Shown: positions 1 through 64,000, numbered from the stretch's first letter. The stretch: DNA of 64,000 nucleotides from an uncultured Poribacteria bacterium (GCA_958296135.2 CATQHZ020000001.1:1728001-1792000), one strand, 5' to 3'. The notes: generated by a model not told the origin, from the sequence alone. A program made the numbers and translations.

Positions 1-1256
1 GAACCGAAAGCCATGAGGAAGCCGGGTTCAAACCGAAGCGTCGGCGTTAAGTGATACGTCACATCCTCGCGGAGCGTATAGATAGGCGCGTTCACCACGA
101 CGTTGTACCTGAAGTCTTCAGCAGTATCACTCGCCTCTTCACCTGTGGCGGCACCGAAATTGATATTGAGGAAATTGAGCGAACGCGTCAGCGACAGATG
201 CGACGTAAGCTGCGGCGTAAACTCCGAACGGAGATGGATGCCACCCCCTTCAAACCCGTTTTTGAAATAGGCATTAAATGGAGCGACTTCCTCTTCTTGT
301 CCTAAATCGGCGTTGGAGAAATCGAAATGATCGCTCGCGCTCAAGGCGTTCAGTGTCAGATGATGCTTGTCCGTGAGTTCATAAGCGAATTTGAACTGAT
401 AATCCGAAACATAGGGAATCGTAAAATTGAAGAAGAGTCCGAAGATGAGATCGGGAATGGAGCGGCGCGCCGCGACATAAGCATATCCCTTCTCTCCGAT
501 TTTCCGCTCAACGAACGCTTTGGGGTAGAAGATATTCATGTCAACCACGCCGCCCCATTTTTTAGCTGCACGTTCGCGCGAACGGATGTCCAACACCGCC
601 TGCGAATCTACGCCAAATTCCGCACCGTAACCACCGGCGTAAATCTGAATCTCATCAATGACATCCACATTCACAGTTGAGATGAGGCCGCCGTAATGGA
701 ACGGGTATCCGAACGGCACCCGATCGAAGTAATAAAGGGTGTCGCCCGGTGCGGCACCACGAATATAGAGGATACCGAAGACATCATTCGGAATGCCGAT
801 ACTCGGCAGCGTCGTAAGGCCCTTAAAAGCATCGCGTCCCGTGCCGGGGAGACGGATTAACTCGCTTTTGCGAATATCCTTCCGGCTCACGGTAGGCGGC
901 AGTCGTTCCCCTTCCACGACAATTTTCTCCAACGCGACGATTTCGCCGATGCGGATTTCCACCTGCGTCGTCTCATCCGCTTTTACCTCAAGCGTGCTTT
1001 GTTTCGGCGCGTTGAACGTCGGATGCGATACGGACACTATGTAGGTGCCCGGGGCAATGCCAGTGAACGCGAATCGTCCCTCTGCATCGGTGGTTTGGTG
1101 CTCGTCTGTCTCAAGCAGATGCACATCGGCACCGGCTAGGCGTGTTCCAGTGCTCTGATTGAAGACGGTGCCTTCTACCGTGCCGGTTTGGGAAAAGGCT
1201 GCTATTGGCCTCGCGAGAAGAAACAGCAGCCAGAAAAGACTGCTCACGTTTTTCAT
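1..1256 (-). CDS. TonB-dependent receptor, N-terminal part (runs off window start)
   Basis: Not in the ORF track. Manual translation from ATG at 1256: signal peptide MKNVSSLFWLLFLLARPIAAFSQ, carboxypeptidase-regulatory-like domain (TGTVEGTV...TTDAEGRFAF...PGTY), plug motifs (LPSIG...LYIRGAAPGD...YAGGYGAEFG). Confidence 0.8.
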   Translation of the reverse strand, partial: MKNVSSLFWLLFLLARPIAAFSQTGTVEGTVFNQSTGTRLAGADVHLLETDEHQTTDAEGRFAFTGIAPGTYIVSVSHPTFNAPKQSTLEVKADETTQVEIRIGEIVALEKIVVEGERLPPTVSRKDIRKSELIRLPGTGRDAFKGLTTLPSIGIPNDVFGILYIRGAAPGDTLYYFDRVPFGYPFHYGGLISTVNVDVIDEIQIYAGGYGAEFGVDSQAVLDIRSRERAAKKWGGVVDMNIFYPKAFVERKIGEKGYAYVAARRSIPDLIFGLFFNFTIPYVSDYQFKFAYELTDKHHLTLNALSASDHFDFSNADLGQEEEVAPFNAYFKNGFEGGGIHLRSEFTPQLTSHLSLTRSLNFLNINFGAATGEEASDTAEDFRYNVVVNAPIYTLREDVTYHLTPTLRFEPGFLMAFG

Positions 1257-1509
1257 TTTTTGTTCCTAGCGATTGTTCGGCTGCACCCGTGCAGTAGACG
1301 TTAACTTATTAGGCAGTCGAGACGATGTCTTGATTTACATTGATATTGCGAGGGACAGGTTTTCCCTCACCCTACGGGCCACAGCGAGTCTTCTGGCAAT
1401 GAAGTCAACATCGCGTTTAACGTCATGTTAGGATTTTCAGTTGACCTGAATGTGCAACGAACAACTAGAGAAGTCTGTCCTGATGGGCTGGGATTGGTAA
1501 GGTAGGCAA

Positions 1510-2346
1510 TCATCGCGCCAGCAAATTTGCCAACGCCGCAAATTCAGCAATGTCCAATGTCTCCGCGCGCCGCTGGGGGGATATATCGAGTGCTTCAAAC
1601 GCTGAAGTTAACGCGTCGGATGCCGCAAACTTACCGCTCGCCAAGGCATTTTTCAACATCTTCCGCCGCATCCGAAACGCTGTTCGGACTATATGAAAGA
1701 AAAATTCTTCATCGTCCACCGCGACCGGGGGTGCATCGCGCATCGTTAATTTGAGGAGTGCCGATTCCACTTTGGGGGGAGGGTAAAAGTTATCCGGGGA
1801 CAGCATCGCAATCAACGCTGCCTCGGCATAGTAAGAGATACCGATTGTCAAGGCACCGTAATCTTTTCCGCCGGGTGAGGCGACCATTCGTTCCGCTACT
1901 TCCTTCTGCATCATCAGCACGCAGCTGTCGATTTGCTCGTGGTGCGCTAAGAATTTCCACAAGATAGGGGTTGTGATGTGATAGGGCAAGTTAGCGATAA
2001 CCTTGGGGCGCGTGGCTGGTTTCAACAACGCATCAAAGTCCAATTTGAGGATATCGGCGTGGATAAGCCGGATATGTGAGTTTGCTGAAAACTGTGCTTC
2101 CAACGCCGCGTACAACAGCGCGTCCACTTCAACGGCGATTACCTGTTTTGCGCGCGCTGCCAAGGCGGCGGTGAGGCAGCCCAACCCTGCACCGATTTCT
2201 ATCACGGTGTCCGTATCGGCCACCTCTCCTGCCTCAAGAATGAGCGCGAGAACGTCTGGATTCGTGAGGAAGTGTTGCCCCAACCGCTTTTTGGGCCGGG
2301 TACCATTAATCGCGAAGAAGTCGCGCACTTGTTGGTGGAGCGTCAT
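1510..2346 (-). CDS. rsmA: 16S rRNA (adenine-N6,N6)-dimethyltransferase RsmA/KsgA
   Basis: KKRLGQHFL, VIEIGAGLG, ANLPYHIT, MMQKEVAER, PPPKVES motifs. Confidence 0.97.
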   Translation of the reverse strand: MTLHQQVRDFFAINGTRPKKRLGQHFLTNPDVLALILEAGEVADTDTVIEIGAGLGCLTAALAARAKQVIAVEVDALLYAALEAQFSANSHIRLIHADILKLDFDALLKPATRPKVIANLPYHITTPILWKFLAHHEQIDSCVLMMQKEVAERMVASPGGKDYGALTIGISYYAEAALIAMLSPDNFYPPPKVESALLKLTMRDAPPVAVDDEEFFFHIVRTAFRMRRKMLKNALASGKFAASDALTSAFEALDISPQRRAETLDIAEFAALANLLAR

Positions 2347-2420
2347 GATTTTTTTGACCTGCGCGAAGTGTGTAATTGGGGTAGGCGCGCTTTCAAAGCG
2401 CGCCTATAGGACTTTCCCGA

Positions 2421-3794
2421 TTAATAGATTGCCAAGTAGTTGTCGGTCTCCCACTGGCTGACACTCCGATTGTAACTATTCCACTCTGCGCGCTTGACTT
2501 CGATGTAGTAATCGGCATAATCAACGCCGAGCGCGTTTTTGATGACTTCATCCTTTTCAAGATGATCGATTGCGTCGCTGAGCGTCGTCGGCAGAAAACC
2601 GATGTTCCGCCGCTTCAGTTCATCTTCCGGGACCTCGTAAAGGTTGTCCACATTTCGTTTCCCGGGGTCGATCTGGTTTTCGATGCCATCCAATCCGGCG
2701 GCGAGAAGAACCGTCATCGTCAGATAAGGGTTCGCTGCACCGTCGCCTAAGCGGTTCTCGATGCGTCCCGGCGCGGGAATGCGAATCATCTGCGTCCGGT
2801 TGTTCGCGCCGTAGGTGACGTAGACGGGTGCCCACGATGCGCCAGACCGCGGCGCGCCACGGACGAGGCGTTTGTAACTGTTAACCAGCGGATTCGCGAC
2901 CGCCGTAATTGCCTTGGCATGTTTCAGAATCCCGCCGGTGAACCAATAGGCGAGTTGCGTCAAACCGCACGCATCGTTCTCATCAAGGAACAAGTTCGTC
3001 TGATCGTTTTCATCCCAGAGGCTCATGTGGAAGTGCGCGCCGTTGCCGGTCAGATTGGTGAACGGCTTCGGCATAAACGTTGCCAACCAGCCGCGTTCTT
3101 CCGCAACCGTTTTGACCATCCATTTGAAAAAGGTGTGCCGGTCCGCCGTCGTGAGCGCGTCGGCGTATGTCCAATTCGTCTCGTATTGGCACGTTGCATC
3201 CTCGTGGTCATTCGCGTAAGGCTCCCACCCTAATTCTTGCATGTATTTGATCAAGGTGGTCATCATGTCAAGATTGCGGTGCAATGCGCGCAGGTCATAG
3301 CACGGTTTATCCAGCGTATCCAGCGTGTCCCATGGGGCGTATTGCCCGTCTTCGTTCTGCTTCAACAGAATGAATTCCGCCTCAACGCCGACGTTAAAGA
3401 CGTAACCTTGCGCCTTCGCTTTCTCTAATTGCCTGCGCAGAATGGTGCGCGGACAGCAATACCACGATTCACCCTCGACATACATGTCGCCTGCTACCCA
3501 GGCGAGGTTTTTGCGCCACGGCACGACGGTGAGGGAATTCAGGTCGGGGATGCACGCCATCTCCGGGTCGTGCGGCCATTGCCCGATTTCGCCGGCGGCA
3601 AACCCGCCGAACCCTGCGCCCTCTTCAGCCATATCGTTGAGGTGCGTTGAGGGGATGACTTTCGCCTTCGGCGCGCCGCTCATCTCTACGAAAGAGCAGA
3701 GGAAAAATTCGATGCCCTTCTCTTCAACCAAAGATTGGACATGGTTTCGTATCATAAAATGAGTCTCCGTGTTTTTATGGGTGCGCAGTCGCAA
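2421..3794 (-). CDS. glnT: Glutamine synthetase family protein, GlnT / gamma-glutamylmethylamide synthetase-like
   Basis: GVEAEF, DHEDATCQYE, FMPKPF, GNGAHFHMSLW, NSYKRL, NNRTQMIRIP, ANPYL. True start may be MIRNHVQ at 3755. Confidence 0.8.
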   Translation of the reverse strand: MRLRTHKNTETHFMIRNHVQSLVEEKGIEFFLCSFVEMSGAPKAKVIPSTHLNDMAEEGAGFGGFAAGEIGQWPHDPEMACIPDLNSLTVVPWRKNLAWVAGDMYVEGESWYCCPRTILRRQLEKAKAQGYVFNVGVEAEFILLKQNEDGQYAPWDTLDTLDKPCYDLRALHRNLDMMTTLIKYMQELGWEPYANDHEDATCQYETNWTYADALTTADRHTFFKWMVKTVAEERGWLATFMPKPFTNLTGNGAHFHMSLWDENDQTNLFLDENDACGLTQLAYWFTGGILKHAKAITAVANPLVNSYKRLVRGAPRSGASWAPVYVTYGANNRTQMIRIPAPGRIENRLGDGAANPYLTMTVLLAAGLDGIENQIDPGKRNVDNLYEVPEDELKRRNIGFLPTTLSDAIDHLEKDEVIKNALGVDYADYYIEVKRAEWNSYNRSVSQWETDNYLAIY

Positions 3795-3919
3795 ACCGCG
3801 CCTACCGAGTTTTCTGGTGAGGCCATGGGATGGCGAGTGCCAGTGGACATCTCTACAGCGAGGCTGCAGAGATGCCAGCGTTTCAGTGTAACGCCCCTCG
3901 GCTTACAGGCCGCGAGAGA

Positions 3920-5194
3920 TTATTTAGTGTTTCTCATGGAAACAATTCGCGTCAAAATCGCATCTGCTACGTCGCGTTTGGAGAGGCGCGGGAGCTCCTC
4001 GCATTTCCCACCCCGGTCTAATAAGGTGACAATGTTGGTATCCGATTCAAACCCGGCACCCTCGGCGAGAACATCGTTTGCAACGATAAGATCGCAGTTT
4101 TTGCGGACTAATTTCTTTTTGGCATTGTCAAGCAGATTCTCCGTTTCAGCGGCGAAGCAGACGAGAAATTGCTCGGTTTTACGTTCACCGAGGGTCTGCG
4201 CGATATCCGGATTCCTTTCAAATGCGAGCGTCAACGGCCCGTCCATCTTCTTTAACTTCTGCGGTGTCCGTTGAGTTGGACGATAATCGGCAGGGGCTGC
4301 CGCCATGACGACGACATCTGTCTCATCAAAAGCGCGCAAGACTGCCTCATGCATCTCAAGCGTTGTCTCTACACACCGGGTCGCGATACCTCTCGGTGCC
4401 GACAGGGTGGTGTGCCCACAGATGAGTAGCACGTCTGCCCCGCGGTCTCTCGCCGCTGCCGCGATGGCGCATCCCATCTTTCCGCTAGCGCGGTTGGTAA
4501 TAAAGCGGACCGGGTCGATGTATTCGCGTGTCGCTCCCGCTGTCACGAGAATTCGTGTGCCTTGCAAGTCATCGTGGCGAGGGACAGGTGCTCGCCCTAC
4601 GGGCAGCGGGAAGTCTTCGGCCGTTTCGGTAGGCGCGCTTTGTACGCGCGCCGCAAGCACCTCGGCGGCGTGTTGGAGAATTACATCTACCGTATTTAGC
4701 CGGCCAACGCCTTCATAGCCGCACGCTAAATCGCCGCTGGCAGGTTCAATGAAGTGGACTCCGTGCGCTTTCAGCGTCTCCATATTCCGTTGCACTATCG
4801 GATTGTGATACATGTGTCCGTTCATCGCCGGTGCGAGGAGGATTGGACAATGCACGGAAACAGCAACGGTAGAGAGCGCGTCATCGGCGATACCGTTGGC
4901 CATCTTCCCGATGATGTTGGCAGTCGCTGGCACAATCATGAGCAACGCAGCGCGGTCGGCGAGCTCGATGTGGGGCGGCTTCCAGTCGGTACCTGCGGCA
5001 AACAGGTCCAACAACACCGGATTTCGTGAGATAACTTGGAATTGCAGCGGCTGCACGAGGCGCGTGGCGTTGGCTGTCATCACGGTATGCACATCGGCAC
5101 CACGCTTGACGAGTTGACTCGCCAGATCTAGCGATTTGTGGATGGCGATGCCGCCGGTAACGCCTAAGATGATAGTCGGATCTCTGAGTTCCAT
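3920..5194 (-). CDS. coaBC: Bifunctional phosphopantothenoylcysteine decarboxylase/ligase CoaBC
   Basis: LGVTGGIA, PATANIIGK, APAMN, LACGYEGVGRL, TAGATREYIDPVRFITNRASGKMG, FAAET. Start taken as ATG 5194 (MELRDP). Confidence 0.96.
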   Translation of the reverse strand: MELRDPTIILGVTGGIAIHKSLDLASQLVKRGADVHTVMTANATRLVQPLQFQVISRNPVLLDLFAAGTDWKPPHIELADRAALLMIVPATANIIGKMANGIADDALSTVAVSVHCPILLAPAMNGHMYHNPIVQRNMETLKAHGVHFIEPASGDLACGYEGVGRLNTVDVILQHAAEVLAARVQSAPTETAEDFPLPVGRAPVPRHDDLQGTRILVTAGATREYIDPVRFITNRASGKMGCAIAAAARDRGADVLLICGHTTLSAPRGIATRCVETTLEMHEAVLRAFDETDVVVMAAAPADYRPTQRTPQKLKKMDGPLTLAFERNPDIAQTLGERKTEQFLVCFAAETENLLDNAKKKLVRKNCDLIVANDVLAEGAGFESDTNIVTLLDRGGKCEELPRLSKRDVADAILTRIVSMRNTK

Positions 5195-5391
5195 TTTATG
5201 AGTAGGACTTACAATCTCACGTTTTGACAAAGTTTCCGAATAGGAATAGGATTTGCATTGCGCCAGCCGAAGTAAAACATTGAATTGCATGGCGCGGGAC
5301 AGTGGACATATCTGCAGCGAGGCTGCAGATATGACAAAGTTTCGGCGTGACGCCCCTCGCCCTACGGGACGCGGGATGACGTTGTGAAGAT

Positions 5392-6063
5392 TTACCTCTC
5401 TTGTTGATTCTGGTTACGTTTGATGCTGAACCGTTGGTTAATCATTTCCGTTAAACCTGCATCAATTCGGCACCGTTCTGCTGCAATAATCGCCTGAGTT
5501 TGGGCCACAGCCTGTTGTAGCCCGCCATCGTGGTTGATGACGCAGTAGTCGTAGTGCGAGAGTTGGGAGATTTCGGATGTCGCTATAGTCAGACGCTGCG
5601 TCAGTTCTGCCTCCGATTCTGTTTTCCTGCCGCGGAGCCGTTCGTCCAAATTAGCAAATGCCGAAGGGACAATGAAGATGAGTAGGATTCGGGCAGTATC
5701 GGGCCCTATCTGCTTGCGGACTTGTAGAGCTCCTTGAACTTCAATCTCCAAAACAGCGTCTTTCCCCTCAGTTTGTGCCGCCACGATTTCAGAGTTAAGC
5801 GTGCCGTAAAAATTGCCGCCATATGCTGCCCATTCGAGGAACCCATCCTGTTGAATCTGGTTCTTAAATTCTGCCTTTGACAGAAAGTGATAATCCACGC
5901 CATCTACTTCGCGTGGGCGCGGCGCGCGCGTCGTTGCGGAAACAGCGAGTCTTAACGTCTCGTCGGCCTGGCAAAGCGCTTTGACGACGGTGCTTTTTCC
6001 CGAGCCAGACGGGCCTGAGATGACGACGACTAAATTGGGGTTATAGAAATCCGTACGTGCCAC
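5392..6063 (-). CDS. gmk: Guanylate kinase
   Basis: SGPSGSGKST, SATTRAPRPREVDGVDYHF, FLEWA...YGT, LEIEVQGA. Confidence 0.96.
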   Translation of the reverse strand: MARTDFYNPNLVVVISGPSGSGKSTVVKALCQADETLRLAVSATTRAPRPREVDGVDYHFLSKAEFKNQIQQDGFLEWAAYGGNFYGTLNSEIVAAQTEGKDAVLEIEVQGALQVRKQIGPDTARILLIFIVPSAFANLDERLRGRKTESEAELTQRLTIATSEISQLSHYDYCVINHDGGLQQAVAQTQAIIAAERCRIDAGLTEMINQRFSIKRNQNQQER

Positions 6064-6186
6064 GACATTTTTCCTGAACGGGTCCCGCCGCCGTTAGCGA
6101 TTTTCCGGGTGGAAACTGAGGCGATACGAGGGCAGTCCCTTGTCCTACGGTAAATAGGAGAGAACTCCTGATTACACCGCGCGTCC

Positions 6187-6645
6187 TTAGCCTGCAGCAT
6201 CCTCAAGTTCCAGCAGCACCGGGGATTCAATGCGGATAGCGTCTTTGATGCAGACTTCCTCGCAGAGTTTGCATCCGACGCAATCCTTCGGTTTGACGAG
6301 TTCGCAAATTCCGAAGAAACTTTCGGCATGCTCGCCAGTCTCGGGGTCTTTCAGTTCAAGACATTCCCACGGGCAGATATGGACGCAGAAATCGCACCCG
6401 GAGCAGAGTTCTTCGTAGATAACAGCGATCGGACGGTGCGTCGGGCGGCGGATGAATTTGCACACTTCGCCGAACTGGTCGCGGATTGCCTCGACCGGAC
6501 AAACCATCCCGCACGCGCTGCAATCAATACAAATGTTCGGATCGATGATGTGCAACATATTCCGGTCGCCGGTAATCGCGTCAACCGGACAATTGGTAAG
6601 GCACGCCATGCACCCGATACATTCATCAGTGATATAGTAGGCCAT
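6187..6645 (-). CDS. Polyferredoxin (four 4Fe-4S motifs)
   Basis: Four CxxCxxCxxxC motifs (CIGCMACLTNCP, CIDCSACGMVCP, CSGCDFCVHICP, CVGCKLCEEVCI); GGAGG RBS. Confidence 0.9.
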   Translation of the reverse strand: MAYYITDECIGCMACLTNCPVDAITGDRNMLHIIDPNICIDCSACGMVCPVEAIRDQFGEVCKFIRRPTHRPIAVIYEELCSGCDFCVHICPWECLELKDPETGEHAESFFGICELVKPKDCVGCKLCEEVCIKDAIRIESPVLLELEDAAG

Positions 6646-6728
6646 CAGTTGTTTACCTCCGATTTTATTTTACCACAAGGTCTGTGGATTTTCAAGGTAT
6701 TTTTTACTCCGCCGAACGTATTGGTAAA

Positions 6729-6757
6729 ATTATACCATCCCAAAGATTTAATGTCAA
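6729..6757 (-). promoter_or_regulatory. Sigma-70 promoter for ferredoxin-gmk direction
   Basis: Perfect TTGACA-N17-TATAAT on the minus strand. Confidence 0.75.
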
Positions 6758-6770
6758 GGAAAAATTAAAA

Positions 6771-6800
6771 TTGGCATTTTCCTAGCGAATCTGCTATAAT
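6771..6800 (+). promoter_or_regulatory. Divergent sigma-70 promoter for SDR gene
   Basis: TTGGCA-N18-TATAAT with extended -10 TG. Confidence 0.55.
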
Positions 6801-6872
6801 AAAAGATACCCAAATCCGGCAGCGGGGGACATCAAATCCCGCCGCGGAAAATCGTAGAAAAAGAGGCTCATA

Positions 6873-7643
6873 ATGAATTTAGGACTCAAGGATAAAGTTG
6901 TGATCGTAACGGGTGCAAGCCGCGGCATTGGACGCGCCATCGCGCACGGCTTCGCTGACGAGGGGGCACGGCTCAGCATCTGCGGCAGAACCCCCGAAAC
7001 ACTACAGAATGTAACGAATGAACTCATCGCGAAAGGCGCGGAAGTCTTCGCGAAACCGACAGATGTGACAGACACCGAACAAGTCAACGCCTTTATGGCG
7101 GTAACAGTCGAAAAATACGGCAGGATTGATGTCGTCGTTAACAACGTCGGCGGTAGCAGGAAGACCTCTTTGGCAGAGATTTCGGCTACCGAGTGGCATG
7201 AAGTGCTCGATCTGAATCTCGTCTCGGCTGCGCGGATTAACCAACAGGCTATCCCGACGATGCAGAAACAGGGGGGCGGTGTCATCTTGATGATAGCCTC
7301 TATTTACGGCAGAGAAGGCGGCGGCCATATCACCTATAACGCCGCGAAAGCCGCCGAGATTAGCATGGCGAAATCTCTCGCGAAGGAACTCGCCCCGGAT
7401 AATATCCGCGTGAACAGTATTGCGCCCGGGTCGATTCTATTCCCCGGCGGCGGTTGGGCACGCCGTATGGAGGCAGACCCGGGTGCGATGGCCGCTTTCG
7501 TTAAAAGTGATATGCCGCTCGGCCGTTTTGGGAAACCGGAGGAGATTGCGGACGTAGTCGTCTTCCTTGCTTCGGCACGCGCGAGTCTTGTTACAGGTGC
7601 TTGTATTAACGTGGACGGGTGTCAGTCGCATTCAAATATCTGA
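6873..7643 (+). CDS. Short-chain dehydrogenase/reductase
   Basis: TGASRGIG, VVNNVG, YNAAK, IRVNSIAPG. Confidence 0.93.
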   Translation: MNLGLKDKVVIVTGASRGIGRAIAHGFADEGARLSICGRTPETLQNVTNELIAKGAEVFAKPTDVTDTEQVNAFMAVTVEKYGRIDVVVNNVGGSRKTSLAEISATEWHEVLDLNLVSAARINQQAIPTMQKQGGGVILMIASIYGREGGGHITYNAAKAAEISMAKSLAKELAPDNIRVNSIAPGSILFPGGGWARRMEADPGAMAAFVKSDMPLGRFGKPEEIADVVVFLASARASLVTGACINVDGCQSHSNI

Positions 7644-7757
7644 CATTTGGGTCAATCATCCGAAACCTCTTTTTGTAGGAGCGAGCTCCAAACGACACCG
7701 CAACCAGGAGGTTGCTCCTATAAGGGAGAACGGATAGCACCGGCGTAAGAAAAAAAG

Positions 7758-7787
7758 TTGCATTTTCCGGTTCACATAGTGTATAAT
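7758..7787 (+). promoter_or_regulatory. Sigma-70 promoter
   Basis: TTGCAT-N18-TATAAT upstream of a GGAGG RBS and ATG 7819. Confidence 0.55.
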
Positions 7788-7818
7788 AGTCTTAACTTAA
7801 ACTGGGAGGTATTAACTG

Positions 7819-8202
7819 ATGGATATGAACGAACAGATCCTCCAAAAACTCCTAGAGATGGAGGAAGCACAGAAGGCGCGAGACGCTGCGGAGAAGGCGC
7901 GAGACGCTGATTTGGATGCTAGGTTAACAGCCCTAGAATCCGAGGTGAAGGAAATCCGCAAAGAGCAGGTCATCCAGGGCGTGAACCAAGCGAAACTGGA
8001 AGGCAAGTTGGAGACAGCGGAGACGAAACTAGGCGGCAACTTGGAGCGGTTGGAGATGAAAGTCGATAACTTCCTTTCCAACATGCGCGAGAGGAAGGCT
8101 GACAGCGGCGAACGGTGGAAAGTCGGTGGCATCATCGCCTCTGGCAGCATTGCGATAGCTTCGTTGATTTTGGCACTCTTGTCGTATTTCAACGGAAATT
8201 AG
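7819..8202 (+). CDS. Small coiled-coil protein with C-terminal membrane anchor
   Basis: GGAGG RBS; heptad-rich charged helix; C-terminal hydrophobic IIASGSIAIASLILALLSYF; internal 21-bp tandem duplication (KARDA twice). Confidence 0.7.
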   Translation: MDMNEQILQKLLEMEEAQKARDAAEKARDADLDARLTALESEVKEIRKEQVIQGVNQAKLEGKLETAETKLGGNLERLEMKVDNFLSNMRERKADSGERWKVGGIIASGSIAIASLILALLSYFNGN

Positions 8203-8478
8203 GGGCTCTTAAAAAACGCCACGCGCGAAACAAGCATGGCGAGGGGAACCCTCGGCGATTAGCGATCGCCGGGCCCTCGCCATGTGCTCACATTGGAAGC
8301 GGGTACCTCCTCGCCACCGAAGATTCGTTTCCACCACGGATGCTTCTCGGGTTTCACGTTAACTTTGGAAGACATACCTTATAAGGTGCTGCTTCCGATA
8401 TCATTTCCGCGAGTTCACTGAGATTCGCATATTCTGCGAATATCCTGTCTCTGAATCCATGAAATTGGCCCGGACAAT

Positions 8479-9291
8479 TCATCTCGCCTTCATGCGCTTG
8501 ACTGCATCTAACTTCGTCTGTTGCCAATCTGTCCAATCTTTTTCCCCTTCATACCGCACTATGTCGTGAATCGTTGCGCGCGGTTGGTAGGTAATGTAAT
8601 TGCCGGTGTGCCAGCCGAGGTTCCGATAAATCATGAAATCGCCGGGTCCCAGGTGCACCTGCACCGCGCCCGGAAACTGCCGGCAATGTTCCAAGCATAG
8701 CCGTTCCATCTCAACGTTGGACACCCCTTCGGTTGGTTTGCGCAACCTCGGTTCGTTCGTTGTCTGCTGTTCGCCGGGCAAATCCCATTGGCGCAGATGG
8801 CTTCCGGGGACGAACCATGTGCACGAATCGGCATAAATTGCGCAGTTCACCTGGTTGAAATGACGCAAGTCATACCAGACTTCCGCCAATTTCGCGTTGA
8901 CAATCTCGTCGCGCGCTTCGGACGGCACCTCCACAACGCCATCCCGGTGCCAGCCGATGTGCCACGGATACTCAAGCGGTTCAACGAGCAACCCCATGAT
9001 GTCAACGTGCCCATGTGTGTAATTATCACCGAGCAGTCGTTGAATAGCATCGCGCAGCTCGGGCAATTCGGTGTAGTCATAAAAAGGCCGGAGCTCAAGT
9101 TCGTCGCCATAGTTTGATAGCGGCTGAATGCGCTGCGTCTGCGCTCCGTTGCGAGTGTGCGCCAGGTGTCGTGCTTTCTCTGCCTCTCGGCGCAAGTCGG
9201 TTAACAACGCCGGTGGGACAATCCCCCGGAAAATCAGATAGCCTTGCGAGAGATACTCGTCTACCATTGAATCGTGAAATTGGAATGCCAT
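8479..9291 (-). CDS. Phytanoyl-CoA dioxygenase (PhyH) family Fe(II)/2OG enzyme
   Basis: QGYLIFR, WHRDG (HxD), VPGSH, distal WHTG. Confidence 0.88.
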   Translation of the reverse strand: MAFQFHDSMVDEYLSQGYLIFRGIVPPALLTDLRREAEKARHLAHTRNGAQTQRIQPLSNYGDELELRPFYDYTELPELRDAIQRLLGDNYTHGHVDIMGLLVEPLEYPWHIGWHRDGVVEVPSEARDEIVNAKLAEVWYDLRHFNQVNCAIYADSCTWFVPGSHLRQWDLPGEQQTTNEPRLRKPTEGVSNVEMERLCLEHCRQFPGAVQVHLGPGDFMIYRNLGWHTGNYITYQPRATIHDIVRYEGEKDWTDWQQTKLDAVKRMKAR

Positions 9292-9478
9292 GTGGACTTC
9301 CTTATGTCTCCGAATTATGTCTCATTTAGTTTACACAATTTTGGGGAAATATGCAAGGGCGGAAACCATAGAAATCCGCCCTTACAATTGGTGGAATAAG
9401 GCGTTGTACCATTTTTGCAAATTGAACGTTAATATAAATAAGAACTTTACGCCGAATCGTCTCAACAAGGAGCATTGC

Positions 9479-11260
9479 ATGCAGTTAAGAATTCGGGACT
9501 TACGCAAAAATCTACATGGCCTACGGGGTGCGTTCCGCGTCAGTCCTAAAATTATCAGTTTCATCGCCGCCCTATTATCATGTTTGTGGGGGATAGACGT
9601 GGATGCATCGGGCATCGGGCATCGCGACATTTTCGTCGGAGCCAGCGCGCGCGCTGTTGGTATGGGGAGTGCTTTCACCGCCGGGCCCTCGACAAACAAC
9701 GCCTTCTTATGGAACCCCTCCTCACTCGGATTTATGGATGGGTTAGAATTGGCGTTCGGTGGCGTGCCGGTTTCAGGAAGCACATCGGGTAGAGATGGCG
9801 CGTTTTCAGTGGCGGCGAGCCCGAACGCGCTCGGAATAACTCAGAAAAATGTCGGCAGTCTCTCTATTGCCTCGTGGCTCGATGGCTGGAACACGCCCGA
9901 CACCGGCACCGATGTTACGCAGATTGTGCTTTTAGGTTACGGCCTCGCCATCAGCGAACAGGTGTCAGCCGGCGCGAATGTCCGCTATTGTCAGAATATC
10001 GATGCCATCCGAACCAACTACCTCTGGAGCGCAGACCTCGGGATGCAGCTGACTTACCCTATTGAAAAATGGAATGATACCTTCACGATGGGGATGAGCC
10101 TAACCGAATTGAGCAGCGGCATCAGGGTGGATGGACAGCTCATTGAACCGTCGCCTATCGCCGCGCGGTTCGGAATGACTTACGCGTGGGGCAGTGAAAC
10201 GTTGTTCTCCGCAGATTTTGCCCACTATGTGCAAAACCAACTTGACCGGTTAGAACGTTTCCGATTGCACCTCGGCGCGGAACGGTGGCTTTTCAACGGA
10301 CACTTCGGTTTACGAACTGGCTATACCGCGCTCACCTCCTCCGAGAGGTTCCGGCACGGCGAATGGACAGGGGGAGTCAGCCTCCGCAATGCTTATGGGC
10401 AATTGGATTACGCTTACGTCACCGGCAGTGAACTTGAGCAAAACTTGCACTGGATTTCGGCGACGGTGCGCTGGGACGATAAGAGCAACTTCCACACAGC
10501 GACACCCCACGCAGCAGCCAACTCAAAACCTATAGCAAACCCGAGACCTGAAAAAGTCAGTAAACCGCCGGAGACAAAATCTCGCGATGTAGGAATGCCG
10601 ATTTTAATGCCGAAGACGCTTGAGGCACCAGAAACCGCCTCGGGACCCGTAGTAGCAGAGAAACCTGTCTCTCATCGTGTAGAAACAGCGTTGCAAGTCT
10701 CCGAAACCACAATTTCACCGAATAACGACGGTGTCGCGGATAGCACCACATTCCGCTTTGAAGTCGACGCGAACGACACATGGACATTGTCCATCCGTGA
10801 CGAATACACAGAGGACGTGTGGGAACAATCAGGGGCAGGTTCGCCACCCCCAGAAGGGATTGTCTGGAACGGAACTGCAAACACCGGCAAACCCGTAGTC
10901 GATGGTATCTATGAGGTGCAGCTGAGCGTCGGAGATACACAAAACGCAGCGGTAAATAGCCAAAAAATCACCGTAGACATTGGGCCGCCACCGAAACCGA
11001 CAGAAGAAACCCCCGCGTCGCCGATGTGGTGCTTGATGGTAGGCTCCTTTGCGTCGCAGCGCAACGCCGAATCGCTGGCAGCAGAGTTACGCCGTTTGCA
11101 CCCGGATGAGAAGGTAGCAATCTATACGGTGTCTGTCAACTCGCAAACGATGCATCGGGTAACAATCGGCGAATTCTCGGAACGTGCAGCATCGGCGGCA
11201 CTCACGCAACACATTAAAGAGACGCAAGGCGTTGAGCCGGTGCTGATTGCGTTGCAATGA
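9479..11260 (+). CDS. Outer-membrane PorV/FadL-like beta-barrel + FlgD-type Ig + SPOR domain protein
   Basis: AAGGAG RBS before ATG 9479; GASARAVGMGSAF...FLWNPSSLG; ISPNNDGVAD...WNG...DGIYEV; C-terminal VGSFASQRNAE...HRVTIGEF. Confidence 0.75.
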   Translation: MQLRIRDLRKNLHGLRGAFRVSPKIISFIAALLSCLWGIDVDASGIGHRDIFVGASARAVGMGSAFTAGPSTNNAFLWNPSSLGFMDGLELAFGGVPVSGSTSGRDGAFSVAASPNALGITQKNVGSLSIASWLDGWNTPDTGTDVTQIVLLGYGLAISEQVSAGANVRYCQNIDAIRTNYLWSADLGMQLTYPIEKWNDTFTMGMSLTELSSGIRVDGQLIEPSPIAARFGMTYAWGSETLFSADFAHYVQNQLDRLERFRLHLGAERWLFNGHFGLRTGYTALTSSERFRHGEWTGGVSLRNAYGQLDYAYVTGSELEQNLHWISATVRWDDKSNFHTATPHAAANSKPIANPRPEKVSKPPETKSRDVGMPILMPKTLEAPETASGPVVAEKPVSHRVETALQVSETTISPNNDGVADSTTFRFEVDANDTWTLSIRDEYTEDVWEQSGAGSPPPEGIVWNGTANTGKPVVDGIYEVQLSVGDTQNAAVNSQKITVDIGPPPKPTEETPASPMWCLMVGSFASQRNAESLAAELRRLHPDEKVAIYTVSVNSQTMHRVTIGEFSERAASAALTQHIKETQGVEPVLIALQ

Positions 11261-11283
11261 TGCCGAGTAATGCCAAACGCGTT

Positions 11284-12123
11284 TTAAATTGCATAAAATT
11301 CCAAAGCGTTCTGATAGAAGAGGCGATTTTTCTCTGCATCGGAGGCATCGGCAACGGCATAAAGGAGCGCGACCACCCACTCACGATAGGTGGCGGCTAG
11401 GGTGCAGACGGGCCAGTCACTCCCGAACATAAGCCGCTGATATCCAAACGCCGCCACGAGGTGCCGGATGTATGGCTTCAGTTCTTCGGGTGTCCAATTT
11501 TCGCTAGCAGTTGTCACAATGCCGGAGACTTTGCAATGGACATTCTCAAAGGCGGCGAGTTCGCGTATGTGGGTTGCCCACGGCTCCAATTCGCCGCCTT
11601 TTATATTGGGGCCGCCGCAGTGATTCACGGCATGCCTGACATCAGGAGTCGCCTTCACCAATGCAATGGCGGCAGGAAGCTGCTCATGTTTCGCGCAAAG
11701 TTCAAAGGAGAGGTTAAACTTCGGCAGTAACTTCACGCCTGCAATCAGTTCAGGACTTGCATAGAATTGATTACCCGGGAGATGCCATGCCATCCGCCGA
11801 ACCGCGACGACCCGCTCAAACGCAGCGAGTTGTTCAAGAACAACTTCGGCATTCGGTTTTTCGAGCGGTGCAGCCGCGGCTATCGCGCCTATCATCCCAT
11901 CTTTCTCGGCGATGTCGGTTAACCACTCTACTTCTTGGACGACTTGGGTTTCGCTCGGGTCGCCTTCAACGTGAACCGATTTAACCACGTTCAAATCGCC
12001 GATGGCCTCGCGATAATCCTGTGGTGTATACCGCTTCCGCAGCAAGTCAAAACCGTCTAGCCACGGGTATTCCAAATTGGCGGTATCCCAAAGGTGTTGG
12101 TGTGTATCAATAATCTTGAGCAT
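11284..12123 (-). CDS. Amidohydrolase family 2 (L-fuconolactonase-like)
   Basis: IIDTHQHLW, NHCGGP, CKVSG, RLMFGSDWPV. Confidence 0.9.
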   Translation of the reverse strand: MLKIIDTHQHLWDTANLEYPWLDGFDLLRKRYTPQDYREAIGDLNVVKSVHVEGDPSETQVVQEVEWLTDIAEKDGMIGAIAAAAPLEKPNAEVVLEQLAAFERVVAVRRMAWHLPGNQFYASPELIAGVKLLPKFNLSFELCAKHEQLPAAIALVKATPDVRHAVNHCGGPNIKGGELEPWATHIRELAAFENVHCKVSGIVTTASENWTPEELKPYIRHLVAAFGYQRLMFGSDWPVCTLAATYREWVVALLYAVADASDAEKNRLFYQNALEFYAI

Positions 12124-12385
12124 AATTTGTCTCCGCTTTGCGAGTTATGCCAAATTAATTTAAAAGGAAATAAACAGGGCATTGCTGTCCCGATACAACC
12201 AAAGGTGCAGTGAATACACACGATGTCTTTATCCAGAGTAGGAGGGACATCCCTGTCCCGATACAACACGCATCGAGAACGGTTGGCAGCAAGTGCCAGT
12301 CCTCCAAGAAGTCTCTCCTACGGGGATACTTCATCTGAGCCCGTGCAAGGGCGGATATGAACGGCATCCGCCCTGACAGTTTCTA

Positions 12386-13168
12386 TCAACGTGCCTTGAG
12401 GCCGCCCCAGGTTGTGGTGAGTTTACCTTGCGGTTGCACCGCGAGGAATTCTCCATCCATTACCTCCTGGATCTCGTCTTCAGACAACGCACGGTTGAAT
12501 ATATAGAATTCATCCATGAGGCCATCGAACCATCTACCATTTTTATGATGCCCGATTTCGGCTTGGACACCCCAGTTATCGGAGAGTTCCCCGCCGCCTT
12601 TCGCCTCGTGCGTCTCCTTCCCATCAATGTAGGTTTTCGCCGTACCGCTTTTGCTATCATAGGTGCCGGTAAAGTGAACCCACTTGCCGCCTTTGATAAC
12701 CGGCCCCGGATTGATGTTGAAGACCTCTTTTTCGGCACCATCCCGATGGAACCATCGGAAGCCGCCGGGACGGATTTCGACGTGGTAGAGCCCACTGCCG
12801 TGGTCTGTCCCGATAGCGTCAAAGATACTCTGCGGCTCTGCCGAGTCATTGTGATTCACCCAAACGGCGATAGTGATACCTTCAAGCGGGACGTTCTCAA
12901 ACTCGGGGCCATTCAAGTCCACCCATGTATTGGGCTCCAAGACAATGGCTTTTTCGATGACACCGTCTTCGCGGACGGCTTTGCCTTCAATTTTCCCATC
13001 GTTCCCGTAGATGGAGCCATCTTTGACGGTATCGCCGTTGCCATCAAAGTTGTAGTAGACAGACAAAGTCGCATCGCTGAGGTCTGCCTCCACTGAAAGC
13101 GCGCACGCGCCCAGCAGGCATACGACAGCGAGGTAAACATGAAGGAATTTTATGGAATTGTAAGACAT
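12386..13168 (-). CDS. Secreted LamG / concanavalin-like domain protein
   Basis: Signal peptide; YYNFD, WVHFTGTYD, YIDG, FDGLMDEFYIFNRALS; C-terminal AVQPQGKLTTTWGGLKAR. Confidence 0.88.
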   Translation of the reverse strand: MSYNSIKFLHVYLAVVCLLGACALSVEADLSDATLSVYYNFDGNGDTVKDGSIYGNDGKIEGKAVREDGVIEKAIVLEPNTWVDLNGPEFENVPLEGITIAVWVNHNDSAEPQSIFDAIGTDHGSGLYHVEIRPGGFRWFHRDGAEKEVFNINPGPVIKGGKWVHFTGTYDSKSGTAKTYIDGKETHEAKGGGELSDNWGVQAEIGHHKNGRWFDGLMDEFYIFNRALSEDEIQEVMDGEFLAVQPQGKLTTTWGGLKAR

Positions 13169-13399
13169 CTGATCCTCCTTAAAGTTGTGTCGGTTTGTAT
13201 TTTTAGCGTTTCGCGTTGCTTAATCGAACGCTCGCGAGGAATAAGTTTTCCCTCGCGCTACGGAAAAAGTTGAAATTCCATTGCAAACATTATAGCATAA
13301 AACCGTCGAAAATGGAAATGGAATTTTTCCTGTGCAGAACTGGCTCCGAATGCATTTTGGGAATGAAATTGCATTATTTCCGCGAGCGTCCCTTATACG

Positions 13400-13464
13400 C
13401 GTAGCGCGGGGCCTGTCTTCTGCGTGCGCCGTGGTGCTGCGAGGGACAGGCCCTCGCGCTACGG
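13400..13464. repeat. REP family A (GTAGCGCGAGGGCCTGTCCCTCGC), inverted doublet shown
   Basis: Other copies near 1348, 4576, 5293, 8238, 13233, 22786, 22881, 24221, 31709-31845, 33614, 33745, 43667, 45082, 45127, 48301, 54403 and in the 49.6-50.5 kb array. Confidence 0.85.
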
Positions 13465-13513
13465 AACCGCGCGACGATTCAGAAAACTCCTGCAAAGAGA
13501 AATAAAGAACCCC

Positions 13514-13542
13514 TTGACATTTACGTCTATCTTTGGTATCAT
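13514..13542 (+). promoter_or_regulatory. Sigma-70 promoter, probably leaderless transcript
   Basis: TTGACA-N17-TATCAT ending 8 nt before ATG 13551; no RBS. Confidence 0.6.
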
Positions 13543-13550
13543 ATTCATAT

Positions 13551-14738
13551 ATGAAAAACGTAATGATAACCGAGGCAACAACATTGATGCTTCCGCCGAC
13601 GGTGATTACTGGCCCTGGTGCAGCCGATAACGTCGGCGAACAGGCGAAGCGGCTCGGCGCGACAAGCGCGCTGATTGTCACCGACCCGGGCATCGCAAAA
13701 ATTGGATACGCGGACAAGGTCGCGCAGCATTTGCACGCCGCAGGAATAGGCACAACGTGCTTCGCTCGTGTTACCCCAGATCCGACGCTGCAGAACGTCA
13801 CGGATGGACTCAAGCAGTACCGAGACGAATCCTGCGATGTGATTGTCAGCATCGGCGGTGGCAGCGCGATTGACTGCGGCAAAGGCATCGCCATGAAGTT
13901 AACCAACGATGGGGACTTTGCTGATTACATGGGTGTGGACAAAATCCCGAACCCGGGCGCGCCGCTGATTGCCATCCCGACTACCGGCGGCACAGGAAGC
14001 GAAGTCTCCAAAGTTACCGTGATTACGGACACCGAACGGAACGTTAAGATGATGCTCAGTAGTCCGTGTCTCCTCGCACGCGTAGCGATAATCGATCCGC
14101 TGCTCTCGCTGACAACGCCCCCGCGCCTGACAGCGGCAGTCGGCGTTGATGCGTTGACGCACGCGATAGAAGCATACATCTCAAAACGCGCGCAGCCAAT
14201 AACCGATGCACTGTCCTTGAAAGCGATTGCGATGATTGCCGGTTCGCTGCGGCAGGCATGGGCAGATGGCACTAATGTTCCCGCGCGAACCGATATGATG
14301 CTCGGTGCGTCTATCGCAGGCATGGCATTCAGCAATGCGTCTGTCGCTTTGGTGCACGGCATGTCCCGTCCGATCGGTGCTTATTTTCATATCCATCACG
14401 GGTTGTCAAACGCGGTTTTGCTTCTTGACGTGATGGAGTTCAGTGTCGTTGGCGCGCCGCCACGCTTTGCAGACATTGCGCGCGCGATGGGCGAATCCAT
14501 TGATGGCTTATCCCCGATGAGACAGGCAGACGCTGCTATCTCAGCGGTGGAACGGCTCGTTACCGATATCCGTATGCCGCGCCTCGGTGACATCGGTATT
14601 CCAAAAGATAAGTTTGATGCTGTCGTTGAACAGATGGCGCAAGATGCGATAGCAAGCGGTAGCCCGGCGAACAATCCGCGTCAGGCTACAGCGGAAGAGA
14701 TAGTCGCGCTGTATCAGAAGTGTTTCGCCCCGCGCTAA
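13551..14738 (+). CDS. Iron-containing alcohol dehydrogenase
   Basis: IGGGSAIDCGK, IPTTGGTGSEV, DALTHAIEAY, HGLSNA. Confidence 0.93.
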   Translation: MKNVMITEATTLMLPPTVITGPGAADNVGEQAKRLGATSALIVTDPGIAKIGYADKVAQHLHAAGIGTTCFARVTPDPTLQNVTDGLKQYRDESCDVIVSIGGGSAIDCGKGIAMKLTNDGDFADYMGVDKIPNPGAPLIAIPTTGGTGSEVSKVTVITDTERNVKMMLSSPCLLARVAIIDPLLSLTTPPRLTAAVGVDALTHAIEAYISKRAQPITDALSLKAIAMIAGSLRQAWADGTNVPARTDMMLGASIAGMAFSNASVALVHGMSRPIGAYFHIHHGLSNAVLLLDVMEFSVVGAPPRFADIARAMGESIDGLSPMRQADAAISAVERLVTDIRMPRLGDIGIPKDKFDAVVEQMAQDAIASGSPANNPRQATAEEIVALYQKCFAPR

Positions 14739-14798
14739 TACGGAATCTGCCTGGATTTCCATCTACAGCCGCGAGACGAATTAAACTGGGAGTCTCTT

Positions 14799-15761
14799 GT
14801 GAACCGACTCAAAATTGTTGTGCCGGGCGACGCGCCGCCGCAAATTCAAGGCTCGCCGCATCTGGAACGTCTAAAACCTTATGGCGATGTGGTGGTATAC
14901 ACCGACCGGCCGGAGACTGCCGTGGAGAAACTCCGCCGCGCAGCAGCTGCGGATATTCTCATCAATTCGCGAGGGTTGGTGAAGTGGCCTGCAGAAATCT
15001 TGCGGCAGCTGCCTAAACTGAAACTCATCTCGCTCTGCTCCATCGGCACCGATATGATTGCGCTGGCCGAGGCGAAAAAGAGAGGCATCGTTGTTTGCAA
15101 TCAACCGGGCCGTACCGCGCCGGTTGTTGCCGAGCACAGCTTCGGGCTCATGTTCGCGCTTGCCAAACGCGCCGCCTTCTTGACAGCGGCAGTGAAAGCC
15201 GGCGAATGGCCGCGCAGGGATAACGTTTATTTGCAAGGGAAGACGCTCGGCGTTATCGGGACAGGGCATATCGGTGCTGAGATGGCGCGCCTCGGGCGCG
15301 CCATCGGCATGAACGTCATCGCGTGGACGTATCATTCCTCCACGGAACGCGCGAAGCAGTTGGGGGTGCAATTCGTTTCGCTTGACGAACTGCTCAGCAC
15401 CGCTGATGTCGTCAGCCTGCATGTCAAGTTGACAGAGGAGAGTCGTCACCTCATAGGCGAACGCGAGTTGGCGTTGATGAAACCGAACGCGCTCTTAATC
15501 AACGTCGCGCGTGGTGGCGTGCTGGATACAGATGCCCTTGTCCGCGCCTTAAACAGCGGGCATCTCGGTGGTGCCGCTATTGATGTCTATGATGAGGAGC
15601 CGCCTCCCGCGAATCATCCTCTCTTGGCATGTGAACAAGTGATTTTCACACCGCACTGCGCGGACATGACTCCCGAGGGCGTTGAGCTGCTGAACGAAGG
15701 CGCGGTGGATAACATCATCGCTTTTTTGGAAGGCGCGCCACGGAATGTCGTCCAGTTGTAA
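14799..15761 (+). CDS. D-isomer-specific 2-hydroxyacid dehydrogenase (SerA-like)
   Basis: LGVIGTGHIG, LINVARG, AAIDVYDEEP, TPHCA. Confidence 0.92.
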   Translation: MNRLKIVVPGDAPPQIQGSPHLERLKPYGDVVVYTDRPETAVEKLRRAAAADILINSRGLVKWPAEILRQLPKLKLISLCSIGTDMIALAEAKKRGIVVCNQPGRTAPVVAEHSFGLMFALAKRAAFLTAAVKAGEWPRRDNVYLQGKTLGVIGTGHIGAEMARLGRAIGMNVIAWTYHSSTERAKQLGVQFVSLDELLSTADVVSLHVKLTEESRHLIGERELALMKPNALLINVARGGVLDTDALVRALNSGHLGGAAIDVYDEEPPPANHPLLACEQVIFTPHCADMTPEGVELLNEGAVDNIIAFLEGAPRNVVQL

Positions 15762-15792
15762 GGGGCGGAAACTATAGAAATCCGCCCTTACA
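15757..15792. repeat. REP-like family C (TGTAAGGGCGGAAACCATAGAAATCCGCCCTTACA)
   Basis: Other copies at about 9355, 12345, 37695, 38538, 40215, 59017, 63881; this copy supplies the stop codon of the hydroxyacid dehydrogenase gene. Confidence 0.8.
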
Positions 15793-15868
15793 ATCAAAAG
15801 TGCTGCCGCTCTCATAGCAACAGCCGCGTCTACCGGGTTTGGGCCGCTACCACTTATGAAAAGGAACA

Positions 15869-17902
15869 ATGGAAAAACAGAACGTCATCAAAAAAATCGG
15901 AGTTGACACGGGCGGCACCTTCACGGATATCGTTATGTCTGTTGATGGAACGCTCATGACGCATAAAGTCCTCTCCACGCCGAGAAACCCGGCGCATGCC
16001 GTGGTCCGAGGTGTCCACAACATCTTGGAAAGATTTGAAACGCGCCAAGCCGTGGATGTCGTGCATGGTTCAACAGTTGCCACCAACGCGCTCCTCGAAC
16101 GCAGCGGTGCGCGCATTGCGCTGATTACCACAAAAGGGTTTGAAGACGTTTTAGAAATTGGGAGGCAGGCGCGGCCAAGCCTCTATGATTTCTGGGTTGA
16201 GCGTCCGGCCCCCCTCGTACCAGCTGAAAGCAGATTCGGGGTAGCCGAAAGGACTCTCCACACTGGTGCCATTGAAACACCGATTGACACTGCGCAGCTA
16301 GACACGCTCGCAGCACATCTCGCCACGCTGGTGCTCGATGCCATCGCAATCTGCTTCCTCTTCTCTTACGTCAATCCGCAAAACGAACAGATTGCCGCCA
16401 AACACCTCGCCCCGCTCAACATTCCGATTTCGTGTTCCCACGACATTTTGCCGGAATACCGCGAATATGAGCGTTTCAGCACCACCGTTGCAAACGCCTA
16501 CATCCGTCCCACTTTGGAACGGCACCTCTCAACCCTCACGAAATCCAAACGGTTTCCGAAGTCTTTCCGTTTGATGCTCTCCAACGGCGGCAGCATCTCG
16601 GCGCGACATTTCCATGCAGCGGGCATTCGGACTGTGCTTTCTGGGCCCGCCGGTGGCGTTATCGGTGCGTATCACGTCGCAAAAACTGCAGGTTATGAGA
16701 AAATCATCACGTTTGATATGGGCGGCACCTCCACCGATGTCAGTCTTTGTAACAACGGTATCTCTATGACAACCGAAAGCACTATCAGTGGACTCCCTAT
16801 CAAAGTGCCGCTCCTCGATATCCACACCGTCGGCGCGGGCGGCGGCTCCATCGCAAGTGTCGATGCTGGTGGTGCCCTGCGCGTCGGACCGGAGAGTGCC
16901 GGTGCAGACCCGGGCCCCATCTGTTACGGAAAGGGAAAAGACATCACCGTCACCGATGCGAACCTCTTTTTGGGACGGATTGAACCGACGCGATTTCTAG
17001 GTGGGAAGATGCAACTCGCATCTGATGCAACCCGCACGCCCCTTGAAAAGTTCAGTAGTGACATCGGGCTCTCGGTTTTGGAAGCCGCAGACGGCATTCT
17101 CAAAGTGGCGAACGCGACGATGGAGCGCGCCATCAAAGTCATCTCCGTTGAACGCGGCTTTGATACGCGCGATTTCACATTGGTTTCCTTTGGCGGCGCG
17201 GGCGGGTTGCACGCCGCATTTTTGGCAGAAAACCTCGGCATTCAGACAGTGCTTATTCCGCCAAACGGCGGGCTACTCTCTGCCTACGGCATGCTTTTCG
17301 CCGATGTCGTCAAGGATTACTCGCAAACCGTGCTGTGGACGTTCCAAAACACGGGTGAAACTATAGGTTCCGAGCTCTCGAGCCGAACCGAAAGACTCAA
17401 CGCCGGACTCGCGACACTTCTTTCCAGGGCGGAAACCGAGATGCAAACGGAGGGGTTCGCGCCGCATCAACTCAAAATAGAATGCGCCCTTGATATGCGG
17501 TATGAAGGGCAATCTTATGAACTAAACGTTCCGTATGATAGCACAGACTTTGTCGAGAAATTCCATGCCGCCCACGAACAGCGGTTCAGTTATGCGAAGC
17601 GTGAAGCAGCAGTGGAAGTGGTAAATCTCCGCCTTACCGCCATCGGTGCCACCGAAAAGCCAGCGATTCTTCCTGAACCGCTTACGGATGCCGAAGTCTT
17701 GCCTGACGCGCGCGTCGCGACAAAGCCGGTTGTTTTTGAAGGGACAGCGCGCCCAACCGATTTCTATCGTAGGGAGGCACTGCGTCCGGGGAACGAAATT
17801 GAAGGCCCCGCGATTATCACGGAATTCAGCGCGACTACCGTCGTGCCGCCACATTTCCGTGCCACCGTTGATACCTATCGAAATCTTATTTTGCAGCACT
17901 AA
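15869..17902 (+). CDS. Hydantoinase/5-oxoprolinase subunit A family
   Basis: IGVDTGGTFTD, HGSTVATNA, LSGPAGG, FDMGGTSTD, GAGGGSIA, FGGAGGLHA. Confidence 0.93.
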   Translation: MEKQNVIKKIGVDTGGTFTDIVMSVDGTLMTHKVLSTPRNPAHAVVRGVHNILERFETRQAVDVVHGSTVATNALLERSGARIALITTKGFEDVLEIGRQARPSLYDFWVERPAPLVPAESRFGVAERTLHTGAIETPIDTAQLDTLAAHLATLVLDAIAICFLFSYVNPQNEQIAAKHLAPLNIPISCSHDILPEYREYERFSTTVANAYIRPTLERHLSTLTKSKRFPKSFRLMLSNGGSISARHFHAAGIRTVLSGPAGGVIGAYHVAKTAGYEKIITFDMGGTSTDVSLCNNGISMTTESTISGLPIKVPLLDIHTVGAGGGSIASVDAGGALRVGPESAGADPGPICYGKGKDITVTDANLFLGRIEPTRFLGGKMQLASDATRTPLEKFSSDIGLSVLEAADGILKVANATMERAIKVISVERGFDTRDFTLVSFGGAGGLHAAFLAENLGIQTVLIPPNGGLLSAYGMLFADVVKDYSQTVLWTFQNTGETIGSELSSRTERLNAGLATLLSRAETEMQTEGFAPHQLKIECALDMRYEGQSYELNVPYDSTDFVEKFHAAHEQRFSYAKREAAVEVVNLRLTAIGATEKPAILPEPLTDAEVLPDARVATKPVVFEGTARPTDFYRREALRPGNEIEGPAIITEFSATTVVPPHFRATVDTYRNLILQH

Positions 17903-18002
17903 TAGGAGAGCCCTCCCGGTCTTGATTCGGTGTCACCGCGCATGTTGTCTCAAGCGCGCTTACAAAGCGTGCCTACCGGATATGATAGCGTTGCGTCCTG
18001 CC

Positions 18003-18914
18003 TCACCAATTCGGGTCATAGTCCCAATTGACGCGCTGTCTGCCGTAGCGTTTGCCCGCAATTTCGGTTTGATGGCAGACGAGGCATCGGTGGAAATCCG
18101 CAACGCCGTGCAATTCGTGCGCTTCTTGAATTTCAGGCGTGTTATGCTCGTGGCAGGCGATGCACGTATAACTCCAATAGACAGTATCGGCGTAGATGCC
18201 GAGTCGTTCGGCGTTTTCTCCCGCGCTGATGTGGTAGACGCGGCCGCTTTTTTCATCGGTAACCTTCCACGCGCGTCCCTTCGTTTTAACAGCAACCGGC
18301 GAAGTCTGCGAGATGCCAACGCCGTGCTGCGAAAGCCACCAATGAATATCGTCAGGGACAACTTCCGCCGTATCCAACTCTTGCTGCGGGGCTGCATCGA
18401 CATGGAACAGCAGCGGTTCGGAGGTATGACACCTTGCGCAAGGCACCGCGTGGACATCGGTAAGCGGGAAAAATGCGTCGTGCTCCAACTTTTTCTGTCC
18501 ATGGAACACAATGCCGATTAACAGGACCGGCGCGAGGATGAGGTGGCACCGCAGCAGAATCTGCCGCGTGCGGCGCGCGGTGAGGCTGACAGCAACGCCC
18601 GTCCCTAAATTCGCCATCGCCAGCAAAAAGGTGAGCCACGAATGCCACTCAAGCGGTTGGAAGGCGGAGTGGATGAGCACTAAGCACAATCCCCATGAGG
18701 CGAAGCGTTGATGGTATCTCAGCCATACTTGTCTGCTACCCCAGCGAATCCACCGCACTCTGAGGAAATAGAGCGCGGCAATAACAATAGCGATGGCACC
18801 GATGATGCTAAGCGTGTGTCTCGCCTCACCGAAACTGCCATACCGCCAGATGCAGAGAATTGAGATGAGAACGGCACCGATAACGCCGTGCGCGATGTTG
18901 ATAAAGACTTTCAT
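18003..18914 (-). CDS. Membrane protein with C-terminal triheme cytochrome c domain
   Basis: About five N-terminal TM helices containing His residues; CARCH, CIACH, CLVCH. Start taken as ATG 18914. Confidence 0.75.
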   Translation of the reverse strand: MKVFINIAHGVIGAVLISILCIWRYGSFGEARHTLSIIGAIAIVIAALYFLRVRWIRWGSRQVWLRYHQRFASWGLCLVLIHSAFQPLEWHSWLTFLLAMANLGTGVAVSLTARRTRQILLRCHLILAPVLLIGIVFHGQKKLEHDAFFPLTDVHAVPCARCHTSEPLLFHVDAAPQQELDTAEVVPDDIHWWLSQHGVGISQTSPVAVKTKGRAWKVTDEKSGRVYHISAGENAERLGIYADTVYWSYTCIACHEHNTPEIQEAHELHGVADFHRCLVCHQTEIAGKRYGRQRVNWDYDPNW

Positions 18915-18989
18915 GCCAAAAATGTTATCACAAATCGCGCGCGAACGCAAGAAAAAAGTTCCTGCAGGTTTCTGCCGATGCGATAAACA

Positions 18990-19670
<681 letters not shown>

Positions 19671-19820
19671 TGTTTGACCTCCTGTTGTCAATTTGGTTGG
19701 CATTATGAATAAGACTTACGCAAAGGTTTCCGTAAGTCTCCAGCGGTAGGCGCGGTGTGTCACCGCGCCTACGCGGTTTGTTCTGCGTCCGTCCTATTGG
19801 CATTATCACAAACAATACAT

Positions 19821-19837
19821 AGCAAATATCGTGCCAA
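19821..19837 (-). promoter_or_regulatory. Sigma-54 (RpoN) -24/-12 promoter
   Basis: TTGGCACGATATTTGCT matches the consensus YTGGCACGRNNNTTGCW and points toward the poly-Asp cytochrome gene. Confidence 0.75.
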
Positions 19838-19888
19838 AGCGAATCTGTCGGATTAACAGCATTTCATTCGGGTTTTCTCCGGTCTGCT

Positions 19889-19948
19889 TGTTCAAAACAG
19901 ATAATTTTGTTCAAAAAGTGAACAGCATGGCCGTTCACCAACAGAACG
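19889..19948. promoter_or_regulatory. Tandem palindromic sites, putative enhancer (UAS) for a sigma-54 activator
   Basis: TGTTCA-N5-TGAACA (19908-19924), CGTTCA-N5-AGAACG (19932-19948), half-site TGTTCA at 19889. Confidence 0.55.
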
Positions 19949-20080
19949 ATTCAGTTTCCCCGATGAATCTTGTAAGGACAGATGTCCATATCTGTCCGCT
20001 GCGGGAGACACAGGCTGATATAGAAAGCCGCCCTTACACTGCCTGCATCTTAAGGGTGCTCAGTTCACCAAATTATTTTC

Positions 20081-20110
20081 TTGACATATCTCCGAGAAAT
20101 TTGCTAAAAT
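20081..20110 (+). promoter_or_regulatory. Sigma-70 promoter for sulfatase operon
   Basis: TTGACA-N18-TAAAAT with extended TG. Confidence 0.6.
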
Positions 20111-20256
20111 GGAGAAATGCCTCACGAAACTGAGAAAAATTGCATCACGCCCGATGGATTGATACCCAATTCATCTCTGTAGTTCGGGCTCAAGCCCCGC
20201 GGTCTTGAGTTACAGACGCGAGTTAAATCAACCTCATGGGGGATAAGTAGAAATAT

Positions 20257-21621
20257 ATGGCAGATACACAAAAACCTAACGTCCTTGTCTTTTTCACGGA
20301 TCAGCAGCGATGGGATACCTCCGGATTACACGGCAATCCGTTGGATCTGATGCCGAATTTTGACCGGATGGCGCAGCGAGGGACACACGTTCACCGTTCC
20401 TTCACGTGCCAGCCGGTGTGCGGTCCGGCGCGCTCATGCCTGCAGACAGGGCTTTATGCCACGCGCACCGGGTGCTTCCGCAACGGCATTCCGTTATCGC
20501 CGAACCTCAAGACGCTCGCGCACCACTTCGGTGAAGCAGGATATGCCACCGGTTACATCGGCAAGTGGCACCTCTATAGTGGGCGCGGTTCGGGCCCGGG
20601 GCCTGTCCCTGCTGCGCATCGCGGCGGTTACGATTCCTGGTTGGCATCCAACACGCTGGAATTCACATCTGATGCTTATCAGACGACGCTTTACGATAAC
20701 GACAATCAGCCGGTGGAGCTGCCCGGCTACCGTGTGGACGCGCTCACCGATGCCGTGATTCGTTACGTTGACAACCATAAGCAGGATCCGTTTTACCTGT
20801 TTACCTCTTACATTGAACCGCATCACCAGAACCATTTGGACGATTATCCGCCGCCAGATGGATATCGCGAACGGTATACAGGAAAGTGGATCCCGCCAGA
20901 CCTCGCCGCACTGGGCGGCTCAACGCATCAGCACCTCGGCGGCTACTACGGCATGGTGAAACGGCTGGACGAGGCGTTGGGACGCATTTTGGACGCGCTC
21001 AAGAGTCTCAACCTGCTTGACAACACGATTATCCTCTTCACGTCCGACCACGGGTGTCATTTCAAAACCCGCAACGGTGAGTACAAACGTTCGTGCCATG
21101 AGAGTTCAATTCGCGTGCCGACTGCGTTTCATGGGCCCGGGTTTATCAACGGTGGGCAAATCCAAGAGCTCGTCAGTCTTGTCGATTTACCGCCGACGCT
21201 GTTGGATGCCGCAGGCTTGGAAGTGCCAGGTGAGATGCAGGGACGTTCCATCCTGCCGCTCCTGCGTGGCGACAACGCCGAGTGGCCGGAAGAGGTCTTC
21301 GTTCAGATTAGCGAGGCGCAGGTAGGACGCGCGGTGCGAACGCAGCGTTGGAAATACGGCGTGGATGCACCCGATAAAAACGGCGGCAGGGACGCAGGTT
21401 CGTCGCGTTATGGAGAGCAATACCTCTACGATTTGCAGGCAGATCCTTATGAATTGCGGAACCTCATCGGCTTGCAATCACATGAAATTGTGACAGAGGT
21501 GATGCGGGAACGGCTGATTCGACGGATGCTTGAGGCAGGTGAAGAGGCACCAGCGATAGAAAAGGCACCGACGCAGCCGAGTGGGCAACGCCGCGTTACT
21601 GAAGCGGAGGCAAGGAGTTAA
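20257..21621 (+). CDS. Cys-type sulfatase
   Basis: KPNVLVFFTDQ, CGPAR formylglycine motif, IGKWHL, SDHG, LYDLQADPYE. Confidence 0.95.
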   Translation: MADTQKPNVLVFFTDQQRWDTSGLHGNPLDLMPNFDRMAQRGTHVHRSFTCQPVCGPARSCLQTGLYATRTGCFRNGIPLSPNLKTLAHHFGEAGYATGYIGKWHLYSGRGSGPGPVPAAHRGGYDSWLASNTLEFTSDAYQTTLYDNDNQPVELPGYRVDALTDAVIRYVDNHKQDPFYLFTSYIEPHHQNHLDDYPPPDGYRERYTGKWIPPDLAALGGSTHQHLGGYYGMVKRLDEALGRILDALKSLNLLDNTIILFTSDHGCHFKTRNGEYKRSCHESSIRVPTAFHGPGFINGGQIQELVSLVDLPPTLLDAAGLEVPGEMQGRSILPLLRGDNAEWPEEVFVQISEAQVGRAVRTQRWKYGVDAPDKNGGRDAGSSRYGEQYLYDLQADPYELRNLIGLQSHEIVTEVMRERLIRRMLEAGEEAPAIEKAPTQPSGQRRVTEAEARS

Positions 21622-21622
21622 T

Positions 21623-22768
21623 ATGAAAATCACAGATGTCAAAACCCTCGTGATGGGCACCAGTTGGCGAAACCTCACTTTCGTTAAAGTGGAAACCGAT
21701 GAAGGGTTAACCGGCGTTAGCGAAGTGCGGATGAACAACCGCACCGATGCACTTGTCGCTTATCTGGACGGCGCGAAGAAACGACACGTCATCGGCCGCG
21801 ACCCGTTCAACACGGAAGACCTTTATCAACGGATGTTCCGTAATGACTACGGGCGCGCTGGCGAAATCGTCGCTACCGGTATCAGCATCGTGGAAGTCGC
21901 ATGCTGGGATATCATCGGTAAGGCACTCAACCAGCCTGTCTATCGCTTGCTCGGTGGCGCGTGCCGCAACGAAATCAAGGCGTATGCAAACGGCTGGTAT
22001 CGCGTCGAACGCACACCCGAAGAATTTCACGCCGCCGCCAAAAAGGTGCTGGAGAAAGGCTATAAGGCACTCAAATTCGACCCGTTTGGTGCCGGTTACT
22101 ACGAACTCTCTTATGAAGAGAAGTTAAGGTCTGTCTCGCTAGTGGAAGCGGTGCGCGATGCCGTCGGACCTGACGTTGAAATTCTCGTTGAGATGCACGG
22201 CCGGTTTAGTCCCTATACCGCCATTGAAATCTCCGCGGAACTGGAGCAGTTCAAACCGAGTTGGGTAGAGGAACCGGTACCGCCGGATAACATCGCCGCA
22301 CTCGCGAAAGCGGCTGACAAGATTAACCTCCCTGTCGCTACCGGCGAACGGCTCCACAACAAGTTTGAATACCGCGAACTGATTACCCTACAGGCGGCGG
22401 ACATCCTTCAACCGGACATCACGCAGACAGGTGGCTTTTCTGAAACGAAGAAAATTGCGGCGATGGGCGATATGTGCTACATGACCGTGGCTCCGCACAA
22501 CGTCGGCGGGCCCGTCTCCACCGCGACTGCGCTGCACTTTGCTGCGTCTACGCCGAATTTCAAGATTCAGGAGCATTTCAACGATTTCTCCGAGGCGTGG
22601 GTGAAAGAGGCTGCAACCGGCTGCCCCGAAGTTATTGACGGCTATTTCAGCCTCCCCGGCGGACCCGGCCTCGGCATGGAATTAAACGAGGAGCTCATCG
22701 CCGAGCATCCCTATCGCGAGGGTTCATTCAATCTCTGGGAAGATGATTGGCATAAACGGGAGTATTAA
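21623..22768 (+). CDS. Mandelate racemase/muconate lactonizing family (sugar-acid dehydratase-like)
   Basis: VETDEGLTG, ACWDIIGKA, LKFDPF, EMHGR, VEEPV, TGERL, QPDI, APHN. Confidence 0.92.
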   Translation: MKITDVKTLVMGTSWRNLTFVKVETDEGLTGVSEVRMNNRTDALVAYLDGAKKRHVIGRDPFNTEDLYQRMFRNDYGRAGEIVATGISIVEVACWDIIGKALNQPVYRLLGGACRNEIKAYANGWYRVERTPEEFHAAAKKVLEKGYKALKFDPFGAGYYELSYEEKLRSVSLVEAVRDAVGPDVEILVEMHGRFSPYTAIEISAELEQFKPSWVEEPVPPDNIAALAKAADKINLPVATGERLHNKFEYRELITLQAADILQPDITQTGGFSETKKIAAMGDMCYMTVAPHNVGGPVSTATALHFAASTPNFKIQEHFNDFSEAWVKEAATGCPEVIDGYFSLPGGPGLGMELNEELIAEHPYREGSFNLWEDDWHKREY

Positions 22769-22910
22769 TACGGTTGCATAGATACCGTAGGGCGAGGGCC
22801 GTCACAGTCACGCCTACAGCAAACAGGCGTGTGTTGTCCCGCGTCAGCAGGCTACCTTTAACGCTGGCAATCGCTGCACGACGAGGGACAGGCCCTCGTC
22901 CTACGGTTAA

Positions 22911-25365
<2,455 letters not shown>

Positions 25366-25425
25366 GGTGGTTTGCCTCCCTGTCGTTAAGAAATTTATAT
25401 CAAATGGAAAACGAGACATATCAGG

Positions 25426-28400
25426 TTAGTAGGGTATCTGTTGCTGCGGAGCCGCATTCTCTTCTTCCTCCGCCGCCCACTCTTTCAGAAGGATACCCCG
25501 TTCTGCCAGTGCCACCATTTCAGTTTCAAGAGCTCTCTCGTCTTCCGCTTCCGAGCCGGTCAGAATGATGCCTCTCTGTTCCAACTTTTCGCGTTCGGTA
25601 GAAAGATTGCAGATGGATTGCTTCTCCGCGTGAACGCTTGGTTCTGCCGAGAGCATTTTACGCAGTTTCTGCATCGCTTTATGGACAGTGATTTCGCTTA
25701 TGCCGAACACCTCCAACAAGAGTCTGGCATCAAGAACATGCCGCCATTCGTCGTTTTTGCACTCGTTAAACGGCTTCATCCGACGTTCACGAATATTTGT
25801 AAACAACTCCCCTCCTGCCATCAACTGCCCATCGGTGAGTTCACGCACATCCAATGTCGGTAATGTTCGGAGCGAGTTTAACTTAATTTTTCCGCGCCCT
25901 GCCTGCTGTTTTCCACTATGCATCCAGTGGCAGAACCATCCCAACGTGGAATTGCACCATAGCGTGAACACTACTTCGTGCCGCGAGTCTACAAACTTAA
26001 CATTCGTTATTGCACTGACACCGATGGAGGGGGCCTCGGTAAACATCGCCAGTTGGGATGTCGCACTGAATGTCGGGAGCATATAATAGTGTGCGCGGCT
26101 GTTAACGCTCAGCACTTTTTCGAGTTGATGACGGTTTTCGCGCCGCACGAACCCCCGCGAATCGGGTTGGATAACCATCCCTCTCTGCTGTTGACAGTTG
26201 GCGCGCGAGATGCAGGGATACCCATCGCTTTCTGTGTCGTCAGTCTTCACGACATCCAGCGGTCCTTTTTTGCCACGGATTACGTCAGAATGGAATCCAA
26301 TTTCGGCGATGTCTTCAACATGACAAATTGGGATATTGAGATGCTTCGTTTGGAGAGGCAGACATATTCGCGCGTGGCGCAAGTGGTGGGCAACTTGGAG
26401 CAACGCCATCGATTTCGTTCGGTTCGCACTCCACGTATCGTTAAGCGGCAGCGGACAGTCCAATAGGTTGCCAATAGGTTGTGAACCAACCTGAAGGGTA
26501 TCACCTCCGCTTGGTAGGTTCTCGGCCTGCTGGACGTTTTTTAACCGATGGATGCTGTTCGCGATGAATTCAGCTTCCAAGTTGCTTTCGGGCCGCTGTT
26601 TCAGGCAGACGAATGTGCCTCTCCCGGTGTTTTTTCCAACCCCTTTCTTCGCGACTACCATGCACTCGGCCATGTTAGTATCAGCGGAGAACGCGCAGTC
26701 GGAAGCTCTCGCCGCTGCAATCGTCACAACGACAACGTCACGGTATTCGGTTGCTAACATGTTTCGCAATTTCGTGGCACTAGATCCGGCGAGAACCGCG
26801 GCAGTGAGGATAAACCCCATCGTCCCCCCGGGGCGCAACTTCCGATCGGCGAGGTCGATGAAATACGAACCTAGCCCGTATTGCCCATTAGCAACCCGGG
26901 AATCTTTTCTTTGGAGGGCATTCTGCATTTCTTTCTTGTCCTCCTCAGAGTGGAAGTTACTTTGGAATACAGACCGAGGCACTTCACTTGAATTTTCTGC
27001 GCCCGGACGTATAAACGGCGGGTTTTGGATGACAATGTCCATTTCGCCATCGGGAAATTCCCGTTTTATCTCAATAGATGTGCGCTCCGTACCACCAACC
27101 TGCTCGCCTTCGTTTTCCATCTCGTCAAAAAGCAGTTGGGTGTCAAGCAGTTCCAATGCTCCCACAGCGTAGGTGTCTGTATGCCGCTTCCCGTAAGGCG
27201 CGGTGATAACACGGGTTGCCCCGAGGGGTATGCTCGGCTGCGCGCTCGCCATCGTAGCAAACGTAATGTGCGTCGCATTCGGCATAATGTCAGTTCCCGC
27301 CAGATTGTTCTCCAGCATCTCCCTGTGGATTTCGGAGGCATCCCCACCGTTTTGTTCCCAGAGAGCCTGCACGCGCTTGTAAACGCCGTTCAGCAAAGAG
27401 CCCGTCCCACAAGCAAAATCCGCCACCTTCGGTAACCGTCCATTTGGCAGCTCAGGACACACTAATGCGGATAGCAGTGCGGCACTTGTCGGCAGGGTGT
27501 AGTTCGCCTTAATGTATTTCCTATCAACGATGAGCCGCTGGAATACCTCGCCCGCGAGTTCATGAATCTGCGAGAGTCTTGACTGCACGAGGTTGTTCGC
27601 CGCCGCGCACAGTTTTTGAAGCAGCTTGTTCACAAGAGCACCGTCGGTAGCGAATGCCTCTACCATCCGCTTGGCATCCCAAAAAATCGGCTGGTAGTTT
27701 ACCGCGAGGATAGTTTCCCAATCGTCTACGACAGCAGCCCAATTCATTACTCGTAACCGCTGTTCCAGAGATTTCACGGACTCCACCCGCTCTTTTCCCG
27801 CCAGCGAATCTTGGAACACGAATGCATCCGTGATGATAAGGCATGCCATCCGCGCAGTCTGTTTTCCGCGCTCCTGATGCAGGATAGCTTCCAAACTGTC
27901 ACCGATAGCCGGACGTTCCTGAACGGCGCGGTGTAACCATTTCGCAGCGACGTTAATCTCACGTTCTAGTTCCTCGGCAGCTTCGTCAATGCGTTCACTC
28001 GGCACTGCACCGACGTGTAGGGCATTTGCGACATCTCCCACCGTTCCTTTCGCAAACCCTTTGCAAGGGAACCGATACGGCTCGCCGTGACTTTGTCCCA
28101 TTAACAGATACTCCAACTCGTCTGTCTTGCGCAACCGCTCCTCAATGTCACGCTGTTCCACCCTTTGCAACCACTTCGGGTATCGAATTGCCATGACGGT
28201 GTGCATCGTATCGGTTACGTCAATGTAGTCCATTTCTAGCAAGCATCCGATGTGTTCCTGTGCCTGTGCAACAACATCATCAGACGAACCGATATATTTC
28301 GCCTCAATAGCGACAGGCTCATGCCCCTCTTTCGTCATAATAATGTCCGGTTGCCGTTGGCTGTATCGCAGCGGCTTTTGCTGCTGCCGCAGCGTCCAAC

Positions 28401-28467
28401 TTTTGCTCATGCTGTCCAAAATGCGGACTAGTTCATTTGTTATGGTGTTCTCGTTTTGTCTTAACAT
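25426..28467 (-). CDS. Fused type IIG-like restriction-modification enzyme (endonuclease + N6-adenine MTase + target recognition)
   Basis: N-terminal PDII...AIEAK (PD-(D/E)xK); VADFACGTGSLL (motif I); IQNPPF (motif IV); C-terminal WCNSTLG...LPTLD TRD-like region. Confidence 0.85.
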   Translation of the reverse strand: MLRQNENTITNELVRILDSMSKSWTLRQQQKPLRYSQRQPDIIMTKEGHEPVAIEAKYIGSSDDVVAQAQEHIGCLLEMDYIDVTDTMHTVMAIRYPKWLQRVEQRDIEERLRKTDELEYLLMGQSHGEPYRFPCKGFAKGTVGDVANALHVGAVPSERIDEAAEELEREINVAAKWLHRAVQERPAIGDSLEAILHQERGKQTARMACLIITDAFVFQDSLAGKERVESVKSLEQRLRVMNWAAVVDDWETILAVNYQPIFWDAKRMVEAFATDGALVNKLLQKLCAAANNLVQSRLSQIHELAGEVFQRLIVDRKYIKANYTLPTSAALLSALVCPELPNGRLPKVADFACGTGSLLNGVYKRVQALWEQNGGDASEIHREMLENNLAGTDIMPNATHITFATMASAQPSIPLGATRVITAPYGKRHTDTYAVGALELLDTQLLFDEMENEGEQVGGTERTSIEIKREFPDGEMDIVIQNPPFIRPGAENSSEVPRSVFQSNFHSEEDKKEMQNALQRKDSRVANGQYGLGSYFIDLADRKLRPGGTMGFILTAAVLAGSSATKLRNMLATEYRDVVVVTIAAARASDCAFSADTNMAECMVVAKKGVGKNTGRGTFVCLKQRPESNLEAEFIANSIHRLKNVQQAENLPSGGDTLQVGSQPIGNLLDCPLPLNDTWSANRTKSMALLQVAHHLRHARICLPLQTKHLNIPICHVEDIAEIGFHSDVIRGKKGPLDVVKTDDTESDGYPCISRANCQQQRGMVIQPDSRGFVRRENRHQLEKVLSVNSRAHYYMLPTFSATSQLAMFTEAPSIGVSAITNVKFVDSRHEVVFTLWCNSTLGWFCHWMHSGKQQAGRGKIKLNSLRTLPTLDVRELTDGQLMAGGELFTNIRERRMKPFNECKNDEWRHVLDARLLLEVFGISEITVHKAMQKLRKMLSAEPSVHAEKQSICNLSTEREKLEQRGIILTGSEAEDERALETEMVALAERGILLKEWAAEEEENAAPQQQIPY

Positions 28468-28573
28468 GACTTACTCCGTTAAAATTTTTAGGAAACCAGT
28501 CTCCAAACGGTATCGCTAGCGTCGGCGATTTTTAATTAGGATACGATGAGGTGACAAAAAAAGTCAACTATTT

Positions 28574-29182
28574 TTACACAACGTCATCAATCGCTTCGCA
28601 AACGTCTACGATGAAATTGACGGCCCGCTCCGAATCAGCAGGAGAAATCGGCCAACGAATCGCAGGCTGACCTGGGGAACTCGGGGCCCAGTCTGCCTCG
28701 TGGACAATCTGATTTCGGCGGTTGACGATGACCAAAAGCTGCGTCTTCACCTCTAGACCGGTGAGGTTGAGTTTCGCAGCAACAGCCGGCCACAACTCAC
28801 ATGAGGAAAAGAGCCGCACTGCATCGGCTATCTTGTCGGGGTGTTGCAACGCCTGATAGCCATGCTTTTTGCGGATCTCCGACTCAAGCCACTCGTTACG
28901 TCCGGGCCGAGCAATTGCTTCTATCACTGCATCCATGGCGACTTGGAAGCGCGAGAAAGCTTTCGTCTGTGGGCGTTTGCCATCGTATCCCTCCAGCATG
29001 CCAATCCGCGTGATTTCGTGGATGTAGAGGTCCATCGCGCTCACGGCCAGCACGATTTGCGAGCGGAGGAGATCCGTCAAATCCACGGCGGGGGTTGTCA
29101 ATTGGCCGAATGCGTGATATAAACCTCCGAGGGCGCGGACCCGTTCCATATTTTCTCGAAATTGTCCAATAGGGCTATTCAT
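28574..29182 (-). CDS. HEPN-domain protein (putative RNase)
   Basis: DLLRSQIVLAVSAMDLYIHE N-terminal helix and RNQIVH (Rx4H) motif; overlaps the upstream ParA stop by 8 nt. Confidence 0.8.
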   Translation of the reverse strand: MNSPIGQFRENMERVRALGGLYHAFGQLTTPAVDLTDLLRSQIVLAVSAMDLYIHEITRIGMLEGYDGKRPQTKAFSRFQVAMDAVIEAIARPGRNEWLESEIRKKHGYQALQHPDKIADAVRLFSSCELWPAVAAKLNLTGLEVKTQLLVIVNRRNQIVHEADWAPSSPGQPAIRWPISPADSERAVNFIVDVCEAIDDVV

Positions 29183-30281
29183 CTTTCGTCAGTGCGATGA
29201 TCCGGTCCGCGCCTGCGGCGAAGAGTTCCCGAAACTTCGACATCGCCTCCTTGGTATTTTCAAGAGGGTTTCCTGTTTGTCCGATTTGCGCATCAGTCAG
29301 CTCAAAAACCGGGGCTTTATATTCTTGTGAAAGCGCGATGAGACTGTTGAAGTCTGATACCTGGAGAAGTGGCCGTGCTATCATGAGTTCTCTCATGAAT
29401 TCTGGAAATAGGAGTTGGTCCGGTTCTGCGGAATCCGAGGCAATCCGGCTTGCCTCCTCATATCGCGCGTCAGGAAGGAGCATATCGTTTTCCCTAAGAG
29501 CGGGAATAAGCCTTGTCTCAATTCCGAATTTGATTTTGTCAATCCACCTTTGAAAGGCGCGAGCAGGAGTATCATCCCTGACGCGATAATTCTGAATTAT
29601 CGTTCCCAGAAACTTGGGTGACTTATCTGGGAACGGATAAATCGCGTCTTGTAAGAGAGAGGAAGTTTTTGCGTGCTTTGCCCACGCGGACCACTTCGGC
29701 AAAATTGAGGCAAGGCTCTCTGTCGCCATTGCGGAGAAGTAGTCCGGAAACATCGGCACGATGAAATAGTTGCTCGTCATGAGCAGATTCTGGTTCATCG
29801 GTCCAACGCTTGGGCTCATGTCCACCAAGATAAAATCGGCATCGTATTTCTCCGCGGTTTTCTCGAAAAGATGGTGGAGAGAGCCCGGCAGATTCTTGAG
29901 GGTGACTAGGGAACCGGATAACTCTTGTGCGATCCCCAAAGTAACTTCGTATCCGGCAATGCCGATGTGCCCCGGCAACAGGACCATATTCGGCTGGTCT
30001 TGGATTGGCTCACAAACTACCGGTTCAATGACTACGGGCCGTGATTCAAAAGCAGGGGAAAGTCCATTACGGATATTCCTCACCTCTTCGGATTCATAAA
30101 TTGAGTCAAAATCCCTGGCACCCTCAAACCCGAGCACCATGCCGGTGAGGTTACACTGCGGATCGCAGTCAACGATGATAACCTTCTTTCCTTTGTTGGC
30201 CAGCATCCAGCCGAGATTGAAGGTAGTCGTCGTCTTGCCGACACCGCCTTTGTGGTTGAAAAGCGCGATCTGTTTTGCCAT
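29175..30281 (-). CDS. ParA/MinD-family ATPase, long variant
   Basis: Deviant Walker A NHKGGVGKTT, DCDPQCNLT, LVDMSPSVG; 368 aa; no parB nearby. Confidence 0.88.
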   Translation of the reverse strand: MAKQIALFNHKGGVGKTTTTFNLGWMLANKGKKVIIVDCDPQCNLTGMVLGFEGARDFDSIYESEEVRNIRNGLSPAFESRPVVIEPVVCEPIQDQPNMVLLPGHIGIAGYEVTLGIAQELSGSLVTLKNLPGSLHHLFEKTAEKYDADFILVDMSPSVGPMNQNLLMTSNYFIVPMFPDYFSAMATESLASILPKWSAWAKHAKTSSLLQDAIYPFPDKSPKFLGTIIQNYRVRDDTPARAFQRWIDKIKFGIETRLIPALRENDMLLPDARYEEASRIASDSAEPDQLLFPEFMRELMIARPLLQVSDFNSLIALSQEYKAPVFELTDAQIGQTGNPLENTKEAMSKFRELFAAGADRIIALTKDE

Positions 30282-30314
30282 CGTAATTCTCCGATTGGGT
30301 TCTGTTTGGTGTTA

Positions 30315-30343
30315 ATTTTATCATAAACCGATGTTGATTTCAA
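30315..30343 (-). promoter_or_regulatory. Sigma-70 promoter of ParA-HEPN operon
   Basis: TTGAAA-N17-TAAAAT with extended TG. Confidence 0.6.
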
Positions 30344-30473
30344 GGAAAAATTGTCAATTAATACCAATTCAGGAGAAGCAGCCTCTTTGAGTAGGGGCCG
30401 ATACGTTTTTCTATAGACATATAGAGGTCCTAGCAGACCTAAAGAAGCGTTCCAAGAGACAGAACCCCTCCTA

Positions 30474-30830
30474 ATCCTGGAAATCCTGCTTCAGACAGTA
30501 AGAAAACGAAATGCTCCAGCTCTCTCCGGCACGACTTCCCCTACCGTCAATCCTGCCTCAAGAAGTGCGCGCACCGATTCAATATCGGAGGCGGGTCTGA
30601 CAGTTGTGCCCTCTCGCACAGGCTCAAGCACCAGCACCTCCCGGCCATCAATACCAGCATCAGTCAGGAGCGCGTCGCTGTGGGTGCTGATGGGACTATC
30701 CTGTTCAAAGTCGAGGTTAATTGATGATATTATACACGCTGTGTGTCTACTTGTCAACTTAAACAGGCAGCTCTGTATGAAAACGTCAATAGCACCAACA
30801 ACATCATCCTGAAAATCCTGCTTCAGACAG
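30474..30830 (+). repeat. 25-bp direct repeat pair
   Basis: ATCCTGRAAATCCTGCTTCAGACAG at 30474-30498 and 30806-30830 (one mismatch). Confidence 0.85.
30491..30700 (-). pseudogene. Remnant of the C-terminus of an ABC/AAA_21-type ATPase
   Basis: ISTHSDALL...EVLVLEP...EGTTV...ALLEAGL resembles the H-loop and tail of such ATPases; no N-terminus; bracketed by 25-bp direct repeats. Confidence 0.5.
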
Positions 30831-30843
30831 AATAAAAATTTTC

Positions 30844-30872
30844 TTGACATATTCCCCGAATTTCCATAAGAT
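30844..30872 (+). promoter_or_regulatory. Sigma-70 promoter
   Basis: TTGACA-N17-TAAGAT upstream of GAGGAG RBS. Confidence 0.55.
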
Positions 30873-30904
30873 ACATCCACAGAGTCAAAAACGAGGAGAA
30901 GACA

Positions 30905-31687
30905 ATGGACAACCTAGAGATGCTCCAATATCTGTTTGACTTGCAGGGATACATCGTCATTGAAGATGTGCTGACACCCGCCGAGGTCGCGGAGCTGAAC
31001 AACCTTATTGACGCGCAGCAACTGCCGCCGCCCGGAAAAATCCGACGCTTCGGCGGTGCAGCAGGCGGCGCGCCCGAAGGCTCCGGATTTCTGGAATGGG
31101 GACACCCCTTCTGCGAGCTACTCGATCATCCCCGCATCTTGCCGATGCTCCAGTTCATGCTCGGAGATAGCATCCGGCTGGACAGGATTTACGGTATGTA
31201 TATGGAGGAAGGCATGTCCGCCGGGGCACTGCACGGCTCGAATACGCCGTATTCGCCCGGCGAATTCTATCACGTCCGAGACGGCAGGATTCATAACGGG
31301 TTCACGGTGGTGACGTGGAATTTGGCGGATACAGGACCGGACGCTGGCGGATTCTGCTGTATCCCCGGCAGCCATAAGAGCAACTTTAAACTTCCACAGG
31401 AAGTCTTCAAGGCACCGGAGAAGGCGAGCTGCGTGACGGTTCCGGTGGCGAAAGCCGGCTCGGCAATCCTCTTCTCGGAGGCCCTGACGCACGGCACGGC
31501 GATGTGGACAGCGAAGCATCAGCGGCGTTCGCTCCTGTATAAATACTGCCAATCGCAGATTGCGTGGGGTGCTGGGCGCGTCAGACCGCCGTCCAACGTT
31601 GAATTGACCTCTCGCCAGAAATTGCTCTTTTTGGAACCGGCGAATCCGGGGAATTTTTATCCATCCCTTTTCGCCGCAGCCTCGTAG
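30905..31687 (+). CDS. PhyH-family Fe(II)/2OG enzyme, HGS variant
   Basis: FDLQGYIVIEDVL, LHGS in place of HxD, IPGSHK, THGT, RR. Confidence 0.87.
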   Translation: MDNLEMLQYLFDLQGYIVIEDVLTPAEVAELNNLIDAQQLPPPGKIRRFGGAAGGAPEGSGFLEWGHPFCELLDHPRILPMLQFMLGDSIRLDRIYGMYMEEGMSAGALHGSNTPYSPGEFYHVRDGRIHNGFTVVTWNLADTGPDAGGFCCIPGSHKSNFKLPQEVFKAPEKASCVTVPVAKAGSAILFSEALTHGTAMWTAKHQRRSLLYKYCQSQIAWGAGRVRPPSNVELTSRQKLLFLEPANPGNFYPSLFAAAS

Positions 31688-31912
31688 AGTCAATAACGCC
31701 CTAGTAACGTAGCGCAGGGGTATATCCTCCGCAAGCGATGAATGTTCTGGAACTGTAGCGCGGGGGCCTATCCCCCGCGATTGTGACACGGCGAGGGGGA
31801 ACCCTCGGCGATTCGCGCTCGCCGGGTTTTCCCTCGCCCTACGGGAAGGGGTGCCGGTTTGGGACATAACCCGATTGAATCTTATCGGAACGAGAAACAT
31901 AGGAGAATCGCG

Positions 31913-32791
31913 ATGCCGAAACGAGTTAATAAGGCAATCGAATTGCTTGAAGCAGACCAGCCTGTCTTTTACACGGGCAGTCACACAGGCGCGGATTTGA
32001 ATTACGATGCCGGCCGCGCCATGGCAACAACGTGGGCAGATTATATCAACGTCGGCATGGAGCACGGCAGTTTCGACCTGGGCGGGTTGGACAGTTTCAT
32101 GCGCGGGCTCGCTGATGGCGGGCCGACGAATAGTGGACACCAAACCCCCGCTGTCATCGTTGAATTGCCGGTAGATGGCATCAGCGCAGACGTAATCCGT
32201 GCAAACGGGTGGCAGATGCGGCAACTGCTCGCACGCGGCGTGCATGGACTGCTCCTCTGCCACGCAGAATCGCCAGAGGCGGTGAAGGCGTTTGTCGAAG
32301 CGTGCCGTTATCCGTTCCAAACCATCGGTGTCGGCACGCAATTAGATGTCGGCAGGCGCGGCTCTGCTGGACAAGGCTCCGCCGCACCCATCTGGGGCAT
32401 ATCCGTTGATAAATACTTGGACAAGGCAGACCCGTGGCCGTTGAATCCCAACGGTGAACTGCTGCTTGGGTTGAAGTTTGAGAACAAGCGTGCCTTGGCG
32501 AACGTGGAGATAACGGCGCAGGTGCCAGGCATCGCCTTCGCCGAGTGGGGACCGGGCGATATGAGCATGTCGTTCGGCTATAAAAACCCGCCGAACCCTC
32601 GGCCGCAGGAGCTGCAGGATGCTCACGACCGCGTCTTTGCGGCGTGCAAAGCGGCAGGCATCAAGTTCCTTGAAAGCGCGTCGCCGGACACGATCGAGGC
32701 GAGCATTGATGAAGGCGTACGAATTTGCGGCTCCGGCGAAGAATGTGCCCGCATCGGCCGCGCGTACGCAGGCAGAACGATGCTTGTTTAG
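31913..32791 (+). CDS. HpcH/HpaI aldolase/citrate lyase family protein
   Basis: AGGAG RBS; MEHG, LARGVHG, CRYP, KFEN, EWGPGDMSMSFG. Confidence 0.85.
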   Translation: MPKRVNKAIELLEADQPVFYTGSHTGADLNYDAGRAMATTWADYINVGMEHGSFDLGGLDSFMRGLADGGPTNSGHQTPAVIVELPVDGISADVIRANGWQMRQLLARGVHGLLLCHAESPEAVKAFVEACRYPFQTIGVGTQLDVGRRGSAGQGSAAPIWGISVDKYLDKADPWPLNPNGELLLGLKFENKRALANVEITAQVPGIAFAEWGPGDMSMSFGYKNPPNPRPQELQDAHDRVFAACKAAGIKFLESASPDTIEASIDEGVRICGSGEECARIGRAYAGRTMLV

Positions 32792-32813
32792 TAGAGGTAT
32801 TTCACAAACCCCG

Positions 32814-32840
32814 GTAGGCGCGCTTTCAAAGCGCGCCTAC
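32814..32840. repeat. REP family B (GTAGGCGCGCTTTCAAAGCGCGCCTAC)
   Basis: Near-perfect palindrome; other copies at 2381, ~3780, 4629, 19746, 43606, 44136, 54443. Confidence 0.85.
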
Positions 32841-32857
32841 GGTATGAGAGGTGAACT

Positions 32858-33592
32858 ATGGCATTAACCGAACAAGAAATGTTGGCAGAATTGCGCCAAT
32901 TCGACACCCCGTCAATCACGAATGTGGTTGCCACCTATCCCAAAAGCCCCCTCTGCCTCGGACTTTACAACCCGTGGACAGAGAATTGGTATACCGATAC
33001 CTCAATCAGCTGCATGTATCCGGAACTCGGGGCGATCGCGGGGTATGCAGTGACATGCGTTTACGGCTTGCCCGATCCGAACTTTTCGCGGCTATCCTTT
33101 ATGGATGTCATCGATGCATTGGGTGCCTCGCCGCAACCGACGATTCTGGCGTTTCAGCAGAAGTTCCCGCCAGAAATCGCCGACAAAGTCGGATTAGCCG
33201 GTGGTAACATGACGGCGGCGATGAAAGCGGTAGGCTGTTTGGGGGCAATCTCTAACGGACCTTCGCGCGATATTGACGAAATCCGTCCGATGGAGTTTCA
33301 GTATCTGTTGAGCGGCATCACGCCGGGCCACGGCGATATGGCGGTTCACGCTGTCAACGTCCCTGTCACCATAGCGGGGATGGATGTGGCACCGGGCGAA
33401 ATCATCCACATGGATGAGAATGGCGCGTGCAAGTTTCCGGGCGATAAACTGGAGGCAGTGCTGACGAATGTCAAGGCACTGCTGAAGGAAGAAGGCGACC
33501 GGATTGGGCAGTTGTTGTCAGGACCGAGGACAGCGAAGCAGGTGCGTGCAATCTTCAGTGGGCATTCTTATGCCGAAGATGAGGAGGAATAG
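32858..33592 (+). CDS. RraA/HMG aldolase family protein
   Basis: FDTPSITN, GYAVT, GAISNGPSRDIDE, APGEIIHMDENG. Confidence 0.87.
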   Translation: MALTEQEMLAELRQFDTPSITNVVATYPKSPLCLGLYNPWTENWYTDTSISCMYPELGAIAGYAVTCVYGLPDPNFSRLSFMDVIDALGASPQPTILAFQQKFPPEIADKVGLAGGNMTAAMKAVGCLGAISNGPSRDIDEIRPMEFQYLLSGITPGHGDMAVHAVNVPVTIAGMDVAPGEIIHMDENGACKFPGDKLEAVLTNVKALLKEEGDRIGQLLSGPRTAKQVRAIFSGHSYAEDEEE

Positions 33593-33794
33593 TCCGAAAC
33601 CGGCCCGCCTTTTCGTAGCGCGAGGGCCTGTCCGTCGCGCGCTTTATACCAGATTCATACTGTAGTTCAAGTTCTCCCGATTTTGACCCGTTTGAGATCC
33701 GACGAACTCATCTTAAACTACAGAGGTTGATTGGATTTGACACGGCGGGGGACAGGCCCCCGCCCTCCGTTCCAAAGAGGCCACAGATAGGCAT

Positions 33795-35036
33795 TTATTC
33801 CGATTTACCCGTGCTGCGCCGCGCTTGCCATAACCCCCACAGCAGTGCCGGTATCAGCGGCAATCCCGCCATCCCCCACAGGACGAAACGGATATCCTGA
33901 AACACATCCAGCAGCGCACCGACGATAGCTGTGCCGATACCACCCATCAACGTGAAGAGCGCGAACTCCGTGCCAAAAACGCGTCCCCGAATCTCATTCG
34001 GCACGCTTTGAAGGAGCAACTGCGTTGAAAATACCCACACGATCCCGCCGCCGATGCTCCGGACAAACCCACCGAGAAGCACCATCGGTAAACTTAAAAG
34101 TGGGGCGGCGATAGCCAGGCCAACCGCTCCAATCAGATAGCCGAGGATGATACTGCTGCGGAGTGATTTGTCCCGGTCGCCCGTCCAGTGCCGCGCGAAA
34201 ATGGGGCCGAGCCCGCTGCCAACGCCGTTCACGGCGTACATCCATCCTAAGCTAATCGCGCCGCCGACGCCGATAACAAAGTGCTCTTTGGAAATCGCGA
34301 CTTGGGCTACTTGGAACCCTGCGGATAGCATGAGAGCTATCGCGGCCTTGTGCATCGCGATAAACAGCATATCGGGATGCCGCAGTAGATACCGCAGTGC
34401 TTTGGGCCCGGAACGTGCGCGAGCCCTGTCAGCGTTTGCTCGGCGGCTCGGGAGGTGAATCCCAAGCAGAAATCCCGCTGAAACGAAAAAAGTGAACCCA
34501 TCAATGATAAACGCGGTCTGGATTCCCAAAAGTCCTGTTGTTATGCCGCCGATGGCGGCACCGAGGGCAAGCACCACTGACCAGGTTGAAGCACCGAGGG
34601 CGTTTGCCGTGCCGAGTTCTTGCGGGGACGTTATATCCGGAAGAATAGCACTCCGGGCGGGGCTGAAAAAACCGCTGATTGCAAAGAGAAGCGTTGTGAG
34701 CGTATAGAGCAGCCAGATATCGCTCTCACTGCGCACGAAAAGGAACGTAAAAACGACGAGGGCCCGCGCGATATCTGTAGCGATTAAGAGATACTTTCGG
34801 TTGAACCGGTCGGCACATATTCCGGCAAGGGGTGCCACTGCAAACGGCGCGAGCATCCGAACCGTAAACAGAATACCTACTGCAAGCCCAGAGCCAGTTA
34901 ACTCAGCAATCAGTGCCGCGGAGGCGATGAGATTAAACCAATCTCCTAATAGGCTGACAACCTGCGCAGCCCAGAGCCAGCGAAAGTTTCTATTCCGGCG
35001 GATGAGCGCGCCGTAGCCGACCGGTTTCTTGTTCAT
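33795..35036 (-). CDS. MFS transporter (paralog 1)
   Basis: NRNFRWLW..QVVSLLGDWF, GICADRFNRK motif A, ~12 TM helices; ATG overlaps the upstream TGA. Confidence 0.92.
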   Translation of the reverse strand: MNKKPVGYGALIRRNRNFRWLWAAQVVSLLGDWFNLIASAALIAELTGSGLAVGILFTVRMLAPFAVAPLAGICADRFNRKYLLIATDIARALVVFTFLFVRSESDIWLLYTLTTLLFAISGFFSPARSAILPDITSPQELGTANALGASTWSVVLALGAAIGGITTGLLGIQTAFIIDGFTFFVSAGFLLGIHLPSRRANADRARARSGPKALRYLLRHPDMLFIAMHKAAIALMLSAGFQVAQVAISKEHFVIGVGGAISLGWMYAVNGVGSGLGPIFARHWTGDRDKSLRSSIILGYLIGAVGLAIAAPLLSLPMVLLGGFVRSIGGGIVWVFSTQLLLQSVPNEIRGRVFGTEFALFTLMGGIGTAIVGALLDVFQDIRFVLWGMAGLPLIPALLWGLWQARRSTGKSE

Positions 35037-36298
35037 CGGAGCAATTCTCCTTCCATTTTGTCCGCGCTGCGCCGTGCCTGCCACAACCACCATAGCAACG
35101 CAGGTATCAGCGGCAATCCTGCCATCCCCCACAGGACAAGACGCGCATCCGGAAACACATCCAGCAGCACACCGACGATGGCTGTGCCGATACCCCCCAT
35201 CAACATATAGCATGCGAGTTCTGTCCCGAAGACGCGTCCCCGAATCTCATCCGGCGCGTTTTGGAGGAGCAACTGCGTCGAAAATACCCAGACGGTCGCG
35301 CCGCCCATGCTGCGGACCAGCTCGCCAAGCAGTACCATCGGAAAATTGAAAAGCGGTGCGATGATAGCGACACCCATCGCACCGAGCAGATAGCCGAAGA
35401 TGATGCTGATGCGAAGCGGTTTGTCCCGGTCGCCTGTCCAAAGCCGCGCGAGGATGGGACCGAGGGCACAGCCGATACCGTTCACACAATACATCACGCC
35501 TAAACTGAGAGCACCGCCATCCCCAATGATAAAATAATCCTTGGAAATCTTAACCTGTGCTACCTGAAACCCCGCCGACAGCATGAAGGCGATGGCCGCC
35601 TTGTGCAGCGCAATAAACAGAATGTCAGGGTGCCGGAACAGGTAACGTAACGCTTTCGGTTTGGACGCTGAGAGGCTCCTTTCGGGTTGTGCTGGACGCT
35701 TCGGAAGCCGAAGGCCTAGCAGAAACCCCGCGGAGACGAGAAAGGTGAACCCATCAACGAGAAAGGCGGTGTGGATGCCAAAGAGCCCGGCTGTCACACC
35801 GCCGATAGCGGCACCGAGGGCGAGCATCACCGACCAGGTTATTGCACCGATGGTGTTCGCCGTGCCGAGTTCCTGCGGCGTGGTGATGTCCGGCAGAATC
35901 GCGTTTCGGGCCGGATCGAAGAAGCCGCTCACCGCAAGCAGCAGCGCGGTGAGCGTATAGAGCAGCCAGATATCGCCTGCGTCGCGCACGAAAAGGAGTC
36001 CGAAAACGGTGAGGGCACGCACAATGTCCGTGACGATTAAAATGTGCTTTCGGTTGAACCGGTCGGCGCATATCCCGGCGATAGGTGCCACCGCGAAGGG
36101 CGCGAGCATCCGAAGCATCAGCAGAACACCCACGGCAAAGTTCGAGCCGGTCAACTTACCCATCAGTGCGGCGGCACCTATCATATTAAACCAATCGCCT
36201 AGCATGCTGACGACTTGTCCAAGCCAAAGCCAGCGGAAGTTTCTATTCCGGCGGATGAGCGCGCCATAACCGATAGGTTTCTCGTCCGTTTCCGGCAT
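35033..36298 (-). CDS. MFS transporter (paralog 2)
   Basis: Same motifs; collinear with paralog 1. Confidence 0.92.
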   Translation of the reverse strand: MPETDEKPIGYGALIRRNRNFRWLWLGQVVSMLGDWFNMIGAAALMGKLTGSNFAVGVLLMLRMLAPFAVAPIAGICADRFNRKHILIVTDIVRALTVFGLLFVRDAGDIWLLYTLTALLLAVSGFFDPARNAILPDITTPQELGTANTIGAITWSVMLALGAAIGGVTAGLFGIHTAFLVDGFTFLVSAGFLLGLRLPKRPAQPERSLSASKPKALRYLFRHPDILFIALHKAAIAFMLSAGFQVAQVKISKDYFIIGDGGALSLGVMYCVNGIGCALGPILARLWTGDRDKPLRISIIFGYLLGAMGVAIIAPLFNFPMVLLGELVRSMGGATVWVFSTQLLLQNAPDEIRGRVFGTELACYMLMGGIGTAIVGVLLDVFPDARLVLWGMAGLPLIPALLWWLWQARRSADKMEGELLR

Positions 36299-37486
36299 CT
36301 ACAGTCCCCACCGTGCGTTAATCGGTTTCTGGTAGACTTCAATATCACCCGCCACGACAGCTTCATAATCAACCGCTTGGCCGCAGGCGTTGGATTCGTA
36401 GATTGCCTCGCAGATTGATTTCGCACGGAGCCCGACGGTGGCATCCAGTTCCGGCGGCCGGTTATTCTCCATCGCGTCCACAAAATCGTAGCACTCAAGC
36501 ACCACGCCATCGGTGAAGTTGTGCGGGAAGAGCCGCTGTTGTTCCGCCTCGGATAGGCTTGCCATATAGTCGGCGATGAGGCTCTCCATGGAGTGCCGGC
36601 TTCCATCTTTGAGAATAACTTCCGCGCCATCGAACGGCCCGTGGAAAATGTCGCCATTATCCAGCAAACAGCCTTCACTGCCGTAGTAGACGACGTGATT
36701 GAAACTATGTCCCACCGCCGCCCACGTGCATGTCCACAGCCCGATAACCCCACTTTTGAAGTTGATAGTCGCCACCCACGTATCCTCTTGCTCATTCTTG
36801 ACAAGTTCGCCGTTTTTGGTGACTTGCAGCTCTTCAAATTGACAGACGCGTCCATACACCGTGCTCGGTTCGCCGAAGAGGAAGCGGAGTGTATCGCAAT
36901 AGTGCGCCCCGGAGTCCATCACCATCCCACCGCCGCCGAGGGACAAATCGAGCCGCCAGTGCCATGCGCTCTGTGGTTCTGGTGCGCGATAACTGGCGTG
37001 CTGCGCGCAGAACGTCCGCATCTCGCCGAGTAGCTGCTTATCGTTCATCAGCCACTCCGCTGTGCGGCGGCTCGGCATCCTACGGATGTTCTCCGCTGTC
37101 GCCGCTATCTTGTTATTCGCCCCCGCCGCGGCAATGATTGCATGGCTGGCCTTCACGGTAACGCCCATCGGTTTCTCTACCATGACATTAACACCGGCGT
37201 TAAGGCATTTTACCGCGTTGATATGATGGTGCGCGTGCGACGTGCAGATGTCCACACCATCCAAATCCGCTTTTGCGAGCATCGCATCGGTATCGCTGAA
37301 CACCGCAGGTTTCTTGCCGGTAACCTCTTTGACCCGGGTTGCGAAAGCCTCTGCCCGCTCCTCAACTTCATCGCACATCGCGACGAGCTCTACTTTCCCA
37401 GGTACCTTTTCATGAATTGTGAGATACGCGTTGAGATGGCCGTTCGCCATCCCACCGCATCCGATAATTGCCACTTGGATTGCCAT
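36299..37486 (-). CDS. Gfo/Idh/MocA oxidoreductase
   Basis: AIIGCGGMA, VEKP, DSGAHYCD. Confidence 0.92.
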   Translation of the reverse strand: MAIQVAIIGCGGMANGHLNAYLTIHEKVPGKVELVAMCDEVEERAEAFATRVKEVTGKKPAVFSDTDAMLAKADLDGVDICTSHAHHHINAVKCLNAGVNVMVEKPMGVTVKASHAIIAAAGANNKIAATAENIRRMPSRRTAEWLMNDKQLLGEMRTFCAQHASYRAPEPQSAWHWRLDLSLGGGGMVMDSGAHYCDTLRFLFGEPSTVYGRVCQFEELQVTKNGELVKNEQEDTWVATINFKSGVIGLWTCTWAAVGHSFNHVVYYGSEGCLLDNGDIFHGPFDGAEVILKDGSRHSMESLIADYMASLSEAEQQRLFPHNFTDGVVLECYDFVDAMENNRPPELDATVGLRAKSICEAIYESNACGQAVDYEAVVAGDIEVYQKPINARWGL

Positions 37487-37749
37487 GGAAGTTTCTCCTC
37501 TTTATCTGAGCTAAGGTAGGACTGTGTCACGTTTGAATGTTCTGGTGCTCCGCGTCCACGTAGGTAAAACTCGCCAGCTCTTGACCCGGTTTTCTGCGAA
37601 ATTGCCCCATCTTCCCCAGAATAACCTAAAAATAGAATACCATAGTTCCGTTTTTTTCGCAATTGTGTTTGCGGAAAACACCGGGTGATTGTGTTAAGAG
37701 CGGATGTCTATATCCGCCCTTACAGTTCATTGCTCTAGCGGAAAACAAC

Positions 37750-37779
37750 TTGACACAAAACCGCAATTGATGATATATT
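37750..37779 (+). promoter_or_regulatory. Sigma-70 promoter, probably leaderless transcript
   Basis: TTGACA-N18-TATATT (extended TG) 6 nt before ATG 37786; no RBS. Confidence 0.55.
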
Positions 37780-37785
37780 CGTCAC

Positions 37786-38529
37786 ATGATGACTTCACCA
37801 ACGGAGAAAATCGAGATTTCCCAAACGGATGCAATCGTCACCATCACGCTCAACCGGCCGGCGGTGTTGAACGCGATCGACCGGGAGATGTTAGACGGTT
37901 TGGAGACAATCGTCACGCAACTTCACCGCGATGCCTCCGCGCGCGTCGTGGTACTCACCGGGAGCGGCGAACGTTCGTTCTGCGTCGGCGCGGATTTGAA
38001 ACACATCGCCACTTTTGAAGCAGACGATATTCGGCAGTGGGTTATTGATGGAAACCGAATTTTCAGCAGACTCGCGAGTCTTCCAATGCCGGTCATTGCC
38101 GCGATTAACGGCTACGCCATCGGCGGCGGCTTAGAATTGGCGATGACAGCAGACCTGAGGTTTGCATCCGGCGATGCCAGCTTCAGTTTGCCGGAAGTGA
38201 CGCACGGCTGGGTGCCGGGATGGGGCGGCATGCACCGATTGCTCCACCTCATCGGCGAAGCGAAGGCGAAAGCGCTGGTCCTTCTCGGGGAACGGATTGA
38301 TGCAGAGACAGCGTGTCAACTACACCTGGTCAGTAGGGTTATCAACAAAGTGGATTTGATGGACGCGACGCTTTCGGTTGCAGCATCACTCGCGAGCCAA
38401 AGCCGAATTGCTCTGCAAGCGGCGAAAGCGGCACTAACGCGCACTCCTCTACCGGAGAACGGGTTTGAGGTGAGTTATGAGGCATTCGCATCGTCAACCT
38501 GTTTCACCGCTAGGACTTATACCAAATGA
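37786..38529 (+). CDS. Enoyl-CoA hydratase/isomerase
   Basis: ITLNRP..LNA, FCVGADL, IAAINGYAIGGGLELA, LPEV..G..PGWGG. Confidence 0.93.
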   Translation: MMTSPTEKIEISQTDAIVTITLNRPAVLNAIDREMLDGLETIVTQLHRDASARVVVLTGSGERSFCVGADLKHIATFEADDIRQWVIDGNRIFSRLASLPMPVIAAINGYAIGGGLELAMTADLRFASGDASFSLPEVTHGWVPGWGGMHRLLHLIGEAKAKALVLLGERIDAETACQLHLVSRVINKVDLMDATLSVAASLASQSRIALQAAKAALTRTPLPENGFEVSYEAFASSTCFTARTYTK

Positions 38530-38650
38530 CGTTGATTTGTAAGGGCGAATTTCTATGGTTTCCGCCCTCCTAAAACGCCCGTTCAATACGCGCGCCTAAC
38601 GAAAGGAGCATTCTGCGTAAGTCTTGTGGTTTAAAATCGTAGGTTCTAAA

Positions 38651-40201
38651 ATGGCAGAGAAACCGATTATCACCGCCGATGCGGCGGCACAACTTGTGGA
38701 GAGCAGCGATACCCTCGTCATCGGTGGAAGTGGCGCAGGACACGCAATCCCCGAAACGCTCATCGAGGCACTCGGCAGACGTTTTCGGGCATCCCTCCAA
38801 CCGCGCGATTTGACAGTCGTCCACGTCAGCGGCATGGGCGACCAGGGTGAACGCGGGCTCGGGCACCTTGCCGATGCACGCCTTATCAAGCGCGACATCG
38901 GTGGGCATTGGGGAATGTCGCGCGTGATGACAGCCCTTGCTGTCACAAATCAGATTGAGGCGTATAACCTCCCGCAAGGTGTGTTATCGTGCTTGATGCG
39001 GAGTATCGCTTCTGGCGCGCCGGGTTACATCACGCATGTCGGCTTGCATACCTTCGTCGATCCGCGCCTTGAAGGCGGCAAACTCAACCCCCGCACGACA
39101 GAGGAACTGGTGGAGGTAGTCACCTTGCGAGAGAAGGAATACCTCTTTTATCCCAGTTTTCCGGTGGACATCGCCTTTGTGCGAGGAACAACAGCGGATG
39201 CTGAAGGGAACATCTCCATGGAAGAAGAGGTAGCATATTTCGAGATGCTCTCGGTTGCGCAGGCAGCGAAAAATTCGGGTGGCAAGGTTATCGCGCAAGT
39301 CAAACGGACAGTGCCGAGGCGCGCGCTCGATCCGCGCACGGTAAAAATTCCCGGTATTTTTGTCGACGCGCTAGTCCTCGCGCCTGAACAACAGCAGACT
39401 TACCAGATCGACTATAACCCGGCGTTGTGCGGTGATGCGCGCGATGGCGAACTCAGCATGGGCACTCTCCGTTTTGATGAACGGAAGGTGATTACCAAGC
39501 GCGCCGCGATGGAATTGCGGCCGGATGCCGTTGTCAATCTCGGCTTCGGGATGCCCTTCGGTGTCGGCATGATAGCCGAGGAGAGCGGCATCCGAGACAA
39601 GATTACGTTGAGCATTGAGCAAGGCAGCTTAGGCGGTGTCCCCGCGGGCGGCTTGGATTCCGGGGCGATGTTTTACCCGGTGGCAATCCTCGATCAGCCG
39701 TATCAGTTTGATGCCTATCAGGGCGGCGGAATTGACATTGCTTTTTTGTCGCACGCACAGGTAGATAGACACGGCAATGTCAACGTGAGCAAGTTTGGGA
39801 ATCGCATTCCCGGCTGCGGCGGTTTCATCGATATTTCACAAAATGCGAAGAAGGTGGTTTTCTGTGGCACACTTGCTGTAAAGGCGGAATTAGCAATTCG
39901 TGATGGAAAACTCAACGTGCTTAAGGAAGGCATTGCAAAGTTTGTCAACGACGTGGAGCAGATTACCTTCAGTAGTCGGTATGCGCGAGAGACGGGACAG
40001 GCGGTTTTCTATGTAACGGAGCGCGCCGTGTTTCAACTGACCGGGGCTGGCGTTATCTTGCGAGAAGTCGCGCCGGGGGTGGATATCCAGCGCGATGTTC
40101 TGGATGCGATTGAATTCGCGCCTATCGTTGCGGCTGATGTGGGGAGGATGGATGAAAGGATCTTTGGGGATGTGGCGTTGGCGTTTGAGGATTTTGAATG
40201 A
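38651..40201 (+). CDS. Acyl-CoA:acetate/3-ketoacid CoA transferase (YdiF/Pct-like)
   Basis: YNLPQG, VGLHTFVDPR, RGTTAD..GN, VNLGFGMP, IEQG, GNVNVSKF, GGFIDISQ, YVTERAVF. Confidence 0.92.
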   Translation: MAEKPIITADAAAQLVESSDTLVIGGSGAGHAIPETLIEALGRRFRASLQPRDLTVVHVSGMGDQGERGLGHLADARLIKRDIGGHWGMSRVMTALAVTNQIEAYNLPQGVLSCLMRSIASGAPGYITHVGLHTFVDPRLEGGKLNPRTTEELVEVVTLREKEYLFYPSFPVDIAFVRGTTADAEGNISMEEEVAYFEMLSVAQAAKNSGGKVIAQVKRTVPRRALDPRTVKIPGIFVDALVLAPEQQQTYQIDYNPALCGDARDGELSMGTLRFDERKVITKRAAMELRPDAVVNLGFGMPFGVGMIAEESGIRDKITLSIEQGSLGGVPAGGLDSGAMFYPVAILDQPYQFDAYQGGGIDIAFLSHAQVDRHGNVNVSKFGNRIPGCGGFIDISQNAKKVVFCGTLAVKAELAIRDGKLNVLKEGIAKFVNDVEQITFSSRYARETGQAVFYVTERAVFQLTGAGVILREVAPGVDIQRDVLDAIEFAPIVAADVGRMDERIFGDVALAFEDFE

Positions 40202-40323
40202 TTGGGTGGAAAACGGGCGGAAACCATAGAAATCCGCCCTTACAAATGAAAAGGATAGGAGAAGCGCGAGCGGAAACCCTGAAGGTTAACGCTCGCGTCA
40301 ATAGATAGATTCCGGTCCGAGAA

Positions 40324-40701
40324 CTACGGAAACTCAATCCCCTGTTTCCGGCAGATCTTGCGAATCTTGTTAATGGCCCCGCCAATCTGCTTACCATTGC
40401 GTGTCACACCAAATAGATGCTGACTCACGACACGGCGTGAAATGCCGAGGATAGTCCCAATCTCTTCCTGCGTTTTACCAGCGTAGAAATAGAGTTGGAT
40501 GCACTCCGCTTGGCGCCCGGTCAGCTCTTCGGCGATAATTCGGCGGATCTGTTTGAGGACTTTCCGCCCCTTCGCACGCCGCGCCTTCGCCGATTTGCTG
40601 CTACCGGGCGGCTGATACCAAAGAGCGTCTTCGTTCGTCAGCCGATCGAAGTATTCCGGCGGAACCGAAACCTCCCAGAAATCCGGGTTAAATTTAGGCA
40701 T
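40324..40701 (-). CDS. Stand-alone sigma-70 region 4 HTH protein
   Basis: LTGRQAECIQLYFYAGKTQEEIGTILGISRRVVSQHL...AINKIRK; no region 2; GGGAG RBS. Confidence 0.8.
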   Translation of the reverse strand: MPKFNPDFWEVSVPPEYFDRLTNEDALWYQPPGSSKSAKARRAKGRKVLKQIRRIIAEELTGRQAECIQLYFYAGKTQEEIGTILGISRRVVSQHLFGVTRNGKQIGGAINKIRKICRKQGIEFP

Positions 40702-40759
40702 AGAGAATTCTCCCTCAGCGCGAGGCTGAAGGTGCCTATGCCGTTATGATATGCGTTTA

Positions 40760-40861
40760 TCAATAAGAGGCAGAGGCACCTCGCCTAACACTGAATCTCG
40801 CCTGCCGCGTGCAGGCTTTCCTAGATACGTTCGGGTGAAGTGTCGCTAAGATGGATTGCAT
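40760..40861 (-). CDS. 33-aa upstream ORF / leader peptide candidate
   Basis: AAGGAGGT RBS, then MQSILATLHPNVSRKACTRQARFSVRRGASASY*; lies between the promoter at 40934-40962 and the region-4 gene. Confidence 0.5.
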   Translation of the reverse strand: MQSILATLHPNVSRKACTRQARFSVRRGASASY

Positions 40862-40933
40862 AATAGGTACCTCCTTTTCGTTTTGAACCCGTTCGGGTTA
40901 AAGGTTTATTTCTCGCCAACTTGTAATAGATAA

Positions 40934-40962
40934 ATTCTACCAAAAGCCTGAGAAAAAATCAA
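40934..40962 (-). promoter_or_regulatory. Sigma-70 promoter
   Basis: TTGATT-N17-TAGAAT with extended TG. Confidence 0.6.
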
Positions 40963-41349
40963 GTCGTTAACATCCATAGACATTTTGTCTACGCTGAACT
41001 CGTATCTCTTCAGTTATAGGGCTATAGCGCAGCAGCTTCGGCAAGCCAAGCGGCGCACCGGAAAGATGAGGGCAGAGGGGTTTCAGCCCCCTGCCCCGTC
41101 CGGAAGGGCGCGACACGTAAGCCGCACCACAAGGGCGCGACACTTACGTGTCACACCACCTCTGGTTTGCTAACATAACAAGCACCTCCTTTTCCGCATA
41201 GCGGTACAGGATACCACGCTCATAAAAATGAGCATGATTCACTTATACACCGTCTTGGATGCACTTTTTGCACCTTTCGCAGAAAAAAACGCAAAAAAAA
41301 CATTTTTTTTACTTATCCGGGCAGTAAGGCGCGTGGTTGAGAACCGTGC

Positions 41350-41550
41350 TTACCGGGTTCGTTCTGCGTCCCTCTTGTTAAATAGGCGAGGTTTTGGCAA
41401 GCCGGCTTCAAAAAGATAGGCAAGCTTGGTAAATACAGCACGCTCGCCTGATGAACTATTAACGAACACGAGGAAAAAGTGACTTTCCGGCGTAAATTCG
41501 TAGTCAAAGATCGAGTTGAGATTGGCATCCAGATAAGTGTGCATAACCAT
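41350..41550 (-). CDS. Small hypothetical protein (66 aa)
   Basis: GGAGAG just before ATG; no recognisable motif. Confidence 0.35.
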   Translation of the reverse strand: MVMHTYLDANLNSIFDYEFTPESHFFLVFVNSSSGERAVFTKLAYLFEAGLPKPRLFNKRDAERTR

Positions 41551-41809
41551 CTCTCCAATTGAGAAGTTGTCATTTCTTCCTCGGTATGAACTTCTGTCTT
41601 TCGGGCTCGTCTAATACCAAATTCAGTCGATTTTTCTGGGGCTGTCATCCCCAGTTTTCCGCTGTCGTTTGGGCTCGCCCTGCTTCGCAGGAAACCCGAA
41701 CGGTGGACATCTCGGCAGCGAGGCTGCAGAGATGACAAAGTTGAGCATGCCGGTCAAGAGCCGGCGCATCTCCCCCTACAGAGACGATACGAATCAAGTT
41801 AATTTCATA

Positions 41810-42640
41810 TTACAGCCCCAATTCTATCAATTCATGGAGAGGCGCGGTGAGACGCGGCGGAGGCGCACCCAGGTCGGGCGCAACACCGCTCTCCCATTCA
41901 CCCCGGTCGAGCCCCATCGTATAGTGTGGCTCAGTCTCATCTGTGTAACTGAGGTACCGGAGCCCCGTATTCTCAAAACAAGTGAGCGCGGCATCGTTAT
42001 CTGACGGCACCTGTAGCGTGATGCGCGTCGCATCCAAGTCCTCAAACGCAAGACGGACTGCCTCGCGCATCACATCAGTGCCGTAGCCGCGGCCGCGGTA
42101 ATCCGGCCGAATCACAACGAGCACCACAACAGCAGCATCTCCCTCACAGCGGAGCAGAAGAAACCCGATAAGGACTTTTGTCCGTCGGATCTGAATTGAG
42201 AAGGCGTGGGTATGTGGCACAGTTAGCCAATGGTGCCAGTCTGCTGCAAGGGTTTCAAACGGCACGCGCGCTGGATATAGGATTTCCCGGAGTCCCGGAC
42301 GATTAATCCAGTTCCAAATTCGGCGGAGTTCGTTTTTCTCAGTGGGAGAGAGACGGATGCCGCCGCCTCGGCGGCGTTCTAATTCTCGCAATTCGCTGTG
42401 CAGGCTTTCCAATTGCGCGGCATGCATGCCGATTTGCGCGCCAGCGGCGCGGACTTTCCGTTGATTCGGCCGCTCCATGTATCGCGCTTTCTTCACCTGA
42501 TTTTGAAAGTAGACCAGCTTCTGCTCGCTTTTCTCAATGATCTGGTGCATGTTCTGAATTGCTTCATCCCACTTCTTCACCTCAGCGTCTTCGTCGCCGC
42601 TCTTTTCGGGGCCCGCGTTTTCTCTCTGAGGTTCGTTCAT
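41810..42640 (-). CDS. GNAT acetyltransferase (RimJ/RimL-like) with N-terminal coiled coil
   Basis: AAGGAGG RBS before ATG 42640; IRPDYRGRGYG, AFEDL...ITLQV..DN.AA..CFE..G. Confidence 0.82.
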   Translation of the reverse strand: MNEPQRENAGPEKSGDEDAEVKKWDEAIQNMHQIIEKSEQKLVYFQNQVKKARYMERPNQRKVRAAGAQIGMHAAQLESLHSELRELERRRGGGIRLSPTEKNELRRIWNWINRPGLREILYPARVPFETLAADWHHWLTVPHTHAFSIQIRRTKVLIGFLLLRCEGDAAVVVLVVIRPDYRGRGYGTDVMREAVRLAFEDLDATRITLQVPSDNDAALTCFENTGLRYLSYTDETEPHYTMGLDRGEWESGVAPDLGAPPPRLTAPLHELIELGL

Positions 42641-43571
42641 ATCTTCCCTCCTTAAATCCGGAGATGCGGAGATAACTCTCATATCGCATCGGTGCGATGT
42701 CGCCAACTTCAACGGCACGTTTGACTGCACACGCGGGTTCATGCCGGTGCGTGCACGCTGCGAACTTGCACTCTGGGATATACGGCCGCATCTCCGGGAA
42801 ATGGATATCCACTCCCTGTTCCTCGTCAATCTCCAGCAAGCCGAGGGTGCGGATGCCCGGCGTATCCGCGACGAACCCGCCGAATTCCAGCGGCAGCAGC
42901 ATGACTTCTGTCGTCGTATGCCGCCCTTTGTGGATGCGTTCGTCCACCTCGCCGATGCGCAGGTGGAGGCCCGGTTGCAGCGCATTGAGCAGCGAGGATT
43001 TGCCCACTCCCGATGAACCGACAATCGCCGAGATTTTATGCTGCATCACGGCGCGCAACTTTTCAATGCCGAAACCTGTCACGGTACTGGTATAAACCAC
43101 CGTATAGCCTAATTCTTCATATAATTTGAGTTCTCGCTGCACATTCTCCAACTTCGCCAAATCAAGTTTGTTAATACAGATGACCGGCTCTACTCCCGAT
43201 GCCTCCGCGGTGACGAGAAACCGGTCGAGCATCCGCAGTTTCAGCGTCGGATGCCGCGCCGCGAAGATAATGAGCAGCATTTCAAGGTTGGCGACAATCA
43301 CTTGCCGCCGCCCATCCATGCGCGTCCTGCCAAATTGCGTCTCGCGCGGGAGACACGCCTCAATGTAACCACCATCCGAGGTAGATGCAGCAACGGAAAT
43401 ACGCACCCGGTCGCCTACCGCGACGAGTTCAACGAACGGCATCTCTTTCGTTTCAGCGAGCCGCCGCTTTTCCGCTTCAATGAGGTGGTAGCGCAAGGTG
43501 CAAGTATAACACCGCTTGCCAACCTGCACTTCGTACGCGCTACCCCGCGCTTTGATGACAACGCCTTCCAT
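42582..43571 (-). CDS. rsgA: Ribosome small subunit-dependent GTPase A
   Basis: VAVGDRV, INKLDL, GSSGVGKSSLLN, GRHTTT, DTPGIR, CKF..C.H..EP.CAV zinc finger. Confidence 0.96.
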   Translation of the reverse strand: MEGVVIKARGSAYEVQVGKRCYTCTLRYHLIEAEKRRLAETKEMPFVELVAVGDRVRISVAASTSDGGYIEACLPRETQFGRTRMDGRRQVIVANLEMLLIIFAARHPTLKLRMLDRFLVTAEASGVEPVICINKLDLAKLENVQRELKLYEELGYTVVYTSTVTGFGIEKLRAVMQHKISAIVGSSGVGKSSLLNALQPGLHLRIGEVDERIHKGRHTTTEVMLLPLEFGGFVADTPGIRTLGLLEIDEEQGVDIHFPEMRPYIPECKFAACTHRHEPACAVKRAVEVGDIAPMRYESYLRISGFKEGRYERTSERKRGPRKERRRRR

Positions 43572-43729
43572 AGCCTTTCGTCCTAGAATTGCCGCTCAGG
43601 GCTCATAGGCGCGCTTTCAAAGCGCGCCTACCTCATGTTATCAGGCCCTCGCGATGCCAGGCAGCACGCGGGGGACAGCCCCCCGCCCTACGTGACAAGG
43701 GCCCGTAACCTCAGGTTATCGGAGAGCCG

Positions 43730-43984
43730 CTACGCGCCCGGGTTCCGCCAGATGATACGCCCACGCGTCAGGTCATACGGCGATAACTCCACCGTCACCT
43801 GGTCTCCGGGGAGAACCCAGATTTTGTGCTGCACCAGCTTGCCAGCCAGATACGCCACAGCCTTATATTCGTTTTCCAACTTCACACGAAACAGGTTCCC
43901 CGGCAGCGATTCAAGAACCTCTCCAGGGACCCGGATGGCCGTATTTTTCACGGCCTGCTTGCGGGTTACATTTCTATTCTTCAT
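43730..43984 (-). CDS. infA: Translation initiation factor IF-1, divergent
   Basis: GEVLESLP..LFRVKLEN...GK...LPGDQVTVELSPYDLTRGRI; start taken as ATG 43984. Confidence 0.85.
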   Translation of the reverse strand: MKNRNVTRKQAVKNTAIRVPGEVLESLPGNLFRVKLENEYKAVAYLAGKLVQHKIWVLPGDQVTVELSPYDLTRGRIIWRNPGA

Positions 43985-44258
43985 TGTTTCGGTTCCTTTC
44001 GTAATCACACGGGTTTTTAATCTCTTCACTTTAACACCTACTTGGATGCATTTTTTAACGTAACTTTCAATAAAAACGTTGACCTCTGTTTGCAAAACTG
44101 TTAAAATAAATTAGATTTTACGCGGACTAACTCCGGTAGGCGCGGTTTGAAACAGCACCTACCGGGAGAGAATTAAGGCGTTCGCGTAAGGCCCGATAAA
44201 TAAGCATTCAGAAAAATATAAGGGCGGCACCTCAGGCTGTCCGCAACGATGGAGGAAA

Positions 44259-45068
44259 ATGTCAATGTCTCAAGCCTTACCGCTTACCGCCTACACCGAA
44301 TTGGCACAGCAGGTTACGGCGATGGAAGAGGACGGCTACGCTTACCTGCCAAAGGTTATTGATGACGAGCAACTAGCGGAACTCCGCGATGCTATGGATC
44401 GGCTCACCGCTATCCCCGAAAGTTTCGACCGGCACAGCGTTTCACAGAACGGCGAAGGGTTTCTTAACAAACATATCAACAACGCCTTTAATCGCGACCC
44501 GGTTTTCCTGCAATACCTTGATATGTCACCTGTCATTGAGTTAGCAGAGGCAGTCCACGGCGACGATTGCCACGTCATCGGGATGACCGCGTGGATGACG
44601 GGCCCCGGCCGCCCAGACCAGGGTTTGCACACAGATTGGCTGCCCATCCCGCTTCCGGTAGACGTTTTGGCGGATAAACGCGTGAAGGTGCCAATTTTCA
44701 TCACCACCGCGCACTACTATCTCGATGAGCTCTATGAAGAACTGGGTCCGACGAAGTTCGTCCCGGGCAGCCACCTTTCAGGCAGAAGACCGGATGGCGA
44801 GACAGAGTGGAAGGGTGCACAGGAGAAAAGCATCCTCTGCAATGCCGGCGACGTAGTGATTTTCCGCAGCGAAGTCTGGCACAGAGGCACCGCCAATCAC
44901 AGCAACCAGACCCGGTATTTGTTGCAGGTGCATTACGCGAATCGGATGATAACCCAGAAATTCCCGCCGTATCTGAACCGGTTTCAGTTCGATGAAGCCA
45001 TTCTGGACCAGGCAAACGAACGCCAACAGCGGTTGATGGGCAACCATCGTCCGGGGGCTTACGATTAA
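44259..45068 (+). CDS. PhyH-family dioxygenase
   Basis: EDGY, LHTD (HxD), GPTKFVPGSH, VWHRG. Confidence 0.9.
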   Translation: MSMSQALPLTAYTELAQQVTAMEEDGYAYLPKVIDDEQLAELRDAMDRLTAIPESFDRHSVSQNGEGFLNKHINNAFNRDPVFLQYLDMSPVIELAEAVHGDDCHVIGMTAWMTGPGRPDQGLHTDWLPIPLPVDVLADKRVKVPIFITTAHYYLDELYEELGPTKFVPGSHLSGRRPDGETEWKGAQEKSILCNAGDVVIFRSEVWHRGTANHSNQTRYLLQVHYANRMITQKFPPYLNRFQFDEAILDQANERQQRLMGNHRPGAYD

Positions 45069-45187
45069 GCATCGCTCAGTACCGTAGCGCGAGGGAAAAC
45101 CTATCCCTCGCGATGCTCCGGTGATGGCGGGGGACAGGCCCCGCCCTACGGGCTAAGGGCCGTTATCGCCTATCTACACGAACATCT

Positions 45188-46120
45188 ATGAAAAAAACGG
45201 CACAACTTTACATCAGAAGCGAGGAGCCAACCGGCAAAATCATCGTCCTCTCGCTGGTTCTCGCTGTCCTTTGGGGTGGGAATTCGCTCTCAATCAAAAT
45301 CAGTCTACAAGATTTGCCGCCCCTAGGACTTGCATTCCTGCGCTTTGGATTAGGGTTAATCGCCGTTGGCGGCTGGGCATTTTACCGTGGCATCTCCCTG
45401 AGGCCGCGCCGCGGTGAATTGCCCAAACTGCTCGTGCTCGCGGCCATTTTTTTGATGCAGGTTGTCGCGCTGAACGTCGGCACGCACTTCACGACTGCCT
45501 CGCGCTCAACGATTTTCATCAACGCGTATCCGTTTTTCACTGCACTGTTTGCGCACCTCTGGATACCGAGTGAACGGCTCACTGTGCCAAAAACGCTCGG
45601 CATTTTGGTGGCGTTCATCGGTGTTGTCGCCACGGTTGCACCGAGCTTGCAAGAAGGGTTCACGGCAACGGAAGGCGCGCTCGCAAGAACCGCTTTAATC
45701 GGCGACTTGGTGGTGCTTATCAGCGGCGGGTTTTTGGGGCTCCGCGTTGTCGTTACCAAACGGATGATTCAGTCCATTCATCCGTATCGACTGCTCGTTT
45801 GGATGTTGATGCTGGGGTTACCGTGCTTTTTAACGCTGAGTTTGCTGTTAGAGCGCGGCGAAACTTTCCAATGGACTACGCCGGGGGTTGCCGCGCTCTT
45901 CTATCAAGGATGGGTTATCGCCGGTGCCTGCTACCTCGCGTGGACGACGATTTTGGAACGCTACAGCGCGAGCAAACTCGTCGTGCTCTTTTTCGCCACG
46001 CCATTGGCAGGTGTGTTATTGAGCCATCTGCTGATGGGTGATGAATTGACGTTGAGTCTGTTAGTCGGCTCGGTGTTGGTAGCGGGAGGGATTTATCTCG
46101 TGAATATCCGACGGCGTTGA
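45188..46120 (+). CDS. DMT/EamA transporter
   Basis: LWGGN, LRF, two five-helix EamA repeats. Confidence 0.9.
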   Translation: MKKTAQLYIRSEEPTGKIIVLSLVLAVLWGGNSLSIKISLQDLPPLGLAFLRFGLGLIAVGGWAFYRGISLRPRRGELPKLLVLAAIFLMQVVALNVGTHFTTASRSTIFINAYPFFTALFAHLWIPSERLTVPKTLGILVAFIGVVATVAPSLQEGFTATEGALARTALIGDLVVLISGGFLGLRVVVTKRMIQSIHPYRLLVWMLMLGLPCFLTLSLLLERGETFQWTTPGVAALFYQGWVIAGACYLAWTTILERYSASKLVVLFFATPLAGVLLSHLLMGDELTLSLLVGSVLVAGGIYLVNIRRR

Positions 46121-46210
46121 CGCGCCGAGAACAGCCCGGCGCGGGACAGGCCCTCGCGAGCACTCGCGTACCCCCAGCAGCACAACGAAATGAAAACGCC
46201 TAAGCCGCAA

Positions 46211-47260
46211 TTATTGTTCCAGATAATTCTCATTAATATAGCGCGCGATCTGCTCAATTTCCGGCTCTTCTAAATAAAGCCCGTGCTCTATCATTCGCGT
46301 AATCACCTCGGTTGTTTCCTCTTCAGAGCGCGGTGGGTAATCCTCAACATCGGTAATCGGATGGCACTGCGAGCACTTGTCCTCAAACAACACCTTCGCC
46401 GCTGCCGCATCGTAGGTATCGGGAGTCTCCTCGGTTGCCATCACGAGTGCAGCGGTTTGCACGGCAGCCTTCGCTTCATCTGCCTGCATCTGTTGCTGCC
46501 GCTGCTGCTTCACCGAGGTCTGGATATCCGGCGTAATAGCGATGAGATAGGCTGATACGCTCCACTCCTCTTCACGGTGAATTGGTTCCCCGATAACCGG
46601 TTTCATCGCCATGCGGTTGACAAGGCGCACCCAGTCCGGCGGCGTGCGCGGCTTCGCCAGAATCGTGCGCAAATCGTGACAGACGACGCATTTGCGCTGC
46701 AAGACTTTCTGCCCATCCTGTAACTTCCGCTTTGAAGCGAGCTCATCAAGCGGTGTATCAGGCGGTAACCCGGCGGTTTCAAGCAATTGGCGCGTGCGCG
46801 CGATGCCCTCCTCACTAAACGCGCCTGTCTGTGTCCGCAACGCGGCCTCCCGGAAGGTAAACGGCACTGATAACCCGATCAGGAGATAAGTGCAGAGTAA
46901 CAGTGCCGTGCCGAGGTAAGGCATCGACTCCTCAAAGTGCCGGAAGAACCGCAGGATAGCGATTTTGACGAGGATCAGCACGCCAATCGTAATGCCGAGC
47001 ATCAGATGTGCGACGGTGCGCGGCGGCAACTCCACTTGGTAATTCCACAGCCGCGGCACCATGTGCCACATCATAAAAACATAGAGTAGCGCATACGCAT
47101 AACCAATGAGCCGATGCAGGAGCATCAGCGATGGCGGTGCCTCACTGGTGCGCGTCGCTTTGTCAAACGGGTAGCCCCACAACTTGAACATCAAAAAAAC
47201 GGACGCATTGGCAAGCCCCAGAAAAACGAGCCCCAACAGCGCGCTGAGTGAAGTAGACAT
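46211..47260 (-). CDS. Membrane-anchored diheme cytochrome c
   Basis: Four N-terminal TM helices with His (HRLIG, AHLMLG); CVVCH...W..LV.RM and CSQCH...VITRM domains. Confidence 0.8.
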   Translation of the reverse strand: MSTSLSALLGLVFLGLANASVFLMFKLWGYPFDKATRTSEAPPSLMLLHRLIGYAYALLYVFMMWHMVPRLWNYQVELPPRTVAHLMLGITIGVLILVKIAILRFFRHFEESMPYLGTALLLCTYLLIGLSVPFTFREAALRTQTGAFSEEGIARTRQLLETAGLPPDTPLDELASKRKLQDGQKVLQRKCVVCHDLRTILAKPRTPPDWVRLVNRMAMKPVIGEPIHREEEWSVSAYLIAITPDIQTSVKQQRQQQMQADEAKAAVQTAALVMATEETPDTYDAAAAKVLFEDKCSQCHPITDVEDYPPRSEEETTEVITRMIEHGLYLEEPEIEQIARYINENYLEQ

Positions 47261-47438
47261 ATTGAATTCTCCTTCCTTAACTTATACCTAATTCATTTGA
47301 TTCGGCTCACATCTGTAGGAAAACCAGATCGCCCGAGTTTGACCAGGGTGATTCAGTTTTCCCCTGCTGTAGTTCGGGCTCGTTTGGCACGGGTGCCTGA
47401 GCTTCAGACGAGCCCGAACTCCTCAGGTTCATTGGGTG

Positions 47439-48236
47439 TTATTCTAAAAACGGCCGGTTTAAGCGGGAATGATACGGCGGTTCCATGACAGCCCGCTGAC
47501 GTTCGTTCGCCCACTCCGGCACTGGAGATGCGGGCACATACGCCATATTGCCCGCGGTGTAGCGCGTCAAAATGGAGCGGCGCGGATGCGCTGCTGTCCA
47601 CGGCAGCGTCCCGTGCGTCACCGCCTCCGTGAAAATCACGACATCCCCCGCGTTGCACACAACCTGCCGGATATGCTCCTGGTGCTTCTGATACAGGCGC
47701 ATCTCTTGCGGACAACGGTAGTTGCTCTTATGGCTGCCGGGGATAACGATGAGCCCCCCGGCCCCGGGCGGCACCTCGGTCAACTGAAACGTCACCACTG
47801 TCAAGCCGTTGTGCATCCGTCCGTCCCGAAAGATGTAATACTGATTCGGATCGAAGCCGGGCCCGGAGGAACCGTGGAAAATGAAGCCCTCCGCGCCTTT
47901 GGCCATTGAAATCAGGAACATCTGATGATCCATGCGGAAACCCTTGCCCAATATCACGTTGAGATAGGGGACAAGCGTCGGATGCGCCAGCATGTGCCGG
48001 AACGGATCGCACCACGGTGCCTCCCAGCCGAGCATTCCGCCCAATTCGCCGCGCCCTTCTGTGCCACTCAACTCCGGTGAACCGCCATCAAGCGTTTGCT
48101 CAGGAGGACGAATTCGGCCTTGGTGGCTGTGCCTATCGATAGCTTCGTTAGCGAGTGCCACCTCTTCCGGCGTTAGCACATCTTTAATCACAAGGTAGCC
48201 GTTCAAGTCAAAGAGATATTTTTCATCGGCGTTCAT
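47439..48236 (-). CDS. PhyH-family Fe(II)/2OG enzyme, HGS variant
   Basis: FDLNGYLVIKDVL, FHGS in place of HxD, IPGSHK, THGT, RR. Confidence 0.87.
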   Translation of the reverse strand: MNADEKYLFDLNGYLVIKDVLTPEEVALANEAIDRHSHQGRIRPPEQTLDGGSPELSGTEGRGELGGMLGWEAPWCDPFRHMLAHPTLVPYLNVILGKGFRMDHQMFLISMAKGAEGFIFHGSSGPGFDPNQYYIFRDGRMHNGLTVVTFQLTEVPPGAGGLIVIPGSHKSNYRCPQEMRLYQKHQEHIRQVVCNAGDVVIFTEAVTHGTLPWTAAHPRRSILTRYTAGNMAYVPASPVPEWANERQRAVMEPPYHSRLNRPFLE

Positions 48237-48310
48237 CTTTGGTTCTCCTTATGGCTTTCATTGCCACGTCGGGCGCGGGCTTGTGCCTCGCCTTGAGCTC
48301 GCGGGGGACA

Positions 48311-48360
48311 GTGGACATCTCTGCAGCCTCGCCGCAGAGATGACAAAGTTTCGGCGTAAC
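48311..48360 (+). mobile_element. 50-bp hairpin element inserted into REP family A loop (MITE-like)
   Basis: GTGGACATCTCTGCAG-N5-CTGCAGAGATG...GT(G/A)AC; copies at 3843-3892, 5302-5351, 24271-24320, ~41703-41752, 48311-48360. Confidence 0.7.
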
Positions 48361-48408
48361 GGCCCCCGCGCTACGGGCACCGTCGCGTCTTTTCAAATTC
48401 ATTAGGTA

Positions 48409-49536
48409 TTACACCGCATAGGCAACCGAACCGTCTTCTCGCAACGGCGTTGTGCCGGTGTTCATCGGTTGATAGGGGGTCTCCGCAATCAGACTATCGT
48501 CCAATTCAATGCCCAAACCCGGTGCCTCTGGAATGGGGATATAGCCGCCTTCGCGCTGATAGGCCACTTTGAAGACAGCGAAGTCCGAAGATTCGTCTGC
48601 CTTAGTGTATTCCTGCGTGATGAAATTCGGGATGCTGGTATCCAAGTGTAGCGAAGCCGCCGTGATGAGCGGACCGAGGAAGTTATGCGTAACCACCGCG
48701 CTGTGATACGCTTCCGCAATCGCCGCAATCTTCTTGCAGTGTGTTAAACCGCCGGCTAATCCGACATCGGGCCGGACATACTGCGGTCCGCCAGCCTCTA
48801 GCAATTCACGGAATTCCCAGATAGTTGTAAACCGCTCACCGTTGCCGACGGGGCTCGTCATCCGTTTCGCGAGCTCCGCCTGCGTCTTGATAGTATCGAT
48901 TTGAATCGGGTCTTCAACGAAATAGAGGTTAAACGGAGCGAGTGCCGATTCCAATACGATGCTGTTCATCGGTGTGAGTTTCCGATGCACCTCAATGATG
49001 AGATCCAGATCTGGGCCGCCGCCTTCGCGCGCCGCGGCAACCAGGTCGCGAGCAGTTTTGACGAGTCTATCCACCGCCATATCCTGAAAACCGCCGACGA
49101 GCGGGTCGAACTTCAGTGCCGTGAAACCTTCTTCAACAGCCGCCTTCGCGGCTTCAAACATCGTCTCCGGCGTATTCCCGCCGCCAAGCAGATGCAAGCG
49201 GATTTTATCACGGCAGTTGCCGCCCAATAATTCCCAAATCGGCACGCCGAAGTGCTTGCCCTTGATGTCCCACAACGCGATATCCACCGCACTGATAGCG
49301 CCGCTGAGCACAGTGCCGCGGAACGGCCCCATCCGATAGAGATACTGCCAGTGGTGTTCAATCCGCAACGGATTCTGCCCGATGAGATATTTCTCAAAGG
49401 TGTTGACGATTTTTTCAACCGCCTCCGGGTAGCCCCAGCACGCGGTCTGCCCCACGCCGCTGATGCCGGTATCCGTATGGATGCGTAGCACATAACCGTT
49501 TCCCATCAGAAACGAATCAATTTTGTCAATTTTCAT
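48409..49536 (-). CDS. Galactonate dehydratase-like mandelate racemase family enzyme
   Basis: TDTGISGVG, AVDIALWDIKGK, LKFDP, EVHRK, VEDP, GER, RPDV. Confidence 0.9.
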   Translation of the reverse strand: MKIDKIDSFLMGNGYVLRIHTDTGISGVGQTACWGYPEAVEKIVNTFEKYLIGQNPLRIEHHWQYLYRMGPFRGTVLSGAISAVDIALWDIKGKHFGVPIWELLGGNCRDKIRLHLLGGGNTPETMFEAAKAAVEEGFTALKFDPLVGGFQDMAVDRLVKTARDLVAAAREGGGPDLDLIIEVHRKLTPMNSIVLESALAPFNLYFVEDPIQIDTIKTQAELAKRMTSPVGNGERFTTIWEFRELLEAGGPQYVRPDVGLAGGLTHCKKIAAIAEAYHSAVVTHNFLGPLITAASLHLDTSIPNFITQEYTKADESSDFAVFKVAYQREGGYIPIPEAPGLGIELDDSLIAETPYQPMNTGTTPLREDGSVAYAV

Positions 49537-49618
49537 GTCGTCCTCCTTTCGAGAATCCTATCACAAGCGCGCAAAATTTGCAAGAAAAATGTGTGAAACG
49601 AGGAACGCCGCCCCCACC

Positions 49619-50512
49619 CGTAGCGCGAGGGCCCGGCGATCGCGAATCGCCGAGGGTTTCCCTCGCGATCTCTCGACGACACGAAAAACGCCACTGTTAC
49701 CGTAGCGCGAGGGCCCGGCGATCACGAATCGCCGAGGGTTTCCCCCGCGATCTCTCGACCTACGCGAAAACCGTCCGGCCCCTGGGCTTCGGCTGTTTTT
49801 TGATGCGATCGAGCACGGCGAGGCACAGGACCTCGCCCTACGGGCCACGGGGCCGCTTTGCTTCCGCTCAACGACACGAAAAACGCCACTGTTACCGTAG
49901 CGCGAGGGCCCGGCGATCGCGAATCGCCGAGGGTTCCCCTCGCGATCTCTCGACCTACGCGAAAACCGTCCGCAGCTCAGAGGCCCCGGACGGTTTTTCT
50001 TTAGACCGATGCCTGGCGAGGCACAGGCCCTCGCCCTACGGGCCGCGGGGCCGATTCGCTTCCGCTCATCGACACGAAAAACGCCCGCAACCCTGAGGCC
50101 GCGAACGCTTTCTGATGCGCTCGGTGCACGGCGAGGGACAGGCCCTCGCCCTACGGTTTGAGCGGCATTTTTAGTCCCCGTAGCGCGAGGGCCTGTCCCT
50201 CGCGAGCACTCAACGACACGAAAAACGCCACTGTTACCGTAGCGCGAGGGCCCGGCGATCGCGAATCGCCGAGGGTTTCCCTCGCGATCTCTCGACCTAC
50301 GCGAAAACCGTCCGCAGCTCAGAGGCCCCGGACGGTTTTTCTTTAGACCGATGCCTGGCGAGGCACAGGACCTCGCCCTACGGGCTGCGGGGCCGCTTTG
50401 CTTCCGCTCAACGAAACGGAAAACGCCCGCAGCCCCGAGCCCGCGAACGCTTTCTGATGCGATCGAGCACGGCGAGGGACAGGCCCTCGCCCTACGGTAA
50501 CAGTGGCGTTTT
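49619..50512. repeat. BIME-like mosaic of ten GTAG-type REP palindromes with recurring linkers
   Basis: Forward GTAGCGCGAGGG.. at about 49620, 49702, 49897, 50180, 50239; reverse ..CCTCGCCCTAC ending about 49841, 50039, 50154, 50381, 50495; linkers such as ACGACACGAAAAACGCCACTGTTAC recur. Confidence 0.9.
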
Positions 50513-50513
50513 C

Positions 50514-53003
50514 CTACTTCCGAATCAGCATCTTTTTCGTTGCGATGAAATCTCCGGCCTGCAGCGTGTAGAAATACACGCCGCTTGCAACCGGTTCTCC
50601 TTGCGCATTGCGGCCATCCCAATACGCGGCGCGGGACTTGCCCGAATATACGCCCGCCGGAACTTGGCCCAACTCCAAGGTGCGTACCAGTTTCCCATCC
50701 GATGCGTGAATCCTGACGGTGACTTCTGCAGCCTGTGCCAATGCATACGGTATCCACGTTTCCGGGTTAAACGGATTCGGATAGTTGGCAAGCAGCGCGG
50801 TTTGTTTCGGGGTCAAGCGTGCAAGGAGCTGCTGCAGCACGGCGATGCCGCGTTGATACGCAGGGTTTGCGCTGTCCAGCCGTTGCGCCTGCGCGAGCCA
50901 CTGTTGCACTTCAGCAGCAGTGAACCCCTCAAGGCCTTCTGGATGTCGGGAAGGCGCACCGGCCGCGTCTACTATCGCCGCTGCAATCAACAATAAATCT
51001 GCAGCATCAACCACGCCATCGCCGTTTACATCCGCACTATTTTGGCCTGTCTCCCCGAGTCGCAATGCGGCCTGACTCAGATCTCCAAAGTCGACCACGC
51101 CATCGCCGTTGATATCTGCGGCGATGTGTTCCTGTGTGGGTGCAGACGGTGCAATGTCCCAGAGGAGCACGGTGCCATCCAGACTCGCACTTGCGAGTGT
51201 GGTGCCATCTGGGCTGAACGCAACGCTCAAGACATCGTACGTATGTCCGGTGAGTGTTTGGCGTGTGTCGCCGGTGGCGACATCCCACAGCCGGATGGTT
51301 CTGTCCCGACTCGCACTTGCGAGTGTGGTGCCATCGGGGCTGAACGCAACGCTAGTGACACCGTCCGTATGTCCGGTGAGTGTGTTTAGTGTGTTGCCGG
51401 TGGCCACATCCCACAGCCGGACGGTGGTGTCCCCACTCCCACTTGCGAGTGTGTTTCCATCCGGGCTGAACGCAACGCTAGTGACACCGTCCGTATGGCC
51501 GCCGAGTGTGTTTAGTGTGTCGCCGGTGACCACATCCCACAGCCGGACGGTGGTGTCCCCACTCCCACTTGCGAGTGTGTTTCCATCCGGGCTGAACGCA
51601 ACGCTAATGACATGGGACGTATGTCCGGTGAGTGTGTTTAGTGTGTCGCCGGTGACCACATCCCACAGCCGGAGGGTTCTGTCCGAACTCGCACTTGCGA
51701 GTGTGTTTCCATCCGGGCTGAACGCAACGCTAGTGACATAGTCCGTATGGCCGGTGAGTGTTTGGCGTGTGTCGCCGGTGGCCACATCCCACAGACGAAT
51801 GGTGTCCCAACTGTCACTTGCGAGTGTGGTGCCATCGGGGCTGAACGCAACGCTAGAGCCCCCGACGGTGAGAGTTTGGCGTATGTCGCCGGTGGCCACA
51901 TCCCACAGCCGGACGGTGGAGTCCCCACTACTACGTGCGAGCGTGGTGCCATCAGGGCTGAACGCAACGCTAGTGACACCGCCCGTATGTCCGGTGAGTG
52001 TGTTTAGTGTGTCGCCGGTGACCACATCCCACAGACGGATGGTGCTGTCCCAACGCCCACCACTTGCGAGTGTGTTTCCATCGGGGCTGAACGCAACGCT
52101 CCAGATAGTGTCCGTATGTCCGGTGAGTGTGTTTAGTGTGTCGCCGGTGGCCACATCCCACAGCCGGACGGTGGTGTCCCCACTCCCACTTGCGAGTGTG
52201 TTTCCATCCGGGCTGAACGCAACGCTCAAGACAGCGTCCGTAAGGACGGTGAGTGTGTTTAGTGTATCGCCGGTGGCGACATCCCACAGACGGATGGTTT
52301 TGTCATTCCAACCCCCACCACTTGCGAGTGTGTTTCCATCCGGGCTGAACGCAACGCTATTGACACCGCCCGTATGGCCGGTGAGAGTATGGCGTGTGTC
52401 GCCGGTGGCGACATCCCACAGACGGATGGTTTTGTCATTCCAACCCCCACCACTTGCGAGTGTGTTTCCATCCGGGCTGAACGCAACGCTCTCGACAACG
52501 TGCGTATGTCCGGTGAGTGTGTTTAGTGTGTCGCCGGTGACCACATCCCACAGCCGGACGGTGGTGTCATGACTGCCACTTGCGAGTGTGTTTCCATCCG
52601 GGCTGAACGCAACGCTATAGACAGCACTGGTATGTCCGGTGAGTGTGTTTAGTGTGTCGCCGGTGGCCACATCCCACACACGGACGGTTCTGTCCCCACT
52701 CCCACTTGCGAGTGTGTTTCCATCGGGGCTGAACGCAACGCTAGAGACACCGCCCGTATGCCCGGTGAGCAGTGCCACTTCTTGGTAGGTTGCGGTATCG
52801 TAGAGCCAAATCCCGATGGAACTTGCAACCGCAAGCAGGGTGCCATCGGGAGAATACGCAATCTCGGTGATGTTGCCTTTGCCGAGGCGTAAGGTGGCCC
52901 CTTCGGGTAATCCCAACCGCTGGTAATCTTGGGCGGTGGCGGGTGTCAGTGCCATCGTGGCGGTTAATAGCAGGGTTAAGGTTAAAAGCGTTAATGTTTT
53001 CAT
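50514..53003 (-). CDS. Secreted WD40-repeat protein (14 repeats) with dockerin-like and FlgD/T9SS-CTD-like C-terminal domains
   Basis: Signal peptide; 14 x SPDG repeats; ADINGDGVVD and ADVNGDGVVD; LLANYPNPFNPETWIPY...WDGRN..GE.VASGVYFY. Confidence 0.92.
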   Translation of the reverse strand: MKTLTLLTLTLLLTATMALTPATAQDYQRLGLPEGATLRLGKGNITEIAYSPDGTLLAVASSIGIWLYDTATYQEVALLTGHTGGVSSVAFSPDGNTLASGSGDRTVRVWDVATGDTLNTLTGHTSAVYSVAFSPDGNTLASGSHDTTVRLWDVVTGDTLNTLTGHTHVVESVAFSPDGNTLASGGGWNDKTIRLWDVATGDTRHTLTGHTGGVNSVAFSPDGNTLASGGGWNDKTIRLWDVATGDTLNTLTVLTDAVLSVAFSPDGNTLASGSGDTTVRLWDVATGDTLNTLTGHTDTIWSVAFSPDGNTLASGGRWDSTIRLWDVVTGDTLNTLTGHTGGVTSVAFSPDGTTLARSSGDSTVRLWDVATGDIRQTLTVGGSSVAFSPDGTTLASDSWDTIRLWDVATGDTRQTLTGHTDYVTSVAFSPDGNTLASASSDRTLRLWDVVTGDTLNTLTGHTSHVISVAFSPDGNTLASGSGDTTVRLWDVVTGDTLNTLGGHTDGVTSVAFSPDGNTLASGSGDTTVRLWDVATGNTLNTLTGHTDGVTSVAFSPDGTTLASASRDRTIRLWDVATGDTRQTLTGHTYDVLSVAFSPDGTTLASASLDGTVLLWDIAPSAPTQEHIAADINGDGVVDFGDLSQAALRLGETGQNSADVNGDGVVDAADLLLIAAAIVDAAGAPSRHPEGLEGFTAAEVQQWLAQAQRLDSANPAYQRGIAVLQQLLARLTPKQTALLANYPNPFNPETWIPYALAQAAEVTVRIHASDGKLVRTLELGQVPAGVYSGKSRAAYWDGRNAQGEPVASGVYFYTLQAGDFIATKKMLIRK

Positions 53004-53019
53004 TGGATTTCTCCTTTTG

Positions 53020-53102
53020 GGTATCGGGACAAGATGTCCCGCCTACTGTCGAGACCAGAGGTCTCTCCTACTGAAGTATCGGGACCAGAGGGCCCTCCTA
53101 CT
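53020..53102. repeat. Three tandem REP-like palindromes (family D)
   Basis: GTATCGGGAC..GTCCCGCCTACT, GTCGAGACC..GGTCTCTCCTACT, GTATCGGGACC..GGCCCTCCTACT; a reverse copy lies at 12238-12265. Confidence 0.7.
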
Positions 53103-53291
53103 GAGTTGTGGACAGGCACGGTGCCGGTCCATCTCTTTGTCTGTCTCGGTTTGCGGCAAATCGCGATTGGGAGATCGCGCCTACCATCATGTTTATATGT
53201 ACTATGCATGAAAATGCAAATGTTGTCAAGATTTTTACGGATGGATAGAGACATCTGTCCTTACAAGGTGCATCAGAGAAAAATTAACCCC

Positions 53292-53320
53292 TTGACACAA
53301 AATCGTAAACGTGCTATAAT
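53292..53320 (+). promoter_or_regulatory. Sigma-70 promoter
   Basis: Perfect TTGACA-N17-TATAAT with extended TG. Confidence 0.75.
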
Positions 53321-53354
53321 TCTGCATATCCTGAATAAGGAGAGGAGGCGCGTT

Positions 53355-54392
53355 ATGGAAACCCCCACATATCGCACGGCAATTGTTGGCGGCAGGCGCG
53401 GTGTCCACCATGCACGATGCTACGCCGGTATTGAAAACATGCAGGTGACTGCCATCTGCGAGATTGATGAAGAACGGCTGAAAACCGCTGTCGCCGAACT
53501 GAACGTCAACGGGTATACCGACTACGCCGAGATGTTGAAGATAGAACAGCCCGACATTGTCCACGCCGTGACAGAACCGACGGTGCCGCGGCACATCTGG
53601 GTGGAGCCCGCTGCTGCGGCAGGCGTTAAAGCGTTGGTGATTGAAAAACCGCTCGCGCTGCGTCCGAAGGAAGCGGATGCGCTCGCCGCCGCGCACGAAA
53701 GGACAGGATTGAAGATTATCGTCAACCATCAACGCCGGTATCTCCCTTTCGCCGAGAAGTTGCTGGAATTTTTCGCCGAAGACAGCCTCGGCGACATGCA
53801 CTTCATTCGCGCATGCACGGAAGGCGACATCACCGATATGGATACGCATTTGATGGATGTCGTGCTTTTCGCCCTTCAGGACATTCCTATCACGCATGTA
53901 TGGGGGAGCGTTGAGGGAGCAGAAACTTATCACATTCCGAATCGGAATTGCCCGGTGAATCTGAACGCTATCTATACCTTTGAAAACGGCACGCGCGTCT
54001 TTTTTGAATCGGCGCGCAAAGCGTTCGGCACCGTCGATTTTCCCGGCAGCAATCCGAGATGTAACCTCGATTTTTGGGGAACGAAGGGACGCATGTGGTG
54101 GCGCGAAAACGGTTCCTGGGGGTATCATCTCGATGGCATGGCGCATCCGTTCGTTGAGAAGACGCACTTCGGCGAAGACGACAAATTTGGACAGAAGGCA
54201 TTTACGCAAGCCATCGCTATATGGCTCGATGACGAGAATCAGCCGCACCGCAACAGGCTAGAATTCGCATTGCTCGGATTCGAGCTTATCATGGCGGCGT
54301 ATCGTTCCGCCCTCATTGGAGAACGCATCGCCTGGCCCCCGAAACTCTCCGATGCGGAATGGGTGGCACTCAGAAATCGGATAATCGGATAA
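53355..54392 (+). CDS. Gfo/Idh/MocA oxidoreductase
   Basis: GGAGG RBS; AIVGG, IEKPL, NHQRRY, DTHLMD. Confidence 0.88.
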   Translation: METPTYRTAIVGGRRGVHHARCYAGIENMQVTAICEIDEERLKTAVAELNVNGYTDYAEMLKIEQPDIVHAVTEPTVPRHIWVEPAAAAGVKALVIEKPLALRPKEADALAAAHERTGLKIIVNHQRRYLPFAEKLLEFFAEDSLGDMHFIRACTEGDITDMDTHLMDVVLFALQDIPITHVWGSVEGAETYHIPNRNCPVNLNAIYTFENGTRVFFESARKAFGTVDFPGSNPRCNLDFWGTKGRMWWRENGSWGYHLDGMAHPFVEKTHFGEDDKFGQKAFTQAIAIWLDDENQPHRNRLEFALLGFELIMAAYRSALIGERIAWPPKLSDAEWVALRNRIIG

Positions 54393-54490
54393 TTTGATTT
54401 TTGCGAGGGACAGGTTTTCCCTCGCGCTACGATTGGGTGCTGGTAGGCGCGGTTTCAAACCGCGCCTACCGAACAAAATAGGAGACAAAT

Positions 54491-55297
54491 ATGCTCAACC
54501 AAGCAAAAGTGGAAGCATTCCGCGAGAAAGGCTTTCTACTCGGAAGTCGCGTGTTAAGTGACGAGCAAGTCGATGAATTGCGAGCAGAATTATCGCGCGT
54601 GATTGACGACTACGAGAAAACGGATATCCCGCAGCCGGTGCGCATCGCGAACCTCGGCGGGAAGGCAGAGAGCCCCGTCTGGCAAATCGTCAATATCTGG
54701 GAGGCGAGCCCAGCCTACCATCAACTCATCTACAACCCGCGCATCGTCGAAGAAATTGGGCAATTGACTGCGGCAACCGAACTGCGCGTTTGGCACGACC
54801 AGGTGCAATATAAACCGCCGGAAGTCGGCGGCGTTAACATGTGGCATCAGGATTCGCCGTACTGGCCGATTCTCACGCCGAAAACGAGTCAGGTGACTGC
54901 CTGGGTCGCGCTGGACGATGTCGATGAAAGCAACGGGTGCATGCGCATGGTGCCTGGCTCCTATCACTGGGGGAACCAGATTCCCTTTCTGCATAGCGTC
55001 AAAGACATTGACACTATGCCGGAACGCTTTGAGGCGCACGCGTTGGACGTGGAACTTTGCCCGGTGCCGAAAGGACATGTCCATTATCACCACTCGTTGA
55101 CGTGGCACGGTTCTCACGACAACACGAGCGGCAGTCCGCGGCGTGCTATCGCGGTGCATTACATGACGAACGAAACCCTCTACGATGAGAGCGGCAATCA
55201 CGTCATGAAGCCCTTTGTCACCGTCAAAAACGGCGATAAATTGGCAGGAGACCATTTTCCGCTCGTTATGGATACAGGGGTGCCGATTGGCGCGTAA
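54491..55297 (+). CDS. PhyH-family dioxygenase
   Basis: EKGF, WHQD (HxD), NGCMRMVPGS, WHGS..N....RRA. Confidence 0.92.
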   Translation: MLNQAKVEAFREKGFLLGSRVLSDEQVDELRAELSRVIDDYEKTDIPQPVRIANLGGKAESPVWQIVNIWEASPAYHQLIYNPRIVEEIGQLTAATELRVWHDQVQYKPPEVGGVNMWHQDSPYWPILTPKTSQVTAWVALDDVDESNGCMRMVPGSYHWGNQIPFLHSVKDIDTMPERFEAHALDVELCPVPKGHVHYHHSLTWHGSHDNTSGSPRRAIAVHYMTNETLYDESGNHVMKPFVTVKNGDKLAGDHFPLVMDTGVPIGA

Positions 55298-55512
55298 AGG
55301 AATTCTGTCTTTAGCAGTGTGTTTGATAACGGAACGAGATGCAAGGAGATTTACCGCCATACATCTGTCATTGACGTTGTCAACGACACCGTTTTTGAAG
55401 AATCAAGAAGGCAGCAACTAGGAACGACGTGGCAGTTCTACGTAGTGTGACGTTGCTGCGTCAAGAACCTTGAACGAACGCTTTGCGCCACTACAAAAAT
55501 AGGAGGAAAAAC

Positions 55513-57147
55513 ATGAAAGTTGTTGACGCAGTTGCGAAAGTCCTGAAAGCGGAAGGCGTAGAATACCTCTTCGCTTATCCCGTGAACCCGATAATTGAAG
55601 CGGCGGCGAAATTAGACATCCGGCCCATCATCGTCCGGCAGGAACGCATCGGACTGCACATGGCAGACGCGATGAGCCGAATGACTTCTGGACAGCAGAT
55701 CGGCGTGTTCTGCATGCAGAGCGGCCCCGGCTCCGAAAATGCGTTCGGCGGCGTTGCGCAGGCATACGGCGACTCCGCACCGATTGTCGTGCTACCGATG
55801 GGCTACTCGCGTGGGTTGACTCAGATTCAACCGAACTTCAATGCCGCTTTGAACTATCGGCATGTCACGAAATCTTGTGAGCAAGTGATGTTGCCTGAGG
55901 CGGTGCCAGAAGCACTGCGGCGCGCTTTCACACAAGCACGGAACGGGAGGCCGCGGCCCGCGCTCGTTGAATTTCCATCGGATTTGTTCGGCGAGGAAAT
56001 CCCTGACTCGTTTGATCCGACTCCGGTGCCAACAGCGCGCTACGGCCCTGATAGTGCATCACTTGCGGCGGCGGCAGACGCACTGCTGGCAGCCGAATGC
56101 CCTGTCATTTACGCAGGGCAAGGTGTCCATTACGCGCAGGCGTGGGATTCGCTGAAGGAATTGGCGGAACTTCTCGCTGCGCCAGTAACGACAAGCCTCG
56201 GCGGGAAAAGTGCTTTTCCGGAAAATCATCCGTTAGCACTCGGCTCCGGCGGGCGGGCTATTCCAAAGCCCGTGCATGACTACCTCCAAAAATCAGACTT
56301 GATTCTGGGCATCGGCTGCAGCTTCACCCGCACCGGTTTCGGAGTCAGGATACCGGCAGGGAAACGCGTTATCCACGCGACGTTGGACCCGGCGGATATC
56401 AACAAAGATGTCCCCGTTGAAATTGCCCTCGTCGGCGATGCGGGTTTAATTTTAGCGGGGTTAGTCGCAGCGGTTCGCGAACGTTCTGGCGGCGCATCGG
56501 AAGCCCGCACCGCGGCGGTAACGGAAGATATTAAGGCGATTAAGACGGAATGGCTGGAAAAGTGGATGCCTAAACTCTCCTCCGATGTTGTGCCGATGAC
56601 ACCGTATCGTGTTATTTGGGACATGATGCGCACCGTGGATGTCGCCAACACGATTATCACGCACGATGCGGGGAGCCCCCGCGATCAGTTGTCGCCGTTC
56701 TGGCAGTCCATCACGCCGCTCTCCTACATTGGTTGGGGGAAGACGACGCAGCTCGGTTACGGGCTCGGCCTCGCGATGGGCGCGAAACTGGCTAAGCCGG
56801 ATAAACTCTGTATCAACGTCTGGGGCGATGCCGCCATCGGGTTTACCGGCATGGACTTCGAGACGGCCGTGCGCGAACGCATCCCGATTTTGTCCGTGCT
56901 TTTCAACAATTTCTCAATGGCTATTGAGATTCCGATTATGCCGGTGTCTACCGAAAAGTATCGCTGCACCGACATCTCTGGCAATTATGCGGACATGGCG
57001 AAGGCGTTCGGTGGCTACGGCGAGCGCGTGGAAACGCCGGACCAGATTGTGCCGGCTCTCCAGCGCGGCATCCAGAAGACGCAAGAAGGCGTTCCCGCGC
57101 TGTTAGAATTTATCACGGCGAAGGAAATCCAAATTTCTACGTTCTGA
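55513..57147 (+). CDS. Thiamine pyrophosphate-dependent enzyme (acetolactate synthase-like family)
   Basis: RQERIG.HMADA, SGPG, YAGQGV, WGDAAIG...NN TPP motif. Confidence 0.92.
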   Translation: MKVVDAVAKVLKAEGVEYLFAYPVNPIIEAAAKLDIRPIIVRQERIGLHMADAMSRMTSGQQIGVFCMQSGPGSENAFGGVAQAYGDSAPIVVLPMGYSRGLTQIQPNFNAALNYRHVTKSCEQVMLPEAVPEALRRAFTQARNGRPRPALVEFPSDLFGEEIPDSFDPTPVPTARYGPDSASLAAAADALLAAECPVIYAGQGVHYAQAWDSLKELAELLAAPVTTSLGGKSAFPENHPLALGSGGRAIPKPVHDYLQKSDLILGIGCSFTRTGFGVRIPAGKRVIHATLDPADINKDVPVEIALVGDAGLILAGLVAAVRERSGGASEARTAAVTEDIKAIKTEWLEKWMPKLSSDVVPMTPYRVIWDMMRTVDVANTIITHDAGSPRDQLSPFWQSITPLSYIGWGKTTQLGYGLGLAMGAKLAKPDKLCINVWGDAAIGFTGMDFETAVRERIPILSVLFNNFSMAIEIPIMPVSTEKYRCTDISGNYADMAKAFGGYGERVETPDQIVPALQRGIQKTQEGVPALLEFITAKEIQISTF

Positions 57148-57328
57148 TGAGGTGTTGGGCTTAAAAACATAAGCGGTTAATTCGGACCGGCGGGCGGATC
57201 TGAACGACAGGTGCAACGCGCGCGGAGACGCTGCACGCCGCCCGTGAAATCGTCCGATTTAATGCGAGCCCAACCTATTGTATTGGCGGGCTCTCCCGAG
57301 CCCGCATTCACATATAGGAGGATACACG

Positions 57329-58096
57329 ATGAAATCCGCTATTACGATTTTCCTCATAGCCGCCTTGAGTATTGCCAACGTATGGGCACTCAACGATGAC
57401 AAGGCACTGATGCTCTATTTCACGTTTGACGAAGGGGCCGGTGCCACGGCAGCCGATGTCAGCGGCAATAATCTTGAAGGCACTCTTGAAGGCGCGACCT
57501 GGTCAAAAGATGGAAAGATCGGCGGCTGCGTCTACCTTGAAGACTCTGAAACGTTTGTCGAAGTGGCGGCGGTTCCCGAGTTAGACATCACCGATGAACT
57601 GACGATTCAGGCGTGGTTTTTCCCGGAAGAATCGCAGGGAGATTCCAATCTGATGGGCCGTAGAAGCGCGGCGAACGTCGGCGGTTATTGTCTCCAATGG
57701 AGCGCGCAGTTTACCGGTGCCCCGCAGATCGAGACGTGGATTAACATCGGTGGATGGCAAGGTTCGCGAAACAAGCAGACTATCAAGCCGGCATTAGAGG
57801 AATGGCATCACGTCGCCTCTACCTACGATGGCGACATGATTCGCCAGTATATTGATGGCAAGTTGGATGTCGAATTCAAGCCGCCGAACGGTAAGATTAA
57901 CAGCATCGAGGTAGTCTTTCGTATTGGCAAGGCGCAGACAGGGCTTCCCGGCATGGTAGGTTCTGTCGATGAAGTCGCTATCTACAACCGCGCCCTCACC
58001 GCTGAGGAGATTAATCAAGATCTGAACAACGGCGTTTACTTTGCCGTATCCCCCGGCGGCAAGTTGGCGACGACGTGGGGCGATTTGAAACGGTAG
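57329..58096 (+). CDS. Secreted LamG domain protein
   Basis: AGGAGG RBS; signal peptide; YFTFDEG, WHHVASTYDG, DEVAIYNRAL; C-terminal AVSPGGKLATTWGDLKR. Confidence 0.9.
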   Translation: MKSAITIFLIAALSIANVWALNDDKALMLYFTFDEGAGATAADVSGNNLEGTLEGATWSKDGKIGGCVYLEDSETFVEVAAVPELDITDELTIQAWFFPEESQGDSNLMGRRSAANVGGYCLQWSAQFTGAPQIETWINIGGWQGSRNKQTIKPALEEWHHVASTYDGDMIRQYIDGKLDVEFKPPNGKINSIEVVFRIGKAQTGLPGMVGSVDEVAIYNRALTAEEINQDLNNGVYFAVSPGGKLATTWGDLKR

Positions 58097-58171
58097 AGAG
58101 AGCGGCGGATGTTGATTCCGCCGGTTCTCCAAACTCATTGACAGTATCCCTGTCCCAAAAGGAGAACACGC

Positions 58172-58963
58172 ATGAAAACCTATCTTATGCGAATGCTCAT
58201 CGTTTCCGTGATGAGTTTATCGATCTGCCAGATCGGTTTCGCAGCAGGTGGAAAAGGCAACGTCAAGCAACTTAAGGAGCAGCTGTACATCTGGCACTTT
58301 GACGAAGGGAAAGGGAAAGAGACGCGGGACGCGACCGCGGGGTTAGTCGGCGAATTCAACGGCGATGTGGAGTGGGCTGAAGGCATATCGGGGAACGCTG
58401 TGCAGATCGCGGGTTCCGTCGGCAAAGCCGCTTTCGTAGAAGTGCCTCACTCTGATGAGGTGGACATTGACGAAGCCATCACAATGATGGCGTGGATTTA
58501 CCCGGACGAACTCCCCGCGGGCGGCCAGGAAAACAAGTTCACTATCTTTTACAAGAACACCTATTACCTCCAGATCGAACCGGGAGAAGGGCAGCTCGCC
58601 TACTACTTTTACGACACCACTGCCCCCGGTTACCACATTTCTGACGGTAAAGTGAAAGCCGAAGCGTGGACGCACGTCGCATTGGTATGGGATGGGACTG
58701 AGGCGCAGTTCTATATCAACGGTGAGTCCGCTGGGAAGCCTATTGCACAGAAGGGGCCCGGCCGGAGCATGCCGGACAAAACTTTGCGATTTGGCGGTGA
58801 GAATAATGGATGTTGTCCCCGTTTTTTTCAGGGCCGCCTTGATGAGATAAGGCTCGCCAACTATCCGCTTGCTGCGGCGGATATCCGGAAGAGCATCGAT
58901 GAGACGCTCGCCGTTTCCGCGCGCGGCAAACTTGCGACGACGTGGGGTGATTTGAAACGGTAG
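58172..58963 (+). CDS. Secreted LamG domain protein
   Basis: Signal peptide; WHFDEG, WTHVALVWDG, YING, GRLDEIR; C-terminal AVSARGKLATTWGDLKR. Confidence 0.9.
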   Translation: MKTYLMRMLIVSVMSLSICQIGFAAGGKGNVKQLKEQLYIWHFDEGKGKETRDATAGLVGEFNGDVEWAEGISGNAVQIAGSVGKAAFVEVPHSDEVDIDEAITMMAWIYPDELPAGGQENKFTIFYKNTYYLQIEPGEGQLAYYFYDTTAPGYHISDGKVKAEAWTHVALVWDGTEAQFYINGESAGKPIAQKGPGRSMPDKTLRFGGENNGCCPRFFQGRLDEIRLANYPLAAADIRKSIDETLAVSARGKLATTWGDLKR

Positions 58964-59201
58964 GCAGGGCGCGTACGTGTGGTTTCAGCCTTTGAAACGC
59001 GCGCTCGCCTTGCACCTGTAAGGGCGGATTTCTATATCCGCCCTCCCCGCGCCTGCAATACCAAATGAGGTTGATTCGTCTTGCTAATGTAGGTGGAGAC
59101 TCGCCAGCGCTTGACCTGGGCGGAAAAGGTAGACTTCATGAAACAGATGATGCCTACCCCTGTGCCCTCCTTTAGGGGTATAATGTTTATAGGAGAAAAC
59201 A

Positions 59202-60398
59202 GTGCGAGAAATGACAAACACCAGACCCCCGAATATGCAAATCGTGGCGCAGAATTTCGGTCCGATTGAAAAGGCGGAGATACCCCTTCGGCCGTTAACC
59301 ATCTTTGTCGGTGAGAGTAACACCGGCAAGACGTATCTCTCTACGCTCATCTTTGCGCTACACCGCGCTTGTGAGTTACAGCAGAAGGCAGCAGAAAAGT
59401 ACCGTGACGTTTTTAGGGAGGAACTCAAACGGTGCTTTGGGGTTGCATCCTTGTCAGAACTGATACGCTTCACTGGCAACTCTTGTGATGAGATGAAAAT
59501 CGCGCTGCGGTGCTGTGCAGACACTCGAACAGATTGGGGGTTTCACCTCCATGCCTCCGAAGGCGGTATCACAATTGATGGCGATGCTTTCGCCGCTGCA
59601 CACCGGCTTTGTGCAGCGGCGGAACATGGACAGAACCGGGCGTATTACTTGCCAGCGGGCCGGCGCGGTATCATGCAGACGCACGCAGCGATTGTCGGAT
59701 CCCACAACGGGGCATCCCAGAAACAAATCCTGCCATCGGGAACTACGGGACTCTTAACGGACTTCCTCCAGCCGCTCGTCGGGTATCAGGAACGGAATGG
59801 GGCGGCGGACGAGATGCCTCGTATCGCCGAAGCATTAGAAACTGAGGTGCTGCGAGGTGCAATAGAAAGGAAACGTCCAATTCCAGAGGGGTATCCGGAA
59901 TTTCATTATCGGCCTCAGCAGGAGGCGCGGGCGATTCGGCTCAGTGAAGCCTCTTCGATGGTGTCGGAACTTGCGCCGCTCGTGCTGTTCCTGCGGCATG
60001 CTGTGCGTCCGGGAGATCTGCTCATCATTGAAGAGCCGGAGGCACACCTGCATCCCGCCGCTCAGGATAAATTAGCCTACACGTTTGCGCGATTAATCCG
60101 CGCAGGCGTGCGCGTGATGGTGACAACACACAGCGACTGGTTCCTCCAGCGGCTCGGAATCCTAATTCGCGAAGGCGAAGTGATGAAACTTGGAAAGAGC
60201 ATCACGGAACCGGTGAATTGGCTGGTGAAGGAAGAGGTTGGCACCTGGTGGTTCCGCCGCAATGAGCCAGTGGTGGAAATCCCGTTCAATCGTGCTAACG
60301 GGATAGAGCCGCAGGATTACTACGATGTTGCTGATGAACTCTATAACGGGGCCGCTGGACTTCAATACCTGCTTCAGGAAGAGGAAACAACTCGGTGA
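59202..60398 (+). CDS. ABC-type (AAA_15/AAA_21-like) ATPase
   Basis: NFGPI, GESNTGKT Walker A, SSMVSELAP signature region, IIEEPEAHLHP, TTHS. Confidence 0.88.
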   Translation: MREMTNTRPPNMQIVAQNFGPIEKAEIPLRPLTIFVGESNTGKTYLSTLIFALHRACELQQKAAEKYRDVFREELKRCFGVASLSELIRFTGNSCDEMKIALRCCADTRTDWGFHLHASEGGITIDGDAFAAAHRLCAAAEHGQNRAYYLPAGRRGIMQTHAAIVGSHNGASQKQILPSGTTGLLTDFLQPLVGYQERNGAADEMPRIAEALETEVLRGAIERKRPIPEGYPEFHYRPQQEARAIRLSEASSMVSELAPLVLFLRHAVRPGDLLIIEEPEAHLHPAAQDKLAYTFARLIRAGVRVMVTTHSDWFLQRLGILIREGEVMKLGKSITEPVNWLVKEEVGTWWFRRNEPVVEIPFNRANGIEPQDYYDVADELYNGAAGLQYLLQEEETTR

Positions 60399-60892
60399 AG
60401 ATGAGTGAGGTTCTTAACGAAATCCAGAAGCGGGTTGGCGAAGAAAGTCTTATTAGTTCGTGTAGCGGCGGCGGATGTCGGGTGGACATGACAGATATCC
60501 CGCGCGAACGAGTGGTGGTAGATGTTGACATGGCATTCCAAGTACATCAAAAAACAGGAAAACGATGCGACAGGATGCTTTTTCACGGCAACCCTGCAGA
60601 AGATAGACTCGTTGCAGTTTTGATAGAACTCAAGAGCGGCACCTTCAAAGCAACTAATGTGTCTGAACAACTGCAAGGAAGTGCACATTTCGCGGCTACT
60701 TTAATCCCACGAAATATTAAAACTGTCTGCATCCCGCTAGTGTTCTACGGAGATAGAGTTCACAGAGCACAAAGCGGAAAACTACAAGAGGCTGCCGTCC
60801 GGTTCCGTAACCGAAGAATTCCTATTACACGGAGCAAATGTGGGGTATCCAAGAACTTAGCAAATGTGCTGTCCGGATTAGGGCATCTTTGA
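60395..60892 (+). CDS. Putative PD-(D/E)xK nuclease-fold protein
   Basis: GTGA overlap with the ATPase stop; KRCD...LIELKSG...QL motif. Confidence 0.6.
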   Translation: MKMSEVLNEIQKRVGEESLISSCSGGGCRVDMTDIPRERVVVDVDMAFQVHQKTGKRCDRMLFHGNPAEDRLVAVLIELKSGTFKATNVSEQLQGSAHFAATLIPRNIKTVCIPLVFYGDRVHRAQSGKLQEAAVRFRNRRIPITRSKCGVSKNLANVLSGLGHL

Positions 60893-60933
60893 GGGAGACC
60901 GGCACGGCGCGGAACAGACCTTCGCCCAACAAT

Positions 60934-61587
60934 TCAGCGAAGTGCCGACACAACCTCCCTCAGCGCAGCTTCCTCCTGCGCAAGGGTTTTGAGCTCCGGA
61001 TTCAACTCCACAGCGCGTGTGAGCGAAGCCACCGCTTTCGGCACATTATCCTCTAGTGCATACGCGCACGCGAGATTGTAGTGGAGCAACGCAACTCCCG
61101 GGAACATCTCAAGCGCGCGCTGGCACGTCTGACGCGCATCAGCAGGGAGATTCTGCTGGAGATACGCTGTCGTCAAATTGACGTAGCCTTCCGCAATATC
61201 CGGGGCCATTTCAATTACCGTTTTGAAACTCGCCACGGCGTGCGCATGTTGCCCCGCCTGCAGATACGCCTGCCCAAGGTTGTTGTGTGCAGACGGCTCT
61301 TTCGTGAAGAACAGCGTGCGCTTTTTATTCGCAATCGCTTTCTGATACACTTCGATCGCCTGCGCCGCATCGCCGTCGCGCATTAAGAAAACTGCCTTCC
61401 GATAGTCGTCGTTGAACTGCGTCTGGTGATGCCACACCCACAGAAATAACAGTGTTGCGGCAAGGCAAAAGGACATCACAACGATTCTGAAGGTTTTATT
61501 CGTCGGAGTGAGCTCCTGTTCGTGATTTTCTGAGGCACCCTCTGCTGGCGGAGCATGCTCCTGAGACTGATTTTTTTTTGAGGACAT
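60934..61587 (-). CDS. Membrane-anchored TPR protein
   Basis: TM segment, then AHNNLGQAY, GYVNL, HYNLACAYAL repeats; start uncertain. Confidence 0.82.
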   Translation of the reverse strand: MSSKKNQSQEHAPPAEGASENHEQELTPTNKTFRIVVMSFCLAATLLFLWVWHHQTQFNDDYRKAVFLMRDGDAAQAIEVYQKAIANKKRTLFFTKEPSAHNNLGQAYLQAGQHAHAVASFKTVIEMAPDIAEGYVNLTTAYLQQNLPADARQTCQRALEMFPGVALLHYNLACAYALEDNVPKAVASLTRAVELNPELKTLAQEEAALREVVSALR

Positions 61588-61592
61588 AATAG

Positions 61593-62651
61593 ATGAAAAC
61601 TTACGGTTTTGGTATTATCGGCTGCGGCATGATTGCCGATTTTCATTCCGCCGCTATCTCTGAACTAGAATACGGAAAACTCGTCGCTGTCAGTTCCCGA
61701 AACACCGACAACGCAAAACGGCTTACTGACAGATACAACGTCGACAGTTACGCCGATTACACCGAGATGCTCAAACGCGATGACCTGGACATTGTCTGCG
61801 TTTGCACGCCGAGTGGTGCGCATCTTGAACCCGCTGTCGCCGCCGCGGCAGCAGGCAAACACGTTATCGTTGAAAAACCGCTGGAAATTACCTTGCAACG
61901 GTGCGATGAAATCATCAACGCCTGTGATGCAGCCGGCGTTCGGCTCTGCGCCATCTTCAATTCCCGTTTCACCGAAAGCACGCAGCTCGTCAAATCGACG
62001 ATTGAGAGCGGCCGGTTCGGCAAACTCACCTTGGGCGATGCCTACATCAAGTGGTATCGTTCGCAAGACTACTACGACAGCGGCGGCTGGCGCGGCACTT
62101 GGAATCTTGATGGCGGTGGCGCGCTCATGAACCAATCCATCCACGCCATCGATCTGCTCCAATATTTCATGGGCCCCGTCAAAGCGGTGCAGGCGTTTAC
62201 CGATACACTGGCACACGAACGCATAGAAGTTGAAGATGCCGCTGTCGCCGCGCTGCGGTTTGAAAACGGCGCACTCGGTGTCATTGAAGGCACAACCGCC
62301 GCCTATCCCGGCCTGCTCAAGAAGACCGAAATATCGGGCACACACGGCACTGTCATCTTAGAGGAAGAGGACATCGTCAAATGGGAATTTGACCCGGAGC
62401 TTCCTGAAGACGCGGAGATTCGGCAGAACTTCGCACAGAAAACCGATACCGGCGGCGGTGCATCCGACCCGCGTGCTATCAACCATGCCAACCACCGCCG
62501 ACAGATGGAAAACCTGATCCGCGGCCTTGAAACCGACGCGTCGCATCTCGTTGATGGCCGCGAAGGACGCAAGGCAGTCGAGATTATCCTCGCTATCTAT
62601 CAGTCTAGCCGGGAGGGACGAATCGTTGAATTGCCGCTTTGTTGTTCCTAG
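61593..62651 (+). CDS. Gfo/Idh/MocA oxidoreductase
   Basis: GIIGCGMIA, TPSGAH, VEKPL, GGGALMNQSIHAID. Confidence 0.93.
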   Translation: MKTYGFGIIGCGMIADFHSAAISELEYGKLVAVSSRNTDNAKRLTDRYNVDSYADYTEMLKRDDLDIVCVCTPSGAHLEPAVAAAAAGKHVIVEKPLEITLQRCDEIINACDAAGVRLCAIFNSRFTESTQLVKSTIESGRFGKLTLGDAYIKWYRSQDYYDSGGWRGTWNLDGGGALMNQSIHAIDLLQYFMGPVKAVQAFTDTLAHERIEVEDAAVAALRFENGALGVIEGTTAAYPGLLKKTEISGTHGTVILEEEDIVKWEFDPELPEDAEIRQNFAQKTDTGGGASDPRAINHANHRRQMENLIRGLETDASHLVDGREGRKAVEIILAIYQSSREGRIVELPLCCS

Positions 62652-62850
62652 CGGTTGTTCAATTGCCTCCTCGCCGAGGACTGTGACTTATCAGGCCCAC
62701 TTGAAAACGGAGTGCGGGGGCCTGTCCCCCGCCATGCTGGGTATGACAATAGGCTTTCTTTTTTTCTTGTTTCACCAGACATGCAGAAAAAACAACATCT
62801 TTTCGGCCTGATAAGTCAACGTCACCGCCCCAGAAAATGTCAACCGCGCT

Positions 62851-63825
62851 TTACGCCAAGGCGAAAAAATCGAACACTATTTTAATCGCCTCGTCCTTTT
62901 TGTTCAGGGACATCTCAAAGCCGCGCTGCGCCTCAGTAAACGGCAGATGGTGCGTAATAATCGGCGAGACATCAAAGCGGCCCTGCGCAATCATATCCAT
63001 CGCCAAAGGGAAATCGTTCGGCGCATCGGGGCCGACGGAACCGATGAAGCGGATATTTTTCCTGAAGAAATCGGCGAAATGGAAATCGTAAACCTCGTCA
63101 TCCGGCACACCGAATGCGAGGAGCGTGCCATCCCTTTTGAGTAGTTGCAGGCACTGGTTGATAGTCTCTGTCTGATGCCCGACTACCTCAATAACCAGGT
63201 CTGCCATTTTCCCATCGGTAATCTCCGCCACCGCCGCGCCCGGGTCTTCGGTGGCGGCGTTGATCGTGTGCGTAGCACGCATTTGCTTCGATACCTCAAG
63301 CCGGAAATCAACCAGATCCGTGGTAATCACCGTCCGCGCGCCGAGGTTGCTCAGCATGTGCGTGAAGAGGAGTCCCATCGGCCCCTGCCCGATAACCACC
63401 GTATCCAGATTGAGCAGATTGCCCAACTTCCGGCATGCCCACACGACGGTTCCAAGCGGTTGCGCCATTAAGATGCAGTCTTTCCGGTCAAAGTCCACCA
63501 ACGGTAGCATGACGCTTTCGTTGGACAGAAAGTATTCGGAGAGCCCACCGATGTAGCGCGGGAGCGCGAGCACCTCATCGCCGGGCTTGAACTTTTCCGA
63601 TTTGCTGTCGGTGACAACGCCGATTGCCTCGTGAATGGAAAGCCCCGGCTGAAACGGGTAATTCTCCTGCGGAGACTCCTGCACGAACGATGGCATATCA
63701 CTGCCACAGATGGCACTATGCCGGGTCTGAATCATCACCGTGCCATCCGGATAATCCGCCAAATCGGGTTTTTCGATGTCAATAATCTCAATGTGACGTG
63801 GTGCAACAATTTGCCCAGCTTTCAT
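62851..63825 (-). CDS. Medium-chain (zinc-binding family) dehydrogenase
   Basis: ICGSD, IHEAIG, IGQGPMG, IITH; lacks the four-Cys structural-zinc lobe. Confidence 0.88.
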   Translation of the reverse strand: MKAGQIVAPRHIEIIDIEKPDLADYPDGTVMIQTRHSAICGSDMPSFVQESPQENYPFQPGLSIHEAIGVVTDSKSEKFKPGDEVLALPRYIGGLSEYFLSNESVMLPLVDFDRKDCILMAQPLGTVVWACRKLGNLLNLDTVVIGQGPMGLLFTHMLSNLGARTVITTDLVDFRLEVSKQMRATHTINAATEDPGAAVAEITDGKMADLVIEVVGHQTETINQCLQLLKRDGTLLAFGVPDDEVYDFHFADFFRKNIRFIGSVGPDAPNDFPLAMDMIAQGRFDVSPIITHHLPFTEAQRGFEMSLNKKDEAIKIVFDFFALA

Positions 63826-64000
63826 AAAATCTCCTATTTTTGTAGGATTGACGCAGCCCTAACCCCGTAGGTATGGACGCGGGCGGAAACCATAGCATAG
63901 AAATCTGCCCTTACTACAGTCACAGCACTTGCGTGATTTCCAAAAAGTGCCCGATTTCAGACTGAAACTTCATTGAATCTTTTCTCTTACAATCGCGGGA

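Follow-up and report, generated by a model that had tools for sequence, protein, structure and literature searches.

The window analysed here is a 64,000-nucleotide stretch of DNA from an uncultured Poribacteria bacterium (CATQHZ020000001.1:1728001-1792000), and the locus of interest consists of three co-oriented genes on its minus strand. The first (29175..30281) encodes a ParA-like ATPase of 368 aa, recognized by Pfam AAA_31 and a deviant Walker A motif. It is followed by a gene for a 202-aa HEPN RNase-type protein (28574..29182), which scores above the cut-off of Pfam PF18735, and by a type IIG-like gene (25426..28467) whose 1013-aa product combines a putative nuclease with a putative N6-adenine methyltransferase, as judged from Pfam Eco57I and motifs. 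The HEPN ATG falls within the final ParA codons (ATGAATAG), which gives an overlap of 8 nt, while the gap between the HEPN and enzyme genes is exactly 106 bp (28468-28573). An earlier note on this DNA had described a ParA with KGGVGKTT and without parB, an overlapping HEPN gene with an intact Rx4H motif (RNQIVH) and, about 106 bp on, a co-oriented nuclease–methyltransferase fusion, and all of these were recovered here; a scan of 19 ORFs around the pair revealed no ParB, and no repeat array was found near it. The promoter that had also been proposed is present as a promoter-like site upstream of ParA (TTGAAA-17-TAAAAT with an extended TG, minus strand, 30315..30343; 10/12 in a consensus scan, pattern only), but it is weak by itself, because the scan saw 10 such sites in the same 6-kb stretch against 4.9 expected. 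A weak promoter-like site (TTGACT-18-TATCCT, 9/12 in the same scan) lies in the HEPN–enzyme gap at 28538..28567, also on the minus strand, and no minus-strand terminator-like site was seen 3' of the HEPN gene.

The first protein is a deviant Walker A ATPase of the ParA/MinD (SIMIBI) type, with all the family marks tested present. It matches Pfam AAA_31 (E 3.4e-30) and CbiA (E 3.8e-16), and its deviant Walker A motif reads FNHKGGVGKTT, with HKGGVGKTT at residues 10-18. Nine residues (K11, G12, G13, V14, T17, T18, D38, D40, D154) do not vary across 34 sequences, and K16 is conserved to at least 90%; the three aspartates are those of Walker A'/switch and Walker B. The AF2 model has a pLDDT of 88.4, and its top match among solved structures is Soj (2bek, E 9e-13). 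The C-terminal half, about 160 aa long and helical, is conserved and aligns across phyla, with invariant or near-invariant columns at W197, W200, Y215, P216, G226, Q230, P260, L314, P324 and F350 and with variation limited to residues ~275-300. PADLOC-DB 2.0 returned only PDC-M28B for this protein, in a match confined to the P-loop (residues 2-50).

The second protein matches PF18735, HEPN_RiboL-PSP, scoring 41 bits where the cut-off is 28.4 (E 2.5e-10). This model was passed by all seven relatives tested and was the best match in each, while PF18737 (MAE_28990/MAE_18760-like) did not match the window protein and gave no more than sub-threshold matches, in three of the seven. The HEPN motif is R155-R156-N-Q-I-V-H161-E162 (RRNQIVHE), in which R156-NQIV-H161 makes up the catalytic Rx4-6H form, and none of R155, R156, H161 and E162 varies in the 31 homologues aligned. 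The structural model is only moderate (pLDDT 70, poor at residues 78-127), and with it Foldseek gave no match at E<=0.001. As to the four-helix up-down HEPN fold, six of the top seven VIA-align rows are titled HEPN (Z 9.6-11.4), including 2hsb (Z 11.4) and the solved HEPN toxins 5yep_B (Z 11.0) and 7ae2 (Z 9.6), although with helical bundles a Z under about 13 counts as weak. The protein also matches phrog_13503 at 5e-30, and none of the PADLOC-DB 2.0 families. From its sequence, we assign it to a ParA-linked subfamily of RiboL-PSP-HEPN and predict it to be an RNase.

ParA and HEPN form one conserved unit, far beyond chance pairing. ParA lies directly upstream of HEPN in 77/80 related loci, which span 14 phyla or more; two of the three exceptions end at a contig edge and a single locus (L065) lacks ParA. 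For 67 of the 69 full pairs, the spacing taken from alignments fell between -6 and +37 nt, and identity to the window copy correlated between the two proteins (r=0.86, 69 pairs). No third gene is common to the loci, the next commonest gene cluster occurring in 6/80, and a search for fused ParA-HEPN proteins found none. Both genes have a dN/dS of 0.12-0.15 in three congeneric genomes and both proteins a mean column identity of 64-68% across phyla, which is unusually strong conservation and lacks the look of an arms race. What is observed for the pair is gene coupling, co-inheritance, intact catalytic motifs and purifying selection, together with the phage and plasmid carriage and the repeated placement within restriction-type loci described below. 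HEPN is broken beside an intact ParA at five loci (L009, L031, L036, L061, L072), and ParA is broken by a stop beside an intact HEPN at one (L044). Unless the stop in L044 is an error of assembly (many of the records are MAGs), it speaks against a toxin that kills constitutively. Clustered at 50% identity, the family forms about 1,500 groups. Its distribution in the phylum is patchy, with PF18735 matched in 59/151 genomes and 8/22 genera, and the chromosomal site of the pair varies from genus to genus.

The third gene behaves differently. Its product carries the marks of a type IIG/IIL enzyme, that is, a predicted nuclease motif and methyltransferase motifs I and IV within a single polypeptide: PD...EAK at residues 39-57, DFACGTG at ~350 and NPPF at ~483, together with Pfam Eco57I (E 7.7e-10, 39.6 bits against a cut-off of 25.3). 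Like MmeI-like type IIG/IIL enzymes, it has an N-terminal PD-(D/E)xK region, a gamma-type N6-adenine methyltransferase, a long C-terminal region and the Eco57I match. Unlike the named enzymes of that group, its family is annotated 'hypothetical protein' and is present in 12 copies in one genome, and its similarity to curated IIG, PglX and MAD2 models is weak (E 1e-6 to 1e-8, over short stretches). The 11 further copies in the host genome have housekeeping neighbours, none being beside a ParA-HEPN pair. PD..EAK, DFACGTG and NPPF are kept in the 10 other intact paralogues, save that the one at 1191642-1194758, translated from its first ATG, has no N-terminal nuclease region. No homologue of the enzyme was found near the pair in any of the 80 loci. 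In G001 and G002, genomes from the same genus, the pair occupies the same site (85% nucleotide identity), and the slot taken by the enzyme in the window is filled otherwise: one genome has a Gp49/HigB-like gene with its antidote there, and the other has genes for PD-DExK, 231-aa and 549-aa proteins. The 1013-aa enzyme is a neighbour, outside the conserved ParA-HEPN unit.

Full-length homologous pairs are also carried by mobile elements. They occur in two records of Pseudomonas Pf filamentous phages (AY324828.1 and PV296014.1), the second of which has the integrase on one side of the pair and the regulatory region on the other, and in 13 plasmid records from Burkholderia, of which 12 are conjugative or mobilisable. 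In L008, L041, L054, L055, L062 and L070, the pair is flanked by genes for an integrase, resolvase or transposase. In only three of the 80 loci (L042, L043 and L049, not the window) is the pair surrounded by type I R-M genes in the order hsdM-hsdS-ParA-HEPN-...-hsdR, the complete L043 operon being hsdM-hsdS-ParA-HEPN-RhuM/Fic-Schlafen-hsdR. In L078, a BREX locus, it lies between brxC and pglX (brxC-...-ParA-HEPN-...-pglX). Other restriction-type neighbours are an ISP enzyme (L003), a type III system (L008), another IIG enzyme (L005) and a DUF1156 methylase (L014). Restriction-type systems of unrelated kinds stand beside or around the pair in about 1/8 of the loci; about 85% of loci have housekeeping neighbours only.

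We compared neighbour genes with distal genes taken from the same loci, the loci themselves being non-independent. R-M Pfam families made up 11/294 nearest-two neighbours (9/78 loci) against 1/147 distal genes (one-sided Fisher p=0.05 by protein, 0.03 by locus). PADLOC matches were found for 16/150 immediate neighbours against 8/147 distal genes (p=0.074 raw), and for 14 against 4 (p=0.015) after removal of evidently false matches (ABC transporter, UvrB, RNase D, transposase and dGTPase). Enrichment of the pair near R-M and defence genes is modest and borderline (p 0.015-0.07), and most loci have housekeeping surroundings. Since unrelated restriction-type systems recur beside the pair, the proposal in the earlier note that it is a fail-safe for restriction is partly supported as a tendency, but not as a tie to the IIG enzyme of the window.

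The pair corresponds to no named system in PADLOC, and the earlier note had not recognised the ParA-HEPN-IIG arrangement as one. The claim of novelty is nevertheless weakened, because ParA+HEPN dyads are described in two publications. Anantharaman et al. 2013 (PMC3710099) proposed a dyad of ParA/Soj and a HEPN of the MAE_18760 family as a toxin–antitoxin. The window pair resembles this dyad in order and logic, with ParA/Soj in the antitoxin slot and the HEPN RNase as toxin, but its HEPN belongs to the PF18735 family rather than MAE_18760; Table 1 of that paper gives RiboL-PSP-HEPN as 'operon with ParB', not ParA. A computational preprint of October 2026 (Li, Burroughs & Aravind, bioRxiv 10.64898/2026.10.19.760177) predicts immune 'ParA-effector systems', among them those of the ConB1 branch, as two-gene units of ParA and a variable enzymatic effector in which a HEPN RNase is effector type (v), given without a family name in the available main text. 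It also predicts that ParA genes inside type I R-M are second-line defences, and proposes that fast-evolving C-terminal extensions of ParA bind invader DNA. The window pair agrees with this description as a ParA with an enzymatic effector and no third gene (77/80 loci). Its ParA further resembles PriB1/ConB1, with an Asn preceding Walker A, a Val within that motif and a Q after DxD (FNHKGGVGKTT, VDCDPQ), a match made by reading these sequence marks against section 12 of the preprint. Unlike the described systems, the C-terminal half of the window ParA is well conserved, with no fast-evolving extension. In the light of both sources, ParA-HEPN dyads are already predicted in print, as a toxin–antitoxin in 2013 and as immune systems in 2026, and the window pair adds another predicted case.

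Two further arrangements are also close. The HEPN-MNT (HepT-MntA) type VII toxin–antitoxin would be a parallel by analogy, since its small HEPN toxin stands alone and the gene for an enzymatic neutraliser lies just upstream, but the partner in our pair is a ParA ATPase and no nucleotidyltransferase. PrrC unites an ABC-type NTPase and a HEPN domain in a single polypeptide and is an anticodon nuclease inside a type I R-M operon. The loci L042, L043 and L049, with NTPase and HEPN between hsdS and hsdR, are like PrrC/RloC in this respect; the difference is that the ParA-type ATPase and HEPN are separate proteins and that most copies, the window's included, lie outside type I operons. RhuM/Fic, seen in L043, is a described neighbour of PrrC-type genes.

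We consider it probable that ParA-HEPN is a self-contained, horizontally mobile two-gene module with an ATPase-switched HEPN RNase, to which the restriction gene of the window is merely adjacent. The dimerising ParA-type ATPase would act as a nucleotide-dependent switch that restrains the HEPN RNase. When triggered, most probably by foreign DNA or by the module being lost, ParA would free or activate the RNase, which would cut RNA and arrest growth, following a toxin–antitoxin or abortive-infection logic. We infer the physical contact between the two proteins, the RNase activity, the direction of control and the trigger. Within the genus, the pair would be kept vertically at one chromosomal site beside a variable slot, filled in the host genome by a self-sufficient type IIG-like gene, one of 12 copies. 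Adjacency of pair and enzyme would then reflect defence or selfish cargo gathering at shared insertion hot spots, and no obligate three-part machine. Such a machine, in which the three genes form one defence system and ParA releases HEPN specifically when the enzyme is inhibited, seems improbable to us. Co-orientation, the 106-bp gap free of a minus-strand terminator-like site, the co-oriented methylase enzymes of other families directly downstream in L003 (type ISP) and L014 (DUF1156), and pglX one gene further downstream in L078 would all suit it. The promoter-like site inside the gap speaks against it, and the comparative data, namely the absence of the enzyme from all 80 loci, the different slot genes of G001 and G002 and the 11 unpaired copies, largely refute this ParA-HEPN-IIG reading, which goes back to the earlier note, as an obligate system.

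A stronger competitor, although still rather unlikely as a full account, is a pure addiction module in which ParA is an ATP-dependent antitoxin that binds or phosphorylates HEPN and in which the pair only stabilises its carrier DNA (phage, plasmid or genomic islet), neither sensing phages nor backing up restriction. The antitoxin-first order with translational overlap, the 2013 toxin–antitoxin proposal (PMC3710099), carriage by plasmids and an integrating filamentous phage, low dN/dS with strong conservation in place of arms-race divergence, more frequent loss of the toxin gene than of ParA (five loci against one) and other toxin–antitoxin genes in the G001 and G002 slot are all consistent with addiction. 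Addiction would not, however, require the pair to be kept vertically for so long at a single chromosomal site of the genus, and positions inside type I R-M and BREX operons, beside RhuM/Fic, Schlafen, MORC-like genes and PDC candidates, are classic for an accessory defence effector. Toxin–antitoxin and abortive-infection roles are compatible with each other. We give very little credence to a role outside conflict, with ParA positioning or partitioning cargo and HEPN as an adaptor or housekeeping RNA-processing factor. The nearest solved relatives of ParA are indeed Soj/ParA partition ATPases, and high conservation and mostly housekeeping neighbours would fit, but the patchy spread, the different sites between genera, phage and plasmid carriage, the invariant RNase-type catalytic residues and the lack of a nearby ParB or repeat array argue otherwise.

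Beyond the two-gene module that we favour, we tentatively suggest that the ParA-linked RiboL-PSP-HEPN may be a portable, R-M-agnostic 'guard' cassette of one conserved ATP switch and an RNase, which would fire once DNA-level immunity has been circumvented or a competing element has come in; this is possible, and we hold it to be less likely than the module itself. If true, the cassette would plug into or beside type I, ISP, III, IIG, DUF1156 and BREX loci, Pf phages and plasmids, and would represent a widespread predicted anti-phage or anti-plasmid abortive system in which sensing is done by a partition-type ATPase.

The ParA-like ATPase gene (29175-30281, minus strand) encodes 368 aa, carries the motif FNHKGGVGKTT and matches AAA_31 (3.4e-30) and CbiA (3.8e-16). 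It overlaps the HEPN gene (28574-29182, minus strand) by 8 nt, the HEPN start codon lying inside the final ParA codons, and the 202-aa HEPN protein matches PF18735, HEPN_RiboL-PSP, at 2.5e-10, which exceeds the curated cut-off. After a gap of 106 bp comes a co-oriented gene (25426-28467, minus strand) for a 1013-aa type IIG-like enzyme, a nuclease and adenine methyltransferase in one chain, with an Eco57I methylase domain (7.7e-10). ORF and family scans therefore reproduced the gene layout described in the earlier note. The promoter it had placed in front of ParA was recovered at 30343-30315 (minus strand) as a pattern match only, and ten comparable sites occurred in 6 kb against about five expected. 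The three genes are flanked by metabolic genes (sulfatase, enolase-type racemase, decarboxylase, alpha/beta hydrolase, PhyH dioxygenase and MFS transporters), so that they form a small islet outside any large defence island. An Rfam scan of window positions 25000-31200 gave no match at E<=0.1, and neither a small ORF nor a conserved wHTH gene was seen 5' of ParA. Of the sequencing runs listed as containing this DNA, four from one study as contigs, none was of RNA. The intergenic region there is bracketed by a 33-nt direct repeat (30474-30506 and 30806-30838; 88% identical, 332 nt apart) and contains a perfect TTGACA-17-TATAAT at 30729-30757 on the minus strand. Similarity to G001 and G002, two other genomes of the same genus, ends at about 30690-30806, where both carry an additional AAA_21 ATPase gene 5' of ParA, to which G001 adds a HEC-01B-like gene. 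Possibly the repeat marks the junction of a cassette. At the other end, only 6 bp separate the enzyme stop codon from the downstream, co-oriented start of the alpha/beta-hydrolase gene (24124-25419), so that the inserted enzyme gene may read through into this housekeeping gene.

Scanning for relatives of the HEPN gene, with one genome per species, yielded 80 loci from Poribacteria (19 loci), Chloroflexota, Latescibacterota, Planctomycetota, Nitrospirota, Desulfobacterota, Omnitrophota, Tectomicrobia, KSB1, Pseudomonadota, Acidobacteriota, Actinomycetota, Bacteroidota and Cyanobacteriota. The pairing of ParA with HEPN proposed earlier held across this set: a full-length ParA homologue lay directly upstream of HEPN in 77/80 loci, two of the remaining three being cut by a contig end and one (L065) lacking ParA. 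Of 69 full pairs, 67 had ParA and HEPN alignments spaced by -6 to +37 nt, and the identities of the two proteins to the window copies co-varied (r=0.86, 69 pairs). Clustering the 1,101 ORFs of the 80 loci revealed no third common gene, the next cluster being present in 6 loci. Across the three congeneric genomes, that of the window included, dN/dS was 0.12-0.15 for both genes. Catalytic positions were kept in ParA (K11, D38, D40, D154) and in HEPN (R155, R156, H161, E162). A quick ParA tree mostly followed phylum (16 label changes, the minimum being 13); among its few cross-phylum placements, Latescibacterota fell within the Poribacteria clade and a single Poribacteria copy grouped with Caldilineaceae. 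Two contigs (L038, L039), filed under a Dehalococcoidales bin and an archaeal Hadarchaeota bin, carry identical ParA-HEPN loci and are probably a single sequence binned twice or mis-binned, which makes the lone 'archaeal' occurrence untrustworthy.

Close homologues of the HEPN protein numbered 317 at E<=0.001 (474 candidates scored), and a profile search (E<=0.001) returned 1,524 clusters at the 50% identity level, 250 of which reach E<=1e-30. The best 150 of the 1,524 clusters are stand-alone proteins of 134-315 aa; longer, fused HEPN proteins were sought and none was found, which is weak evidence by the tool's own reckoning. Of 151 genomes (22 genera) sampled from the Poribacteria phylum, 59 (8 genera) had a PF18735 match. 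ParA accompanied HEPN in 25 of the 30 best PF18735 loci, while the five ParA-free loci, which include the top four scorers of the Pfam model, all proved unrelated to the window HEPN by tblastn. The link to ParA is therefore a property of one PF18735 subfamily. Judged from these comparisons, the HEPN of the pair is a distinct and strongly conserved RiboL-PSP-HEPN subfamily, and not the MAE_18760 family discussed in 2013. The predicted ParA model is a confident one (pLDDT 88.4) and nearest to Soj. The HEPN model is of moderate quality (pLDDT 70), and Foldseek found no PDB match for it at E<=0.001. A Foldseek-independent alignment placed HEPN proteins in six of the top seven rows (Z 9.6-11.4), SO_3166 and HepT-type toxins among them, which for a helical bundle is suggestive and not decisive.

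The earlier note had read ParA, HEPN and the IIG-like enzyme as one three-gene defence system. This reading lacks support, since by tblastn an enzyme homologue is present in 0/80 pair loci, the slot that it occupies is variable, and its paralogues stand without the pair. G001 and G002 carry the pair at the same place, in the interval between the hydrolase and PhyH genes, at 85% nucleotide identity, but the slot of about 3 kb from HEPN to the hydrolase differs in content among the window and these two genomes. In G002 it holds small ORFs with a Gp49/HigB-like and antidote pair, and in G001 a PD-DExK protein, 231-aa and 549-aa proteins and an antidote gene. What had been observed in the window was correct, and of its interpretation the pair survived and the three-gene system did not.

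The window's genome (G000) contains one ParA-HEPN pair only. Ten intact full-length enzyme paralogues (41-59% identity) lie at G000:C1 3376275-3379517, 4076245-4079199, 1812746-1816006, 4024256-4027339, 1244326-1247532, 4252195-4255227, 1191642-1194758, 3001119-3004232, 3311657-3314863 and 2359993-2362911, and a frameshifted one at 2769724-2772700, making a family of 12 copies (11 intact) in a single 5.2-Mb genome. The intact paralogues keep DFACGTG and NPPF/Y; PD..(E/D)xK is kept in all but one of them, the exception lacking the N-terminal region if translation is taken to begin at its first ATG. Each paralogue is flanked, two genes deep on either side, by housekeeping or unannotated genes. 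Public homologues number at least 930, of about 985-1005 aa, and the named ones are all 'hypothetical protein' from Candidatus Poribacteria. Such an expansion of a single-chain restriction-modification (R-M)-like enzyme is unusual, and the family may merit separate study. The locus around one paralogue (L099, G000:C1:2354993-2367911) also holds, at locus coordinates 207-4926 and adjoining the enzyme gene, eight ORFs in tandem and in one orientation; they encode about 88-224 aa, in most cases 201-224 aa, and the two that were scanned have no Pfam match. At another locus (L092, G000:C1:1807746-1821006) the paralogue sits between M55 peptidase/glyoxalase and sulfatase/M28 peptidase genes, and at the equivalent site seven other Poribacteria genomes (L019-L024, L061) have the ParA-HEPN pair instead. 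Insertion hot spots are therefore shared by the enzyme and the pair, which accounts for their adjacency in the window.

We compared the two ORFs on each side of the pair (294 proteins, 78 loci) with 147 ORFs drawn at random from the 402 that lie at least five genes away in the same loci. R-M Pfam families (E<=1e-10) were matched by 11 of the 294 nearest proteins, in 9 loci, versus 1 of the 147 distal ORFs (one-sided Fisher p=0.05 by protein, 0.03 by locus). PADLOC models matched 16 of 150 immediate neighbours versus 8 of 147 distal ORFs (p=0.074), or 14 versus 4 after removal of evident false hits, a curation made by the analyst (p=0.015). These statistics rest on loci that are not independent of one another, with controls drawn from the same neighbourhoods as the pair. 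The expected enrichment near defence genes was thus found as a modest tendency (p 0.015-0.074) of the pair to neighbour restriction-type genes more often than distal genes of the same loci do, but about 85% of loci have no such neighbour.

Single loci say more than these counts. Where restriction-type partners do occur, they are mutually unrelated. One locus (L043) reads hsdM-hsdS-ParA-HEPN-RhuM/Fic-Schlafen-hsdR, its HsdR matching that of EcoR124I at 1e-25, and the same four genes, hsdM-hsdS-ParA-HEPN, open two others (L042, L049). L008 has a type III res gene on one side of the pair and a mod fragment on the other. A type ISP enzyme (L003) and a DUF1156 methylase (L014) directly follow HEPN in the same orientation, like the IIG-like gene of the window. 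In L078, brxC (E=0) stands on one side of the pair and pglX (1e-229 to a solved BrxX) on the other, and PDC-M28 and PDC-S27 candidates are present too. This BREX-type locus, from Desulfamplus magnetovallimortis (NZ_LT828540.1, locus coordinates 21-13187), has four genes or gene sets inserted between brxC and pglX, namely PDC-M28B, PDC-M28C, ParA-HEPN and PDC-S27; its pglX ORF has just 848 aa and may be truncated. From gene content, the pair recurs beside unrelated restriction-type systems and depends on none of them. If the pair has a functional tie, it would be to restriction in general and not to the window's enzyme.

Mobile elements also carry full-length homologues of the pair (ParA 38-40% and HEPN about 31% identical). 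Two records of Pseudomonas filamentous Pf phages, AY324828.1 (L087) and PV296014.1 (L088), contain a ParA-like gene with a HEPN homologue of 202 aa behind it. AY324828.1 leaves the HEPN ORF unannotated, and in PV296014.1 the integrase is on one side of the pair and the regulatory region on the other. A literature search on Pf4/prophage found no paper on a Pf-borne ParA-HEPN pair. Thirteen Burkholderia plasmid records carry it too (predicted nine conjugative, three mobilisable and one non-mobilisable), and integrase, resolvase or transposase genes adjoin it in six loci. HEPN also has a PHROG match (5e-30), to a family of unknown function. A scan of viral contigs based on the HEPN alignment produced 42 pattern matches, 0 of them confirmed, with patterns that suit the close subfamily only, so absence is not implied.

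We favour, as the best-supported reading of the pair, an RNase gated by a nucleotide switch. ParA, presumed to be an active dimerising ATPase, would control the HEPN RNase, whose release or activation would arrest the cell; the direction of control is one we infer. Partition is rejected on account of the missing ParB and the patchy distribution of the pair, and membership tests rejected HEPN-MNT, PrrC and PADLOC systems. ParA may be an antitoxin of HEPN, as Anantharaman et al. 2013 (PMC3710099) propose for a ParA/Soj+HEPN dyad of the MAE_18760 family; there RiboL-PSP-HEPN is entered as 'operon with ParB'. Five loci have an interrupted HEPN and an intact ParA (L009, L031, L036, L061, L072), one has a stop in ParA and an intact HEPN (L044), and insertions of 386 nt (L008) and 871 nt (L027) part the two genes. 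This asymmetry is compatible with toxin-antitoxin logic; the counts are low, and many of the records are metagenome bins in which errors are possible. Alternatively, ParA may be a DNA-sensing interceptor with the effector as back-up, following the preprint of Li, Burroughs and Aravind (bioRxiv 10.64898/2026.10.19.760177), which describes two-gene 'ParA-effector systems' with a HEPN option and treats ParA genes embedded in type I R-M loci as second-line defences. The strong conservation of the C-terminal half of ParA is more in keeping with an unchanging protein partner, or a generic ligand, than with a phage sensor that evolves quickly.

The earlier statement that the arrangement was not recognised as a named system stands as far as PADLOC goes, the P-loop being the only part of ParA that matches a candidate model (PDC-M28B) and HEPN having no model at all; the idea of ParA with HEPN was, however, already in print in the 2013 paper and the 2026 preprint. 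Conceptual novelty is therefore limited: the pair belongs to a kind already predicted, with a HEPN family that differs from that of 2013. The sole characterised relative that the preprint names is ParA-HeH-HEPN of Salmonella (10.64898/2026.10.19.760177), whose three-gene architecture is unlike the two-gene pair of the window. Literature searches on RiboL-PSP HEPN, ParA-like toxin-antitoxin and Pf4/prophage found no experimental study of a ParA and RiboL-PSP-HEPN pair. To the published predictions our analysis adds the distinctness of the subfamily, its unrelated restriction neighbours and the hot spots it has in common with the 12-copy IIG-like family. In practical terms it provides a well-defined, widespread and testable two-gene candidate. 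If the nucleotide-switch reading is true, a partition-type ATPase would gate a suicidal RNase in compact form, in a pair common among sponge symbionts, soil and freshwater bacteria and cyanobacteria.
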